The translations under genes were made by a program, and so were the position numbers. Of a stretch of 64,000 bases of DNA, positions 1 to 64,000 are shown one piece after another; position 1 is the stretch's first letter; each line of letters begins with the position of its first letter. Source of the DNA: an uncultured delta proteobacterium (GTDB lineage: Bacteria > Desulfobacterota > RBG-13-43-22); the NCBI GenBank assembly GCA_963802945.1, contig CAWDKY010000030.1:1-64000 (forward strand). The letters run 5' to 3'. Under the pieces are notes generated by a model. That model was not told the origin of the DNA. It was given only the letters and a program-made list of their open reading frames with translations, and searched no databases.

Positions 1-179
1 TAAGGTTGTCCCTCTTTTATACTCTGTCATCAATTGTATTCCATAATGGGTATAAATCGTTAACTTAATAACTTTTCATTAAATCGAGGCCAGAAAAAAT
101 ATCTCCTTCGGTGGTACCGACAATCACAACGCTAAGGAAGGATAGAAAAACGCCGACAATAACGATTGCAACCAAGCAG

Positions 180-966
180 ATGATCGTGACCGTTCGACGG
201 CGCTGCAAATCATATAACCGGACCGGACCAGTATCTTTACGGTTCGGTACGCGCCTCGTCGCAACGGATGCCCTCATGCATGAGCACGCGTGCTCGATAT
301 TGCCACTGGAACCGGCGTGGTTTCGCTGCTGCTGTGTGGCGTGTGGGGCTCAGAGGGACACGTGATCGGCATCGACCTGTCTGGCGCCATACTCCAGGAA
401 GCCGAGCATGCCGTGCGAACGGCTGGGCTGACCAACGTCGAATTGCGCAGATGGATGCCGAGCACCTGGATTTCCCCGACCAGGCCTTCGATGCAGTTAC
501 TTGCGCTTTCTCACTCTTTCTTTTCCCAAATATGGAGACTGCGCTAAGTGAGATATATCGTGTGTGCAAGCCAGGCGGCTATATCGGAGTGTCCATTTTT
601 GACAAAACACCACCGCCCTTTAATCCAGGCTGGCCGATCATGATACAGCAGTTTATGGCCTATCAAACGGCAGTGATGATGCCGCAACCATTAGGCGATG
701 CACCTGAGGAAGTGGAGGCCCTGCTCAGCCGATCCGGTTTCCGCTCCATCGAAACGCACAGCGAGACGAACGACATCATCTATGCAAGCCTAGAGAATTG
801 GTGGGAGTTTGGGCTGACTATCGGGCCACGTTTGACAATTTTAGGGATGGATGAGAAAACACGCACCAGATTCAAAGATGAGTGACTAGGTTAGTTACGC
901 CCTCTGCTAGCCCGAGATGGCTTACATGTTTCTGTGGGGGTAGTCTATGCTGTGGCGCAGCGGTAG
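180..966 (+). pseudogene. Decayed class I SAM-dependent methyltransferase (UbiE-like)
   Basis: Motif I (VLDIATGTG) and VIGIDLS lie in the 290..547 frame; MDAEHLDFPDQAFDAV...KPGG lies in the 268..885 frame. Protein-like sequence continues past in-frame TGA (883) and TAG to ...VYAVAQR* at 966. Several frameshifts plus stops. Confidence 0.75.
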
Positions 967-1103
967 GCGGATATCGAGGCAGCTTAAAATATTTTCTTTA
1001 GAGGTCCCGACAATCAAAAGAATCTGTGGAATCTGGTGATATCTTACTTATTTCTTAACCACTTCGGTATAACAGAGAATACAAAAAATGAAAGGAGAGT
1101 GGG

Positions 1104-1743
1104 ATGTTCGAAGACATAACACCCGAACATAGTGCAGCCCTTGATGTAATCATAAGATCCCGACACTCAGTAAGGGCATTTAGCTCCACCCCGCCAAGCC
1201 AAGAGGCTATTGAGGCAATAATCCAAGCGGGCTTATTAGCTCCATTTGGAGCACTTGCGGTTGCCGGGAAACCTGACTTTAGAAAGGTATTTGTGATTAG
1301 AAACTCATCGGCAGTCTATGGAAGCCGTTGCGGATATTCTCAAAAACAGAATGGCAAAGTTTGCCGATGAACTTGAAAAGAAGGTGGGACCTGTTCCTTT
1401 TGTACAGAATCTAAAACGAATCGGGCAACAAGGTGTATCCGGTGTCGGTAATGCACCATATTATATCGTTGTCGCAGAAAGAAAAGGAATGCCTCCGGTC
1501 GCCGCCCAATCGCTTAGCTACTGCCTTGCGAATATGTGGCTGAAAGCAACATCGCTTCGTATCGGTTTTCAACTTGTAAGTGCAACGATGCAGGTGGAAA
1601 GTGACCCTGATTTTTGTAGGCTTTTGAATATTCCCTGTGGGGAATATGCGCTGGATGGATGCGCCCTGGGATATCCGGCAGATAAATATCAACCTCCTTC
1701 CGTCGAATATCCTTCATTAGAAAAATCAGTAAGCTGGCTGTAA
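1104..1743 (+). CDS. Nitroreductase family protein (one frameshift near 1315)
   Basis: IIRSRHSVRAF FMN-binding start in 1104..1370; NMWLKATSLRIG and LGYP in the overlapping 1318..1743; SD AGGAG before 1104. Confidence 0.75.
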
Positions 1744-1870
1744 ATATCAGATTGTGGAAATCGGGGGACACCTTAATAATTTATTCTTCTTTTGAATCAG
1801 GTAACAGGTAATTAGTACGGTGTTCTCCAATTGGGGATTTGGATTCGGAAGGCTCTTAATATAGACATCA

Positions 1871-2338
1871 TCAGGAAGTTTCGCAGGGTGGTTTTCGTTC
1901 TTTGAGTTTTGCTTTTTCAGGCCCTGTTAATCGCAATTCCATTTTCCAGGACTCTTGGGCATAAGAGTCCTTTTTTTTAATCAGAAGCCACTCATTCCCC
2001 TTGCCCCTTCCTTTAAGGCGGACCAGTGTGAATTCACCCTTTAGGATTCTGCCCTGAAGAATAAAGGCCAGTTTATCCTCCTTTTGCTCCAAGAGTTCAT
2101 AAGTTCCCGTGTCCCAGACCACCACCGGTCCGGCACCGCTCATGCCTTGGGGGATAATCCCTTCAAAATCAACATAAGACAAGGGATGATCCTCAACCAG
2201 CAGGGCCAGACGTTTTTCCAATGGATTTAGAGACGGTCCTTTAGGAACTGCCCAGGAACGCAGCACCCCAGCCATTTCCAAACGGAAATCGAAATGGAGA
2301 TGACCGGCATGATGTTCATGGACTACAAAACGAAGAAT
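1871..2338 (-). CDS. Stand-alone LigD 3'-phosphoesterase (PE) domain protein
   Basis: The frame extends upstream of the ORF-track start to ILRFVVHEHHAGHLHFDFRLEMAGVLRSWAVPKGPS...VEDHP...WDTGTY, the LigD PE signature. GGAGG precedes an ATT at 2338. Confidence 0.85.
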   Translation of the reverse strand: MLRFVVHEHHAGHLHFDFRLEMAGVLRSWAVPKGPSLNPLEKRLALLVEDHPLSYVDFEGIIPQGMSGAGPVVVWDTGTYELLEQKEDKLAFILQGRILKGEFTLVRLKGRGKGNEWLLIKKKDSYAQESWKMELRLTGPEKAKLKERKPPCETS

Positions 2339-2357
2339 GGTTATCCCTCCCTGCCTG

Positions 2358-3130
2358 TTAATTATTTTTCTGATACTCAGCCGGCCTTTTTTCTAAAAAG
2401 GCCTTCATCCCCTCATGGGGTTCGCGGGTCTGGAAACATTTTCGCAAAAGATTCCGATACCCGCGGCAATGGAATCCGTGAGGCTCAATTCCATCCATTG
2501 GGCGATTAATTTTTTTTGCAGGCGCATGGCCGTCGGCCCGTTTTGAAGTATCTGGTCGGCCCAATGCCGGGTAGCTTCCTTGAGGGCTTCCTGAGGGACC
2601 CGTTTGTGGATCAAACCGATCCGTTCGGCTTCGGCGGCATCAATCATTGCTCCGGTATAGACCAACTCCGCCGTCCGGCCGAGTCCGATTAAACGGGGAA
2701 GGATGGCTGCTTCGATCACCGAGGGGATGCCCACCCGGACTTCGGGCATCCCGAAGCGGGCATTATCCGAGGCGATGCGTAAATCGCAGGCCGCTGCTAT
2801 CTCCAGTCCGCCACCCAGGGCAAAGCCGTTGATGGAGGCGATGACGATGGGTTCGGCCTGGCGTATGGCCAGGCAACAGCGGTGCAGATCGGTGATGAAT
2901 TTTTCCGCCCCTTCCGAATCCAAATCCATCATGGCCCGGACATCGACCCCGCCTATAAAGGCCTTATCTCCATTTCCGGTCAGAATAATAACCCGAATGT
3001 CTTTCCGAGCACCCCAGTCGGCTATGGTTTCCGTTAATTTCAGAATCAGTTCATGGGTCAAAGTGTTTAAAAACTCCGGGCGATCAATAGTAATGGTCAC
3101 TACCGGTTCTTTAGGATCAATGATAAGCAT
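2358..3130 (-). CDS. Enoyl-CoA hydratase/isomerase (frameshift near 2445)
   Basis: AFIGGVD, INGFALGGGLEIAAACDLRIA, FGMPEV. The typical C-terminus EGMKAFLEKRPA is in the 2358..2564 frame, after T/A homopolymers. Confidence 0.85.
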
Positions 3131-3420
3131 AAGGGCCCTTTTCGAAATATTAACTTATGAATTTTTTCGGTTGATGTGAAAAAACTCTGTTTTTCAGCAA
3201 TCTGTAAAAATAAAAAAGTATAAGATAATGCTAAAATAGGGTCAACGATAAAAAAATCCGTTTTCTTTTTTGAGGTTCGGGACGTGGTTGATCATTTAAA
3301 GGAAGGGGGCAATGTTTTGGGGTCAGAAGACCTGCCTCATAGACTTCTGATAATCTTCTTGACAATTTAGCCGGTTCTGTTATGAAAGGCCATTACTCCC
3401 ACTTAAATGAACAGCTTCAT

Positions 3421-3483
3421 CCAATAACTCCTGCCCTTCGTGGGCTTCTTGATAATTAACAAGGGGGATACTTTCACCCCTCG
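3421..3483 (+). repeat. Copy 1 of a ~63-bp imperfect direct repeat (copy 2 at 5093..5154)
   Basis: ccaataactcctgcccttcgtgggcttcttgataattaac... versus ccaataactcctgcccttcttgggcctcttgataaataac...; about 8 differences by hand alignment. Confidence 0.8.
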
Positions 3484-3560
3484 GAACAAAGCTTGGGAAA
3501 AAATAAATAGTCCAGGTATCCCCCAATTTCCAAAATCTTGATTGAATTTATGGAGGAGAC

Positions 3561-4808
3561 ATGAAAACACAGCGTCGTTTTATTTTTGTTTTTTCAATTA
3601 TTTTTCTCTTTGTCTGTTCGGCCGCTGTTTGGGGCAAACCCCTGGAAATGGCCAAAAACCCCGAGGCCCTTGGCTTTTCTTCCGAACGACTGACTCGAAT
3701 TGATAAAACACTCCAGTCGCATATTGAAAAAGGAGTCATTCCTGGTGCGACCATCCTTATCGGGCGCCATGGAAAGATCGCCTACTTTAAAACTTACGGT
3801 ATGCAGGACAAGGACGGCAAGGTGCCCATGAAAAAGGACACCATCTTCCGTATTTACTCGATGAGTAAACCCATCACCGCTGTCGCTGTGATGATGTTGT
3901 GGGAGGAAGGGAAATTCCTCCTTTCGGATCCCGTTTCGAAGTTTCTCCCTGAGCTTAAGGGCCTTAAGGTGGGCGAGGAAAAAAAGGACCCAAAAGCCTG
4001 GGATGCACCCTTGGAACTCGTTCCCTGCAACCGGGAGATGACCATTCAAGACCTCCTCAGGCACACCTCCGGAATGATTTACGAATTCCCCTCATTCGGA
4101 AAAAGTCTGGTCCAGCAGAAATGGGAAGATGCTAAAATCTGGGATGAAAATGAAACCCTGGCCGAAGCCACGACTAAATTATCGAAACTGCCCTTGCTTT
4201 TTCAGCCTGGGACCAAGTGGAACTACAGTCGGTCTTATACCTTGCTTGGACGGCTTATCGAAGTCATGTCCGGCCAAACCTTCGACCAGTATCTTGAAGA
4301 GAAGATATTCAAACCTCTGGGCATGAAGGATTCCGGATTTTGGGTAAAGCCTGAAAATCAGAACCGGGTTACCCAGGGGAAATATATGCCTAATGTCACC
4401 AAGCCCCCGAAACTTCTCGCAGGCGGTGAGGGATTGGTGGGAACGACTATGGATTACGCACGGTTTGCTCAAATGCTCTTAAACGGAGGGTCCCTCGATG
4501 GGGTCCGAATCCTCGGCCCCAAAACCATTGCCTACATGACATCCGATCATTTGGGATCAATACCCGGTTTCTGGTTCCCCGGTATCAGTTACGGGCTGGG
4601 CTTTGGGGTGCGCATGACCCCCGGAGTCGCCACTCTGGCCGGTTCCGTAGGAACATACAATTGGGGGGGTTACGCCGGTACGGCCTTTTGGGTGGACCCG
4701 AAAGAGGATATGTTCGTTGTCTTTATGATAAACGAGATGATCGTCGGACCCAGCAATTATCATGGTTCCTTGATTCGGGATTTGGTCTATCAGGCCTTGA
4801 TAAAATAA
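3561..4808 (+). CDS. Secreted serine hydrolase, beta-lactamase class C/AmpC-like family
   Basis: Signal peptide, FRIYSMSK (SxxK), LLRHTSG, PGTKWNYS, WGGYAGT. Confidence 0.9.
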   Translation: MKTQRRFIFVFSIIFLFVCSAAVWGKPLEMAKNPEALGFSSERLTRIDKTLQSHIEKGVIPGATILIGRHGKIAYFKTYGMQDKDGKVPMKKDTIFRIYSMSKPITAVAVMMLWEEGKFLLSDPVSKFLPELKGLKVGEEKKDPKAWDAPLELVPCNREMTIQDLLRHTSGMIYEFPSFGKSLVQQKWEDAKIWDENETLAEATTKLSKLPLLFQPGTKWNYSRSYTLLGRLIEVMSGQTFDQYLEEKIFKPLGMKDSGFWVKPENQNRVTQGKYMPNVTKPPKLLAGGEGLVGTTMDYARFAQMLLNGGSLDGVRILGPKTIAYMTSDHLGSIPGFWFPGISYGLGFGVRMTPGVATLAGSVGTYNWGGYAGTAFWVDPKEDMFVVFMINEMIVGPSNYHGSLIRDLVYQALIK

Positions 4809-4823
4809 TTTGGTAAAATTCGG

Positions 4824-4860
4824 AGGGGACCGGACGGACTCAACCTTTCGGTCCCCTTTT
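4824..4860 (+). terminator. Probable intrinsic terminator
   Basis: AGGGGACCG...CGGTCCCCT stem followed by a T run, just after the serine hydrolase stop. Confidence 0.55.
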
Positions 4861-4946
4861 GCTTGATGCTTTCCTTGATAAATTAGCGAGTTATATTTTA
4901 AAAAACAATTGGTCAATTTTATAAGATGTGGAAAAATTCTTTTTTA

Positions 4947-5092
4947 CAGGTTGCTCAAAAAGGTCCAGATACAAGGCGCCAAAAATCCCGAGGAATGAGT
5001 CGTACATTGAAGTACGTCGCAATAAGCCTGCCCCGCCGAAAGGCGGGGAGGGATGAGGGCAACGCAATAGATGGGCCTTTTTCAGCAACCTG
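4947..5092. mobile_element. MITE-like element with 21-bp terminal inverted repeats
   Basis: caggttgctcaaaaaggtcca versus reverse complement of tgggcctttttcagcaacctg (19/21 match); internal ccccgccgaaaggcgggg hairpin. Confidence 0.7.
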
Positions 5093-5154
5093 CCAATAAC
5101 TCCTGCCCTTCTTGGGCCTCTTGATAAATAACAAAGGGGTTCTTCCTCCCCTCG
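5093..5154 (+). repeat. Copy 2 of the ~63-bp direct repeat
   Basis: Matches 3421..3483; abuts the right TIR of the MITE. Confidence 0.8.
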
Positions 5155-5313
5155 TCACCAGGTCTGAAAAAATTCAAATAGGTATTATGGGCCTAAATTT
5201 ATTCAAACCACTCTCATTGGGAGTGGAGTTTCCTGGTTGATTTTTCTTGACAGTTTAATCAGATAGGTATACCATTTACTATATTTAAGTATACCACTGA
5301 GGAGATTGATAAA

Positions 5314-5535
5314 ATGGCTAAGGTGACCGCCAAGTACCAGATCACCATCCCGCCGGCCATCCGTAAGGGATTGGGGATTGTACCCGGAATGGATGTGGAC
5401 GTTGCTAAAAGAGGCGATAAATTCGAACTTATCTTAAACCCTATCGGAGGGTTAAAAAAGAAGTGGCGTGGGAAATTTAAAGGGGGCCCAACCACTGATC
5501 AATATCTGCAGAAAATCCGGGGGAAGGTCGAATGA
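5314..5535 (+). CDS. vapB: AbrB/MazE/SpoVT-family antitoxin (VapB-like)
   Basis: AKVTAKYQITIPPAIRKGLGI swapped-hairpin motif; ATGA overlap with the PIN gene. Confidence 0.85.
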   Translation: MAKVTAKYQITIPPAIRKGLGIVPGMDVDVAKRGDKFELILNPIGGLKKKWRGKFKGGPTTDQYLQKIRGKVE

Positions 5536-5975
5536 AGATTTGCGTTGATACGGCAGTCCTGATCGATATCTTAAAAGATGAAAACAGACCCTTTCAGGAG
5601 ATGTTATATTCGGCCTTGTCGGCTAGAGAAACCTTGACTGCTCCTGTGGTTGTTTTCGCCGAACTCCTGCCGCAATTTGGAGGGGATAACAAGCTGGCTG
5701 CTTTATTTTTAAAGGATCATCAAATTCAGGTTGAATCCCTGGATCTGGAAGGGGCGATCATAGCCGGTCGGCGTTGGATACAATATCTTAAAAAAAAGAG
5801 GAAATCCCACTGCCCGGAATGCGGCCGCCCTTTACTGCAGAGGGAACACCTTCTTTCAGATTTTTACATCGGCGGTTTTGCTTTAGCCAAATGCGATGCT
5901 ATCCTTACCCGTGACCGAGGGATTTACAAAAAATATTTTCCGGAGTTAAAGGGGTATGGGGATTGTTTGGGATAA
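5532..5975 (+). CDS. vapC: PIN-domain toxin (VapC)
   Basis: VDTAVLID, AEL, SDFYIG, LTRD acidic PIN residues; coupled to the antitoxin. Confidence 0.85.
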   Translation: MKICVDTAVLIDILKDENRPFQEMLYSALSARETLTAPVVVFAELLPQFGGDNKLAALFLKDHQIQVESLDLEGAIIAGRRWIQYLKKKRKSHCPECGRPLLQREHLLSDFYIGGFALAKCDAILTRDRGIYKKYFPELKGYGDCLG

Positions 5976-6058
5976 AGCTGGAGAAAGCCATGAGATGGAG
6001 CTTTCTGAAAGTGACCAAACGAAGCCTTAAAGGGGATAGCCATTTGGAAACGCAACTA

Positions 6059-7193
6059 TAGTTAACGCCATAAATAAGTAGACATTATGTGCATTCCATG
6101 CTATAATGACTCCCAATAAAATCACATTGGGAGGAAAGCCATGAAAGCTCTAAGCCTCGATCACCCAAAGATGACGCGAGAGACCTTGTTACGAATGGCC
6201 GATGAAATTCCGGGAGCTTGGATCGGCATGCGGATCGCCGGTTATCTTCTGCTCTTGGCCGGGTGGAAATCCACGGCTGTTGCCGAACTGTTCGGGTTGA
6301 CCCGGTGGACGGTGGTGAAATGGATTCATAAGAGCAACGAGGAGGGAATTGGGGCTGTCCGCGATCGATTTCGCCCTGGCCGGCCTTCCCACTTGGATGA
6401 TCGCTTGAAGAGGGAACTGGACGTGGTCTTGTCCAAGTCTCCGAAAGACTATGGCATTGCCCGGGTCCGGTGGGATGGGGTGGTCTTGACGGAATATTTG
6501 AAGCGTTTTCATCGCATAACCATCCATGTCCGCCATGCCCAACGGTGGATACGTCAGTTGGGGTATTCCCTGAGGCAGCCGATGTACCGGTTTGTTCAGG
6601 CTTCCCAGGAAGGGGTAGAGGCATTTCAGAGGGAATTAAAAAAAACTCCGCCAGGCCGAAAAGAGCGAAGGAAGAAGAATCATTCTGTTTGAGGACGAAA
6701 GCGGGTTTAGTCTTCATCCGAGGCTGGGTCGTGTCTGGGTAAAGAAAGGAACGCAACCGTACGTCTCCACCCGGAGCCAACATCAGAAGCGGCTTAATCT
6801 CTTTGGATGGGTCGCTCCCGTTGATGGGCTGCATGGCATGATGAAATGGAGGAAGGGCAATACCGAGGGCTTTATGCGGCTTCTCAAAAGCATCATGATA
6901 CGTTTCAAAGATAAGAGTATCGATCTTTGGATAGATCGAGCCCCATGGCACAGGGGAGAGATGGTGGAGCACTTTCGGAGTCAACACCGTCGAGTGCATC
7001 TTCACTATCTTCCGCCCTACCATCCGGAGCTGAATTATCAAGAAACTCTTTGGCGAACCATGCGCTATGAGGAAACAACGAATGCCTTTTTTGAGACTCT
7101 TGAAACCCTGGAGGTCTCTGTCTTTAAAAGGTCGCAACGATGGAAACCTCAAAAGATAAAATCTTTATGTCCACTTATTTAAGACGTTCACTA
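6059..7193 (+). mobile_element. IS630-family insertion sequence
   Basis: Imperfect ~27-bp TIRs (tagttaacgccataaataagtagacat / atgtccacttatttaagacgttcacta), TA duplication at 6057-58 and 7194-95, and a two-frame transposase. Confidence 0.9.
6141..7182 (+). CDS. IS630 transposase, HTH part plus DDE part joined by a probable -1 frameshift
   Basis: HTH/winged-helix ORF 6141..6692 with a poly-A slippery tract near 6640; FEDES, IDRAPWH and LPPYHPELN-QE in the second frame. Confidence 0.85.
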
Positions 7194-8122
7194 TAGTATA
7201 TGCTGATCGTTCATTCGATGAAGTAAAGGAGTCCGAAAATCCAGACTTTCTTGTGCGCTTCTTTCCCCATACAGCTTATTTTGGCGTGGAAGTAACCGAA
7301 TACTATCTTACCGAAACAAACGCAAGAATCGATAATATTTCTGGTTATACAGGAGAATTGCTAAATGGTAACGATTTCAAACACAAGGATGACAGAAAGG
7401 TTTTAAACGTCACAAAAATTGATCTTATTGATGAAGACGGTATTGTTCAGGCTAAAAATGTTTCAGCCACTCATCAGGAAATGCCGCCACCCAGCAAATG
7501 CGCATATGACGTTGCAGAGCGGATCATTTCCAAATCCGAGCTTTTAAAAACCTCTCATTATAATCTTTCACATACAAACTTAATCATTAAAGACAGGACG
7601 GGTCTGCTTCGGCTAATCAATAAAAAAATTTTTTATTGCTTCTTTTTCATTCCGGAATTAATCAAGGCAATATCAACAGCACCCTTTCGGGAAATATTTC
7701 TTGTAACCATTCTACAAAATGAGCATGTTTACATACCTCTCAAAATGCTTTACCTCTTGGCTGAAGCCTTCTTATTCAATGGCGTAATAATACAAAATGG
7801 GTACGAAAACAAAATACCGCCAGAGATTGATTATGTTGAATTATTCGCTGCCTACTTAAACAGCAATGTTACATATAGGGTGCTAATTTACCGCGATGCT
7901 AATGATACTGAAGTTATCTTTGGCGATTCTGGACTTTTAATCAGCCCTGATAAATCAGTTACCGTAAGATTGCATTTGGATTATGCCATTAATTCAAATG
8001 CAGTAGCGCCAAAGATAAAATGGCAAACAATATTAGGCGAAAATTTTGATGAAGCAATGAGGGATTATCGTAAGTCGAATATTTTTTCTACAGAAGCTGT
8101 ATTCCCAGTGAAAAAAAGAGGT

Positions 8123-8186
8123 ACCCAACATCGGCATTGAGTAGGACGCGCAAAAAGCAGCGCGCCTCTCATGCCGGTCGTTACTC
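8123..8186 (+). other. Integron attC recombination site (solitary)
   Basis: R'' ACCCAAC; ATCGGCATTGAG pairs with CTCATGCCGGT with one extrahelical base; central GCGC/GCGC stem; R' GTTACTC. It overlaps the stop of the upstream ORF. Confidence 0.7.
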
Positions 8187-8365
8187 GCTTTCCATCCGTA
8201 ATTGTCAATTCTGACAACTGCTCAATGCTGAACAGTTGTAGAGGAAAGTTACGGGAAGGGCTATCGTGATACGGTTCGTCAACTCAAATGCTCGTCGGGA
8301 CAAATGATGATAGACAAAAGAAAAAGATTTATCTTGCCTTCTATATCCTGTATCATTTGATAATT

Positions 8366-9469
8366 ATGGATGCCCTGATTTTATCCGCCGGTGAAGGGAC
8401 CCGGCTCCGCCCTCTAACCTACAAAAGGCCCAAAACCCTTCTCCCTATTCTTAACAAGCCTCTTCTGCAATGGACATTGGAATATCTGAGTCGGTTTTCC
8501 ATCAATCGGGCAATTTTGAATACCCATCACCTGGCTGGCCAGATTGACACTTACATTCACTCTCTACAAAAAGGCGGATTTCATGAACTGGTTACCCGCT
8601 ATGAACCCATTATCTTAGATACCGGTGGTGGCCTGGTGAATACCAGGGGTTTTTTTCGATCCGAACCTTTTATAGTGATCAGCGGCGATATCCTGACCGA
8701 TATCGATTTAAAAAAGGCCGTGGATTTTCATCAAAGCCATAATGACCCGGTGACCTTGGTTTTACATGACTATCCTGAATTTAATCAGATAAAAGTAGAT
8801 TCTAATGGACGTATCCTGAAACTAAGGAAAGGCGATGTTCATGGTCTGGATTTTGCCAATATTCAAATCCTGGATCAAGACGTTTTCAAGTTCCTTCCTT
8901 CCTCAGGAAGTTTTGATATCATTCCGGCCTATCAACAAATGATTGACGAAGGGATTACAATTCGCGCTTATGTCAGTCAGGGTCATCACTGGTGGAATAT
9001 AGGAACACCTAAGACCTATCTGAAAGTCCATGAAGAATTATTATCCACCCCTACCCTCTTCCCTCTGGAGCCTAGGTCGCAATTAGCCAAAACGTCATTC
9101 CGGAGGAGTTCACCGGAGGTGGACGAAATCCGGAATCCAGGAAATATTGATGGAATTAAAAGGCATCTGGATCCCGGCTCGCGTCCCCCAAGCGGACTTG
9201 GCCGGGATGACGACTTACAACACAGCCTCCTTAGGGGAAAGGCTGAGGAAGGGATTTTAATTCATCCAGAGGCCCACATTGAAAAAGGTGTTGAATTCTC
9301 AGGCTGGGCCTGCATCGGAAAAGGATGCCTTTTGAAAAAAGGATGCCGTATTCATAATTCCGTTATTTGGGAGGATGCGACCGTGGAATCGGGGGTCAAC
9401 ATTTCCGAATCCATTCTGGGAGATGGGGTTCATCTCCAGAATGATCTGCATGGTGGAATAATGATTTAG
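8366..9469 (+). CDS. Sugar-phosphate nucleotidyltransferase (MurU-like/mannose-1-P guanylyltransferase-like)
   Basis: ILSAGEGTRLRPLT..RPK, DTGG, GD motif, C-terminal beta-helix repeats; adjacent AmgK-like kinase. Confidence 0.8.
   Translation: MDALILSAGEGTRLRPLTYKRPKTLLPILNKPLLQWTLEYLSRFSINRAILNTHHLAGQIDTYIHSLQKGGFHELVTRYEPIILDTGGGLVNTRGFFRSEPFIVISGDILTDIDLKKAVDFHQSHNDPVTLVLHDYPEFNQIKVDSNGRILKLRKGDVHGLDFANIQILDQDVFKFLPSSGSFDIIPAYQQMIDEGITIRAYVSQGHHWWNIGTPKTYLKVHEELLSTPTLFPLEPRSQLAKTSFRRSSPEVDEIRNPGNIDGIKRHLDPGSRPPSGLGRDDDLQHSLLRGKAEEGILIHPEAHIEKGVEFSGWACIGKGCLLKKGCRIHNSVIWEDATVESGVNISESILGDGVHLQNDLHGGIMI
9068..9229. repeat. Palindromic repeat element inserted in frame in the nucleotidyltransferase
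   Basis: Core cgtcattccgg...ccggaatcca...tggatcccggc...gccgggatgacg (9093..9212) inside degenerate outer IRs; 162 bp = 54 codons. Confidence 0.75.
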
Positions 9470-9511
9470 TACAAAGTAAACCTGAACTAATCTCTTGGAT
9501 ACTTTGTTTAC

Positions 9512-9636
9512 CGTCATGCCGGACCCCGTATCAGGTACGGGGCAGGCTTGATCCGGCATCCAGGATTTTTGATGCGTAAATTAAGCTGGGTTCAGGTTGG
9601 AGTTTATCCCGCACTTGATGAGGGACCGGAATGACG
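9512..9636. repeat. Intergenic copy of the same palindromic repeat family
   Basis: cgtcatgccgga...tccggcatcca...ccggaatgacg with a nested ccccgtatcaggtacgggg hairpin. Confidence 0.75.
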
Positions 9637-9707
9637 AACAATTACCCGATAAAGCAATATTTTTATACTTCCTGTTAGTTTGCTGCATTCGGGCATAAGG
9701 ATTTAAT

Positions 9708-10712
9708 ATGAAACCTTTGATTCATTTTCTCCAACAACATCTTCCCTCAACCACCGAATACTCCGGGCGCTTGCGAATCAAGTCACTCAAAGGAGACGGC
9801 TCGGATCGCCAGGTCTATCGCCTATTGGCCGGAAACCGGACCTTTATTTGTGTTTCTCATCCCGGAGTCCGAAAAGGATTTCCTTCGGAAAACGATTCCT
9901 TTTTTTATATTGCCAACCATTTGAAAAATAAGGGGCTACCTACGCCTCTGATCCATGCCTTCGATCCTGGCCGTGGTCTATTCCTGATGCAGGATTTCGG
10001 CGATTATTCCCTTGAATCACTTATAAAAAAAATAAAAGAGCCTCGCCTTGTTAAACGAATTTATGAAACCATACTTAAGGTGCTTCTGATGATTCAGATC
10101 GAAGGGGCCAGAGATTTTGATTCCAGGTATTGTTATGATACACCGGTTTACGACGGTCTATTTTCCTGGCAACACGAATCCCTATACTTTATCGAGGCAT
10201 TCCTTAAAAGATTTTTAAAATGGAGGGTCGTACCGGCTGCAGTGGAAAAAGAATTAAAAGACTTGGCCCTGAAGGTGGATCGGGAAAAGACAAGGCTTTT
10301 TCTCTATCGTGATTTTCAATCCCGAAATATTATGATCTGGTCCGGAGGAATCGGTTTGATCGATTTTCAGGCTGCCCGGTTAGGCCCGCCCCAATACGAC
10401 TTGGCCTCGGTGTTGATAGACCCCTATGTCAATATCCCCGAAAAAATCCAGGAAGAACTTTATGATTTTTATCTTAAAGAACTTTCTGATGTTGTACCTG
10501 TTAACAAGTTAATCTTTAAAGAAAATTATGAAATCATCGCCTTCCAAAGAAATCTTCAAATCTTGGGCGCTTTTGCCTTTCTCTCCCGGGTCAAAGGCAA
10601 AACCTATTTTGAAGATTTTATTCCTTCCGCCTTGGCGTCTCTTAAAAGAAGGGTCGCGGGCAACACGTTTCGCCCCTTCAAAAATGTGAGACACCTCATC
10701 AAAGATCTTTAG
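9708..10712 (+). CDS. AmgK-like anomeric sugar kinase (aminoglycoside phosphotransferase fold)
   Basis: GDGSDR.YR, QDFGD, RDFQSRNIM, IDFQ.AR.GP..YDLASVL.D, QRNLQILGAF. Confidence 0.8.
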   Translation: MKPLIHFLQQHLPSTTEYSGRLRIKSLKGDGSDRQVYRLLAGNRTFICVSHPGVRKGFPSENDSFFYIANHLKNKGLPTPLIHAFDPGRGLFLMQDFGDYSLESLIKKIKEPRLVKRIYETILKVLLMIQIEGARDFDSRYCYDTPVYDGLFSWQHESLYFIEAFLKRFLKWRVVPAAVEKELKDLALKVDREKTRLFLYRDFQSRNIMIWSGGIGLIDFQAARLGPPQYDLASVLIDPYVNIPEKIQEELYDFYLKELSDVVPVNKLIFKENYEIIAFQRNLQILGAFAFLSRVKGKTYFEDFIPSALASLKRRVAGNTFRPFKNVRHLIKDL

Positions 10713-10769
10713 AATACATTCATTGGTTTTCCATTAGACGAAAAATAATCAGTTGCCATAATAACCCAA

Positions 10770-10798
10770 TTTTAACGTTTCTGTCACAATTTGGTAAC
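10770..10798 (+). promoter_or_regulatory. Pho-box array upstream of phoB
   Basis: TTTTAAC-n4-CTGTCAC-n4-TGGTAAC, 11-bp period. Confidence 0.7.
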
Positions 10799-10860
10799 AG
10801 AAATGCTGTTTAATCTAGGTGATTATTTTACTATAGACACCCAAAAACCCAGGCGATACA

Positions 10861-11553
10861 ATGAACCCCATCATGGCTAAACCAAAAATCCTAATAGTGG
10901 AAGACGATCCGGATATCTTGGAACTTCTTCACTTTAACCTGGGAAAAGCCGGCTTTCAAACCTTCCGAGCCGAAAATGGGGAACAGGCCGTCCTTTTGGC
11001 CCAAAAACATTCGCCTGACCTTGTTCTTTTGGACCTTCTCCTGCCGGGTATGGACGGCCTGGAAGTCTGTCGCCGGATGAAAAAGGATCCGGACATGCAG
11101 CATATTCCCATTATCATGGTCACGGCCAAAGGGGAAGAAATGGATCGGGTGGTAGGGCTTGAATTGGGGGCTGATGATTATGTCGTAAAACCGTTCAGTG
11201 TCCGGGAAATAATCCTTCGCATTCAGAAATTGCTGGACCGCCAAGAAAAACAAGGGCCCCCTTCATTCCTGAAAGCCGAGTCCTTAATCCTGAATTTAGA
11301 GGCCCACACCGCCAAGTTGGAAGATAAATGGTTAGATTTAACGGCTACCGAATTTCGATTATTGGCCCACCTGATGCGTTCTCGAGGAAGGGTTCAGACC
11401 CGGGAAATTCTCTTAGATAAGGTCTGGGGCTACACCTTTGAAGGTTATTCCCGGACAATAGACACCCATATTCGAAGAATCCGTATCAAACTGGGGTCTC
11501 ATCAAGACCTGATCGAAACGGTCAGGGGAGTCGGATACCGGTTCAAGATATGA
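10861..11553 (+). CDS. phoB: OmpR/PhoB-family response regulator PhoB
   Basis: REC (EDD, D, KPF) plus winged helix (RTIDTHIRR, ETVRGVGY); precedes phoR and pst. Confidence 0.85.
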   Translation: MNPIMAKPKILIVEDDPDILELLHFNLGKAGFQTFRAENGEQAVLLAQKHSPDLVLLDLLLPGMDGLEVCRRMKKDPDMQHIPIIMVTAKGEEMDRVVGLELGADDYVVKPFSVREIILRIQKLLDRQEKQGPPSFLKAESLILNLEAHTAKLEDKWLDLTATEFRLLAHLMRSRGRVQTREILLDKVWGYTFEGYSRTIDTHIRRIRIKLGSHQDLIETVRGVGYRFKI

Positions 11554-11557
11554 AAAT

Positions 11558-13456
11558 ATGAGTTCACGCTGGTACCTTAAAATACTATCGGCATTTATTC
11601 TGATCATCCTGATCGTGGTCATTCCAAGTACCTTCTACGTAGGATCCAACCTGAAGAAATTTCTAATAGATCAGAAGGAGGAAGAACTCAGGCGGGAAGT
11701 AAAACTGGCCGGTCAAATGGTTGCCGACCGATTTAGCACTGATCCGGTGGATGCCGCCAAGATACAAAAATTGGCCCTTCAAGTTGGAGGGGATCTTCAA
11801 AAAAGAGTGACTATTATCTCACGGAATGGACGGGTCCTGGGAGATTCCGGCCTGATCTCTGAAGCGGTCGATAAAATGGAGGATCATTCTAACCGCCCGG
11901 AAATTCTGGCTGCCAAGGCCAGGGGATTCGGTCAAAGCATCCGCTTCAGTACAACCTTGCAAACCAATACCCTTTATGGGGCTGTTCCCATTTATCAAAA
12001 AAATCGTCTTTCCGGATATGTGAGGCTGGCCTTACCGTTGAGTCAGGTGGAAGACATGGTGTCCGGTCTTCGCCGTAAGTTGATACTGGCAGGTGTGCTG
12101 ACCGGCATCCTGGCTGTCCTGTTCAGTTTCTTTTTAACCTGGAGTATCAACCGCCCCCTGCGCGAGATAACCGCTATGATGAAGAAGATGGCTGAAGGGG
12201 ACTTGAAACAGCCCTTTCATCTCCTGCCCAAAACGGAATTTAGAGACCTCTCTTCCTCTCTGGAATACATGGCCAACGAGCTTATTGAGAAAATAGGAAA
12301 GTTGGATATTGAAACAAACCAGATGACTACTCTGCTTTCAACCATGCGGGAGGGCGTTTTAATAACCGATGAAAAAGGTCGCATCATCTTGATGAATTCC
12401 TTTTTAGAGCAAGTATTGGATCAAAAGATGACCTGGAAGAAGCGAACGGTTCAAGAAGTATTTATGAATAGTGAATTTCAGGACGCTGTCGAGTCCGTAC
12501 TTCAAGGTGGTTCTTTTAAAAAATTAGAGATTATCTACGGCCGAGATCCCCAAATGCATTTCGATGTTCATGTTGTCGCCCTTTTTCCCGGCGAGCGTTC
12601 CCATCGTGTCGTAGCCTTATTCCATGATACCACCAGGCTACAGTACCTCTTAAAAGTACGCCAGGATTTTGTGGCTAATGCCTCTCATGAACTCCGAACC
12701 CCGCTGACCTCGATCGGCGGTTATGTGGAAACCCTTTTCCCTTTGGTCTCTTCGGATCCCCCTGAGGTTCAGCGCTTTCTATCCATCATCCAAAAGAATG
12801 TCAAACAAATGAATTTTCTGGTCTCCGATTTATTGGATTTGACTAAATTGGATGTTCAGGAAAAACCGGATAACAAGCAGGAACAGATTTTGGTCCCTGA
12901 GGTCCTGGAAACCGCCGAACAGATGATAAAAGAGCAAGCCAACCAAAAAGGAATTGATTTTCCCCATGAATGGAACAAAATCCCTCAGGACTTAAGGGCC
13001 TTCTGGGAAAAAGACCGCATTGTGCAGGCCTTGTTTAATGTGCTGGATAATGCTGTTAAATATACGCCGGAAGGTGGCCGAATTCACCTGCGAGCGAAAT
13101 TAGTTCAGCGTCCAGCGCCTACGATCGGCAGGAGCGTTCAGCGAAAAGATGAAATCGACGAACTCCAAACTCCAAACTCCGGACTCCACCAAGATTTCTT
13201 AGAAATCTCGGTGGAGGATACCGGTATCGGTATCCCCAAGGAACACCTTGACCGCATCTTTGAACGATTTTACCGGGTGGACAAGGCCCGCTCCCGGGAA
13301 ATGGGTGGAACCGGTTTGGGGCTGGCCATCGTCAAGCACATCGTTGAGTCCCATGGCGGTGTGGTACAGGTTGATAGCATTTTAGGCAAAGGCTCCACCT
13401 TCATGATCATCCTTCCTTTGAACAAAAAGTTATCCTCTGAAGTCACCTCTAATTGA
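11558..13456 (+). CDS. phoR: Phosphate sensor histidine kinase PhoR (TM, Cache-like, HAMP, PAS, HisKA, HATPase)
   Basis: MEDHSNRPE, DFVANASHELRTPLT, DNAVKY, RIFERFYRVDKARSREMGGTGLGLAI. Confidence 0.9.
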   Translation: MSSRWYLKILSAFILIILIVVIPSTFYVGSNLKKFLIDQKEEELRREVKLAGQMVADRFSTDPVDAAKIQKLALQVGGDLQKRVTIISRNGRVLGDSGLISEAVDKMEDHSNRPEILAAKARGFGQSIRFSTTLQTNTLYGAVPIYQKNRLSGYVRLALPLSQVEDMVSGLRRKLILAGVLTGILAVLFSFFLTWSINRPLREITAMMKKMAEGDLKQPFHLLPKTEFRDLSSSLEYMANELIEKIGKLDIETNQMTTLLSTMREGVLITDEKGRIILMNSFLEQVLDQKMTWKKRTVQEVFMNSEFQDAVESVLQGGSFKKLEIIYGRDPQMHFDVHVVALFPGERSHRVVALFHDTTRLQYLLKVRQDFVANASHELRTPLTSIGGYVETLFPLVSSDPPEVQRFLSIIQKNVKQMNFLVSDLLDLTKLDVQEKPDNKQEQILVPEVLETAEQMIKEQANQKGIDFPHEWNKIPQDLRAFWEKDRIVQALFNVLDNAVKYTPEGGRIHLRAKLVQRPAPTIGRSVQRKDEIDELQTPNSGLHQDFLEISVEDTGIGIPKEHLDRIFERFYRVDKARSREMGGTGLGLAIVKHIVESHGGVVQVDSILGKGSTFMIILPLNKKLSSEVTSN

Positions 13457-13670
13457 TTTTTTCTTGGCTTAGAAAACTCTTTTGAAGATAGCCTTCCCTA
13501 CATACTTCAGTCATATTACTTTAACTCTCTTCGCCCAACTGACATCTCCTATTCTTGAACTTAACGGACCCATTCCCCGTCTGTTTCCCACCTCCCAATT
13601 CTCATCTTAGAAATCCTAATGTTCCACCTTCCTAGCCCATCGATTATCGATCGAATGCGCACACCTCGTT

Positions 13671-13710
13671 TTTTAACACAAAAGTAACCTGACGATCATA
13701 TTTCCTTAAT
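13671..13710 (+). promoter_or_regulatory. Pho-box array upstream of pstS (set 1)
   Basis: TTTTAAC, AAGTAAC, CGATCAT, CCTTAAT at 11-bp spacing. Confidence 0.65.
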
Positions 13711-13766
13711 ATAAAAGTCGCATATAAGTATCGATTAAATACCATTTTTTTAAGGAGGAAATCGAA

Positions 13767-14813
13767 ATGAAAGGTTTTTCTAAATTCTTTTTACTGGTTG
13801 GTTTGGTGGCCTTGGGGCTGGCCACTGCTTCCTGGGCAGCCGACATGGAATTGCTGGGGGCTGGGGCCACCTTTCCACAACCCCTCTATTCGAAAATGTT
13901 TTATGAATACTACAATGATTTCAGAGTCAAAATTAATTACCAGGGAATCGGTTCCGGTGGAGGAATCAAACAACTCAGCAGCAAGGTGGTGGACTTCGGC
14001 GGTACGGATGCCTTTATGACCAATGATCAGATAAAAGAGGCCGGGGCGCCGATCCTTCATGTCCCCACCTGTCTTGGCGCAGTGGTCATTTCTTATAATC
14101 TGCCCGACAGCCCCAAACTTAAGTTTACCCCTGATGTGGTTGCCGATATTTTCCTGGGAAAGATCAAGAAATGGAATGATCCCCGAATTATGTCCTTAAA
14201 TCAGGGGGTACATCTTCCTGATTTGGCCATAAGCGTGGCCCATCGTTCCGACGGCAGCGGCACGACCAATATTTTCAGTGACTATCTGTGCAAAATAAGT
14301 CCCGAATGGAAAGAAAAGGTCGGTATGGGAACCTCCCTGAATTGGCCGGTCGGAATAGGCGGTAAAGGCAATCCTGGGGTCGCCGGATTGATTCAGCAAG
14401 TCCCCGGTGCCATAGGGTATGTGGAACTCATCTACACCTTGCAAAACAAGATGCCGGCCGCCGTCTTAAAAAATAAGGCCGGAAAATTCATCGAACCCAC
14501 CATCAAATCCACCAGTGCCGCGGCCAATATCAAATTACCCGATGATACCAATATCTCATTGACCAATACCGAAGCAGCCGGCGGATATCCCATTGCTGGC
14601 TTCACCTGGCTGATTTTTTATAAAGAGCAAAATTACGGTGGGAGAACCCTGGAAAGGGCCGAAGCCCTGGCCAATTTGGTAAAATGGGCCATAACCGGCG
14701 GTCAAAAATATGCCGAAGCATTGAATTATGCCCCCCTTTCTAAGGACGCAGAGGCCAAAGCCGTCAAGATCGTCCAGGCTATGACCTATAATGGAAAACC
14801 GGTTTTAAAATAG
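13767..14813 (+). CDS. pstS: Phosphate ABC transporter substrate-binding protein
   Basis: Signal peptide, GAGATFP, GSGGG, DFGGTD, RSDGSGTT, YPI. Confidence 0.95.
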   Translation: MKGFSKFFLLVGLVALGLATASWAADMELLGAGATFPQPLYSKMFYEYYNDFRVKINYQGIGSGGGIKQLSSKVVDFGGTDAFMTNDQIKEAGAPILHVPTCLGAVVISYNLPDSPKLKFTPDVVADIFLGKIKKWNDPRIMSLNQGVHLPDLAISVAHRSDGSGTTNIFSDYLCKISPEWKEKVGMGTSLNWPVGIGGKGNPGVAGLIQQVPGAIGYVELIYTLQNKMPAAVLKNKAGKFIEPTIKSTSAAANIKLPDDTNISLTNTEAAGGYPIAGFTWLIFYKEQNYGGRTLERAEALANLVKWAITGGQKYAEALNYAPLSKDAEAKAVKIVQAMTYNGKPVLK

Positions 14814-14899
14814 GTCTCAATTTCGGAATTCGGAAATTTAGATAAAATTCTTTTCAGGTTTCGTAACGCCCTATAGAGCATGAGGAATTAACGCGAAAA

Positions 14900-14975
14900 T
14901 AGGATTCCGGGATTCGAGGGTTCAATCCCGCCGATGACGGGACTGGACCCCTTGAATCCTTAGTCCTCGAATTTT
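14900..14975. repeat. Degenerate 8-mer (ggattcga/gggttcaa) inverted-repeat element between pstS and pstC; a related element lies at about 40017..40112
   Basis: ggattccgggattcgagggttcaa ... cccttgaatccttagtcctcgaat. Confidence 0.5.
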
Positions 14976-15004
14976 TAATGTGGCATTGAAGCATTGTGGT
15001 TGGA

Positions 15005-15922
15005 ATGAAGGAAACAAACAACAACATTTGGGTCATTGACAAGTCCGAAAAACGATTTACGGATTTCCTATCTTTTTTCGCCTACGGAACCGTCGCCCTG
15101 CTCTTGGGTATTTTCATCACCTTGCTGATTCATGCCTGGTCGTCTATTAAGGTCTTCGGCCTTTCTTTTTTTGCCGGACGCCTCTGGAATCCGGTAATCA
15201 ATCAATTCGGAGCTCTGCCCTTTTTGGTGGGGACCTTGGTGACCTCTTTTCTATCGCTGCTTATCTCGATTCCTTTTTCTGTGGCCATCTCTGTTTTACT
15301 CGGCGAATATTATAAAGAAGGAGCTCTCTCCTCCTTCCTTAAAAGTTCTATAGAGGTTTTAGCCGGCATCCCCTCGGTAATCTATGGGTTGTGGGGCTTA
15401 TTTATTCTCATCCCCATCGTCAGGGCCATAGAGATCAAAATAGGTGTATCCGCCGAAGGCGTTGGATTGTTTTCTTCCTCGCTGATCCTGGCCATCATGG
15501 TCATTCCTTACGCAGCCTCTATTGGCCGGGAGGTCATTGCCCTGGCCCCAGCCGATCTTAAGGAGGCCGCCTATTCCCTCGGGGCCACACGCTATGAGGT
15601 CGTTAAGAAGATTGTCCTGCCCTATGCCCGCTCAGGGATCATTGCCGGTATTTTGCTCTCTCTCGGAAGGGCCCTGGGAGAAACCATGGCCGTGACCATG
15701 CTCATCGGCAACCGGAACGCCATTCCTCACAGCATCTTTGATCCGGCCAATACCATGGCCAGTGTCATCGCCAATGAATTTACCGAGGCCACTTTGGAGA
15801 TTTATGTCTCCTCATTGATCAATATCGCCCTGGTGCTGTTTCTGGTCACCATGGTGGTTAATCTCATCGGGACTTACATCATTAAGAAAGTCAGCATCGC
15901 TGCTGAGAGAGAAGTCACCTGA
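15005..15922 (+). CDS. pstC: Phosphate ABC permease PstC
   Basis: LAGIPSVIYGLWG, EAAYSLGAT, GRALGETMAV. Confidence 0.95.
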   Translation: MKETNNNIWVIDKSEKRFTDFLSFFAYGTVALLLGIFITLLIHAWSSIKVFGLSFFAGRLWNPVINQFGALPFLVGTLVTSFLSLLISIPFSVAISVLLGEYYKEGALSSFLKSSIEVLAGIPSVIYGLWGLFILIPIVRAIEIKIGVSAEGVGLFSSSLILAIMVIPYAASIGREVIALAPADLKEAAYSLGATRYEVVKKIVLPYARSGIIAGILLSLGRALGETMAVTMLIGNRNAIPHSIFDPANTMASVIANEFTEATLEIYVSSLINIALVLFLVTMVVNLIGTYIIKKVSIAAEREVT

Positions 15923-16767
15923 TGGAATCCAATACCTCCTGGCGCATTTTTAAAAATACTTTCTTTAAGGGGGCGATTATCCTTCTCTCTTTTCTTTCCA
16001 TCTCGCCCATGCTTCTGATCCTTTTCTATATCGGAAAAAACGGGATCGCTTCAATCAATTGGGCTTTCCTCACCCAAACGCCTCGGCCCATGGGAGAAAT
16101 AGGGGGCGGGGTTTTTAACGCCATTGTGGGCACCTTTGTTCTTATAATACTCTCCAGCCTTTTCTCCGTGCCTGTTGGGATAACCACGGGAATCTATCTT
16201 TCGGAAAAACGGGAGGGCGTCCTTTCGCGAACCGTAAAACTGTGTGTCGAAATCCTGCAAGGCACCCCCTCAATCGTCATCGGCATCATTGCCTATACCT
16301 GGATCGTGCGCCCCTTTAGGAGCTTTTCGGTTTTTTCCGGGGCCATAGCCCTGAGCATGATGATGGTCCCGGTCATCATCAAGTCCACTGAAGAGACCTT
16401 AAAACTCATCCCTTATCACCTGAAGGAGGCCTCCCTGGCCCTTGGGGTGCCTTATCACAGAACCATTCTAAAGGTGATCTTACCGGCCGGTCTCAGCGGC
16501 ATAGTGACCGGCATTCTGTTAAGTATTGCCCGTATCACCGGGGAAACCGCCCCCCTGCTTTTTACCTCCTTCGGTAATCCCTTCTTAAATTGGAATCTCT
16601 TTAAACCCATGGAGTCCTTACCCCACATCATTTTTTATTATGCTACCAGCCCCTATCCGGAATTTCACCAATTTGCCTGGGGGGCGTCTTTTCTTCTGGT
16701 CGGTCTGGTTCTGCTGTTTAATCTTACTGCTCGGAGAATCTCAAAAAGATGGAAGATCCAATTGTAA
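15922..16767 (+). CDS. pstA: Phosphate ABC permease PstA
   Basis: [26 protein letters not shown]. Confidence 0.95.
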
Positions 16768-17516
16768 ATGTCTTAAAAATTGAAAATTTTTCCGCCGGCT
16801 ACGGAGACAACCAGGTTTTGAAGGAGGTCAATCTTTCTATCGGCGACAATAGTGTCACGGCCCTGATGGGCCCTTCGGGTTGCGGTAAAACTACTATTAT
16901 CCGCTGCATCAATCGAATGCACGAACTGATTCCCGGAGCCAACATCGACGGAAAGATATATCTACGAAATAAAGATATCTACGCCATGCAGCCGATCGTG
17001 CTCAGAAGGAAAATCGGCATGGTCTTTCAAAAACCGAACCCCTTTCCCACCATGAGTATCTATGACAATGTCATCGCCGGCTATAAATTGAATGGGGTTC
17101 GTCTTCACCGATATGAAACAGAAGAAATTGTGGAACGATCCCTCCAAGGGGCGGCCTTATGGGAAGAGGTCAAGGATTTCCTCCACCGAAAGGGGACCTT
17201 TCTGTCCGGGGGCCAACAACAAAGGCTTTGCATCGCCCGGGCCCTGGCCATGAATCCGGAGATTTTGTTGCTGGATGAGCCGACTTCCGCTTTGGACCCG
17301 AAATCCACTTCTCATATAGAAGAATTGATTTCCGATTTGAAAAAAACCGTTACCATGCTCCTGGTGACCCACAACATTGCCCAGGCAGCGCGGGTTTCCG
17401 ATTTCACGGCCTTTATTTACTTGGGAGAAATGATTGAATACGGTTCGACCAATTCGATGTTCACCGTTCCCAAAGACAAGAGGACGGAAGAATACTTAAC
17501 CGGGAAATTTGGTTGA
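16749..17516 (+). CDS. pstB: Phosphate ABC ATPase PstB
   Basis: [36 protein letters not shown]. Confidence 0.95.
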
Positions 17517-17527
17517 TAGGGGGAAAA

Positions 17528-18181
17528 ATGTTAGAAGAAAAAAATGCCGAACTCAGGAAGACCTTGATTGGTTATGCCATCCTGGTCGAAAAAATGATCG
17601 ACGACAGCATTCAAGGTTTGATGAGAATCGACCAGAACTCGCTCCTCCAGGTCATCAAAGAGAGCGAGAAAAAGGCCAATGAGACGGAAATCGTGATCGA
17701 TGATCTGTGTATCACGATTATCGCCCAATTCGGGCCTAAGGCCAAAGACCTGAGGACCGTCTTGATGAGTCTGAAAATCAACAATGACCTGGAGCGGATT
17801 GCCGATTATGCTGTCAATACCTCGGAAAGCGGCCTTTTTCTTATTACCCAACCCTTGGTCAAACCTTTATTGGATATCCCCAGGATGGCCGAGGCCACGA
17901 TCGACATGCTCCGAGACGCCGTCAGCGCCTTTGTCAATGAAGACCCGGATATGGCCGCCAGCGTCTGCAATAGAGATCATGTTGTGGATGAATTGGCTTC
18001 CCAGATTTTAAGGGAACTGATCACCTACATGATTGCCGACCCGTCAACCATCGAACGTGCCCTTCACCTGTTAAAAATAGCCCGTAATTTAGAACGCACC
18101 GCGGATCTTTCCACCAATATCTCCGAGGATGTGATTTACATGATTGAAGGTAAAGTGGTCAAACACGCCGATTCGGTTTAA
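17528..18181 (+). CDS. phoU: Phosphate signalling protein PhoU
   Basis: P.AKDLR, DLERIAD, LERTAD..TNISE repeated PhoU motifs. Confidence 0.95.
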   Translation: MLEEKNAELRKTLIGYAILVEKMIDDSIQGLMRIDQNSLLQVIKESEKKANETEIVIDDLCITIIAQFGPKAKDLRTVLMSLKINNDLERIADYAVNTSESGLFLITQPLVKPLLDIPRMAEATIDMLRDAVSAFVNEDPDMAASVCNRDHVVDELASQILRELITYMIADPSTIERALHLLKIARNLERTADLSTNISEDVIYMIEGKVVKHADSV

Positions 18182-18201
18182 TGTTGATTTCACCTATTGT
18201 T

Positions 18202-19992
18202 TCAGGCGGCCTGAGCAAGGCTTCTGTTATGCCGTCCCACATATTGAACGGCCACCTTGTTGACCGCTTTTTTAGCCAGTTGTTTGACCGACGCCAGGGT
18301 TTGGGATATTTCTTCAAGAGTGTGATCTTTAGTTCCGTCGCCTAAGATCATGACAGCGGCGCTCACCGAAAGCAAGGGCACTTTGACTGATTTGCCTTGC
18401 CTGTTTTTCACTATAACATATCCGGCCTTCTTGGCCTCATCTTCATAGAGATTGACCACATCCTGTCTAAACTTTTCAACGATCCTCTGGATCAGACCGA
18501 TATAATGATCATCCGGAAGATTATCCATGGGAAGGGAGGCAAAAAAGTCATCCCCGCCGATATGTCCCACAAACATCTGATAAAGATGGGAGCTTTCTTT
18601 AAGGATATCGGCAAAAAGCAGAATGGCCCTGTCTCCTCTCCGAAATCCGTAGGTATCATTAAAAGGCTTAAAATTGTCGAAATCAAAGTAAATAAACATA
18701 TGCTTCTGTTGACCGTTTCCGAGATAACGGGCGATGTGATCGTTGATGATCGTATTACCCGGAAGTTTGGTCAGCGGGTTTTGATCCCGGGCAATGGTCA
18801 GATTTTTTTCATTAAGCAGATTAAGTAAAGCCAGCATACTTAGAAGCCCTTTGTATTTGCCGTTTTCGGTGACGATAATGGCTTCACAATTCTTATCCCG
18901 GGTAACGACTTCCAGAATTTGTTCTATCTCGGTGCTGATGTCCGTTACCGGGGTTTTAGTTAAGAAGGTCAAAGGGGTTATTCCTAACCTTTAATTTTTA
19001 AGCAGCTCCTTTCCAAAAGGAGAGTAGACATAATTCTTTAGATCTTTTTCCCTCACAATACCCAAAGGCTCCTGATCCGAATTGACTATCGGCAGATAAG
19101 TAGCCGAACTTTGTTTTCGAAAAACCTCTAAAAGATTATTCACGGAATGCTTGGGGTAGTAAATCGGCTCGACATATTCCATCTGTTCCTGAATCAGCTT
19201 TTGATCGGAATGGGTTGCCCTGAGGTTCCGTTGATTATAGACAAAGACTTCTTCGTATCTATACTGAATGTCTGATACTCGCTGGGTAGGCCGTTGGATA
19301 AAATAACCCTGGACAAAATCGCATCCCATGTCATGACAGACATAGAATTCTTTTTCCGTTTCAATACCCTCGGCAATGACCTGTATCCCCTGTATATGAG
19401 CCAGTTTGATGATATTGGAGACAAACAGCTTTTTCCTGGGGTCATTCTCAATGTCCGAGATAAAGAAACGATCGATCTTGATAAAATTCGGCTCTGAATG
19501 ATAGAGCAATTGAAGTCCGGAAAATCCCGTCCCGAAATCATCGATCGCAATCATATAGGTCTGTTTTTTATAGGCATCAAAGGCCTTTCTGGTTTCCAAA
19601 CCGAAATTAAGCTCATGCCTTTCGGAGAGCTCGAAGCAGATAGAACAATAATTCAATCCATATTCGGAGAGCAGTTCCGAGGTAAATCCCGGGACATAAT
19701 CCGGCATTAAAAGGAGACGGTTATCCAGGTTATAAAACAACTTAATTTTTTTGTGAAAATAGATGGTCGTAAATTTTTGAATGGCTCTGTTACGCAACTG
19801 CAAATCAAGACCGAAAAGATTTTGATCCTTGCGGGCCGCATCAAATAAACCTGTTATGGATTCAAAACCGGCTTGTTCCTGGCCTCTCATTAGAGCCTCC
19901 ACCCCATAACACAGTCCGGTATGAATATTGACGATGGGTTGAAAGGCGTAATCAATATTTTCTACAATGTTCTGCCATTTTGCTTCTATCAT
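18202..19992 (-). CDS. EAL-CBS-GGDEF c-di-GMP enzyme, split by a frameshift near 18990
   Basis: FQPIV, EALMR, IDDFGTG, EGIET (EAL); YVYSPFGKELL linker; QNPLTKLPGN, DFDNFKPFND, GGDDF (GGDEF). Confidence 0.8.
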
Positions 19993-20074
19993 GTTTTTTC
20001 CTTTCTGGTTTTTCGTCAATGGAAAACAAAAATATTAATATAGGATCGTTTTAATACAATTTGAAGGCTGTTCT

Positions 20075-20188
20075 TTTACATTTTGGTTAAATAATCGGGC
20101 TTCCTCCGGAAGCTAGGAATTCCTCTTGCCTTTCTCTCCACCTCCTAAATTTTATCCAAATGTAACTACCTCACCATGAAATCGTCAT
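20075..20188. promoter_or_regulatory. Divergent Pho-box arrays for the EAL gene (-, 20075..20092) and the OlsF-like gene (+, 20160..20188)
   Basis: Minus strand: ATTTAAC-n4-ATGTAAA. Plus strand: ATGTAAC-n4-TCACCAT-n4-TCGTCAT. Confidence 0.55.
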
Positions 20189-20242
20189 ATATTTATTTTA
20201 TTAATAATTCTGCCATTATTAAAATCAACCAGGAGGTGTCCT

Positions 20243-22114
20243 ATGACCGGTACCGACTTGGAACAGCCTTTATTTCAACTGAACCCCGAATTTAAAGATC
20301 CCTTACGCCGGAAACTTTTTCCGATAGTTAAGGCCCCTTTGGAAAAAGCCCTTTTGCTTAACCGGGTCAACAGTATGTACCGGGAAATAGAGAAAACCTT
20401 GGATACCGGTCTATTTTTGGCCAACATAACAAAACGCCTTAGTATTCAATCCCGTCTCGAAGACAAAGATTTCGAACGAATCCCCCAGACAGGACCGGCC
20501 ATTGCAGTCATGAACCACCCTTTCGGCGGGATTGAGGGAATCCTTTTAGCTTCCTTGCTGCACTCCAGGCGCAAGGATATCAAAATCATGGCCAATTATT
20601 TATTGACCTCCATACCGAAATTGGCCGATCTTTTTATTTTTGTTGATCCCTTTGAACGGAAAGAAGCCTTAAATCGAAATATCCGGGCCCTTAGAGAAGC
20701 CATCCGCTGGGTGGAAAATGGAGGCCTATTGGGCATCTTCCCGGCCGGAGAAGTCTCTCATTTTCATTTCAATCAAAGAAAAATCCTCGATCCCCCTTGG
20801 AGTGAAGGCATCGTCCGCATATTAAAAAAAACAAAAGCACCGGTTTTGCCGGTTTTTATTAAAGGAAATAATGGGCCCCTTTTCCACATTGCCGGTCTGG
20901 TCCATCCCCGATTAAGAACGGCCTTGCTGCCCCGGGAACTGGTGAACAAACAGAAAAAGGAAATCGAAATTCGGATCGGAAATGTGATTTCAAATAAAAC
21001 TCTCGTCGCTTTTCCATCCGACCGGGAGATGCTCAGTTATTTGCGCCATCGGACCTATATGCTTGAACACCGTGCCCCCTCCCATCAAAACAGTTCCTCC
21101 AACCCACATTCTTTTCAAAAAAAGAAAAAAAACTCAAACCGCTCATTTCCCCCACCATTTCCAATTTCCTGGCAGAGGAAATACATAACCTGCCGATCAA
21201 ACAAACCTTATTGGTCCATGGGTGAATACAAAGTGGCCTATGCGCATTCGGCTCAGATCCCTTATCTCTTGCGGGAGATCGGCCGACTGCGGGAACTCAC
21301 TTTCCGCCAGTCCGGTGAAGGAACAGGCAAGGCATTGGACCTGGATGAATATGATACTTTTTATCTTCATCTTTTTCTTTGGAAGAGAGGATACCCAAGA
21401 ATTGATCGGGGCCTATCGGCTTGGTCCGACCGATATGCTATTGAACCGCCTCGGTCGGAGAGGTTTGTATACCCAAACTCTTTTTTCCTTTCGCCATTCC
21501 TTTTTTACCCATATCCATCCGGCCTTGGAATTAGGGAAGATCCTTCGTCCAGGATTGAATATCAAAAAAGTTATAATGCCTTGTTGCTGCTCTGGAAAGG
21601 GATCGGCCGATTATGTCGCCCTACATCCCACGGTATCGATTTCTTTTCGGCCCGGTCAGTATCAATCAGGAATATCAAATAAATTCTCGAATGCTGATGG
21701 TGACTTATTTGAAGAGACCGCAATTTTCTGCCTGAGTTGGCCAAATGGGTTAAACCTAAAAATCCCTTCCCGCTTAAGCCCGATGGATGGATGGAAACGG
21801 CCGCCCGCCATCTTCTTTATGATATCGAAGAAGTTTCGACTTGGGTGGCCGAACTGGAGAACAACCCTAAAGGGGTTCCCGTACTATTAAAGCAATATCT
21901 TAAATTGGGAGGGAAGTTGTTGGGGTTTAATGTTGATCCTCAAGTTCAGCAACGTCCTTGACGGCCTGATTCTGGTGGATTTAACTCCAGACCGAAAGTA
22001 GAATTTTGGAACGTTATATGGGTTAAAAAGGGGATAGAAACCTTTTTAAATACCCATAATCAAAAGCAAGCAGCTCCAGACCAGGAGACGGATTCCACCC
22101 GATATGCCGCTTGA
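20243..22114 (+). CDS. OlsF-like bifunctional acyltransferase (PlsC-like + GNAT/OlsB-like), several frameshifts
   Basis: NHPFGGIEG, FPAGEVS, EIGRLRELTFR..GEGTGK..DLD.YD, GAYRLG, ALELG and PVLLKQYLKLGG are spread over 3-4 frames. Confidence 0.75.
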
Positions 22115-22130
22115 GAGAAACTTGAGGAAG

Positions 22131-22170
22131 ATTTAATCCAAAAGTTATCAAATTGTCATGAAACGGTCAT
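22131..22170 (+). promoter_or_regulatory. Pho-box array upstream of the arsC-like gene
   Basis: ATTTAAT, AAGTTAT, TTGTCAT, CGGTCAT at 11-bp spacing. Confidence 0.7.
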
Positions 22171-22240
22171 ATTTCAAAGGTCTTATAAGAAATAAATAAG
22201 GAACACTTATAAAATAAACATCATTAAAAGGTCGGCCTGC

Positions 22241-22717
22241 ATGCCAAAGCCTTCGAAAGATAAAATCAGGGTTTTATTTATGTGTCTCCATAATAGCGCC
22301 CGGAGTCAAATGGCCGAAGCCTGGCTTAATCATCTCCATGGGGATCAATTTGAAGCCCGAAGTGCCGGATTGGAACCCTGGCCTTTAAATCCCCTGGCCG
22401 TAACGGTTATGCAGGAGGTTGGTATTGACATCTCAGGTCAAATTCCATGCAGGGTGTTTGATTTCGTCCAGAGTGGTGATTTGTTCTCTTATGCGATCAC
22501 CTTGTGGGATCAAACCACTCATGAACGTCGCGCTTATTTCCCGGGTTTTAGTATCCGCCTCCAATGGAATTTTCCTGATCCTGTCTTGATCAGTGGAAGT
22601 CCGAAGCAGCGATTGGATAATTTCAGAGAGATGAGAAACCATCTTAAGGATAAAATTGAAATTTGGATCGACCAAATCAAATCAGAAAAGGTATTTTGCT
22701 TGAGAAAAGCTTCATAA
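22241..22717 (+). CDS. ArsC/LMW-PTP family protein lacking the resolving cysteines
   Basis: VLFMCLHNSARSQMAE P-loop, SAG, W.FPDP; ITLWD...ERRAYFPG where ArsC usually has C..C. Confidence 0.8.
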   Translation: MPKPSKDKIRVLFMCLHNSARSQMAEAWLNHLHGDQFEARSAGLEPWPLNPLAVTVMQEVGIDISGQIPCRVFDFVQSGDLFSYAITLWDQTTHERRAYFPGFSIRLQWNFPDPVLISGSPKQRLDNFREMRNHLKDKIEIWIDQIKSEKVFCLRKAS

Positions 22718-22769
22718 AAAAAATTCGGCTTACGTTTGCATAATCCAACCAGGAGTCAGGAGGTTTATC

Positions 22770-23036
22770 ATGGAGGTCCCCATTAAAATCCTTTATATCG
22801 ATGCCGATTACCGGGTCGTTTATACGGTTCTTTTTAACGGTTCGAAAATCCAATCTCCCCTACCCCTGGAAACCACTTTGTTCATGCTGGAAAATGAGAA
22901 GTTCGATCTGATTTTTTCGGAGCCTCAAAACATAGTCGTCCTAACTCCTCAAACGGCTGTGGATAAAATGGAATTCATAATCAATTCCTTCTCTAAAGGT
23001 CCTTTGCCTTTGAGCTCTTCAGCGGTTATAAATTGA
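22770..23036 (+). CDS. Small half-receiver-like hypothetical protein
   Basis: Strong SD GGAGG; IKILYIDAD...LENEKFDLIFSEP; paralogs at 57789 and 33765. Confidence 0.65.
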   Translation: MEVPIKILYIDADYRVVYTVLFNGSKIQSPLPLETTLFMLENEKFDLIFSEPQNIVVLTPQTAVDKMEFIINSFSKGPLPLSSSAVIN

Positions 23037-23101
23037 ATCGAATACAAAAAAAGAAAAGAGAGAGATCAAAAATTGAATCCCAATAACTCAGTTAGGCAGT
23101 T

Positions 23102-23353
23102 ATGAATTTCGTTTGGCCAGGAAACCATATGACCAGGGAAAAAAGTTTTGTTAAGCAATGGCGGACTGCGGAATTGCATGACATGATTGCTTGCCCCTAT
23201 CAACCGGGAAGTTTGAAGATTTTAAAAAAATCCTGTTTGGTATGCCGCCGGGCTTCCCAAAAAGGCAAATCTTTTCAAATCAAGAACAATAAATTTTTTT
23301 TATTTACGGTCAGGCAAGGGCTGATGACCTGTAAGAGCTGCCCGGTAGGATAA
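23102..23353 (+). CDS. Small Cys-rich hypothetical protein
   Basis: CPYQPG, CxxC twice (CLVC, CKSC); co-oriented with upstream genes. Confidence 0.5.
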   Translation: MNFVWPGNHMTREKSFVKQWRTAELHDMIACPYQPGSLKILKKSCLVCRRASQKGKSFQIKNNKFFLFTVRQGLMTCKSCPVG

Positions 23354-23649
23354 ATAGTTTAAGGATGGCGGAACGACAGTAAATCTACATTGGTTAAAGT
23401 TTTTAATTGGCTAAGGATTATGGGAACAATTATCAAAACCTTCATTCATTAGGTTAGCGCCAAAGACTTATCTTTCTATTTTTCTTATTGATTTAATCTT
23501 TTCTTCTGTTTTATAATCTTTTTAAATAATACCCGACCCTATCAATCAAAGCCGGACTTTGGTTTTTTATTTCCTTCTACAACGCTCGGGCTTTGGCTGT
23601 ATCAAGGGTGGCTTCTTACAAAACCCAGGCAGGAGAGTCAGGAGGGAGC

Positions 23650-23976
23650 ATGCCCTATTACATAGCGGATACACCAGGCCGGTTGAGGATTGAAAGTCCT
23701 GTGCTGAAAAACAATCAACAGAAGTGCGCGGCCTTTCAGGAATTTTTGAAAGGCATTAGCGGTGTAACCTCGGTCAACATGAAATCTGAGTTGGGAAGTG
23801 CCACCGTACACTATGACCCTAAGGTCCTTGATCACACCAAGCTTATCGGGCTGCTTGAAAAGACTGGTGAGTTCGACCACTTTCAGGCCAAGACACCGGA
23901 TGATTATTTAGAGGAGGCCATAGAGGATGTTGCCAAGGTGGCCCTCGATGCTGTTTCGGACGGACTGAAGGAATAG
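23650..23976 (+). CDS. HMA2-domain (Cys-less HMA-like) protein
   Basis: SD GGAGG; YIADTPGRLRI, GVTSV, GSATVHYD. Confidence 0.75.
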   Translation: MPYYIADTPGRLRIESPVLKNNQQKCAAFQEFLKGISGVTSVNMKSELGSATVHYDPKVLDHTKLIGLLEKTGEFDHFQAKTPDDYLEEAIEDVAKVALDAVSDGLKE

Positions 23977-24004
23977 TTTCGCAAGGTTTAACTCAAAATT
24001 CATT

Positions 24005-24577
24005 TCAGGTAATTTTCCCCCGACGCCGATATCGCTTATGCATCCAGACCAAAACCCATAAGACCGAGAGCCCTATGAAAATTCCCATCTGCAGTTTTTT
24101 AATTTCCGGCAGGAAAACGTGAATGGTTTCGCCGAAGAGATAGCCCCCACCGGCCACAAGGATTGACCAGACCATGGCACTGAGCCCGTTGAGTATCATA
24201 AATCTTCCGGTCTTAATGTCCCGGTCCATGCCGAGGATCAAGGGAGTCACCAATCGAAATCCGTATAAAAACCGGAATCCCAAAATGATTAAATTATGAT
24301 GTCCTTTAAGGAGTTGGTGGATCCTTTCCACCTTGATCTGCCATTTTTTATGCCGATTTATTAAAAGACGCCCCTTATATCGTCCTAAAAAGAAAAACAT
24401 CTGGTCTCCGGAAAAACTCCCGATGAAGGCCATGAGCACAACAAAAGGTAAATTCAAATATCCCCAGAAGGAAACCATCCCGGCAATGAGGAGAATGGTC
24501 TCCCCCTCAACGATGGTTCCCAGGGCTATGGCCGGATATCCATAGTTCTCGATTATTTGTTCGAAAACGATATTCAC
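24005..24577 (-). CDS. DedA family membrane protein
   Basis: YGY.A...G...EGET, GD..FF.LGR, RFLYG.R. Confidence 0.85.
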   Translation of the reverse strand: MNIVFEQIIENYGYPAIALGTIVEGETILLIAGMVSFWGYLNLPFVVLMAFIGSFSGDQMFFFLGRYKGRLLINRHKKWQIKVERIHQLLKGHHNLIILGFRFLYGFRLVTPLILGMDRDIKTGRFMILNGLSAMVWSILVAGGGYLFGETIHVFLPEIKKLQMGIFIGLSVLWVLVWMHKRYRRRGKIT

Positions 24578-24661
24578 CTCCAGTGCATGGCTGCAATGAG
24601 AATGCCGATTATTAACAAAATGGACAACAGGATCTCTTCTATTATTTTTTTCGAAAACATT

Positions 24662-25069
24662 TTACGCTTCCTGTACATTTTTAGGTGAAAATACAATGGC
24701 TAGAGTGCGAATAATCCCCACCACCAAAAGGAGGCAGGATAGAGACAAAATCTCCCCCGTGGCCATTTTACTCTGATATAAACCGATCATAATTTCCCGA
24801 AGGATAAAAACCATGGCGCCGTCAATGATAAAGGTAATTCTAATCCGATGGATCTCAAAATACTCGATAAGGCTGCGGAGGAGTTCCATGATAATAAACA
24901 AGGACAGAATATTAGTGACCAAGAGGTTTAAGCCGGATTGAATGGTCGGGCTTCTAAATATCTCTCTCAAGTCCAGGCATATCTTGGCCATGCCCAGCAT
25001 CACGGCCAGAATGATAAAGGGAATCATCAATTTAATAAGAATATCTAAGGCCTTTTTAAATAAATTCAT
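24662..25069 (-). CDS. Phosphate-starvation-inducible PsiE family membrane protein
   Basis: Four TM helices, ELLRSLIEYF, F.LREIMI; TGTTCAT-n4-TTGTAAC Pho-like site at 25092..25109. Confidence 0.75.
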   Translation of the reverse strand: MNLFKKALDILIKLMIPFIILAVMLGMAKICLDLREIFRSPTIQSGLNLLVTNILSLFIIMELLRSLIEYFEIHRIRITFIIDGAMVFILREIMIGLYQSKMATGEILSLSCLLLVVGIIRTLAIVFSPKNVQEA

Positions 25070-25288
25070 AGGCGGACTATAGAAGATGCAGGTTACAAAC
25101 AGATGAACAAAAAATAGTTTTTTGCAGAAGAGTTTTATTAATAGGAAAGTAATGAAAAATTGAATAGATTTATCTGGAACAAGGAATACAATAATTAAGT
25201 TTAGCCATAAAGCATAATAAAAATTGCTTCAACCTATTGCGATCGATGACCTACGTCTTTTTTTATTAAAAATAATATAAACACCCTA

Positions 25289-25329
25289 TTGACATTCTTA
25301 ATATTAGGCTTAAAATAATAATCCTAATA
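25289..25329 (+). promoter_or_regulatory. Sigma70-like promoter overlapped by an inverted repeat
   Basis: TTGACA (25289), TAAAAT (25311); TATTAGG-n14-CCTAATA (25302..25329). Confidence 0.5.
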
Positions 25330-25362
25330 AGTAAGGAGCAAATTCAAATCAGAGGTGGGATT

Positions 25363-25659
25363 ATGGCGATTTTTGAAGGATGGAAAGGAAATATTTTGGG
25401 AGGAATGGCTATTGGGATCGGTGCCTCGGTGGTTGGACCGGTGGTGATACCCATCTTGGCCACCGTCGTCAAACCCCTGACCAAGGCGGCTATCAAAGGC
25501 GGTTATTTACTTTATGAAAAAGGAAGAGAGACCTTGTCCGAGGCCCAAGAAGTAATTGAAGATCTGGTCGCCGAGACCAAAGCCGAAATAGAAGGGGCCC
25601 AAGAAGCCCCTTCACCCTCAGATGTTTCAGCGTCTGTGGCCGATCCTCCGAAAAAATAA
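25363..25659 (+). CDS. DUF5132-like small membrane protein (GxxxG-rich, FezA-like)
   Basis: GGMAIGIG hydrophobic N-terminus, KPLTKAAIKGG, EDLVAETKAE. Confidence 0.75.
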   Translation: MAIFEGWKGNILGGMAIGIGASVVGPVVIPILATVVKPLTKAAIKGGYLLYEKGRETLSEAQEVIEDLVAETKAEIEGAQEAPSPSDVSASVADPPKK

Positions 25660-25667
25660 AAAAGTCC

Positions 25668-26144
25668 ATGTGGGATCTCCCTGAAGATACTTATCTCAGT
25701 CATGTCTCTAAAGGAAGGCTACGTTTAAGAATACCTTCGAAAAAAAGGGATGTTGCCTTTTTTGCTCAACTTCAAGCTGCCCTTTCCCCTATTCCAGGCC
25801 TTGATCAAATCAAAGTAAACCCCTTGAGCGGCAGTCTCCTCATCCTCCATAGCGAACTTCCCGAGGAAGTGTCCTCTTTTGTTAAAGACTTGGCCGATCC
25901 CGCTCCAAAAAGAAATGCCAACGATAAACCAAACAGCATTTTTCAGAGGTTTACAGGGACATTTCGTCAAGTAAATACTCAAATACAAGGATTTACTAAG
26001 GGTGAATTGGATATCCCGACGTTAAGTTTTATTGCCCTTTTAGTCGTGGGAATCTACCAGATCAGTCGGAAAAATTTTACAGCCCCGGCCTGGTACACGG
26101 CTTTTTGGTATGCCCTGAATATTTTTTTGAAATCCAAGGAATGA
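25668..26144 (+). CDS. HMA2-domain membrane protein (FezC-like)
   Basis: HVSKGRLRLR, NPLSGSLLILH, C-terminal TM region with PAWYTAFWYA. Confidence 0.75.
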   Translation: MWDLPEDTYLSHVSKGRLRLRIPSKKRDVAFFAQLQAALSPIPGLDQIKVNPLSGSLLILHSELPEEVSSFVKDLADPAPKRNANDKPNSIFQRFTGTFRQVNTQIQGFTKGELDIPTLSFIALLVVGIYQISRKNFTAPAWYTAFWYALNIFLKSKE

Positions 26145-26259
26145 TGGATCGATAAAAAACGCTATTACCTAAGGTGGAAATCTGGGAGGGGCCAGCACCA
26201 AAAAACATCAAATTCCTTTTTTCAAAGGAGTGGTCTTTAAACAACGGCCAGGAGGAACC

Positions 26260-26991
26260 ATGCCTTTAAAAAAAGATAACAAACCAATTCCAAAAAAAGT
26301 TAAACCCAATAAACCAATTATAAGGAGGCCGATTATGCCGAACAAAACAGGACAAGAAACCACGCCTGAAAGCCAAGGCATGGGGAAAGTAGGAACCAGC
26401 ATTAAGGACGGAGTGGTCAGCAGCTTGAAGGGAATCAACGAGATCGAGGCTGAAATCGTCAGCCTGGTGCGCAACACCGTTTCAACCACGCTTCGAGCTT
26501 CCGGAACAATAGCCGGCGAAAGTTTAAACGTCGCCAAAGAAGTGATTAAGGGGGCCATTCAGGGCACCGAAGAAGTGGGCACAGGTCTTATCCTGAGCAC
26601 AAAAAGTGTGGCCAAGGGATTGGTCATGGGGATCAGTGATGTGGGTGGAGACGTGGTCTCCATAGCCGGACAGACCGTCAAGGGGGCTGTCAAAGGCGCT
26701 TCCGAAATTGGAGCCGATGTGGGTCTGGTGGCCAGAAGGACGGTGGACGGCGTCATTGAAGCCACCAAAGAGATCGGCGGAAATGTGGAAGAGGTCGCTA
26801 AGGTGGCTGTCGGGGGGGCCATAGAAGCAGCCGGGACCATCGGGACTATGGCCGTCCGCTCGGTAAAGGATATGTTGGTCGGTGTGGCCGAAGGGGTTAA
26901 AGAAGTGGCCTCCAGTTTACTCCCCAAATCCAAACCGGATAATGCATCCGAACTCAACGAACGTTCCAAACGAAAAAGCGGAGATTTTTAA
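26260..26991 (+). CDS. Gly/Val/Ala-rich protein made of 22-residue amphipathic repeats
   Basis: At least seven exact 22-aa registers; SD-preceded ATGs at 26260 and 26335. Confidence 0.8.
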   Translation: MPLKKDNKPIPKKVKPNKPIIRRPIMPNKTGQETTPESQGMGKVGTSIKDGVVSSLKGINEIEAEIVSLVRNTVSTTLRASGTIAGESLNVAKEVIKGAIQGTEEVGTGLILSTKSVAKGLVMGISDVGGDVVSIAGQTVKGAVKGASEIGADVGLVARRTVDGVIEATKEIGGNVEEVAKVAVGGAIEAAGTIGTMAVRSVKDMLVGVAEGVKEVASSLLPKSKPDNASELNERSKRKSGDF

Positions 26992-26994
26992 CCT

Positions 26995-29900
26995 TTGGTT
27001 CGAACGATTCATGCCGCGGTAAAAGGAAGGGTGCGTTATCGGGTTGACGGCCTTTATCGTTCCAGGGCGTTAAAAAAAGTTTTGGAAGACCGATTTGCCG
27101 AAAAGGATGGGATCACCGCCTTTTCGGCAAATTTTTTAACCGGTCATGTCATAGTTTACTTTAATCCCAGTCTGAACTCCTCAACCATCACCCTGCTTAT
27201 AAATGAAACCGTCGAGAGCTTTTATCAGGGGAATGGGCATAAAAAGGGGATTATTCGCAAAGAATCCTTTTATGAAACTTTCTTTGCTGACGCCCCGTCA
27301 AGACCTTCAAAGGCACATGTTTTTTCATCATCCGCCCGACCCAAAACTCCGATCCCCGGCAAGGGGAAAACCCGGCGACTGGTCCTTCGCGGCGCTGATC
27401 AAAGGATAGAACCTTGGCACCTTCAATCCGCCGAATCCCTGTTAGTCGAAATGGGCATTCAGCCGCAGGCAGGGCTTTCCGATATGGCGGTGAAGGAAAG
27501 ACAAAAAAAGTATGGGCCGAATATCCTCCCTGAAGCCGTGCCCCGTTCCGGATTCAGTCTGTTCATTGATCAATTCAAGTCCCTTCCCGTGGCCTTATTG
27601 GGCGTGGCGGCCGGTATTTCAGTGGCCACCGGTGGACTGGTTGATGCCGTTGTCATCCTTTCAGTCGTTGTTATTAATGCCGTCATAGGGTACGTCACCG
27701 AAAGTCGAGCGGAAAAAACTATCCATTCTTTAAAGAACCTGGTCCGTCCTATGGCTTTGGTACTCAGGGAAGGATCGGTTCAAATTATAGGGACCCAGGA
27801 GGTGGTGCCGGGTGATCTTCTGGTCCTCCAGCCCGGAAGTTATGTGGCGGCCGATGCCCGGCTCATCGAGGTCTCCCGGCTAAGTGTGGACGAGTCAGTC
27901 CTCACCGGAGAGAGCTTCCCGGGCATAAAGTCCACAGGACCACTATTAGACCTTCAAATACCCCTGGCTGATAGGACCAACATGGTCTATATGGGCACCC
28001 TGGTAATCGGCGGCCAGGGTTTGGCTTTAACGGTGGCTACGGGAAAATATACGGAAATCGGAAAAATTCAGGTCCTGGTGGGAGAGGCCCTTCCTCCGGA
28101 AACCCCCATGGAAAAGCAATTGGATCGGATGGGAGGTCAACTGGTCACCATTTCCTTAGCCGTCTGCGGTCTGGTGTTTGTTATCGGGCTCTTGCGGGGT
28201 TATGGTCTATTACAGATGTTGAAGAATTCCATCGCCCTGGCTGTGGCCGCCGTACCGGAAGGGTTGCCTATGGTAGCTACCACGACTTTGGCCTTGGGCC
28301 TTCGTCGGATGAAAGAGTATAAAGTCTTGATTCGTCATTTGGGTGCGGTGGAGACCTTGGGCTCGGTTCAAACCATCTGCATGGATAAGACCGGAACCAT
28401 TACCATGAATCATATGTCGGTCAAGGCCGTCTACGTAGGGATGGAGACCCTTCAGGTGACCCAGGGTCGATTTCTCAAGGGGAAAGAACCGGTTGATCCC
28501 TATGACCGGCAGGACCTTTTACAACTGATCCATATCGGGGTCCTTTGCAATGAAAGCGAAATCGAAAAAAGAGGATATAAGGAAGGTTCTTTACAAAAGG
28601 ATCAAGCGGAGGTTAAAGGCAATGGGCTCTCTGTCGGGCAGTTCGGGAATTATGTGGTCAGCGGCTCCCCTACGGAAAACGCCTTAATCCATATGGCCAT
28701 TAGTGCCGGGATCAATCTAGAGGACCTGAGGACAAAATTTTCTACCCTTCAAACCAGGTATCGTTCCGAACAGCAGAATTTTATGATTACCCTTCATAAA
28801 ACGACCCAGGAAGGTCGTCAGGTGATAGCCGTTAAAGGCAGTCCCGCTGAAGTCCTGGCTCTTTGCCAATGGCAGAAAAAGGATGGCCACCAAATCCTCC
28901 TGACCGATGAAGATCGTCTGCGTATTGAGATGGAAAATGAGCAGATGGCAGGCCATGCCTTAAGGGTTTTGGGAATGGCCTATTTGTCCTTGGAGATGAG
29001 AGACTTTGGTTGTCCCGGACTCTGCGGATCTTCAAGACAAGCTGATCTGGCTGGGTTTAGTGGGCATGGGCGACCCGATTCGGTCTGGTGTCAAAGAATT
29101 GGTCAAGGACTTCCACCTGGCCGGCATTGATACGGTAATGATTACCGGGGACCAGACCTCCACCGCCTATGCCATCGGTAAAGAGTTGAATCTCAGTCCG
29201 GATGAAGAATTGCAGATCCTGGATTCGACTCATATTGATGAGATGGACCCGGAGGTGCTCCAAGCCCTGGCCGAAAAGGTCCATGTCTTTGCCCGGGTCA
29301 GTCCGTCGCATAAATTACAGATCGTCCAGGCCATGCAAAAGAAGGGGAAGGTCGTGGCCATGACCGGGGATGGAATTAACGACGGGCCGGCCTTGAAGGT
29401 AGCCGATATCGGGGTGGCCATGGGGCATAGCGGTACCGATGTGGCCCGCGAAGTGGCCGATGTGGTTTTGGAAGATGATCATTTAGAAACCATGTTAATC
29501 GCCGTCCGCCAAGGAAGGACCATTTATAATAATATTAGAAAATCGCTTCATTTTCTCCTTTCCACCAACATGAGTGAAATCATGGTGGTCTTTGCGGCCA
29601 CCACCGGAGGACTCGGTCACCCGCTGAACGCCAGGCAACTTCTTTGGATTAATTTGATCAGCGATATTTTCCCGGGACTGGCTTTGGCCTTGGAAGCCCC
29701 GGAACCGGATGTCCTGACCTACCCTCCCAGAAACCCTGAAGAACCGATTATCCGAAAACAGGACTTTAAAAGGGCTTTTTTTGGAATCATCTGTTCTATC
29801 CGCAGGAACCTTGGGCGTTTATGGGTACGGACTGGCTCGTTACGGACAGGGTCCCCAGGCCAATACCCTGGCTTTTATGACCTTGAGTTGCAGTCAGCTT

Positions 29901-30152
29901 CTCCACGCCTATAGCTGCCGCTCCGAAACCCATTCCCTTTTTAGTTCGGAAAAGCTCCCCTCCAATCGATTATTGAACCTGGCCGTCGTCGGTTCGTTGG
30001 TTGTTCAAGTCGGCACCTTGATCATCCCCGGGATGCGAGGTCTCTTGGGACTCAGCCCTCTCACCGCCTTTGAGGGCCTGCTCGTGGGGGGAGCCAGTTT
30101 TTTACCCCTTCTGATCAATGAATCCACCAAATCCACAGGGAAAAAACAATGA
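26995..30152 (+). CDS. P-type ATPase, P2A (Ca2+-type) signature, with N-terminal HMA2 domain; frameshifts near 29000 and 29780
   Basis: IHAAVKGRVRY...ANFLTG (HMA2), YGPN, TGES, VPEGLP, DKTGT, KGSP, TGD, GDGIND, STNMSE, WINLISD, QLLH. Confidence 0.85.
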
Positions 30153-31360
30153 AAAAAGATTTCATCTTTACCTCTGAATCGGTCACTGAAGGACATCCGG
30201 ACAAATTGTGCGATCAAATCAGCGATGCCATTGTCGATCAATTTTTACAGCAGGATCCCTATGCCCGGGTCATTGCCGAGTGCGCGGTGGCCACGGCCAT
30301 CGTCTTCATTGCCGCCAGGTTTAATGCCGATGCCTCGGTTGATTTTTCCGCCTTGGCTCGAAATGTCATCAATCAGATCGGGTATAATCAGCAGGGATTT
30401 AACGGAAGAAGTTGCAGTATTGTCACCAGTCTAAAAGAAATGAACCTTCGCAACGAATCCCGCTTTGATGAGAGAACCATGCCGGAAGAGGAAATGGATC
30501 ACATCCTGATTAAAAATCAGGTGACCCTTTTTGGTTTCGCTTGTAACCAGACTCTTACCCTGATGCCGTTGCCCATCTGGTTGGCCCATAAGCTGGCCAG
30601 AAAGCTGACCTCCGTCCGGCTTCAACGGACCCTTTCTTATTTAGAACCGGATGGAAAAACCCAGGTGGCGGTGGAATTTCGGCAGGGGAAACCTTATCGA
30701 ATCCATAGTATCACCCTTATCGCCAGTCAAACCAAGGCGCCTCAATCGGGAGGGCCTACGCTTAAAGGCCTGGAGGACGACCTCAGAGAATTGGTCATTG
30801 CCCCGGTTTTTAAAGACGAAAAAATTATTCCTGATGAGAAGACGAGAATCTTTGTCAACCCGGACGGACCTTTCATTATGGGAGGGCCTTCTATTCATTC
30901 CGGTTTGACAGGAAGAAAAAATGCCATCGACACCTATGGAGAATATGCCCGTCAAAGCGGGGCCGCTCTGAGTGGGAAGGACCCATTGCGTATCGACAGG
31001 ATAGGCGCTTATGCCGCCAGGTATGCGGCCAAAAATATCGTGGCCGCCGGTCTGGCCGAGGAATGCGAAGTTCAACTCAGTTATTCCATTGGTTTTGCTC
31101 GCCCCGTGAGCATTCAAGTGGAAACTTTCGGCACCGGTAAGGTTTCCGAAGATAAGATAGTCGAACTTTTGGGAGATTATTTTGATTTTCGATTGGCCGG
31201 GATTTTGAAGCAATTCAATTTAAGATATCTGCCTTTAATCCTCAAAGGGGGATTTTATAGGAAGCTGGCCGCTTACGGCCATATGGGGCGGATGGACATC
31301 GGCCTTCCCTGGGAATTGACGGATAAGGCACGGGCGCTCAAGGCAGCGGTCGGATTTTAG
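30149..31360 (+). CDS. metK: S-adenosylmethionine synthetase (divergent copy)
   Basis: FTSESVTEGHPDK, PDGKTQV, GLTGRK, SGKD, AAYGHMGR; ATGA overlap with the ATPase. Confidence 0.9.
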   Translation: MKKDFIFTSESVTEGHPDKLCDQISDAIVDQFLQQDPYARVIAECAVATAIVFIAARFNADASVDFSALARNVINQIGYNQQGFNGRSCSIVTSLKEMNLRNESRFDERTMPEEEMDHILIKNQVTLFGFACNQTLTLMPLPIWLAHKLARKLTSVRLQRTLSYLEPDGKTQVAVEFRQGKPYRIHSITLIASQTKAPQSGGPTLKGLEDDLRELVIAPVFKDEKIIPDEKTRIFVNPDGPFIMGGPSIHSGLTGRKNAIDTYGEYARQSGAALSGKDPLRIDRIGAYAARYAAKNIVAAGLAEECEVQLSYSIGFARPVSIQVETFGTGKVSEDKIVELLGDYFDFRLAGILKQFNLRYLPLILKGGFYRKLAAYGHMGRMDIGLPWELTDKARALKAAVGF

Positions 31361-31420
31361 AAAAAAATGAAAGACAGCCGATTAGTCGGCCTTTAAAAAA
31401 ATAAGAAAAAAGGGCGGGGC

Positions 31421-31902
31421 TTATACCAGGACCGATAAAATCGAAAGAGGGGTCCCTTCTAGGGCCAGACCGACAAAAGAGCCGAATACGGCATCCCAGA
31501 CCAGATGGCCTATCTTCGAGGTAACCCCATTTATATATTGATCATTGGTCTGGGCCTTGTCCACCTTAAAATAACTGGAATTTTCCAATGCCGAATACGG
31601 CATCCCAGACCAGATGGCCTATCTTCGAGGCAGCCCCATGTATATATTGATCATTGGTCTGGGCCTTGTCCGACTTTAAAATAACCGGAATTTTCCAATA
31701 CAGTTATAATGGACCGCTCATGAACGGTTTTATGATCATAGTTGACCACGATACTCCCGGTCAAGGTATTGGCCGATGTCTTGGTAACTCCGGCATGTTG
31801 ATTCAAGAGACTCTCCACGTCAGAAGCCTTTTCCTGATTCCCTTTAACCAGAGGAGTCTTAATCCGTAACCTTCCGGGTATGCTGTGAATGAAATAGTTC
31901 AT
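31421..31902 (-). pseudogene. HMA2-domain protein disrupted by a ~109-bp internal tandem duplication and frameshift
   Basis: MNYFIHSIPGRLRIK; 31481..31589 is repeated at 31590..31699; C-terminus GLALEGTPLSILSVLV matches the 39491 copy. Confidence 0.7.
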
Positions 31903-31978
31903 CTTATTCCTCCTTTCATTACCGTACTGAAGTAGATCAGCCGAAAAACCTTTTTAATAAGTTTCAATATTTGAAGAT

Positions 31979-32018
31979 GTTACAATTTGATGACGGCAAC
32001 ATATCTTTTTTATTAAAA
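31979..32018 (-). promoter_or_regulatory. Pho-box array upstream of HMA2 copy 1
   Basis: TTTTAAT, AAGATAT, CCGTCAT, TTGTAAC at 11-bp spacing; conserved in all three copies. Confidence 0.7.
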
Positions 32019-32156
32019 ATAGAATTTAATGGTTTTAGCGGGTTATCCTTAATTACCCCACCCCTTGCCTCCTTGAATCTTTCCGTCATCGTCAACGTTT
32101 TTGAGATGATTTTAAGATTTTTCTGAGGCCACTTTTTTAATATAAAAAACACTATT

Positions 32157-32320
32157 CCGTCACGGTTTTGTCATATTTTTGGGTTTTTAATGTGACCCAT
32201 GAAAACGACTGAAGGATTTTTGGAAAAATTATACATTTTTACCAAAAGAGAAAAGATGTTGTTCGTTTCCGCTGTTTCGACTATCATGTTTGTAAAAGAT
32301 ACCTAAAAACAAACGGTAGC
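32157..32320 (+). pseudogene. Pho box (CCGTCAC-n4-TTGTCAT) plus an internally deleted remnant of the 40217 zinc-ribbon gene
   Basis: atgaaaacgactgaaggatt at 32199 and aaagatgttgttcgtttccgctgtt match the start and end of 40217..40525. Confidence 0.7.
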
Positions 32321-32403
32321 TTCGAAAAATCAACTGCATTATCCCATTTCGGATAATCCAGATCTCTTAAAATTTTGATAACATATATCGTCCGATAAAG
32401 AAC

Positions 32404-33021
32404 ATGAAACCTCTTTTGTATATAATGATTATTGCGTTAGTGAATAACCTGGATAATATCGGAGCCAGAATTGCGTATAGCATTCGAGGAATAAAAATAA
32501 ATATTCCGATAAATCTTTGGATTGCTGTAATTACCTTTATTATTTCTGGGTTTGCTGCTTTCTCAGGTACTCTGATAACAGGGGTTTTAAGTAAACAATG
32601 GGCCTCGGTTATAAGCATGTTGCTTCTTACCGCTATTGGTTTATGGATTATAGTAGAGCCTTACATGAAAAGAAGCAGCAGTTTTCTTAAGGCGTTTCAA
32701 CAGGAAAGTGGAGCAAGTATCTGGCATATTATGATGAAGCCCGAAAAGGCGGATAAGGATGACTCCAAACATCTTGATTTTAAGGAAGCAACGGTGCTGG
32801 GCATTGCTCTATCCATAAACAATATAGGTGGTGGATTAGGCGCCGGGATGATCGGTTTAAATTCATTTTGGGTGGGATTTTTTTCGGCCGTGATCAGTTT
32901 TCTTGCTCTTTGGGGAGGTAATTATATTACCGATTACTTTACAAGGTGGAATATAGGTAACAAGGCAACAGTCATAGCAGGTCTTGTTTTAATTGCAATC
33001 GGCCTAGAACAGATCCTATAA
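32404..33021 (+). CDS. YtaF/MntP-family membrane protein (putative Mn efflux)
   Basis: NNLDN.G, PEKADKDDSKHLDFKEA..LGIALSINN, G.VLIAIG. Confidence 0.8.
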   Translation: MKPLLYIMIIALVNNLDNIGARIAYSIRGIKINIPINLWIAVITFIISGFAAFSGTLITGVLSKQWASVISMLLLTAIGLWIIVEPYMKRSSSFLKAFQQESGASIWHIMMKPEKADKDDSKHLDFKEATVLGIALSINNIGGGLGAGMIGLNSFWVGFFSAVISFLALWGGNYITDYFTRWNIGNKATVIAGLVLIAIGLEQIL

Positions 33022-33648
33022 TCTTGCTGGAAAATATTATTCGGTAAATCTTAGCCTAAGAGAAGCATTCTTGTTAATCTTGTATTGATCTTCAATAACT
33101 TGAGGGAACAAAAGCAAAAAGTGAAAACACCGTGACATGCTTCCAACTGTTAGACATACCACCCTTATGCATCCTGACCTTCTCTTATCTCAAACGGTCC
33201 AGGGATCATGGAAACCCTGAAATCTTAGTCAAAGACTTCCTCATAGAATAGAAGCAGGAAATTCAACGGGTCTATTTGAAGTCAAGAGGATTTCGAATGT
33301 TCGCTATTTATATTGATTACTATTAAACTCTTCTGTTTTATTCAAAATGAAAGTTTGAGGAGGAAGCTATATGTAGCAAAAGAGATTGGCCCATAAAAGG
33401 CCTAACGGTCATTATCTAATCTGTTTTTTCTCAAGAAAAGAGGATGAGAAATGACCAAGGCACAGCCGATCTATAATAAGAGCCTTAACAGGGACAGGGA
33501 GTGTATTTCCCCAACTTTACCGCCTGGATTAGTGAATGAACTTAAAACAGTAAAAATAATCCTTAACGGGAAAATTTCCTGCCGCTCAGTGTAAAGAGTT
33601 TCAATTGACGTCTGGTTTTTAAGCAAAAGTTAAATCCATAACTTATAA

Positions 33649-33900
33649 AAGTGATTAATGCGTCATTAAACGGACAAAATTCCCTCCTAAGATAAATTTT
33701 AATTATTATAACCCTATCCTACGTGAATTGTGCGTTATTGAATTAATATGGGCGGAAAAAAACCATGAAGGCGCCGGTAAAAATTCTTCACCTTGATGTT
33801 GATTATATGCGGATTCCAGTTCAAAGTGCACCACTGAGAGTTTGATAAAAGACCTTGTGGGTATCTGCTGCAACATCGTGGATTCAGAATCAAGACGAAA
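33649..33900 (+). pseudogene. Pho-like array plus remnant of a half-receiver microprotein gene
   Basis: AAGTGAT, GCGTCAT, CGGACAA at 11-bp spacing; ATG 33765 MKAPVKILHLDVDY resembles 22770 MEVPIKILYIDADY. Confidence 0.55.
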
Positions 33901-33907
33901 CCGGACG

Positions 33908-35023
33908 CTATGGGCGTTCCAGTGGTCCGACTGTATTGAGTGCTGATAGGGTTTTCTCCGTGACATTGTCCGGCAGCCGGACGTATCCAAGCTGAGGGGC
34001 GTATTTCTGGCCTTCCTGCAGGCACCATTGGAATAGATCTCGGATGGACTTGGCTATTATGGGGTCCGGGTAATGCTTGTAGAGCAGGATCCAGCTAAAG
34101 GTGACGATAGGGTAGGAATCCGGTCCGGTTGGATCCGGGATGAAGACTCGCAGGTTCTCAGGCATTTCGGCCGTAGCTAAGGCGATTGTGCAACTCTGCT
34201 CCGTAGGCTTGACGAATTTCCCTTCCTTGTTTTCGAGAACTGCCGATTTCAGCCCCAGTTTGTGAGCGAACTCATAACTCACATAGCCGATTGAGCCGAT
34301 GGACTGGTTGATCCGTGCGGCGACGCCCTCATTGCCTTTGGCCCGCATGGCGTTACCGGGCCAATTCACCAGAGTGGCCGGACCATGCTGAGAACGCCAC
34401 TTTTCGCTGACAGCGTCGAGGTGTTTAGTAAAGGCATAGGTCGTGCCGCTACTGTCCTGACGCACGACAGTGGCGATGGAAAGCTTCGGGAGCTTTAGGC
34501 CCGGATTAGTCCTGGCAATGGCCGGGTCGTTCCAATTCTTGATCTCCCCTTGAAATATACCGGTATAAGCCTTACGTGAGAGCTTGAGATCCTCCGTCAG
34601 GTCGGGGAGGTTGTAAGCGAGTACTACACTACCGGCCGTGAGGGGCAACAAGACCACGCCGGTGGAGACCTTCCCCATATCCTCGTCCTTCATGGCGGCA
34701 TCGCTGGCCCCGAAATCCACCCGCTCCTCTTCTTTGACATTCTTCCCGATGAACCGCCGGATGCCTTCTCCACTGCCGACGCCGTCGTAGGTGATGACCG
34801 TCTTGGGGTGATCATTATGATAGACCTCAAACCAGCGTTTGTAGAGCCAGGAAGGAAAGGTAGCCCCGGCGCCACGCAAAAGAACACCGCCGGATGGGAC
34901 TTTAACCTTCTCTTTATTGCCATCCTGCGAAGAGCAGCCATGAAGACCCATCAGAAGAACTAAGATGGCCGTCAAAAGCACAGTACCTCTCAAAACCGTA
35001 TATATCGCTTTATAGACTCGCAT
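33908..35023 (-). CDS. pstS: PstS (second binding protein of set 2, probable lipoprotein)
   Basis: LHGC lipobox-like, GAGATFP, DFGASD, RQDSSGTT. Confidence 0.9.
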   Translation of the reverse strand: MRVYKAIYTVLRGTVLLTAILVLLMGLHGCSSQDGNKEKVKVPSGGVLLRGAGATFPSWLYKRWFEVYHNDHPKTVITYDGVGSGEGIRRFIGKNVKEEERVDFGASDAAMKDEDMGKVSTGVVLLPLTAGSVVLAYNLPDLTEDLKLSRKAYTGIFQGEIKNWNDPAIARTNPGLKLPKLSIATVVRQDSSGTTYAFTKHLDAVSEKWRSQHGPATLVNWPGNAMRAKGNEGVAARINQSIGSIGYVSYEFAHKLGLKSAVLENKEGKFVKPTEQSCTIALATAEMPENLRVFIPDPTGPDSYPIVTFSWILLYKHYPDPIIAKSIRDLFQWCLQEGQKYAPQLGYVRLPDNVTEKTLSALNTVGPLERP

Positions 35024-35150
35024 AGTGTTTTCTCTCTTCTTTGGATAAGAATATCAACCCCACTCCTGTTGGCCTTGACAAATGCTGAAGAACACCCGGC
35101 GGGGAGAAGCGGTGACCCGCCGGGGCTTCAGGGCGCGCAGAAGTTGCTCG

Positions 35151-36005
35151 TTAGCTGAACTGACCCTTGATATAGTCTTTGGTGTACTGTTCTTTGGGAT
35201 CATGAAATATTTGTTCGGATTGGCCGAATTCAACCAGGTAACCGCACCTGCCGCCGTCCGAGGTGTCTACATACATGAACCCGGTGTTATCGGCGACACG
35301 CTGCGCCTGCTGCAGGTTATGAGTGACAATGGCAATCGTGTAGCGGGTCTTCAGTTCGACCATGAGTTCTTCGATCTTGCGGGTGGCGATAGGGTCGAGG
35401 GCCGAGCAGGGCTCATCCATGAGGAGCACTTCCGGTTCCGTGGCGATGGCCCTGGCAATACAGAGTCGCTGCTGCTGACCTCCGGATAGCGAAAGACCGC
35501 TCTTGTGCAGTTTGTCCTTGACTTCATCCCACAGCACGGCGCGTTTCAAAGCCTCTTCCACCTTTTCAGCGACCGGCCCCTTATAGCGGTTCAGCCTCAA
35601 GCCGAAGGCCACGTTATGATAAACGCTCATGGCGAATGGGTTAGGCTGTTGAAAGACCATGCCGATAAAGCGCCGCACCGCAGTGGCATCTACGGACGGG
35701 TGATAGATATCCTGGCCTCGAAAGTGCACATGACCTTTGAACCGAAAACCCCTCACCAGGTCGTTCATCCGATTCAGGCAGCGTAAAACCGTGCTTTTCC
35801 CGCACCCTGACGGTCCGATAAAGGCCGTGATTCTATTCTTCTTGACCGGAATAGAGGTGTCTCTAACGGCCTTGAAGGTGCTGTAGTAAAGCTCTTTTAT
35901 ATTGCAGTCGATGACAAAGCCATCACTCTCGGTCGCTTTGACCGACCCTTCTGAGGGTTCAGTCCGGCCGTTCGATGGTTCGTCTTTCTTGGTTGCAGTT
36001 TTCAT
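35151..36005 (-). CDS. pstB: PstB (set 2)
   Basis: [30 protein letters not shown]. Confidence 0.95.
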
Positions 36006-36017
36006 GTCTTGTTTCTC

Positions 36018-36980
36018 CTATTCGTAAATCTGGCGGCGTGAAAAGGCTTGCCCAATAAGATTGGTGGCCAACACCAGCAATACGAGCACCAGTGCGGCGA
36101 CCCAGGCCAGTTCCACCTGATTCTCAAAGGGCATACTGGCGAAGTTGTAGATGAGCACCGCTAACGACGCCGTCGGTTGTTTAAGGTCGAATCCTCCTCG
36201 GAAAAGCCAGTAGTTGCTGAAAAGGGCCGTGAAAAGTAACGGCGCCGTTTCGCCGGCGGCGCGAGCTATGGCTAACATGATGCCGGTGAGAATACCGGGC
36301 ATGGCTGTGGGCAGAAGGACCATCCAGGTGGTCTGCGTGGGAGTCGCTCCCATCCCGATTGAGGCTTCCCGCATTTTCGCCGGGACCATACGAATGGCGT
36401 CTTCAGCGGTCAGCATGATGGTCGGCAGCATCAGAATAGAAAGGGCGACACCCCCGGCGATCGCCGAGTAACCGCCGAAAGTCAACACCAGGACGCCGTA
36501 AGCGAACACACCGGCCAGGATAGATGGAAATCCGGTGAGGACCTTGGCCGCGAACCTGACCGCACCGGCCAGCGGGCTCTCCGATCTGGACTGGGCCAAA
36601 TAGACAGCGCTCAGAATACCGATGGGAATACTAATCAAGGCTGCGAGGACGACCATGATCAGTGTGCCGAGTATGGCGTTACCGAACCCTCCGCCTTGCT
36701 CCATGGGCGCGGGAGGCAGTTGAGTGAAGACGTCGAAGCTGAGCCGCTGACCGCCACGCCATAACAGCATCAAGACCACGGAGAACAGAGGGATCAGGGC
36801 CAGCAATGTCATTGCCGATACCAGCGAACTCAAAAGCAGGTCAATTAACGTACGGGGTCGCCGGAGAGACTTCTCCAGCTCTGAGAAGTTTACGTCCGCA
36901 AACAGGTCGACCTCAGGCCCAACGAGACCGGGGGGAACAGGTGTGACTCCCGGATTCGTGACGGTATCCGGTAAGGTCAT
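36018..36980 (-). CDS. pstA: PstA (set 2)
   Basis: [21 protein letters not shown]. Confidence 0.95.
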   Translation of the reverse strand: MTLPDTVTNPGVTPVPPGLVGPEVDLFADVNFSELEKSLRRPRTLIDLLLSSLVSAMTLLALIPLFSVVLMLLWRGGQRLSFDVFTQLPPAPMEQGGGFGNAILGTLIMVVLAALISIPIGILSAVYLAQSRSESPLAGAVRFAAKVLTGFPSILAGVFAYGVLVLTFGGYSAIAGGVALSILMLPTIMLTAEDAIRMVPAKMREASIGMGATPTQTTWMVLLPTAMPGILTGIMLAIARAAGETAPLLFTALFSNYWLFRGGFDLKQPTASLAVLIYNFASMPFENQVELAWVAALVLVLLVLATNLIGQAFSRRQIYE

Positions 36981-37999
36981 TATTTTCCTCCTTCCTGTCC
37001 GGCTGAGGCCCGTTGAAGAATGACCGAACCAACGATATTGACAAACAGTGTAATCGCCAGGAGGACCAGTGCGGCATACATCAGCACACCCACGTCCTTT
37101 TTGGCCGCTTCAGGAAAATTGTTGGCCAGGAGCGCCGCCAGAGTGTTGGCTGGTGAAAACAAAGAAACACTGATACGGTTGGCATTACCAACGAGCATGG
37201 CCAGGGCCATTGTCTCCCCTAAAGCACGTCCAAAGGCCAGGATCACTGCCCCGACAATACCACGCGAAGCGGTAGGGAGAATAACCGCCAGAATGGTCTC
37301 CCAACGTGTTGCGCCCATGCCGTAGGCAGCCATCCGAAGCTTTGAAGGTACCGAAACCAGGACGTCACGGCTGATAGCCGTAATGGTTGGAAGAATCATG
37401 ATCGATAGGACAAGAACGGCCGGAAGCACCCCAGGCCCGGTCAATGTGGTGCCGAAGAGGGGGATCCATCCGAGTTTCAAGTTGAGCCAGTTGCAGGCCG
37501 GCCGTATAAGCGGGATGATCACATACAAACCCCATAACCCGTAAACGACGCTGGGGATGGCAGCCAGCAGTTCGATCAAGTTCTTAAGCAGGGCCTCCAC
37601 CCGGTCGGGCAGTTTACCCAGCTTCGGATGGAACTGAAGTCCGAAAGCCTTCAAGGCTCGAAATACACTTTGGGCGAGGAACCCTTCGCTGAGGAAAATG
37701 GCTGCGGCCACACCGAAGGCCGTACCTATGAGCAAGGCCAGGAAAGAGGTGTAGAGTGTCCCAAAGATTTCCGGTAGGATCCCGAACTGTCCTGTGTTGG
37801 GGTCCCAGGTGGTACCGGTTAGAAATCCAAACCCGAACTTCCGCATTGCGGGCACGGCATTCATAACGATCTCCAGCACAATGAATGCCACTATGAGGAC
37901 CGACAGCCAGGCGAACCCGTAGCACAGCCAACGAAAAGAGGTATCCGCTATCTGTTGGGAACGGGTCGGTGGCCGTGAGATCTGTTCTATATCAAACAT
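36980..37999 (-). CDS. pstC: PstC (set 2)
   Basis: LAAIPSVVYGLWG, GRALGETMA. Confidence 0.95.
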   Translation of the reverse strand: MFDIEQISRPPTRSQQIADTSFRWLCYGFAWLSVLIVAFIVLEIVMNAVPAMRKFGFGFLTGTTWDPNTGQFGILPEIFGTLYTSFLALLIGTAFGVAAAIFLSEGFLAQSVFRALKAFGLQFHPKLGKLPDRVEALLKNLIELLAAIPSVVYGLWGLYVIIPLIRPACNWLNLKLGWIPLFGTTLTGPGVLPAVLVLSIMILPTITAISRDVLVSVPSKLRMAAYGMGATRWETILAVILPTASRGIVGAVILAFGRALGETMALAMLVGNANRISVSLFSPANTLAALLANNFPEAAKKDVGVLMYAALVLLAITLFVNIVGSVILQRASAGQEGGK

Positions 38000-38102
38000 G
38001 ATTGCACCTTCTTCAGTCGCCCCCTGCCTGGGAGCCGCCCTTGTTATTCTTTTACATACTCAATATCGGTCTGCGCTTGCAATGCCAGTTGACGCCCGGC
38101 TG

Positions 38103-39125
38103 TTACTTAATGTTCTGGAGGGCAGCAAGCACCTTTTCGCTTACAGGCTTCGGCAGCGGGATGTATCCAAGAGGCTCAGCATCCTTCTGCCCTTCGGTCA
38201 GGACATATTTCAAAAGGTCGTGGAGTACCGCGGTTTTCTTTTTGTCCGGGTAGTTCTTGTAAAGAACAAGCCAGGTATATGTGACAATAGGATAGGCATC
38301 CTTGGCCTCAGGATCGGAGATCCAGGCAATCAGATCGTTGGGTATCTTGGCCGAAGCCAAAGCTGCCTGACCGGAGGCCGGAGTCGCCGTGATGTACTTA
38401 CCGGACTTATTCTCCAGGATGACTGTGGAGAGCTTTTGGCTCTTGGCATAGCCGTACTCAACGTAGCCGATGGACCCTGGCGTGGTCTTGATACTGGCAG
38501 TGACTCCTTCATTGCCCTTGGAACGGGTTCCCGCCGGCCAGTTCGGCATCTTATTGGTGCCGGGGCTCTTGGCGAAGTCCGGACTGATGACACTCAGATG
38601 CTTGGTGAATACGTAGGTCGTACCGCTGCTGTCGGCTCGCACGATCAAGTTAATTGGCGCGTCGGGAAGTTTAACCCCGGGGTTGGTATGGGCGATCAAA
38701 GGATCGTTCCACTTTTTGATCTTGCCCAAAAAGATGTCGGCGTAGGCCTTCCGCGACAATTTCAACTCAGTCACGCCCGCTATATTATAGGCCAGCACGA
38801 TGCTGCCGGCGGTCACAGGGAGACACTGCACCCCGGCTGCGACCTGAGACATCTCCTCCGGCGTCATAGCGGCGTCACTGGCGCCAAAGTCCACGGTTTT
38901 GTCCATGAAGCTCTTAACCCCGCTACCGCTGCCGACCGATTGGTAGTCGATCTGTACATTATTGTGTGACCCGCTGTAGGTTTTGAACCATTTGAAGTAA
39001 AGCGGGGCAGGAAAACTTGCCCCTGCACCCTGCAACTTGACGAGATCGGCGGCTTGGCCCCAGGCGGTGAAATCCAAGACAATTACCGCAACCCAAATAA
39101 TCGAACTCCAACGAGCAAACTTCAT
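38103..39125 (-). CDS. pstS: PstS (set 2)
   Basis: Signal peptide, GAGASFP, DFGASD, RADSSGTT; SD AGGAG. Confidence 0.95.
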   Translation of the reverse strand: MKFARWSSIIWVAVIVLDFTAWGQAADLVKLQGAGASFPAPLYFKWFKTYSGSHNNVQIDYQSVGSGSGVKSFMDKTVDFGASDAAMTPEEMSQVAAGVQCLPVTAGSIVLAYNIAGVTELKLSRKAYADIFLGKIKKWNDPLIAHTNPGVKLPDAPINLIVRADSSGTTYVFTKHLSVISPDFAKSPGTNKMPNWPAGTRSKGNEGVTASIKTTPGSIGYVEYGYAKSQKLSTVILENKSGKYITATPASGQAALASAKIPNDLIAWISDPEAKDAYPIVTYTWLVLYKNYPDKKKTAVLHDLLKYVLTEGQKDAEPLGYIPLPKPVSEKVLAALQNIK

Positions 39126-39301
39126 GTCAATTCTCCTTTCATATGGCTCTGTCAATAATAGTGATTTGCGTGCCTATCATAAATAATCAGTATGGCTGTC
39201 GTGCTCGTGGCCCGAGCAGCGGTTAAACAATTTTTCATAAACACCGCATCCTGAAGAAAAGCTAATCACCTTTCCCAACTTATTTAAATATCATACCCAT
39301 T

Positions 39302-39330
39302 GTTAAGACAATGTTACGGCTGCGTGAAAT
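39302..39330 (-). promoter_or_regulatory. Pho-box array upstream of pst set 2
   Basis: ATTTCAC-n4-CCGTAAC-n4-TCTTAAC. Confidence 0.65.
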
Positions 39331-39490
39331 CTTTGTGTCCTCTCCTGTCATCTCATTTTTCGACTGGGTGATTCCGGTCTAACCAACCCGCATAAGACCC
39401 CCAGGCGCTTAAGATAGCGGTGGGATTTTAGGAAAAAATGAAGACAGCCGATTAATCGGCCTTCAAAAAAATAAGAAAAAAGGGCGGGGC

Positions 39491-39862
39491 TTATACCAGG
39501 ATCGATAAAATCGAAAGAGGGGTCCCTTCCAGGGCCAGGCCGACAAAGGAGCCGATTACGGCATCCCAGAGCAATTTCCCAACCCTGGAGGCGGCACTGT
39601 GGATATATTGGTCGTTGGTCATGGCCTTGTCTGTTTTAAAATAACCGGCATTTTCCAATAGGTTTATGATCGATTGCTCGCTGACGGTCTTATGATCATA
39701 ATTGACCACGACACTCCCGGTCAACGGGTTGACCGAGGTCTTGGTGACTCCGGCAGATCTATTCAACAGAAATTCCACATCAGAGGCTTTTTCCTGATTT
39801 CCTTTAACCAAAGGGGACTTAATTCTTAACCTGCCGGGTATGCTGTGCATATAATAGCTCAT
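39491..39862 (-). CDS. HMA2-domain protein with C-terminal hydrophobic helices (intact copy)
   Basis: HSIPGRLRIK, NPLTGSVVVNYD; SD AGGAGG; Pho array at 39950..39989. Confidence 0.85.
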   Translation of the reverse strand: MSYYMHSIPGRLRIKSPLVKGNQEKASDVEFLLNRSAGVTKTSVNPLTGSVVVNYDHKTVSEQSIINLLENAGYFKTDKAMTNDQYIHSAASRVGKLLWDAVIGSFVGLALEGTPLSILSILV

Positions 39863-40154
39863 TTAATTCCTCCTCTTAAAACCGCGCTTGAATAAGTAGG
39901 ATAAAATCTTCTTTCATCATTTTCATGGTTAGGAAGATAATCCCTTTTTGTGACAATTTAATGACGGCAACATATCTTTTTTATTAAAAAAAGGGGGGCT
40001 TCTCCCAATTAATTGGGGCCAAGGGATCAAGAATTTGAAGATTCGAGTGGTCGTTCTTTTAATTCCAGTGGCCTTTCCCTTGAATCCAGTACCCTCGGCT
40101 TTTTGAATTCTTGCCTGTTTTTGATGCTTCGAGTCAATCAACAGGGGCCTGAAA

Positions 40155-40210
40155 GTTTAATAGAAATACTACGATTTCGTCACGGTTTTGTAATATTTCT
40201 GGGTTCTAAT
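40155..40210 (+). promoter_or_regulatory. Pho-box promoter
   Basis: GTTTAAT, ATACTAC, TCGTCAC, TTGTAAT at 11-bp spacing, then 10 bp to a -10-like TCTAAT. Confidence 0.7.
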
Positions 40211-40216
40211 GGTACC

Positions 40217-40525
40217 ATGAAAAAAGCAGAAGGATTCGTGGTGGGATGTCCGGATTGCGGAAACGATGCTTTATATCGATACGGCCGGATATGGACAGGC
40301 AGGCAACGCTATGTTTGTCTTTTGTGCGGAAGGCAATTCACCCTTGGTTCAACTCGAAAAGAATGGAAGAATAAACCGACTTGTCCTTGCTGTGGAAAGC
40401 AAATGTATTTTTACCATAAGGGAAAGGATGTTATTCGTTTCCGCTGTTCCAACTATCCGGACTGCAAACAATACGTCAAAATCAAAATCGCAACCAAGAA
40501 CGAAAGCCTTTTATTTTCGGAATAG
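40217..40525 (+). CDS. Double zinc-ribbon protein (InsA-like ribbon + topoisomerase-type ribbon)
   Basis: CPDCG...YRYG...QRYVCLLCGRQF and CPCCGKQM...FRCSNYPDCK. Confidence 0.7.
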   Translation: MKKAEGFVVGCPDCGNDALYRYGRIWTGRQRYVCLLCGRQFTLGSTRKEWKNKPTCPCCGKQMYFYHKGKDVIRFRCSNYPDCKQYVKIKIATKNESLLFSE

Positions 40526-41184
40526 GAAATCAAACATTAACAATTTTTCAGAAATGAGGAAGCAAATGAAAAATAAGCGTTTAAAAGTCATTCATCAAAA
40601 GAATAAAAAGATGGTTATTTTTAGGCCCCAGGACTGTTTAAACTACATAAAACCAAACCGGAACTTTTTTCTGAAAGATTCTTTTCATCCTGGAGATCTT
40701 CAGTCGGAATCTAAAGGCAACGATGATGAAATGAGAGAACGATATAGAAGCTAATTTGGAATAATCAATCACTCTTTTAAATTTTTGTTTGAGAATTTCC
40801 CTCGGGGTTCTTTTAATGACGGACCTATGTAGAAAAACAACCCCAATCCTGTAATCAAAAACCTAAAGATCAATGATTCATTCACCCGAATTTTTCAAGT
40901 CGATATTTCTTTTATTCTTTACTAAAAATTATTTCAACTCAGGTATGATAATCAACCAGATCCCCCTCCAGCTTGAGTTTAAGAGTTTCCTCAATCATTT
41001 TTCCTGTTGTCCCGGTACAAATCAGCTTGTGTTTTATTTCAGGAGAGGATAGTGACTAATGAGAAATATTTTTCGTAGGCACGGGAAAAGGGAAACCCCT
41101 GGTAACAAAACAATCTTTCAATTGTCCTGTCGAGACGGTATAATAAAATTTCAACGGGTATAAACTTATTCGGAGGGGAATGAT

Positions 41185-42549
41185 ATGTCTCATTTGTTGA
41201 TCATTGGAGGGAGCGACGCCGGGATAAATGCGGCCCTTCGGGCCCGGGAAATGGATCCTTCAATGGATATCAGCGTTCTGGTTGCCAACAGCTTTCCAAA
41301 TTATAGCATTTGTGGCCTCCCTTTTTATCTTAGCGGTGAGGTGCCGGAATGGTAGACTCTGGCCCATCGAACAATTGAAGAGATTGAAAGGCAGGCAATC
41401 CATCTTCTGCTGGACCACCTGGCCTTAGCTATTGATCCCGAAAATAAAATAGTAACGGCCGAGAACAAAGAGGCCCAAACCCGCTCGTTCAACTATGACA
41501 AGCTGATTATTGCCACTGGCGCAGTCTCGATACGGCCGCCCACCTCCGGGATGGACTTTCCTGGCGTTTTCGCTCTGCGTTGGATGGAGGATGGCTTTTT
41601 TATAGAGAGGTACATGAGTGAGCATCATCCGGAGTCAGTGATTATTCTCGGATCGGGTTATATCGGCCTGGAGATGGCCGATGCCTTGACCCGTAAGGGC
41701 CTGACCGTGACCATGCTGAATCGTTCAGGCCGTATTTTGACCGGCCTGGATACGAAACTGGGTGAGATTATTCGAACGGAGCTTTCAAAACATGGCGTTA
41801 GAATAGTTGACCGAGTTGACATTACCGCTATTGAAAAAAAGAATCAAAAGTTGATAGTAAGAAACAGTCAGGATCTTGCTCTTGAATCCGATATGGTCCT
41901 CGTGGCCACGGGTATTACACCGGAGACTGCCCTGGCCGGAAAGGCCGGAGTGTTAACCGGAATTCACCGGGCCATCCGGGTCAACCGGGCCATGGAAACA
42001 AACATCAAAGATATTTACGCCGCCGGCGACTGCGTAGAAACCTGGCATCGCCTGTTGAATAAATACGCTTATCTTCCTCTGGGAACCACGGCCCACAAAC
42101 AAGGGCGCATTGTCGGCGAAAATGTTGCCGGCGGATCTCAAGAATTTGCCGGGACCCTAGGAACACAGGTTGTCAAAATCTTTGACCTGGTGGTTGCCCG
42201 CACCGGGTTGCTTGATAAAGAAGCTTTAGAGGCGGGCTTTGATCCTCTGACTGTTGAACTGGAGTCCTGGGACCACAAAGTCTATTATCCCGGTTCATCC
42301 CTTTTGCATATTTGTCTAACCGGGGATCGAAAAACAAACCGATTGTTAGGGGCCCAGATGATCGGGTCTTATGGAGCAGAGGTCTCCAAACGCATCGATA
42401 TTTTGGCCACCGCCCTATTCAATGAGATGACCGTTGAATCGCTAAACCATCTTGATCTAAGCTATACCCCTCCACTGAGCAGTCCCTGGGATCCTGTCCA
42501 ACTGATTGCCCAGGCCTGGGCCTTGGAACATAAACACGCCAGGATCTAG
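41185..42549 (+). pseudogene. CoA-disulfide reductase/NADH oxidase-like flavoprotein with one in-frame TAG at 41353
   Basis: SD GGAGG; IIGGSDAG, NYSICGLP, then TGG-TAG-ACT; same frame continues with ATG motif, GSGYIGLE, AAGDC, DLSYTPP. Confidence 0.8.
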
Positions 42550-42571
42550 CGGGCTTTTTCTGCTCGCCCTT

Positions 42572-42610
42572 CAGTGAAGAAACCCGCGGGTCTCGCGGGT
42601 TTCCTCACTG
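42572..42610. terminator. Long hairpin between convergent genes
   Basis: cagtgaagaaacccgcg / cgcgggtttcctcactg. Confidence 0.6.
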
Positions 42611-42700
42611 TACGGCCTTTTGAATGTTATTACTTAATTGCCCGTTCGGATACGTACTATAACGATCGAATCAGACGATCAATAAATCCGTCCTAACAGA

Positions 42701-44434
42701 TTATCTATCCTTGGAGTGTTTAAAACCGGCTATGGCAAAATCACCGTCATAATTGATAACCGCCCAGACAGTTCGTGTATTCAAATCAATCCCGTAGGTG
42801 CCAAGTTCATAGCCGGACTTATACGGGCCGAGTACGAATTTCTTGGTGCCGCCGAAGTTCCTATCTACGGCATTAACCCACCGGTCGTTCTCATCCCTGG
42901 TGACCAGTCTCAAAAGACCCTTTTCGAGTTGTTTCGGGAGCAGTCTGTGGTGATCGTAGCTGAGTGAGAGCGCATACGTGTCGGTCTGTTCGCTGCCCAG
43001 GTCAGCCATGCCCCGTAACTTGAAGATGTTGCTGGCGAGATCAAGATCGGGGTTCCATATGTGGACAGGATATTTCTCGCGCCAACGGTCTACGTCAACC
43101 CAGCCGGTGTTGACGGTCTTCGTGAAGGGGCGCAGCGTGTAGTCCTTCGCCGTGCTGTTGTTGGTGCCGTCGAGGATCTTGGCGGTCGTGCCCTCGAAGC
43201 TGTCCTCCACCGTGGTGTAGGTCGCTGCTTGCGGCACGAGGAATTCCTTGCCGTTGTGGCAATAACCCCAGGTCTCTTTCTTGACAAAATTGAAGGTGGG
43301 AGTGATGTGGCTGCCGGCCGTGCTGCAGGACTGCGGGGTCGTGCCATCGGGGTAGCAGTTGTCGGACGCCAGTTGCCGTGGTCATCGGAGTAGTAATCGA
43401 CGGTCACACAGGGGCCATCGACAGTGTAGATGTAGTAGCCGGGCGTGTACCTTTCCTGGGAGACTGACGTCTCACGGCTTTTCTGGCCGAACCACTTGGC
43501 GTCATTCAGGGCCTTGGGCGTATAGAATTTGCTGCTGTTTGAGGCCGAGATGATCTCTTCAACTTGAGACTTACCATCCGGACTGGTGATGATCGACCGC
43601 TGATGAATATGGTCGTGGCCACTGATGAAGTACTTTACACCATTGTTTTGCAGGCTGGCAAAGAAGGCGTTCTGCCAGTCCGGGTTCGCATTCGTATAGC
43701 CACTAAACATCGTATCCTGGTGATTCTCGGCCATAAGGGGCTGATGTGCAAAGACGAAGGCGTGCTCCGTGCCGCGCGCTGGTCTTATCGAGCCGGTTGC
43801 TGATCCAAGCCTGCTGATCGTTCACCGTATAACCATAGGCGTAACCATCGGCGTTATTGTCGACTTTGCTGGGCGTCGCCCAGTTGTCGATGATGACGAA
43901 ACGGGCTTTGTTTCCAGAGTTACCATAGTCAAACGAGTAGCTCATGCCGGCCAGATCCGAGCTCACCAGGGTGGGACTGCTGAAATCTGAGCCGAGCTTA
44001 AATTGGTGATGGTTGGTTTTGGTGAACGTGCCCGTTTGGGTCTGCGGGTAGTTATGCTGGAAAACCGGGATGCCGTAGTTGTTATTCGTGCCGTAGGTCT
44101 CGTGGTTGCCACGGAAGGGGAAGAAGCCGATACCGGCGTCGATCAACGGTTGGGCGGCGGCGGCGCGGGTAACTTCGGAAATGTCATTGCCGTCGTCCGT
44201 CAGGTCGCCAACCTCGATGACGAATTTCACGCCGGCATTGATAAACTGCTGGTTGATTTGGTTGATGATGGACACGGGTACGGTGTTGGGATTTGCACCA
44301 GCCGGGTCGATCGTGGTCCACTGGGTATCTCCCATCACGCCGAATTTCCAGGGTTCCGCAGATACAGACCCCGCCGCTAAGAGGATCGGTGGCAGCAGGG
44401 CAAACAGTATTTTAGAAAAAAGTCTCTTTTTCAT
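42701..44434 (-). CDS. Secreted calcineurin-like metallophosphoesterase, split over three frames
   Basis: Signal peptide, GDTQW, GDL, RGNHE (43703..44434), SGHDHIH (43090..43734), C-terminal part in 42701..43237. Confidence 0.8.
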
Positions 44435-44608
44435 ATTATTTCCTTTTCAAGGTTTTTAATTGTTGTCTGTATTCCCTTTATTAGGGAGAGTCACTAAGCC
44501 CTACCGTTTCAGCGCGTTAAGTGAGACACTCCATCAGGTATTATTACTCCGGCAAAAAAATACCTAATTTCCCTCTTTTGGGACAAACCGGTCAGGAAAG
44601 TTTAAGAC

Positions 44609-45664
44609 CTAAATGCGATCCTCAATTACATGGACGGAGATGATGGATCCGGTCACCTGGCTCCTTCCGGTAAAAAGGAAGATGATCAGCCATAAAACCT
44701 GAAGAAAAATAAGGAGAGCCGGGTTCCATAACGAATTTAATCCAGCCATGAGGTCCGGGGTAAATGCCCGGGATTCATTAAAATAGAATATTAGAGAGCA
44801 AGCATAAATAATAATGAAAAGACTCATCCATTGGTAGACAGAGATCCGATACCGCCCCCGATAATCTGCCCTGAAAAATTCTGAAACAAAACGCCACAAT
44901 TGGATACAAATCATAATTCCCAGAAAGGCCTGTACCTTATGCCCGTGGAGGAAAACATAGGTGCCTAAAAGGGCTGAACACAGGTAGATTATTGAAGTGA
45001 TGGCTTGGATGGGAATAACCGGCACCCCGTCCAGCCCACTGGCGTAGGCGATTTTTTTAGTTTTCCCGGAAAAAATAAAACTAAACCTCTTGAAAATTCT
45101 TTGAACCACCTGAGAACATTGTGAAAGGGGTTTTCCATAGCAACATCCGAAACTGATACAAGCCAGCCTTCCTGTTCCTTCTCCAAAAGCGTAGCCGATG
45201 GTCAAAACCGCGAGCACGGTCATGACCGGAACATCCGATTCGATCCAGGAACGAAGGATTTGATTGCCGAGCTCAATGACCCAGGGCCCCAGCAGGACGC
45301 CCACAAAGAGTGCTCCTCCCACAGTCGAAGTATGCTTTCTCTTTTCAACTAGGCCGGCGATTACTTTTGAAGCCGGTAGACAGACCAGGGCCACCAGGAT
45401 GGCAATGAACAGAATAACCCTCATGGGAACTCCGACCGCTCCCAAAAGAATAATCGTTATCGTGGTCCCGATACAATAAGAGCAGGCAATCAAAAGACCA
45501 TAATAGGTCAGATTTAATCCTGCCCAGTTATTCTGGTTGGTCTTCTTCCGGGGAACAGAGGCCAGTATCTGCCATTTTTCTCCGGGCAACACCCTGAAGC
45601 CCCAGTATAAAAGGAGGATGTAAAAAAGGGCCAGACCTGACACAAATCCTTCAGCAGATATCAT
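44609..45664 (-). CDS. Lgt-like (prolipoprotein diacylglyceryl transferase family) membrane protein, non-canonical
   Basis: TVGGA, GEGTGRLACISFGCCYG, P.Q, RFVSEFFRAD; multiple TM helices. Confidence 0.75.
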   Translation of the reverse strand: MISAEGFVSGLALFYILLLYWGFRVLPGEKWQILASVPRKKTNQNNWAGLNLTYYGLLIACSYCIGTTITIILLGAVGVPMRVILFIAILVALVCLPASKVIAGLVEKRKHTSTVGGALFVGVLLGPWVIELGNQILRSWIESDVPVMTVLAVLTIGYAFGEGTGRLACISFGCCYGKPLSQCSQVVQRIFKRFSFIFSGKTKKIAYASGLDGVPVIPIQAITSIIYLCSALLGTYVFLHGHKVQAFLGIMICIQLWRFVSEFFRADYRGRYRISVYQWMSLFIIIYACSLIFYFNESRAFTPDLMAGLNSLWNPALLIFLQVLWLIIFLFTGRSQVTGSIISVHVIEDRI

Positions 45665-46700
45665 CGTGCCTTTCCGCGACCATAGGTTCAGCCATTGCCA
45701 CGGCAATGGGGGATCTGACCTGGATCTCTGTTTCAACCAAAGATTGACCGAAACCTTTGGAAAAAAGGCTGGTGGTCTCCTGATTTTTCATATTGGCAAT
45801 CAAATCCCTACAAAAAATAACCCTTCCCTTTTGGAAAATAAGTACGTTAGTGGAGCTACCGGGCCGATAAAGACTTTTTGGCCAGCCTTTTTTTAAAAAC
45901 ATTCCCTTGGTAATTTTGGAAGGCTGATCATACTTTTTTTCACTATAACACTGGACGATATCTCCGATCAATAGCGCCACCACTTCAATCATGGCTACCA
46001 AACCGACCTTTGTTCCGCCTTCCACATCGGTATCGATGATGGTAACCACCCTTTTATTTTTTGAAAAGGGTGTAACCATGGTAATAATGGCCTCAGGATG
46101 GCAGGAATGACAATCTCCCTGGATTTCGAAGAAGTCGAGAACCCTTCCAGCAACGGGGGTGTGGTTATAATGGTATTTTTCCGGGGTTAAACGGAAAACG
46201 GCAAAGTCTCCATCCTTAAAAAGAGTTTGATAAAGAATATTATTGTTTCCTAAAAGTTCTGCAAGACTAAAAAATTTATCCTTCAGGAAAAGCTGGGAGG
46301 TTTCACAGAAAGAGCCCATCAAAACCCTTGAGTCGGAAGGAGAAACAACGATTCGGACTTGTTCGGACATAGGACGGGTTTCCCAATATCTGATCTTTCG
46401 TTCAAATATTTTTCGGGTCGTATTAAGAGATTCAGGGTCGTCCAGGCACTCTGAAAGATCAATATTTAAACCATGGAATAGTTTTTTGGTGCCGGTTATC
46501 CGACCCCCCAGGGTATTATCATATACAAAATGGGCCAAAAAGCCGGACAGTCGGGGGGAAATCAGGGCGTTGAAAAGAATGGGGGCATTTTCCCGCATCC
46601 GGGAATAGACGAATCGAATGGATCGATCTCCGAAAAAAGTCTCAGTCTTGATCCGAAATGTCTCTCTTTCAATATACTGATGCGATGACTTTTTCATCAT
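45651..46700 (-). CDS. Phosphatidylserine decarboxylase-like pyruvoyl enzyme
   Basis: F.RKIR, VSPSDSR, FRLTPEKYH.NH.P, NKR, EV.A..IG.I, PGSST cleavage-type motif. Confidence 0.8.
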   Translation of the reverse strand: MMKKSSHQYIERETFRIKTETFFGDRSIRFVYSRMRENAPILFNALISPRLSGFLAHFVYDNTLGGRITGTKKLFHGLNIDLSECLDDPESLNTTRKIFERKIRYWETRPMSEQVRIVVSPSDSRVLMGSFCETSQLFLKDKFFSLAELLGNNNILYQTLFKDGDFAVFRLTPEKYHYNHTPVAGRVLDFFEIQGDCHSCHPEAIITMVTPFSKNKRVVTIIDTDVEGGTKVGLVAMIEVVALLIGDIVQCYSEKKYDQPSKITKGMFLKKGWPKSLYRPGSSTNVLIFQKGRVIFCRDLIANMKNQETTSLFSKGFGQSLVETEIQVRSPIAVAMAEPMVAERHDDIC

Positions 46701-49107
46701 ATTTTTCGGACTTTCTTTTTTCCAAGGTGTATTGTTTTTTATCGTTATCGATGCTCAACAGAGTCAAATGGATTAGCTGCCGCAGAAATTCTTCCGGAAC
46801 CTTTTCTTCGGTTATTTCGTTGCAGGCGGCTTGAGGGGAGGTTCTCCTTTCCAGAACGTTTATCAAACCCGCATGAAAAAAGGGATCATCACTCACAGCC
46901 CGGGAATCGATTTTCATCAAATCTTCTTCCAATACCGTCAGGGCTTCATAAATATGACGTTTCCTCAAATCCTCCCGGTAAAACTTTTCAGCAGTCTGAT
47001 TAAATTCCCGGGCCGAAAGATTTTTTGGCGTTGAGGCCCTCGTCCCAGATAAAATTCCCCGGGTCAGCTTTCCCGAGACGGACAAGGCCTTCGAATTTTC
47101 AACCCGGGCTTTGAGTTCCCGTAAAATATCTCCAAGCCCCATGAGCTCAATCAGGTCCGCTCCGTCTTTTTCTATGGTCCTTATCAGGGCCTTTCGAAAT
47201 TCGAAATGATACACCCGGACATACCCGGGGTATCGGCGACTTAAGCGGGTCCGGTCGGTCTTCTCCAGAATTTTTGTCATAAATCTGTTAGAGGTATTTT
47301 TTCTGACAAAAAAGGTGGGGATATCAATAGCTGACCCGAAAAAAATTTGTCGTCGTTCACTTTCGATGGTCGGGGTATCGGGTATGGAGGCGTGAGTCAC
47401 CTCACCGGTAAGGATGTACTTATAGGCCAGAGCGGTGATCAGGGTCTGAAGACTTGCGGCCTGGCCCATATCATCCATCAAACTTTCAAAAAGGCTGTAG
47501 TGCCTCCCCTCAAAGCCGGTGAAACCCATTTGTGAAAAAGTCCTCAGCCGGCAGAGAAGATAGAGTGACATGCCGGCATCGAACACACCCAAAGCTGCCA
47601 GATCTTTCTTAAGTCGATCGGCATTACCAAGGGTTCCATCAAGGGCCGGACTTTGGTCGGTGCTCAGCAGGGCTACGGGGTAGTCAATCAATCTAAAGTC
47701 CTGAACAAAATCTCCCTTTAAGGAAAAAACCCGGCTGAAAAGGACATCCAGCCACCTGGGTCCGAAGGGTGTGATCGGCTGGCCCAGTATCTTGAGATCG
47801 GCCTTCTTGGTCCACCTTCGCCAGATCATACGTAAATGGGTATAATCCAGTTCATGGGGTAAAAAACCGAGGGCTTTCTCAGGATGAAAATCCTCAAAAT
47901 CGAGTCGATAGGGTGCTGCGCTATAGATACCCACAAAGAGGGGCAGGAAGTGTTCGATGATTTTTATGGCCAGATCTCCAAGATGCTTTTCATCTGCTTC
48001 TCCAAATCCGGAGTCCGGATCGGCCAGAAGGTCAGTCAATTTGCGACTCCCAAGGCTGATGTGAGTTCCGTTATTGGCCAAACTGATATTCGAGAGATTC
48101 GGCAGTACCACCAGGTTGTTGACGATAATGCCGCTTTCTTTCAGCTTGGGAATGATGTTCAATTGACTGCGTGATAAGACCTGATGGCATAGATTCATAT
48201 ACAAAAACTTGGCTTCCCCCTGAGTCCAACCCGAAAGGCAGGGATTCATGAAGAGTTCCCGATAAAAGGCGTCGGATATCATGTTATTCAGCATTTTCTG
48301 TCGAACCGGGGGGTGCGGTGCAAAATACAAAATCACCCTCTGCCCGTTGGCTGTCAGTTGAAAATGCCTATTGGCATATAGGATCAAAAGTTGGGTTAAA
48401 AGATACCTCTTCAATGTCTCCCGGGCCAGACCCTTTCCCATCCCGGAGGAAACGTTCAATAGGACTGGGGCGAAGGAATAGGTTTCCGGAGAGGTATTAT
48501 CATTAAGAAAATGTTCCATTACCTGTTTCCCGGTCTCCATAACGGAGGAATGGATCCAGGGATCCGCATATAGGGCCTCGAGAAGGGCCAGCTTGAGAAG
48601 ATAACTAACCGGAACCCTCAGCCATTCCTCTCCGTCTTTATTGAAGATGAATTTATCCAGATCGCTTCTTTGAGGACCGTCTGAATTCCTTTTATCAGCC
48701 TGGAGATCCTTCAGAAGGACCTTATAGGTGTGTCTGCTCATCAATTTCCTGGGAAACCGTACCCAACTGTTTTCCCAAATCTGATCCGGATTATCCTGTA
48801 AATATTTTTCAACTTCTTGTAGGGCTTTTTTCGATGTCTCCCCGGCCCGAAATCGTTTGATCATGCTCTGATAATACCCCGATTCCTGAATGGCAATGGC
48901 CAAGTCGACATCGCCTCTCTTTCCAATCACCACCGTCTGAAATTCATTTTCCGAACCGGCCGTGGTGTCGTTTGGGGTGAAAGGAATGGATTGAGCAAAG
49001 GTATCGGATGAAAGACCGTTGATCCCCAGGATGTCCAGGATGGAGGATAAGGACTTGGTAAAGCCCATACGGTTACCTTGGAAATCTTTTCTTAACGGTA
49101 TGGCCAT
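46669..49107 (-). CDS. Large hypothetical protein with glutamate-cysteine ligase/glutamine synthetase-like motifs
   Basis: TAGSENEFQ, NNGTHISLG, GFEGRHYS resemble the G.E.E, G.H and E.R motifs of carboxylate-amine ligases; overlaps the psd start. Confidence 0.6.
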   Translation of the reverse strand: MAIPLRKDFQGNRMGFTKSLSSILDILGINGLSSDTFAQSIPFTPNDTTAGSENEFQTVVIGKRGDVDLAIAIQESGYYQSMIKRFRAGETSKKALQEVEKYLQDNPDQIWENSWVRFPRKLMSRHTYKVLLKDLQADKRNSDGPQRSDLDKFIFNKDGEEWLRVPVSYLLKLALLEALYADPWIHSSVMETGKQVMEHFLNDNTSPETYSFAPVLLNVSSGMGKGLARETLKRYLLTQLLILYANRHFQLTANGQRVILYFAPHPPVRQKMLNNMISDAFYRELFMNPCLSGWTQGEAKFLYMNLCHQVLSRSQLNIIPKLKESGIIVNNLVVLPNLSNISLANNGTHISLGSRKLTDLLADPDSGFGEADEKHLGDLAIKIIEHFLPLFVGIYSAAPYRLDFEDFHPEKALGFLPHELDYTHLRMIWRRWTKKADLKILGQPITPFGPRWLDVLFSRVFSLKGDFVQDFRLIDYPVALLSTDQSPALDGTLGNADRLKKDLAALGVFDAGMSLYLLCRLRTFSQMGFTGFEGRHYSLFESLMDDMGQAASLQTLITALAYKYILTGEVTHASIPDTPTIESERRQIFFGSAIDIPTFFVRKNTSNRFMTKILEKTDRTRLSRRYPGYVRVYHFEFRKALIRTIEKDGADLIELMGLGDILRELKARVENSKALSVSGKLTRGILSGTRASTPKNLSAREFNQTAEKFYREDLRKRHIYEALTVLEEDLMKIDSRAVSDDPFFHAGLINVLERRTSPQAACNEITEEKVPEEFLRQLIHLTLLSIDNDKKQYTLEKRKSEKYDEKVIASVY

Positions 49108-49124
49108 TTTCTCCTTCCAGATAA

Positions 49125-49847
49125 TTATTTTTCCGTTAGACTCCTTAAAAAACCTATCTGCCCGAAAGAAGCCCGGGAGGAAGACCGGGTACCGTCGGAA
49201 TTGGCGGCTAGGCTGATGATCAACCTGTGTTTGGTCTTGATTTCAATTCCCCAGACCTGCTTGAAATCTTCAAGGATATTCCGATACTCCTTATGCCACT
49301 CCCCCAGACCGGCCGATCCGCTGCGCAAGACCATATATTTGATATTGCGGGAAGATAGAGAAGGATAAACCCCAGGCGGAGCGCTGTTATCCCAGACATA
49401 GCCGACCGATTTAAAATTAACCGTTTCCGGAAAATACGGTAGAGTCACATACAACCCTGCCGCTTGATCATCGGTTTCTCTCCGTCGTAGATCACCATGG
49501 GCAGGATGCCGCTCCACCATCCACTCAAAAAATAAAAAGGGATAATGGATAATATCCAGGTCCTTCACCTCCCGCACCAGCATGAAATTACTGCCATCCG
49601 TCGTCAGGGTAATCATCGGCCGCGGGGTTTTCTTGATTTGAAAATCCGCCCGGCCTTTAAATTCCTTGACCTTCCAATCACTAAAATTTTTATCGTAACT
49701 GTCGATCGGGATCCCGGACTGGGAAAAAACTGGGCTAACGATCAGGATTTCAATCCACAAAAACAGCAGGAAAAATTTTTTCCTCAATGAGGACTTCAAT
49801 CCTATCACCGGCAAATTCTTTCCCTCCAGAGGTATGAATTCTTTCAA
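49125..49847 (-). CDS. DUF3047-like exported protein
   Basis: YP.L.FEW.V, DD.AA.LYV, YVWD, LRSG...GEW..E.RNILEDF, SD.T; Pho array at 49921..49949 (AAGTAAC, CCATAAT, TCTTAAC). Confidence 0.7.
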   Translation of the reverse strand: MKEFIPLEGKNLPVIGLKSSLRKKFFLLFLWIEILIVSPVFSQSGIPIDSYDKNFSDWKVKEFKGRADFQIKKTPRPMITLTTDGSNFMLVREVKDLDIIHYPFLFFEWMVERHPAHGDLRRRETDDQAAGLYVTLPYFPETVNFKSVGYVWDNSAPPGVYPSLSSRNIKYMVLRSGSAGLGEWHKEYRNILEDFKQVWGIEIKTKHRLIISLAANSDGTRSSSRASFGQIGFLRSLTEK

Positions 49848-49967
49848 TGTGAGTCCTGAGCTGAAAATCTAACCTTCTCCTTAGATTACTGTTAACCAGA
49901 TTTCAGTTAACAGGATGTTTGTTAAGAACACATTATGGTCAGGTTACTTTTCAGAGATTTTTTATTC

Positions 49968-51269
49968 TCAGAGCAACCCCGATCCTAATTCGGCTACCGG
50001 GGAGCGTTCTCCCTTGACCAGGGTTACATGACCGACAATTTCCTCGTCTTTCATTCTTTCCACCAGATAGGCCAGGCCGTTGCTGGAGACATCCAGATAA
50101 GGGTGATCAATTTGCTCCAGATCCCCGGTAAAAACGATCTTGGTTCCCTTGCCCACCCGGGTGATCAAGGTCTTGATCATATGAGGGGAAAGGTTTTGGG
50201 CCTCATCACAGATGATAAATTGTTTTGGAATGCTTCTTCCCCGGATATAGGTCAAGGCCTCCAATTCAATCAATCCCCTGTATTTTAAATCATTGATCAA
50301 TTCCAAGGGTTCAGGTGCATTGGCTGATAAAAACTCCAGGTTATCGAAAATCGGCTGCATCCAGGGCCGGAGTTTCTCTTCCTTGGTGCCCGGCAGATAC
50401 CCCAGATCCTGCCCCATGGGGATTACCGGGCGGGTAATCAATAGACGGGTATATTTATTTTGTTCCACAACCTTCTCCAGTCCGACGGCCAGGGCTAAAA
50501 GGGTCTTACCTGTTCCGGCACTCCCTACCAGAGTGACTACTTTGATATTATCGTTGGAGAGAAGTTCCAGACCAAATTTTTGTTCTTTATTTAAGGCCCT
50601 GATTCCCCAATTGGTTGAATCCCCGTGGGCCAGAGGCCACAAATAATGCTGAAAATAACGACTCAATGCGGATTGGGAGGCATTGTTTTGATTTTTAAGA
50701 ATAAAAAATTGATTAGGTTTTGCCTTTAACCCCTCTTTGGCTGGAAGCTTACCCTGCCGGAAGAAAAGGTTCAACTCGCCGGTGGATAACTGGAGTTCGG
50801 CAACCCCGCTGTAAAATTCCTGAAAATTAATTTTATCTTTATAAAAATCCTCGGCCGGTATACTCAATACGTCGGCCTTAATGCGTAGATTCAAATCCTT
50901 GGTTACCAGGATAACTGGTTCTTCCGTGTTTTTTGAAAAATAGTAGGCCACCGCCAGTATACGGTTGTCGTACTTCTGAAGATCAAAACCTGAGGAGAAA
51001 CTACCCATCTCTTGATGGTTTAACTCGACCCGTAACTTTCCTCCCTTTTGAAGGGTCACCCCTTCGGATAACCGTCCCTGTCTACGCAGGGTATCCAGGA
51101 GTTTTGAGAATACCCGGGCATTTCTCCCGACTTCATCCTGCCTTTTTTTCTGGTTGTCAATCTCCTCGATCACCGCCAAAGGGATGACCACCTCGTTATC
51201 CTCGAAAGCAAATATTGCCTCCGGGTTAAACAAAAGTACATTCGTATCCAGGACATACATTTTTTTCAT
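49968..51269 (-). CDS. phoH: PIN-PhoH ATPase (PhoH2/YlaK type)
   Basis: VLDTNVLL PIN domain, GSAGTGKT, GYLPG, YIRGRS, DEAQN; GTTTCAC-n4-TTTTCAT at 51311..51328. Confidence 0.9.
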   Translation of the reverse strand: MKKMYVLDTNVLLFNPEAIFAFEDNEVVIPLAVIEEIDNQKKRQDEVGRNARVFSKLLDTLRRQGRLSEGVTLQKGGKLRVELNHQEMGSFSSGFDLQKYDNRILAVAYYFSKNTEEPVILVTKDLNLRIKADVLSIPAEDFYKDKINFQEFYSGVAELQLSTGELNLFFRQGKLPAKEGLKAKPNQFFILKNQNNASQSALSRYFQHYLWPLAHGDSTNWGIRALNKEQKFGLELLSNDNIKVVTLVGSAGTGKTLLALAVGLEKVVEQNKYTRLLITRPVIPMGQDLGYLPGTKEEKLRPWMQPIFDNLEFLSANAPEPLELINDLKYRGLIELEALTYIRGRSIPKQFIICDEAQNLSPHMIKTLITRVGKGTKIVFTGDLEQIDHPYLDVSSNGLAYLVERMKDEEIVGHVTLVKGERSPVAELGSGLL

Positions 51270-51371
51270 GGATTAAAGCCCTTCCATTTGATTGGTCAAA
51301 AATACTGTCTATGAAAAGGATGTGAAACTTTAAAATGTTCAAGGGAGCAAGCATTAGAAGGTTCCAATAAA

Positions 51372-53834
51372 TCAACTGGCTTTGGCCAAAGGGGTCTCCA
51401 TGGTCGGCATTTTTTTCTCGTACATCTCCCAGGTCTTTAAAAAGGCCTCTTCAATGGATCGCTCTTCCATATATCGGCGGGCCGCTTTTCCCATTTCTTT
51501 CAAACGGTCGGGGCCAGAGAGCAAAGAAGTTAATAGCTGGAGCAACTCCTCTGGTTGATCACCCTTGACAATAAACCCTGTTTCTTCCGGAAGGATGTTT
51601 TCCTTTGGTCCGCCTTGGTCGCTGACGATCACCGGCAGACCCGAGGCCTGTGCCTCTAAGACCACATTGCCGAAGGTATCGGTTTGACTTGGGAAGATAA
51701 ACAAATCGCAGGAGGCATATACCTCGGCTAAGGTCTCTCCTGTCAGATATCCTGTAAAAAAACAGGGGGTGTCTTTCATTTTGCTTTTAAATTCCTCCAA
51801 ATAAGGACCATCCCCCACAATGATCAACTGGACTTGTTTACAAGAGCGGCAAAGGCGGATAAACACATCGCCCAGTAAAGCTAGGTTTTTTTCCTTGGAA
51901 ACCCGGCCCACATAGAGTAGTTTTACCCCTCCTTGGTCGTTACTATATTTTTTGAGAACTCCGTTTCTTTTGGCCGGATGAAAGTATTCCAGATTTACCC
52001 CTCGGAAAAACGAACGGATTTTGGGGGGATCACATCCTTTTTCAATGAGCTCCTCCCATGTGCTTTTGGAAGGCACATATATGGTATCCAATTGGTCGTA
52101 ATACCAGAGAAGATATTTCCACATCCAATCCTCTAACAATTTATCTTCGGTTAAATAACGAGCATATTGGGGTAAAGCCGTATGATAAGTTCCGCAGATA
52201 GGTATTTTCAAAATTTTGGCAATCCCCAAAGCCGCCAAACCGATTGGGCCTGGAGTGGCTGAATGGATAATGGTAAATTTTTCTTCATAACAGAAAGACA
52301 GCATTTCCAGAAAGGGGGGAAAGAAGAGTTTCAATTCCTCATATTCCGGGAGTTTATAGAACCCGATGGGTTTAAAATTTTTTATACCGGAGACAACCTC
52401 CTCTTTTATTGAATCACAGGTGATAACCGTCAAGGCCTTGCTGTTTTTCCCGGCCAAGGCGACCTGCTGGCGCAAAGTCAGGGCCACCCCATTGATTTCA
52501 TGAAACGTATCGGTGAAATGGGCCACCTTGGCAGGAAGCCCGGAGTGTTGATCAGGCCTATCATTATTCAAAAAAAGCTTTCGGACCTTTTCAGCAAAAT
52601 GTTGATTATTTGAAAAATTGGAAAAAGCAAAAAAATAAGGGGACAATAGGGCATATAAAGACCCGATAGATCCAAGGGATTGAAACAGGTTGAAGAGGTG
52701 CCCGTGAGTCAGTTGATCTAATAAGCTGTTTCCAATATGTAGGAAGGCTCGGTTGGAAATCTGGTTGACAAAAAAGAGCCATTGGTTTTCAAGGCCTTTC
52801 CCTTCGACCTTCCCATTCTTGACGATTTCCATCAGTTGGGGGTCATTCGATAACAACTTGTGGGTTTCGGAACGAAGGAATTCCTGGATGCTGGCAGGGC
52901 GGGTATTCTTAATCTGTCTTCGGTGGGACCAGAGATCATAAACCTTGGAAAACAAACCGACCTCCTCTTCCTGACCGTTGGACAAACATCGATGAAGAAA
53001 TTTTAAAAAGAGGTCCCTCTGTAAATGGTAATTGAAATTAAATCGATAATTATAAAATTGATAAGCAATGCTGTAAATGTTATGGGCCAGAGCCTGGGGA
53101 GTGGACGAATTTCCAACCACTCCGGCCTGTTGAAGATTAAGACCTGAAAAAAATTCCTGGAGATCCTTTGCCCCGATGACTTCGGTGTATTGATGGGCCA
53201 CGGTCAAGGCGGAATGGTCATCGGAACCTCCGGTTAAATTTTTTTTCCAGGGTTCAGCAAATTTCGGCTCAAGGCCGTGTTTCTCGCTGAGGATTTGAAT
53301 GTCTTGAGGAGTTAAAGCATTCAGGACCATTTGGAGGATATGGTTTTGCTCCTTTCCTCTCGACCCGTTTAATTCAAAATTCTTAAACAATAGTATGAAT
53401 TCTTCAAAATGATCTATGGTCAGCTTTTCATTAACCGAATAAAGGGGATGAGCCAGGGAATGGTTGATTTTTTCCTGATGCAGATAGGCTGTGAGCTCAA
53501 AGATGTTTTCACGCAGGACCTGCAGATCTCGATGCTGTTTTTCCGAGATTTGGTAGACCAACACATGGACCTTACAGCGGTCTTCAGGAAAATAGGCGGT
53601 CACCTCTTCACTGATAAAGGTATGAGGGAGATGAGCGATTTCGAGCGCACCGTCAATAGAGTTATGATCGGTGATGGTTACATAAGACATCCCCCGTTCC
53701 CGAACCAAGCGGTATAGGTTGACCGGGTCGGTATAACTTTCAGAACAGCCGATCTTCTGAAGCATCCATTCCGAAGGGTGCTTTGAAAATTTAGAGTGAA
53801 CATGAAGATCCACTTTTAAGACCGCTGACTCCAT
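51372..53834 (-). CDS. PHP-domain + GT4 glycosyltransferase fusion
   Basis: DLHVHS, TITDHN, AHP, GGSDDH (PHP); FTDTF.EINGV, ATPGPIG, YHT, VGRVSKEKN, DTFGNVVLEA (GT4). Confidence 0.9.
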   Translation of the reverse strand: MESAVLKVDLHVHSKFSKHPSEWMLQKIGCSESYTDPVNLYRLVRERGMSYVTITDHNSIDGALEIAHLPHTFISEEVTAYFPEDRCKVHVLVYQISEKQHRDLQVLRENIFELTAYLHQEKINHSLAHPLYSVNEKLTIDHFEEFILLFKNFELNGSRGKEQNHILQMVLNALTPQDIQILSEKHGLEPKFAEPWKKNLTGGSDDHSALTVAHQYTEVIGAKDLQEFFSGLNLQQAGVVGNSSTPQALAHNIYSIAYQFYNYRFNFNYHLQRDLFLKFLHRCLSNGQEEEVGLFSKVYDLWSHRRQIKNTRPASIQEFLRSETHKLLSNDPQLMEIVKNGKVEGKGLENQWLFFVNQISNRAFLHIGNSLLDQLTHGHLFNLFQSLGSIGSLYALLSPYFFAFSNFSNNQHFAEKVRKLFLNNDRPDQHSGLPAKVAHFTDTFHEINGVALTLRQQVALAGKNSKALTVITCDSIKEEVVSGIKNFKPIGFYKLPEYEELKLFFPPFLEMLSFCYEEKFTIIHSATPGPIGLAALGIAKILKIPICGTYHTALPQYARYLTEDKLLEDWMWKYLLWYYDQLDTIYVPSKSTWEELIEKGCDPPKIRSFFRGVNLEYFHPAKRNGVLKKYSNDQGGVKLLYVGRVSKEKNLALLGDVFIRLCRSCKQVQLIIVGDGPYLEEFKSKMKDTPCFFTGYLTGETLAEVYASCDLFIFPSQTDTFGNVVLEAQASGLPVIVSDQGGPKENILPEETGFIVKGDQPEELLQLLTSLLSGPDRLKEMGKAARRYMEERSIEEAFLKTWEMYEKKMPTMETPLAKAS

Positions 53835-54010
53835 AAAGACCTCCTTTTTTTATTACGAAGATAGCTCAAAGCTCAATGCCCGGCTGGCATGCCGGAGTTC
53901 AAAGCAAACAAAATATTGTTCAGAGAATCCTGTTTTCATTAATCGAGTTACTCCATAAAGGGAAGAGTGCTGAGTTTGAAAATCTTTTTTCTTTCAACTT
54001 TGAACACATT

Positions 54011-54697
54011 TTACGGGTTCCATCTTTTTTTATCCAGGAATCTGACCAGGGCCAACCCGGAAGAAAATGGAAAATCGATCACCTCAAAAAAGACAGGGTT
54101 TTTTTTTAAAATCTTCACCCATCGTTTGACCCCTGAATGATGCAACTTTTCCCGGATGGTTATGTTGGTGTCATGGAGAAAAACATATCCGTTCTTCGGA
54201 ATATGGTCAGCTATGGCCAAAAAATCATGACGCACATGTCCAAAGGCATGATTCCCATCAATAAATCCCAGATTGATGGGAGGCAGTCCGCTGGTAGAAT
54301 AAGATTTGAAAAACGCTTCACTCTTTAAAAGATAATGAGTTACCTGATCGGCTACCCCGAACTGTTGGAAATGTTGAGCAACCTCCTCAGGATTTTTCCA
54401 TTTTCCCGCTCCTCCCATGGTCTGAAACGGACCGTCTTTAAGCAGTGAGAAAGAGGGATCGACAAATGATACCTTCCCGAATCCATTGTCTTTGCAGCCT
54501 AAAGCCAAACAAACAACACTAAAACCATATCCGGAACCGACAACTACGATATGAGCCGGCCTTAGGCAACGGACCAGACCGTAATACAAAAACCCAAACC
54601 CTAGATTCAGGTTATCTTTTTTTTCATGATGGCCTAAGGGTTTGGCCTTCTGTAAAATCATCTGCAAAAGGTCTGGGGTTAAACTATAATCGTTCAT
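54011..54697 (-). CDS. Class I SAM-dependent methyltransferase (Methyltransf_24-like)
   Basis: VVVGSGYGFS, FVDP, FIDGNH, FLHDT; ATGACAT-n4-TTGTAAT at 54785..54802. Confidence 0.8.
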   Translation of the reverse strand: MNDYSLTPDLLQMILQKAKPLGHHEKKDNLNLGFGFLYYGLVRCLRPAHIVVVGSGYGFSVVCLALGCKDNGFGKVSFVDPSFSLLKDGPFQTMGGAGKWKNPEEVAQHFQQFGVADQVTHYLLKSEAFFKSYSTSGLPPINLGFIDGNHAFGHVRHDFLAIADHIPKNGYVFLHDTNITIREKLHHSGVKRWVKILKKNPVFFEVIDFPFSSGLALVRFLDKKRWNP

Positions 54698-54921
54698 GTT
54701 TTTTCCCCTGGAAAAAGGTGTTCTATATGTTGTAGGATTTACCATAGTGAGTGGCATATATGGTGGGGAACATAGAGGTCTGGGATTACAAAATGATGTC
54801 ATTCAGCAGATTTTTTAGTAACAAATAAAAAGGCCCCCGGATGGAGGCCTTGGAGAGAGAGATGACTTCTATCTAAATTGGGAAAGGCTGCTTCCCGTTC
54901 CCAAGGAAAAAGGGTTAAAGG

Positions 54922-55075
54922 TTAAAACTTCAATTGGAAACCTATCTGGAACATATCATAATTGTTTGTTTCCGATACTAATTTGGATTCATAATCACAA
55001 TGTTCGTAAACGATAATGGACATAAATTCCTTGGTGACGTCATAGGAAAAACCGGCCACATTAGCTGGTATAACC
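54922..55075 (-). pseudogene. C-terminal remnant of an outer-membrane beta-barrel gene
   Basis: ...AGFSYDVTKEF...YDMFQIGFQLKF* with alternating hydrophobicity and terminal Phe; followed by the aaggcc/ggcctt hairpin at about 54830-54852. Confidence 0.5.
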
Positions 55076-55405
55076 ATCATTGAGTTTAAAGGACCCCAAT
55101 ACGGCATTCCAGACCAGATGACCTACCTTGGAGGCAACACCGTTGATGTACTGGTCGATGGTTTGGGCCTTGTCCGCTTCAAAATAACGGGTGTTTTCCA
55201 ATAAGTTCATGATGGACCGCTCGCTGACGGTCTTCTGATCATAATTAACAACGACACTCCCGGTCAACGGGTTGACTGAGGTTTTTGTAACTCCAGCCTG
55301 TCGATTCAATAGACTTTCCACTTCAGAAGCCTTTTCCTGATTTTCCTTAACCAGAGGAGTTTTAATCCGTAACCTCCCTGGTAGGCTGTGAATGTAATAG
55401 CTCAT
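55061..55405 (-). CDS. HMA2-domain protein copy 3 (C-terminus replaced)
   Basis: Matches the 39491 copy up to AVLGSF, then diverges; Pho array at 55493..55532. Confidence 0.75.
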   Translation of the reverse strand: MSYYIHSLPGRLRIKTPLVKENQEKASEVESLLNRQAGVTKTSVNPLTGSVVVNYDQKTVSERSIMNLLENTRYFEADKAQTIDQYINGVASKVGHLVWNAVLGSFKLNDGYTS

Positions 55406-55719
55406 TCGAATCCTCCTCTTACTTCCTTATCAGAATTGAGCAGACAAAATGTACTTTCAGTAATTTCATGACTATCAAGATAATGACTTTTTGTTGCAAT
55501 TTGATGACGACAACATGTCTTTTTTATTAAAATTATAGGAGATCCCCCTTCATACCTCAGGTCTCCTCATCCCTTAGTAATTTCTTTTTGTGAAGCAACT
55601 ATCCTATTCCTTTATCCCTTGGGTAACAATGTGCATCAACTTAAAAATTCTGCGGGCGATGATCTCTTTTATTTCCTCCATGGCCTCACTACGCCAGCAA
55701 GGTGGTACGGCCCATCAAC

Positions 55720-55759
55720 TTTTAACCAAATTTTCAAGGAGCTGTAACGTCACAGTAAC
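55720..55759 (+). promoter_or_regulatory. Pho-box array upstream of the porin
   Basis: TTTTAAC, TTTTCAA, CTGTAAC, CAGTAAC at 11-bp spacing. Confidence 0.7.
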
Positions 55760-55828
55760 AATTGCAAGATAGGATGGCTGCCAATGAAATTCAAATCGTT
55801 TAAATAAAAAGAAAAAAGGAGAAAGAGT

Positions 55829-57232
55829 ATGAAGAAAACATTAGTTTTGCTTGCAGTATCACTGATGCTGGCAACACCGGTCCTGGCAGAAATGCAGTCA
55901 GTAGCCAATCAGCCGACAGCTAATCAGCCGGCGAATGACACAGGCGGCCTGACCATGGACTACAAAGGGATCACGATCAATTTTGGGGGCTTCATCGAAG
56001 CAGCTGGCATTTTCCGCGACAAAAACATGAATGCTGATGTAGCAACGCCTTTTCAAAAGCTGCCCTTGTCCAATTCAGCCGGTTATTACCAGAATGAAAC
56101 GGATTTCAGCGCGCGCCAATCCAGGCTCTCCCTGCTTGTCACGGGCAATTACGATCCCCAAACCCATCTTGCCGGGTATTACGAGATGGACTTTCTCGGC
56201 GCAGCCACCACCGCCAACTCCAATGAAAGCAACTCTTATAACCCCCGGATCCGGCATCTCTACACGACAGTCGATTGGGATGCACTCGGCCTGCACCTGC
56301 TGGCCGGCCAGACCTGGTCACTGGTCACTTTGAACGACAAGGGCATTTCCCCGCGCAAGGAAGTCACCCCAGCCGTGATCGACGCTCAGTACGTTCCCGG
56401 CTTTTCTTGGGCTCGTCAGCCCCAGTTCCGTATCGTTTGGGACTGGAGCAAGAAATTCTGGCTGGGTCTTTCGGTCGAAAACCCCCAGACTGCAAATGCC
56501 GCCACAGGACCGAACGCGTCCGCGAACACTAACTTGGCGATCGGCCAAACGGCAGGTTCGAATTTCCAGGGAACCATGTCGGCAAACAATTGGCCGGATT
56601 TTGTCTTAAAGGCAGCCCTTGAACCCGGCTGGGGACATTTTGAGATCTTTGACCTGTTCCGCACCTTCGAGTCGAGCATTGCCGGCAACGGAGTCGTAAC
56701 AAATTCAAATCCTACGGGTAATGCCGTGGGCGTCGGCATCATTTTGCCGATAGTTCCAGAAATATTGAAGTTCCAGTTCAGCGGTCTCTACGGTGATGGG
56801 ATCGGCCGCTATGGTTCCGGCCAGTTGCCCGATGTCACTTTGGACCCATACGGCAATCTCGTCCCGGTCCGCGAATTACAGCTTCTTGCCGGCCTGAAGC
56901 TTGATCCGACGAGCAAGTGGAGCTTCTATGCCTATTACGGCAATGAGCAGGTGGACCAGACCTCCTGGAATGTTAACGGCAAAGGGTATGGCTTAGGCAG
57001 CCCGCTCTACACCACCACCGTCGGCGCGCCGGTCTCCAGCAATCAGGCCCAGGTCAGTGGCGTCTCCGAGATTACGGCGGGTTTTTGGTGGAAATTCTAT
57101 CAGGGCAGGATGGGGAAGATGCAGTCTGGCGTGCAATATTCTTATATGAATGACACATACTTTAGCGGTAAGGGCGGAACCCCCTCTGCGAACAATTCTT
57201 CTGTGATGACAAGTTTCCGTTACTATTGGTAA
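55829..57232 (+). CDS. Outer-membrane porin-like beta-barrel protein
   Basis: Signal peptide, SARQSRL, YYEMDF, RIRHLY, AGQTWSL, GIGRYG, terminal FRYYW. Confidence 0.8.
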   Translation: MKKTLVLLAVSLMLATPVLAEMQSVANQPTANQPANDTGGLTMDYKGITINFGGFIEAAGIFRDKNMNADVATPFQKLPLSNSAGYYQNETDFSARQSRLSLLVTGNYDPQTHLAGYYEMDFLGAATTANSNESNSYNPRIRHLYTTVDWDALGLHLLAGQTWSLVTLNDKGISPRKEVTPAVIDAQYVPGFSWARQPQFRIVWDWSKKFWLGLSVENPQTANAATGPNASANTNLAIGQTAGSNFQGTMSANNWPDFVLKAALEPGWGHFEIFDLFRTFESSIAGNGVVTNSNPTGNAVGVGIILPIVPEILKFQFSGLYGDGIGRYGSGQLPDVTLDPYGNLVPVRELQLLAGLKLDPTSKWSFYAYYGNEQVDQTSWNVNGKGYGLGSPLYTTTVGAPVSSNQAQVSGVSEITAGFWWKFYQGRMGKMQSGVQYSYMNDTYFSGKGGTPSANNSSVMTSFRYYW

Positions 57233-57295
57233 CAAGGGAAGAATTCAGAATTCGAGTTGAGTCGAATTAAGGTGCTGAAGCAGTTTAGCTAAACG

Positions 57296-57404
57296 TTGCA
57301 AAAGTCGAGGATGCTGCAGATCCGAGACGGCAAGGGTGAAGCCGTACGAAGGTATTTCGAACCCTTGACAATAAAGGAGATGCAGCATCACGCGGCTTTT
57401 GCAA
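57296..57404. mobile_element. MITE-like palindromic element
   Basis: ttgcaaaagtcgaggatgctgca ... tgcagcatcacgcggcttttgcaa terminal IR; inner caaggg...cccttg stem. Confidence 0.6.
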
Positions 57405-57788
57405 AGGGAAAAAACAGGGTAATTTTTTACTCATACAGGATCCCACTTGTGGTGAATTCCAGAATGACTTCAATTTTTCGCTAAGCTCATTTTACAAGTT
57501 CTCTCGGCCTGAAGCCCGTCTTCTCCTCATCCAAAGGGTTTTCTCCTTTCTACCTTTCCAATTGATTTTTCGCAATTTAAACGTCTTCGACCTGTTGATG
57601 GATTTTTTAGGGTCCATTAAACCTACTGTTTCTAAAATGTAATCCAACCATCATCAGAAATTGACAAACCCTGATTAAAATAACCTTAAAATCAATAACG
57701 TTTATTTACCTTGAGCATACAAGGGGGAAAAAGATTTAATGAAGTCACTTAACCAATGAACCTTTTAACCAACCCTGAAAGGAAACCC

Positions 57789-57980
57789 ATGAAAAATACG
57801 GTTAAGATTTTGCAGGTCAACAAAAAAAAGGAGTGTACCTATTTTCTGATTCGGGAGGGTATTTTCATCCGTTCCACGGTTCCCAGGAAAGGCTTAAAAA
57901 AATTATTGAAGATCGTCAAGCCGGACCTGATTCTTCCCAACCCTTTGGATAATGCCTTGGAAGAGTTTGATTTTTCATAA
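57789..57980 (+). CDS. Half-receiver-like microprotein (paralog of 22770)
   Basis: SD AAGGA; VKILQV...KPDLILPNP; ATGTAAT-n4-CCATCAT at 57637..57654. Confidence 0.6.
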   Translation: MKNTVKILQVNKKKECTYFLIREGIFIRSTVPRKGLKKLLKIVKPDLILPNPLDNALEEFDFS

Positions 57981-58057
57981 CAACCTTTAGTAGCCAAAAA
58001 CTGGATTAGCCCAAAAAAGAAAAGGAGGGATTAACCGGGGAAGGAATTGTTAAATAA

Positions 58058-58086
58058 TCTCCATCTGACTGTAACAGGATTGTAAC
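58058..58086 (+). promoter_or_regulatory. Pho-box array upstream of pst set 3
   Basis: TCTCCAT-n4-CTGTAAC-n4-TTGTAAC. Confidence 0.7.
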
Positions 58087-58131
58087 AAAAGATGTATAAA
58101 TTTAACTTGAATAAATTGAGGAGGAATTTCC

Positions 58132-59028
58132 ATGAAAAAATTATTAATAAGCAGTATAATATGTTTGTGTTTAGCGGTGTTGATGACTCCAGCTCTCGTC
58201 TTTTCGGGGACCTTCATCCAGGTCAAAGGTTCCGATACGGAAGTGAATGTGGTCCAAATGCTGGCCGAGGTTTTTATGAAAAAGAACCCTAATTATAATA
58301 TAGCCGTGACCGGCGGCGGTTCCGGTGTCGGCATTGCGGCTATCATCAACAAAACAACCGATCTTTGCAACGCCTCCAGGCCCATGAAGGATACGGAAAT
58401 CGCCCAGGCCAAAGACAATAAGGTCAATCCGGTCGGGGTCATCTTCGCTGTTGATGGCTTATCAATAGCCCTTAATCCCAAAAATTCGGTCAAACCCCTG
58501 ACCATAGATCAACTCGGCCAGATTTTTAGGGGCGAACTGACCAACTGGAAACAAGCCGGCGGCCCTGATATCCCGATCACCTTGTATGGGCGTCAGCCGA
58601 ACTCGGGTACGTTTGTTTTTTTCCGGGAAGCCGTGGTCCGTGGGGATTACTCCAATAGGATGAATCAAATGAACGGCAATGCCCAGATTCTTGAGGCGGT
58701 CAAAAAGGATGCCGGAGGAATCGGCTATGTGGGTATCGGTTATGTGGTGGATGATGCCGGAAAGGTGGTCGCCGGGATCAAGGTCTGCGATGTGGCCAAG
58801 GACAGCCGCAACAAACCCTGTTCACCCTTGAGATTGGAGAATATCATGAACGGGGCTTATCCGCTTACCCGGCCCTTGTACCAGTATTTTGATGGCAACA
58901 ATCGGGCCAAAGTGGAGGCTTTTGTAAAATTTGAGTTAAGCCCTGAAGGGTTGGCAATTATTAGGAAGGAAGGTTTTTATCCCTTGACCGATCAATGGAA
59001 AAAACATAATGCCCAACTCCATTTCTAA
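58132..59028 (+). CDS. pstS: PstS (set 3, short GSDT type)
   Basis: KGSDT, GGGSGVG, NASR, RQPNSGT, YPLTRPLY. Confidence 0.9.
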   Translation: MKKLLISSIICLCLAVLMTPALVFSGTFIQVKGSDTEVNVVQMLAEVFMKKNPNYNIAVTGGGSGVGIAAIINKTTDLCNASRPMKDTEIAQAKDNKVNPVGVIFAVDGLSIALNPKNSVKPLTIDQLGQIFRGELTNWKQAGGPDIPITLYGRQPNSGTFVFFREAVVRGDYSNRMNQMNGNAQILEAVKKDAGGIGYVGIGYVVDDAGKVVAGIKVCDVAKDSRNKPCSPLRLENIMNGAYPLTRPLYQYFDGNNRAKVEAFVKFELSPEGLAIIRKEGFYPLTDQWKKHNAQLHF

Positions 59029-59941
59029 AGGGCCCTCCCTATTTATTCCCAACAGGATCAGGAGATGGAGGCAATTCCAAGATCGCTTTATTCATCGGTT
59101 CTTTCAAATCAATGGCCTGCTTTCCATCCTGATCCTCCTGGGGATTTTTATTCTCCTTCTTTCTGACGGCTTCCCGGCCGTCAAACATTTAGGTTTATCC
59201 GGTTTTTTTTCCGTGATCTGGAATCCCACCTCTTATGTAAAAGAAACCTATGGCCTGGGGGCCATGATCATCAGTACCTTAATGGTCACCTTCGGTGCCA
59301 TGTTACTGGCTGTTCCTATCGGTCTGGGTTGCGCTGCCTACTTGGCTGAGGTTGCCCCTTCCTGGGTGAGAGAAATCCTTAAACCGGTCATCGAAATCCT
59401 GGCCGGGATTCCCTCGGTGGTCTTGGGATTTCTGGGCATTGTCGTCGTGGGGCCGGCCATTGCCCAACTTTTTCATCTTCCCAACGGCCTCAATGCCCTC
59501 AACGGCTCCATCCTTTTGGCTGTTATGAGTCTGCCCACGATTATAAGCATTTCCGAAGATGCCATCTCTTCTGTTCCCAGATCCTATAAAGAGGCCTCGC
59601 TGGCCCTCGGGGCCACCCGTTGGCAGACTTTGATCAAGGTGGTGGTCCCTTCGGCCCTTTCCGGGATTATTGCCTCCATCATGCTGGGCATGGGCCGGGC
59701 CATCGGGGAAACCATGACCGTACTTATGGCCACCGGAAATGCCTTGAAGATGCCCTACCATTTTTTTGATGCGGTCCGGACCATGACGGCCACGATCGCC
59801 ATTGAGTTGGGGGAAGTCCCCTTCGGCTCCGATCATTATCATGGACTTTTTGTAGTCGGCTTCATCCTCTTTGTGATGACTTTTATAGTCAACCTTGTCG
59901 CCGACATCGTCTTGGCCAAGTATCAGGAGGTCGAACGATGA
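59009..59941 (+). CDS. pstC: PstC (set 3)
   Basis: LAGIPSVVLG, EASLALGAT, GRAIGETM. Confidence 0.95.
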   Translation: MPNSISKGPSLFIPNRIRRWRQFQDRFIHRFFQINGLLSILILLGIFILLLSDGFPAVKHLGLSGFFSVIWNPTSYVKETYGLGAMIISTLMVTFGAMLLAVPIGLGCAAYLAEVAPSWVREILKPVIEILAGIPSVVLGFLGIVVVGPAIAQLFHLPNGLNALNGSILLAVMSLPTIISISEDAISSVPRSYKEASLALGATRWQTLIKVVVPSALSGIIASIMLGMGRAIGETMTVLMATGNALKMPYHFFDAVRTMTATIAIELGEVPFGSDHYHGLFVVGFILFVMTFIVNLVADIVLAKYQEVER

Positions 59942-60798
59942 AGCCCCAAGCCATCATTGAAAAAATAGGTTTTGCCTCCTTGGTAATGGCCAGTCTATTG
60001 GTGGTTCTTATACTTTTCGGGATACTGGCCAATATTTTTTATAATGGATTTTCTGTCCTGAGTTGGGAATTTTTGTCCCAATCCCCCCGGAATGGGATGA
60101 CCGCCGGGGGCATTCTGCCGGCCATCGTCGGGACATTTGTGGTCAGTCTGATCACCATTATAGTTGCCGTCCCCTTGGGGATGTTCAGCGCTATTTATCT
60201 TAATGAATATGCCCATCAGGGAAAACTGGTCCGTCTGATCCGTCTTTCCATACGGAATCTTTCCGGAGTTCCTTCGGTCGTCTATGGACTTTTTGGAGTG
60301 GCCCTTTTTGTCCGATTATTTCATTTCGGAGCCAGTATCCTTTCGTCCGGGATGACCCTCGGCCTGCTTACACTTCCCTGGACCATCACGGCCAGCGAAG
60401 AAGCCTTAAAGACCGTCCCCAAATCCTTTCGCGACGGGGCCCTGGCCTTAGGTGCAACCCAATGGCAGGCCATTCGAACCAATGTCCTGCCCTATGCTAT
60501 TCCCGGGATGCTCACCGGGGCCATACTCGGACTGGCCCGGGCTGCCGGAGAGACGGCTCCCATTTTATTTACCGGGGCGGCCTTTTCCATTCCGTCTCTT
60601 CCCAAATCCCTTTTTGACCAGTTTATGGCCCTGCCCTACCATCTTTATATTTTAGCCACTCAGCACCAGGATATTCAAAAGGTCCGCCCCATAGCTTATG
60701 GTACCGCTTTGGTTCTCATCGCCTTGATCCTCTGTTTAAATGTGGTGGCTATTACCATTCGTTATCGCTATCGTAAAAAAGCCCGGATGGCCCAATAA
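59938..60798 (+). CDS. pstA: PstA (set 3)
   Basis: [24 protein letters not shown]. Confidence 0.95.
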
Positions 60799-60799
60799 A

Positions 60800-61588
60800 A
60801 TGGACCTTCTTCACCCATCACCTCATCCTCAAGATAATATAAAAATGACTGTGAGGGACCTCAACTTTTTCTACGGGCCCCAAAAAGCTTTGGAAAATAT
60901 TAACCTGGATATTCCTGGTCACCAGGTGACGGCCTTCATCGGTCCATCCGGGTGCGGGAAAAGCACTTTCCTTCGCTGTCTAAACCGAATGAATGAGACG
61001 ATTCTGGACACCAGGATAGAAGGGACTATTCTTCTTGACGGAGAAGATATTTATGCTCCTGAAGTAGATGTGGTTGATGTGCGCCGTCGGGTGGGCATGG
61101 TCTTTCAAAAATCCAACCCCTTTCCCAAAACCATTTTTGAAAACGTGGCTTATGGTCTGCGGATCAATGGAATGAAGGACAGACGGGAGATTGCTGAAAT
61201 CGTGGAACAAAGTTTGATCGACGCCGCTATCTGGGACGAGGTTAAGGACCGCCTTTACGAATCGGCTATGGGCTTGTCCGGAGGTCAGCAGCAGCGGATT
61301 TGCATCGCCCGGGCCTTGGCCATCAAACCTGAAGTAATCCTCATGGACGAACCGGCTTCAGCCCTGGATCCCTTAGCCACCAAAAAGATTGAAGATCTGA
61401 TTCAAGAGTTAAAAAAAGACTACACGATTGTCATCGTCACCCATAACATGCAACAGGCTGCCCGCGTTTCCGATTTCACGGCCTTTTTTTATTTGGGGAA
61501 ACTGATCGAGGCTAACGAAACCCAAACGATTTTCACCAAACCCCAAATAAAACAGACCGAGGAATATATCACCGGACGGTTCGGGTAA
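60800..61588 (+). CDS. pstB: PstB (set 3)
   Basis: [33 protein letters not shown]. Confidence 0.95.
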
Positions 61589-61986
61589 TCATAAAAAGGG
61601 CCAACGTTTCTTTTTATATGCCAAACCTGATTGAAAAAAATATCGATTGGCTCTCGGCCTGGCTGATTTTCTTAAAACCCTCTTTTGGCCTTCTCCGCAC
61701 CCAATTTCGCCATTTGACATAAGCGACAATAGTAAGGTTTAGACCAACTTCCAGTTATTAGCCAAGGAGGTTGAACAGAAACTTGATAATAGGAAGACAG
61801 GATTATCCGTAAGGGGAAAGGATTACTCTCTTAACAGGAACCGCATTCCGAATAAACAGCAAATAAAAAAATATGCGGTTAAAAAGAACTTAGGATCAGA
61901 TCTTGAAATATAGGTTTTATGATTAGGATATTCCCCCCGAATATATCCGCCTTCTTTCCCGCCAGTAAAAATATCAGGCCGTTGTT

Positions 61987-63553
61987 TCAAGGCCTCATGG
62001 TAAATGAAGCCTTCCCTGTCTTTCGAAGCGGTGCGGCGAGATTGACGAAATCGACTACCAGGGGGCGAGTCCAGCGAGGATCAATGATCTCCTCAATCCA
62101 AAAGAGTCTCAGCCGTACGGAAGGGAGAGCGAAGTTTGTTGAGACGGGTTTCGATCTCCCGCAGTTTGACTTCCGCATCCGGGGCACTTTCTATTTCCGC
62201 CCGGTAAGCGGCTTCGATGCCGCCTTCCAGCGGCAGGGAACCCCAGCGGGCCGAAGGCCAGGCATATCGGGTACAGAACCGACCGGCGGGTTGATGGGCT
62301 CCACCGGCAACGCCGAAGGCGTTACGTATAATAACGGAGCACCAGGGCACCGTGGTTTGGTTGATGGCGCTCATGGCCCGCACCCCCTGACGAATGGTGG
62401 CCGAACGCTCGGCATCCGGTCCCACAAAAAAGCCGGGGCAATCAACAAAATAAATGACCGGCAAATGAAAGGTCTCAGCCAGATCGACAAACCGGATGAT
62501 TTTCGAACAGCAGTCGGCGGTCCAGGCACCGGCAAACTGGTAAGGATCACTGGCCATGAGGGCCACAGGCCAGCCGTCTATCCGCGCAAACCCGGTAATC
62601 ATCGGACGTCCGAAGTTCCGGCCCATCTCGAAGAAGGAGCCGCGATCGACGACGGTCTCAATAATAGGCCGCATTTTGTATACCTGGCGAATGTTTCTGG
62701 GAATCGCCTTCCCGAGCCAGTCATCTTGGCGGCTGGGGTCATCCACGATGGGGCCTCGTTCAGACAGGCTGTAAACCGAATCGGGTAAATAGGATAAAAA
62801 CCGCTTGGCGCACTCGATGGCCTCCACCTCGGTATCCGCGGCTTCATCTACTGCGCCGCATTTCGTCTGAACCATCCAACCGCCAAGCTCGTTACTGGTC
62901 AGATTGTAACCGAGGGCATTGACCAGCGGGGGACCGGCCACAAACAACTGCGATGTATTTTTGACCATCACCGAATAGTGGCTGGCGGCCATCCGGGCAG
63001 CGCCAAGACCGGCCACCGGACCCAGCCCGAGGCTCACTATGGGGACGGTTCCCATGTTTTCGGAGATAAGGTCGTATCGGGTAGACTGCTCGACCCCTCC
63101 AGGCAAATTCGCCCGTCCTTTGGTCTCGATCGTCTTGACCGACCCGCCGCCTCCGGAGCCTTCGATGAGGCGGATGATCGGAATACAGAGCTCATGGGCC
63201 ATACGCTCGGACATGAGGTTTTTCTCCTTAATCGTGGCATCGGCCGACCCGCCCCTGACCGTAAAGTCATCGCCGGCCACCACGACCGGTCGGCCGTTAA
63301 TCCGGCCCCTGGCCAGAAACGAATTGGAAGGCATTAAATCAATGAGGTCGTTATTCTCATCATAGGTCGCCTTGCCGGCAATGGTCCCAATCTCGTGCAA
63401 GGACCCCTTATCGACCAGCAAGTTCACCCGTTCACGAATAGTCAAGCGCCCTGCCTTATGCTGGCGTTTAACCTTATCCTCTCCCCCCATGCGTTTAGCC
63501 AGCGCCTCTCGCTTGGCCAATTCATCAAGTTCCGGTTGCCAGTTCATAGTCAT
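61987..63553 (-). CDS. Acyl-CoA carboxylase carboxyltransferase subunit (frameshift near 62100)
   Basis: GRLTIRER, DFTVRGGS, FVAGP, VDCPGF, YAWPSA; C-terminal IEEIIDPR.TR in the 61987..62187 frame. Confidence 0.85.
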
Positions 63554-63616
63554 TCATCCTTTAATATGGTTGTTAGAAAATATCGGACCCAGAGGCACCA
63601 TGGATCGCCTGCCTTG

Positions 63617-64000
63617 TCATCGCAAGGTAATGGCCTTCTCCGGGCACATCTCCTGACAGCAAAAGCAGGTGATGCAGGTGTCGGCATCCACCACAGGTAT
63701 GCCGTCACCCATGGACAGGGCCGATACCGCACACTGATCCACACAGGTCCCGCAGGCCGTACACAATTCAGGGTCGGCGATGGGTTTTAATTTTGTCCGG
63801 CTTTCAATAAAAGCCTGTACCGCTGGATTGTCCGCATTGTCCTGTCCGCCCAGAGCCGGGATCTTAAAATTGGGTATTGGGTTCAGTTTTCCGATGATTT
63901 CAATTTCCTTAAGTTCATAATCCCCCAATCCCACTTCCTTGGCCTTTCGGAGGAATCGCAACCTTCTGGGTTCACAACCCATCATGGTGGCTATAACAGC
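63617..64000 (-). CDS. C-terminal part of a DUF362-like protein with a 2x[4Fe-4S] ferredoxin domain (5' end outside the window)
   Basis: CTACGTCVDQC and CITCFCCQEMCP; MMG..P.....L..A...GLG. Confidence 0.75.
   Translation of the reverse strand, partial: AVIATMMGCEPRRLRFLRKAKEVGLGDYELKEIEIIGKLNPIPNFKIPALGGQDNADNPAVQAFIESRTKLKPIADPELCTACGTCVDQCAVSALSMGDGIPVVDADTCITCFCCQEMCPEKAITLR

Follow-up and report, generated by a model that had tools for sequence, protein, structure and literature searches.

Does a gene cassette that places a Ca2+-type P-type ATPase among ferrosome-like membrane proteins encode a compartment for mineral storage, or a pump assembly of the cytoplasmic membrane? The question arises from a window of 64,000 nucleotides of an uncultured delta proteobacterium, in which a preliminary description had proposed a ferrosome-like cassette of five closely spaced, co-oriented genes ending in metK. 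Open reading frames and family searches place all five on the + strand at 25289..31360, as described there, though the start at 25289 is too late, as the regulatory region begins further upstream, near 25142. On the comparative evidence, the operon is real and conserved across several bacterial phyla, and as read from its genes it unites a calcium-type ion pump, ferrosome-related small membrane helpers and a SAM-enzyme look-alike devoid of a methionine pocket.

Conservation, surroundings and promoter of the cassette

The synteny that the preliminary description called for is present: our survey of 80 related loci found the gene set conserved across phyla, with the MetK-like gene, the most constant partner of the pump, directly preceded by it in 78 of them. 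Pairwise identities of the two proteins correlate with r 0.92 over 63 loci, a set in which kin are not independent. No full-length pump-MetK fusion occurs among the 120 proteins listed, where only three single deletion chimeras were seen. Cultured carriers of the cassette are found in Nostoc, Fischerella, Chlorogloeopsis and Azotobacter.

Pfam families of the surrounding genes bear out the location inside a phosphate-starvation island. Across the 80 loci, Pho, DedA, MntP and glycosyltransferase genes recur as neighbours (DedA-like genes in 11 loci), and no Feo or Fur cluster is among the neighbours recurring in at least 3 loci. Upstream of the cassette in the window (23593..25069, Pfam) lie a stand-alone HMA_2 gene on the + strand and DedA/VTT and PsiE-family genes on the – strand, the latter two divergent from the cassette. 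A further stand-alone HMA_2 gene, recognised by Pfam, is convergent with it (31421..31902, – strand); its frame is broken by a 109-nt imperfect duplication, and intact 123-aa orthologs come after the MetK-like gene in two other loci (L002, L003).

A conserved cis-element with the consensus TAGG-N-AAGTAATGAA lies at 25142..25156 on the + strand, 8 nt before a -35-like hexamer (25165-25170) that is followed by a -10-like hexamer (25187-25192); its spacing to the -35 hexamer is fixed across cassette promoters. The element occurs in 14 of 33 cassette promoters, an in-sample count, versus 12 of 2577 genes of the genome, and of its 15 matches across 1.37 Mb of loci, 13 lie ahead of cassette genes; one new match stands before a further DUF5132 gene. 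Its only strict copy in the genome is that at 25142..25156, and among the genomes compared, strict copies are present in 6 of the 27 with a cassette and in none of the 31 without. A second, near-consensus sigma-70 promoter-like site follows at 25289..25316 (+ strand; 11 of 12 consensus matches, the best of the region), where sigma-70-like sites total 8 versus 8.7 in shuffles and are thus not above expectation. A Pho matrix, built from only five sites, finds boxes at neighbouring genes, including a Pho-box-like site upstream of the HMA_2 gene at 31421..31902 (13.5 bits, above the 99th background percentile of 10.5). With 4.3 bits the cassette promoter falls short of even the 90th background percentile (5.6), and among 28 orthologous promoters only 4 attain the 95th. 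We regard 25142..25156 as a putative dedicated element, distinct from a Pho box, before a sigma-70 promoter. The phosphate link of the cassette comes from its neighbourhood and not from a Pho box at the cassette itself.

The pump and its helper proteins

The pump gene (26995..30152, + strand) is read in three frames, with breaks near 28996 (in a GA repeat) and at 29772-29783 (in a T run) relative to intact 1066-aa orthologs; both look like assembly errors. Family, ligands and tree agree on a P2A Ca2+-type ATPase carrying an N-terminal CoBaHMA domain, whose HMA_2 match of 27.3 bits is just below the cut-off of 30 and whose H6, R12 and R14 are conserved in 63/63 homologs. The SERCA-like ligands recognised earlier (VPEGLP, STNMSE, WINLISD and the M8 Gln) are confirmed and correspond in the alignment to SERCA N768, E771, N796, T799, D800 and E908, the M4 Glu being presumably the equivalent of SERCA E309. 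Invariant in all 63 homologs are the M4 Glu, M5 Asn and Glu, M6 Asn and Asp, M7 Glu and M8 Gln and His; the position of T799 is Ser or Thr in 62 of 63, and that of E908 is Gln in every one. By sequence, the pump is thus a SERCA/SPCA-like P2A ATPase with a nearly full SERCA two-site ligand set, though the invariant M7 Glu and M8 His make another ion or a counter-ion possible.

In the P-type phylogeny the pump falls in P2A, not P1B-6, and forms its own clade. The best-scoring curated P2A models of NCBIfam, TIGR01522 and TIGR01116, both remain below cut-off (632 vs 798). A grouping with FezB/FezH (P1B-6) was rejected (p-AU 4e-70), so the cassette is not a ferrosome. P2A family members export Ca2+ from the cytosol. 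As neither Na/Ca nor Ca/H exchanger families were found in the genome, the cassette pump is the only Ca-type exporter seen there.

The first cassette gene (25363..25659, + strand) encodes a FezA/PacL-like DUF5132 protein (PF17195, E 9e-13; the only Pfam family at E<=0.001, with no DUF1490 or DUF6110), which has two GxxxG motifs, one N-terminal hydrophobic helix (Kyte-Doolittle 2.14) and an acidic cytoplasmic helix with conserved columns E60, E63, D67, E71 and E75. The second (25668..26144, + strand) encodes a Cys-free HMA_2 (CoBaHMA) protein of FezC-like architecture (PF19991, E 2.5e-17), with a hydrophobic membrane segment at its C-terminus by hydropathy. Both are homologous to components of a true fez cluster, as the HMM comparison proposed earlier shows. 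In the one fez locus tested (L117), a search of 169 ORFs with the DUF5132 profile picks out the small GxxxG gene next to fezB (E 3.8e-7, where the best reversed control gives E 0.19), and the HMA_2 profile matches the N-terminus of FezB (E 1.8e-7), an R-rich fez protein (E 0.0013) and also the N-terminus of FezH. A predicted complex between the DUF5132 helix and the CoBaHMA domain of the pump scored 0.32 (best control 0.02), a range to be read against the calibration: at 0.60 or less, passes were confined to 18 of the 157 solved pairs, along with the two mismatches out of 215 that passed at all. With 100% of contacts shared between runs and a partner pLDDT of at least 69, the model weakly suggests that the helix contacts this domain.

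The third gene (26230..26991, + strand; true start probably ATG 26260 or 26335) encodes a soluble protein of 22-residue helical repeats. It matches no Pfam or NCBIfam family and has no transmembrane segment; the period shows as a self-identity of 0.245 at lag 22, with 0.213 at lag 44, while of the 8 helices predicted 5 score as amphipathic (p<=0.034), and relatives number 937 representatives at E<=0.001. The AF2 model (pLDDT 70.7), whose best fold matches are designed helical repeats, predicts an alpha-solenoid. Its inclusion in a shared ferrosome-type scaffold was not borne out: it has no counterpart in the fez locus tested and is absent from 20/20 cyanobacterial loci. The protein shows no homology to the calcyanin-like protein beside cax in F. 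muscicola.

The MetK-like paralog

The last gene (30149..31360, + strand), joined to the pump by an ATGA overlap, has the MetK fold and passes the TIGR01034 cut-off, and databases annotate such proteins as MetK. The initial assignment as MetK did not hold: the protein is a paralog without the methionine ligands, about 41% identical to the canonical copy encoded on contig C25, and canonical metK likewise coexists with it in 5/5 other genomes tested. The MetK-like proteins form their own clade (support 100). The residues D16, E42, K165, K245, K265 and D271 (E. coli numbering), which we take to be MetK ligands of triphosphate, Mg and K, are retained; together with H14 and R244 they are kept in 77-79 of 79 homologs and in 119-120 of the 120 homologs listed, and His14, Glu42, Asp163 and Lys165 in all 120 listed. 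The adenine-stacking Phe F230 is kept in only 38/79, making adenosine binding uncertain.

The four methionine ligands of MetK, given in the available part of PMC3853416 as E55, Q98, D238 and K269, are replaced here (E55R, Q98M, D238H, K269R). Among the 79 homologs E55, D238 and K269 are kept in none and Q98 in one; D238H with K269R occurs in 79/79, and E55R, D238H and K269R in 120/120 of the homologs listed, a partly circular count as these were ranked by a profile of the variants. D238 and K269 correspond to human Asp258 and Lys289 (offset 20), and human Asp258Gly and Lys289 variants lose SAM synthesis and keep phosphatase activity, according to the portion of PMC6850014 at hand. A widespread MetK clade, annotated as SAM synthetase in the databases consulted, probably does other chemistry; neofunctionalisation of so conserved an enzyme would surprise specialists.

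Function of the cassette and comparison with known systems

Our main reading, to which we give a probability of roughly 45%, is a scaffolded export platform for Ca2+, possibly also Mn2+, in the cytoplasmic membrane, with a partner that would hydrolyse or sense triphosphate. The P2A pump would export Ca2+ from the cytosol, as its family does. The DUF5132 protein may oligomerise through its GxxxG helix, as homology and the weak model suggest, and its acidic helix could grip a basic His/Arg patch carried by the CoBaHMA domains of both the pump and the HMA_2 helpers, stabilising and clustering the pump as PacL does for P1B pumps. Beside it, the MetK-like protein may hydrolyse or sense tripolyphosphate, short polyphosphate or ATP, which would tie Ca2+ removal to phosphate flux and limit Ca-phosphate precipitation while the neighbouring Pst importers run. 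The helical-repeat protein may be an optional soluble adaptor, and a dedicated activator at 25142-25156 would switch the operon on.

A calcium counterpart of the ferrosome is possible, if doubtful. Here the scaffold would bud a lipid-bounded compartment, the P2A pump would fill its lumen with Ca2+ and the MetK-like enzyme would supply or release phosphate for a Ca-phosphate store. A cluster richer than the two-gene pacL-ctp operons, with a FezC-like protein, favours such a compartment over a platform. The FezA-like and FezC-like proteins and the R-rich pump head, homologous to a true fez cluster, are all present, three such genes encode proteins enriched on D. magneticus ferrosomes, and a FezH-like P1B pump adjoins the cassette in four loci (L003, L024, L118, L123). 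The genome also has an H+-pyrophosphatase gene. The available part of a preprint (Bruley et al., bioRxiv 10.1101/2024.07.07.602159) places DUF5132 and CoBaHMA genes on the flanks of the Microcystis Ca-carbonate marker ccyA, with which they are co-expressed, and, from what is accessible of PMC8890360, the cassette carriers F. muscicola PCC 7414 and C. fritschii PCC 6912 have Ca-carbonate and Ca- and P-rich inclusions respectively. These inclusions, however, already have a link to ccyA or polyphosphate. Searches of this genome, 100% complete by markers, revealed neither PPK1 nor PPK2, and tblastn with a single query, the protein beside cax in F. muscicola identified by context, gave no calcyanin-like gene; ten cyanobacterial regions read contain no glycine-zipper calcyanin, and DUF5132 is kept near the pump in only 5/20 cyanobacterial loci. 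The earlier idea that a ferrosome accessory scaffold is reused with another pump class stands as to homology, but the scaffold is not specific to organelles: in cyanobacteria the DUF5132 gene also precedes P1B pumps and plain, HMA-less P2A pumps, and a FezA/PacL-type scaffold also serves plasma-membrane PacL/Ctp patches, where the acidic repeats of PacL bind the N-terminal domain of the pump and give rise to clusters (PMC13043812, as far as available). The scaffold alone therefore implies no compartment. In its fullest form, which we hold unlikely, the compartment reading would add a third type to the genetically encoded mineral organelles of bacteria, a membrane-bounded Ca-phosphate store on a ferrosome scaffold, filled by a SERCA-type pump and switched by its own activator, whose MetK-derived (tri)polyphosphate enzyme would give phosphate without polyphosphate kinases.

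Quite unlikely is a new adenosyl-transferase, in which the cationic pocket (Arg, His, Arg) would take an anionic nucleophile instead of methionine and the product, a small molecule or signal, would control the pump or feed the island's phosphorus-free lipid pathways. The kept catalytic residues, replacements that are invariant rather than random (in the partly circular set of 120) and lipid-remodelling genes as frequent neighbours of cassette loci would suit it, but no partner enzyme travels with the MetK-like gene, whose sole constant neighbour is the pump, and in the more diverse set the Phe that stacks on adenine varies. Relief of Mn2+ or Mg2+ rather than Ca2+, offsetting metal that enters with phosphate, is improbable. 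The closest solved relative of the pump is SPCA1, a Ca2+/Mn2+ pump, ahead of LMCA1 and SERCA, and MntP-family genes, at 32404 and in 10 of 80 loci, hint at Mn2+ (CorA occurs in 4 loci and MgtE in 3); against this, two residues of SERCA site I that SPCA1 lacks, the M5 Asn and Glu, are invariant in the pump homologs, MgtA-type models score far lower, and separate MgtA-like pumps lie elsewhere in the genome. That the cassette is decaying in this strain and the pump is a pseudogene is very improbable, for although the frameshifts, the duplication-broken HMA_2 neighbour and two truncated paralogous cassettes (contigs C15, C28) would fit, the breaks are insertions in simple repeats of a sequence otherwise about 88% identical to an intact ortholog and free of in-frame stops, and the H+-pyrophosphatase gene, an MgtA-like gene on contig C37 and an acyltransferase gene at 20243 are likewise split.

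The cassette carries the FezA/PacL-plus-CoBaHMA scaffold beyond transition-metal pumps to one of SERCA type, which suggests that ferrosomes, effluxosomes and calcyanin-side helpers are versions of one modular design. As cultured carriers exist, the origin of bacterial Ca- and P-rich inclusions is directly testable.

Among known systems, fez clusters (FezA, FezB of P1B-6 type, FezC and FezH; Grant and Komeili, bioRxiv 10.1101/2020.01.10.902569) share with the cassette the GxxxG membrane protein, operon layout, anaerobic hosts and HMA domains that are R-rich and Cys-free and occur on the pump head as well as in separate membrane-bound and soluble proteins. The cassette differs in its P2A pump, which has ten-helix Ca ligands and lacks the D[Y/F]SCA and HNxxT motifs of P1B-6, in its added MetK-like enzyme and helical-repeat protein, and in its setting among phosphate-starvation genes with no Feo or ferritin-like neighbours; FezB was not found in the genome. 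The mycobacterial PacL/Ctp effluxosome (DUF1490, DUF6110), in the available part of PMC13043812, likewise places the gene of a small P-type pump partner ahead of that of the pump; this partner crosses the membrane with one helix, has a Gly motif and an acidic cytoplasmic helix, and binds the N-terminal domain of its pump, a contact that is only weakly predicted in the cassette. The effluxosome, however, serves P1B pumps of Zn and Cd from operons of two genes, whereas the P2A pump of the cassette is joined by three further conserved partners. The ccyA neighbourhood of Microcystis aeruginosa PCC 7806, to the extent described in the accessible part of Bruley et al. (bioRxiv 10.1101/2024.07.07.602159), also sets DUF5132 and CoBaHMA genes beside a Ca transporter; there transport falls to a CAX antiporter and calcyanin has the central role, and searches of this genome found neither. 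Bacterial P2A Ca2+-ATPases (LMCA1; YloB type) and SERCA/SPCA1 resemble the cassette pump in transport-site residues, domain order and tree position, and differ from it in that it has an N-terminal CoBaHMA domain, an invariant M7 Glu, its own clade and fixed operon partners. Finally, MetK (E. coli, PDB 1FUG/1RG9; TIGR01034) shares the fold and the triphosphate, Mg and K ligands of the cassette paralog, which differs in having all four methionine ligands replaced, in its separate clade and in its place directly behind the pump, and which stands beside canonical metK in the six genomes checked.

Gene content and conservation of the cassette

The five genes of the cassette were found on the + strand at 25363-31360, where the preliminary description had placed them. 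Pfam recovers DUF5132, HMA_2, a P-type ATPase spread over three frames with an N-terminal HMA_2 match, and three MetK domains, while the repeat protein has no Pfam family. In the closest relatives, three loci from other genomes (L001-L003), the pump is intact at 1066 aa, and compared with these the window's pump carries insertions near 28996 and at 29772-29783, both within simple repeats. Because other genes of the assembly are split in the same manner, the two frameshifts are likely to be sequencing errors. The nearest relative carries the phylum label Thermodesulfobacteriota.

With the MetK-like protein as query, 274 relatives were found, and gene neighbourhoods were surveyed for the best 80; their hosts belong to Thermodesulfobacteriota, Nitrospirota, Cyanobacteriota, Pseudomonadota and other groups. 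A pump ends at most 700 nt upstream of the MetK-like gene in 78 of these 80 loci and 823 nt upstream in one more, and the remaining contig is too short. Of the 41 non-cyanobacterial loci whose flanks are long enough, 37 contain DUF5132, 33 the repeat protein and 32 the HMA_2-membrane protein; 31 have the complete set of five genes, and the exact order is seen in 10. The supposed synteny of the cassette thus extends to hosts in several phyla. Cyanobacterial loci (n = 20) contain DUF5132 in five cases and the repeat protein in none. From these counts, the invariable core of the cassette is therefore the pump and the MetK-like gene, with the scaffold attached as a rule. Across 301 genomes of the phylum, DUF5132 was found in 28 and the residue pattern of the variant MetK in 41; by reading among the matches listed, 24 of the latter have a His-Ser-Gly form. 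DUF5132 is present in 23 of those 24, and the remaining 17 pattern genomes are at about chance level (a reversed pattern gave 18 genomes).

Two truncated paralogous cassettes lie elsewhere in the same genome (contigs C28:179613-181360 and C15:555-3509), their DUF5132, HMA_2-membrane and repeat genes being about 86% identical. In the C15 copy, the actuator domain of the pump is joined directly to the C-terminal 159 residues of the MetK-like protein, a stretch with 99% identity to the window; decay or misassembly would account for this. Three database proteins (P0001, P0002 and P0031) are deletion chimeras resembling it; as single chimeras that each miss part of the pump, they were given no weight as a Rosetta-stone fusion of pump and MetK. 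A locus of another genome (G077, L121:5132-9150) lacks a MetK-like gene beside its DUF5132, HMA_2-membrane and CoBaHMA-P2A genes, and its pump falls outside the MetK-linked clade. In C. fritschii PCC 6912 (L160:9828-10397), the gene immediately ahead of the pump is a natural fusion, in which a DUF5132-like segment is joined to the membrane portion of the HMA_2-membrane protein.

The pump and the MetK-like protein

The best solved relatives of the cassette pump are SPCA1, LMCA1 and SERCA, and its top NCBIfam models are two P2A ones, both scoring below cut-off. In 63 full-length homologs, M4 Glu, M5 Asn and Glu, M6 Asn and Asp, and M8 Gln are invariant; the M5, M6 and M8 residues align with SERCA N768, E771, N796, D800 and E908, and M7 holds an invariant Glu that has no SERCA equivalent. 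Trees built with FastTree and, on 14 sequences, with IQ-TREE both place the pump with P2 pumps and apart from P1B with support of 100, though in the 14-sequence tree the cassette clade itself receives only 66/80, and a constraint grouping the pump with FezB and FezH of ferrosomes was rejected (p-AU 4e-70). The earlier assignment to P2A and not P1B-6 is thereby upheld. Also invariant are His6, Arg12 and Arg14 at the N-terminus, which match both the CoBaHMA signature (PMC8890360) and the R-rich motif of FezB (bioRxiv 10.1101/2020.01.10.902569), as given in the available portions of these sources. At L064:7694-10747, a second CoBaHMA-P2 pump stands behind a MetK-like gene, its M4 lacking the PEGL glutamate. 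Since a CoBaHMA paper of 2024 by Gaschignard reportedly lists P-type ATPase fusions, the pump architecture may already be in print. Our literature search found no description of the cassette or of the variant MetK clade, and a single paper naming DUF5132, though some of the proteins could be listed in supplementary files of the ferrosome and Microcystis preprints. A search combining MetK paralog, P-type ATPase and cyanobacteria returned nothing, and a Methylococcaceae preprint makes no mention of an ATPase in the part available.

A canonical metK is also encoded in the genome, with 41% identity to the MetK-like protein, and likewise in five of five other carriers tested. In the 79 full-length MetK-like homologs from our loci, H14, D16, K17, E42, K245, K265 and D271 (E. 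coli numbering) are invariant; D238 is replaced by His and K269 by Arg in all 79, position 55 never has Glu and holds Arg in 72 homologs, and Q98 is kept in one. The best 120 of 7980 profile matches repeat this pattern, a partly circular result that may overlap the loci. According to the accessible parts of the structural literature, E55, Q98, D238 and K269 hold methionine in MetK (PMC3853416; PMC8727953). Human variants are found at the positions corresponding to D238 and K269, and are described, in the excerpts available, as losing SAM synthesis and keeping phosphatase activity (PMC6850014; PMC3793261). The MetK-like variants form one clade (support 100), and an AF2 model of the monomer reaches pLDDT 88, the active site requiring a dimer. 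We infer from these sequence patterns that the protein would hydrolyse or sense triphosphate and that its pocket is a new, putative anion site.

Regulation within a phosphate-starvation island

By Pfam content, the window is a phosphate-starvation island with phoB/phoR-like genes, several pst clusters, phoU, phoH and psiE. At least three pst clusters (13767-18181, 33908-39155 and 58132-61588) and four PstS-family genes lie within 64 kb. A matrix built from five Pho-box-like sites scores 8.4-13.5 bits at the stand-alone HMA_2 genes, psiE and mntP; no Pho box was found at the cassette promoter, where the same five-site matrix gives 4.3 bits, below the 90th background percentile. The stand-alone HMA_2 (CoBaHMA) genes number four across the island (23593-23976, 31421-31902, 39491-39862 and 55061-55405), three having Pho-box-like sites and similar upstream DNA and two matching the FezB N-terminus.

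A separate motif at 25142-25156, 8 nt before a -35-like hexamer, occurs in 14 of 33 cassette promoters (the set from which it was derived) versus 12 of 2577 background genes, and 13 of its 15 matches in 1.37 Mb of loci precede cassette genes. In strict form it is found in 6 of 27 cassette genomes versus 0 of 31 others, four of these matches coming from the training set, one being new before another DUF5132 gene and one preceding no cassette gene. No regulator gene common to the motif-bearing loci was found, and an Rfam search of the window gave no riboswitch or other RNA at gathering score. The simplest reading of the motif is that a dedicated, putative activator would act at 25142-25156. Elsewhere in the island, Lgt-like, phosphatidylserine-decarboxylase-like and 812-aa orphan genes form one operon, accompanied by DUF3047 (44609-49847), and two long ORFs of 467 and 295 aa (55829-57232 and 7253-8140) match neither Pfam nor NCBIfam.

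The scaffold and the destination of the pumped ion

In the phylum survey, a weak DUF5132 match pointed to a true fez cluster (L117) with a FezB carrying DYSCA and HNxxT, a FezH-type pump, and a gene that reads as feoA-like. Profiles built from the cassette match its small GxxxG gene (E 3.8e-7), the R-rich domain of FezB (1.8e-7), FezH and a stand-alone protein (best reversed control, E 0.15). The proposed common ancestry of the cassette scaffold with Fez parts is thus supported, the repeat-protein profile alone having no match in L117. A D[Y/F]SCA DNA pattern was too loose for counting fezB (276 of 301 genomes). A conserved cyanobacterial cluster near dnaA (L158:8643-14636, L162:9177-15613, L165:4805-11123), with two HMA_2 proteins, an R-rich P1B pump with DFATG, DUF5132 and an HMA_2-membrane gene, is a further fez-like module.

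The repeat protein has a 22-residue period, no membrane span and mostly amphipathic helices. It forms a family of its own with 937 representatives, which the Atlas places in unnamed clusters only; 42 scanned among 150 relatives listed gave just stray weak matches or unrelated fused domains. The predicted fold is an alpha-solenoid (pLDDT 70.7) matching mainly designed helical repeats; natural chains reach Z 9.2 at best. A folded adaptor is the likelier role, and coating of lipid a less likely one. Calcyanin shares the 22-residue period, but kinship was rejected at a profile score of -8.7 bits, below shuffled controls, and an hhalign probability of 0.15. In F. muscicola PCC 7414 (L171:99-1172), a calcyanin-like protein beside cax has a clear 22-residue period in its N-terminal part (0.315 at lag 22).

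We favor an export platform as the function of the cassette, at a probability of about 0.45. In mycobacteria, the same scaffold design yields plasma-membrane patches, where acidic repeats of PacL bind the pump N-terminal domain (PMC13043812, in the part available). The conserved acidic face of DUF5132 and the basic patch on the pump suggest that a similar contact may form here; the predicted complex supports it weakly, scoring 0.32 against 0.02 for the best control, in a range (at most 0.60) where calibration gave 18 passes from 157 solved pairs and where the only 2 of 215 mismatches to pass also fell. Its contacts were 100% the same between runs, with partner pLDDT of at least 69. In five cyanobacterial genomes, DUF5132 comes before the cassette or before pumps that are either R-rich P1B or HMA-less P2A. 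It serves pumps in general as a chaperone or scaffold, and its presence does not mark an organelle.

The mineral-storage compartment of the preliminary description, from which the export platform differs solely in the destination of the pumped ion, is a less likely reading. It can draw on the complete FezA/FezC/R-rich set, on FezH-like P1B pumps, R-rich and with ACPCA or a similar motif plus a His motif at the C-terminus, directly beside the cassette in four loci (L003:9425-11632, L024:11461-13761, L118:12021-14276, L123:65-2254), on DUF5132 flanking the calcyanin gene ccyA in Microcystis (bioRxiv 10.1101/2024.07.07.602159) and on two cyanobacterial carriers with Ca-rich inclusions (PMC8890360), the last two as reported in the accessible parts of those sources. 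Against it, the scaffold is generic, cyanobacteria have lost most of the helpers, and the genome yielded no PPK1, PPK2 or calcyanin-like gene; searches there for the Na/Ca-exchanger family and Ca exchangers likewise found none. An H+-pyrophosphatase is present despite the missing PPK1/PPK2 matches. The cassette would share its working mode with the ferrosome and the effluxosome, and is a member of neither because the pump that defines each is absent.
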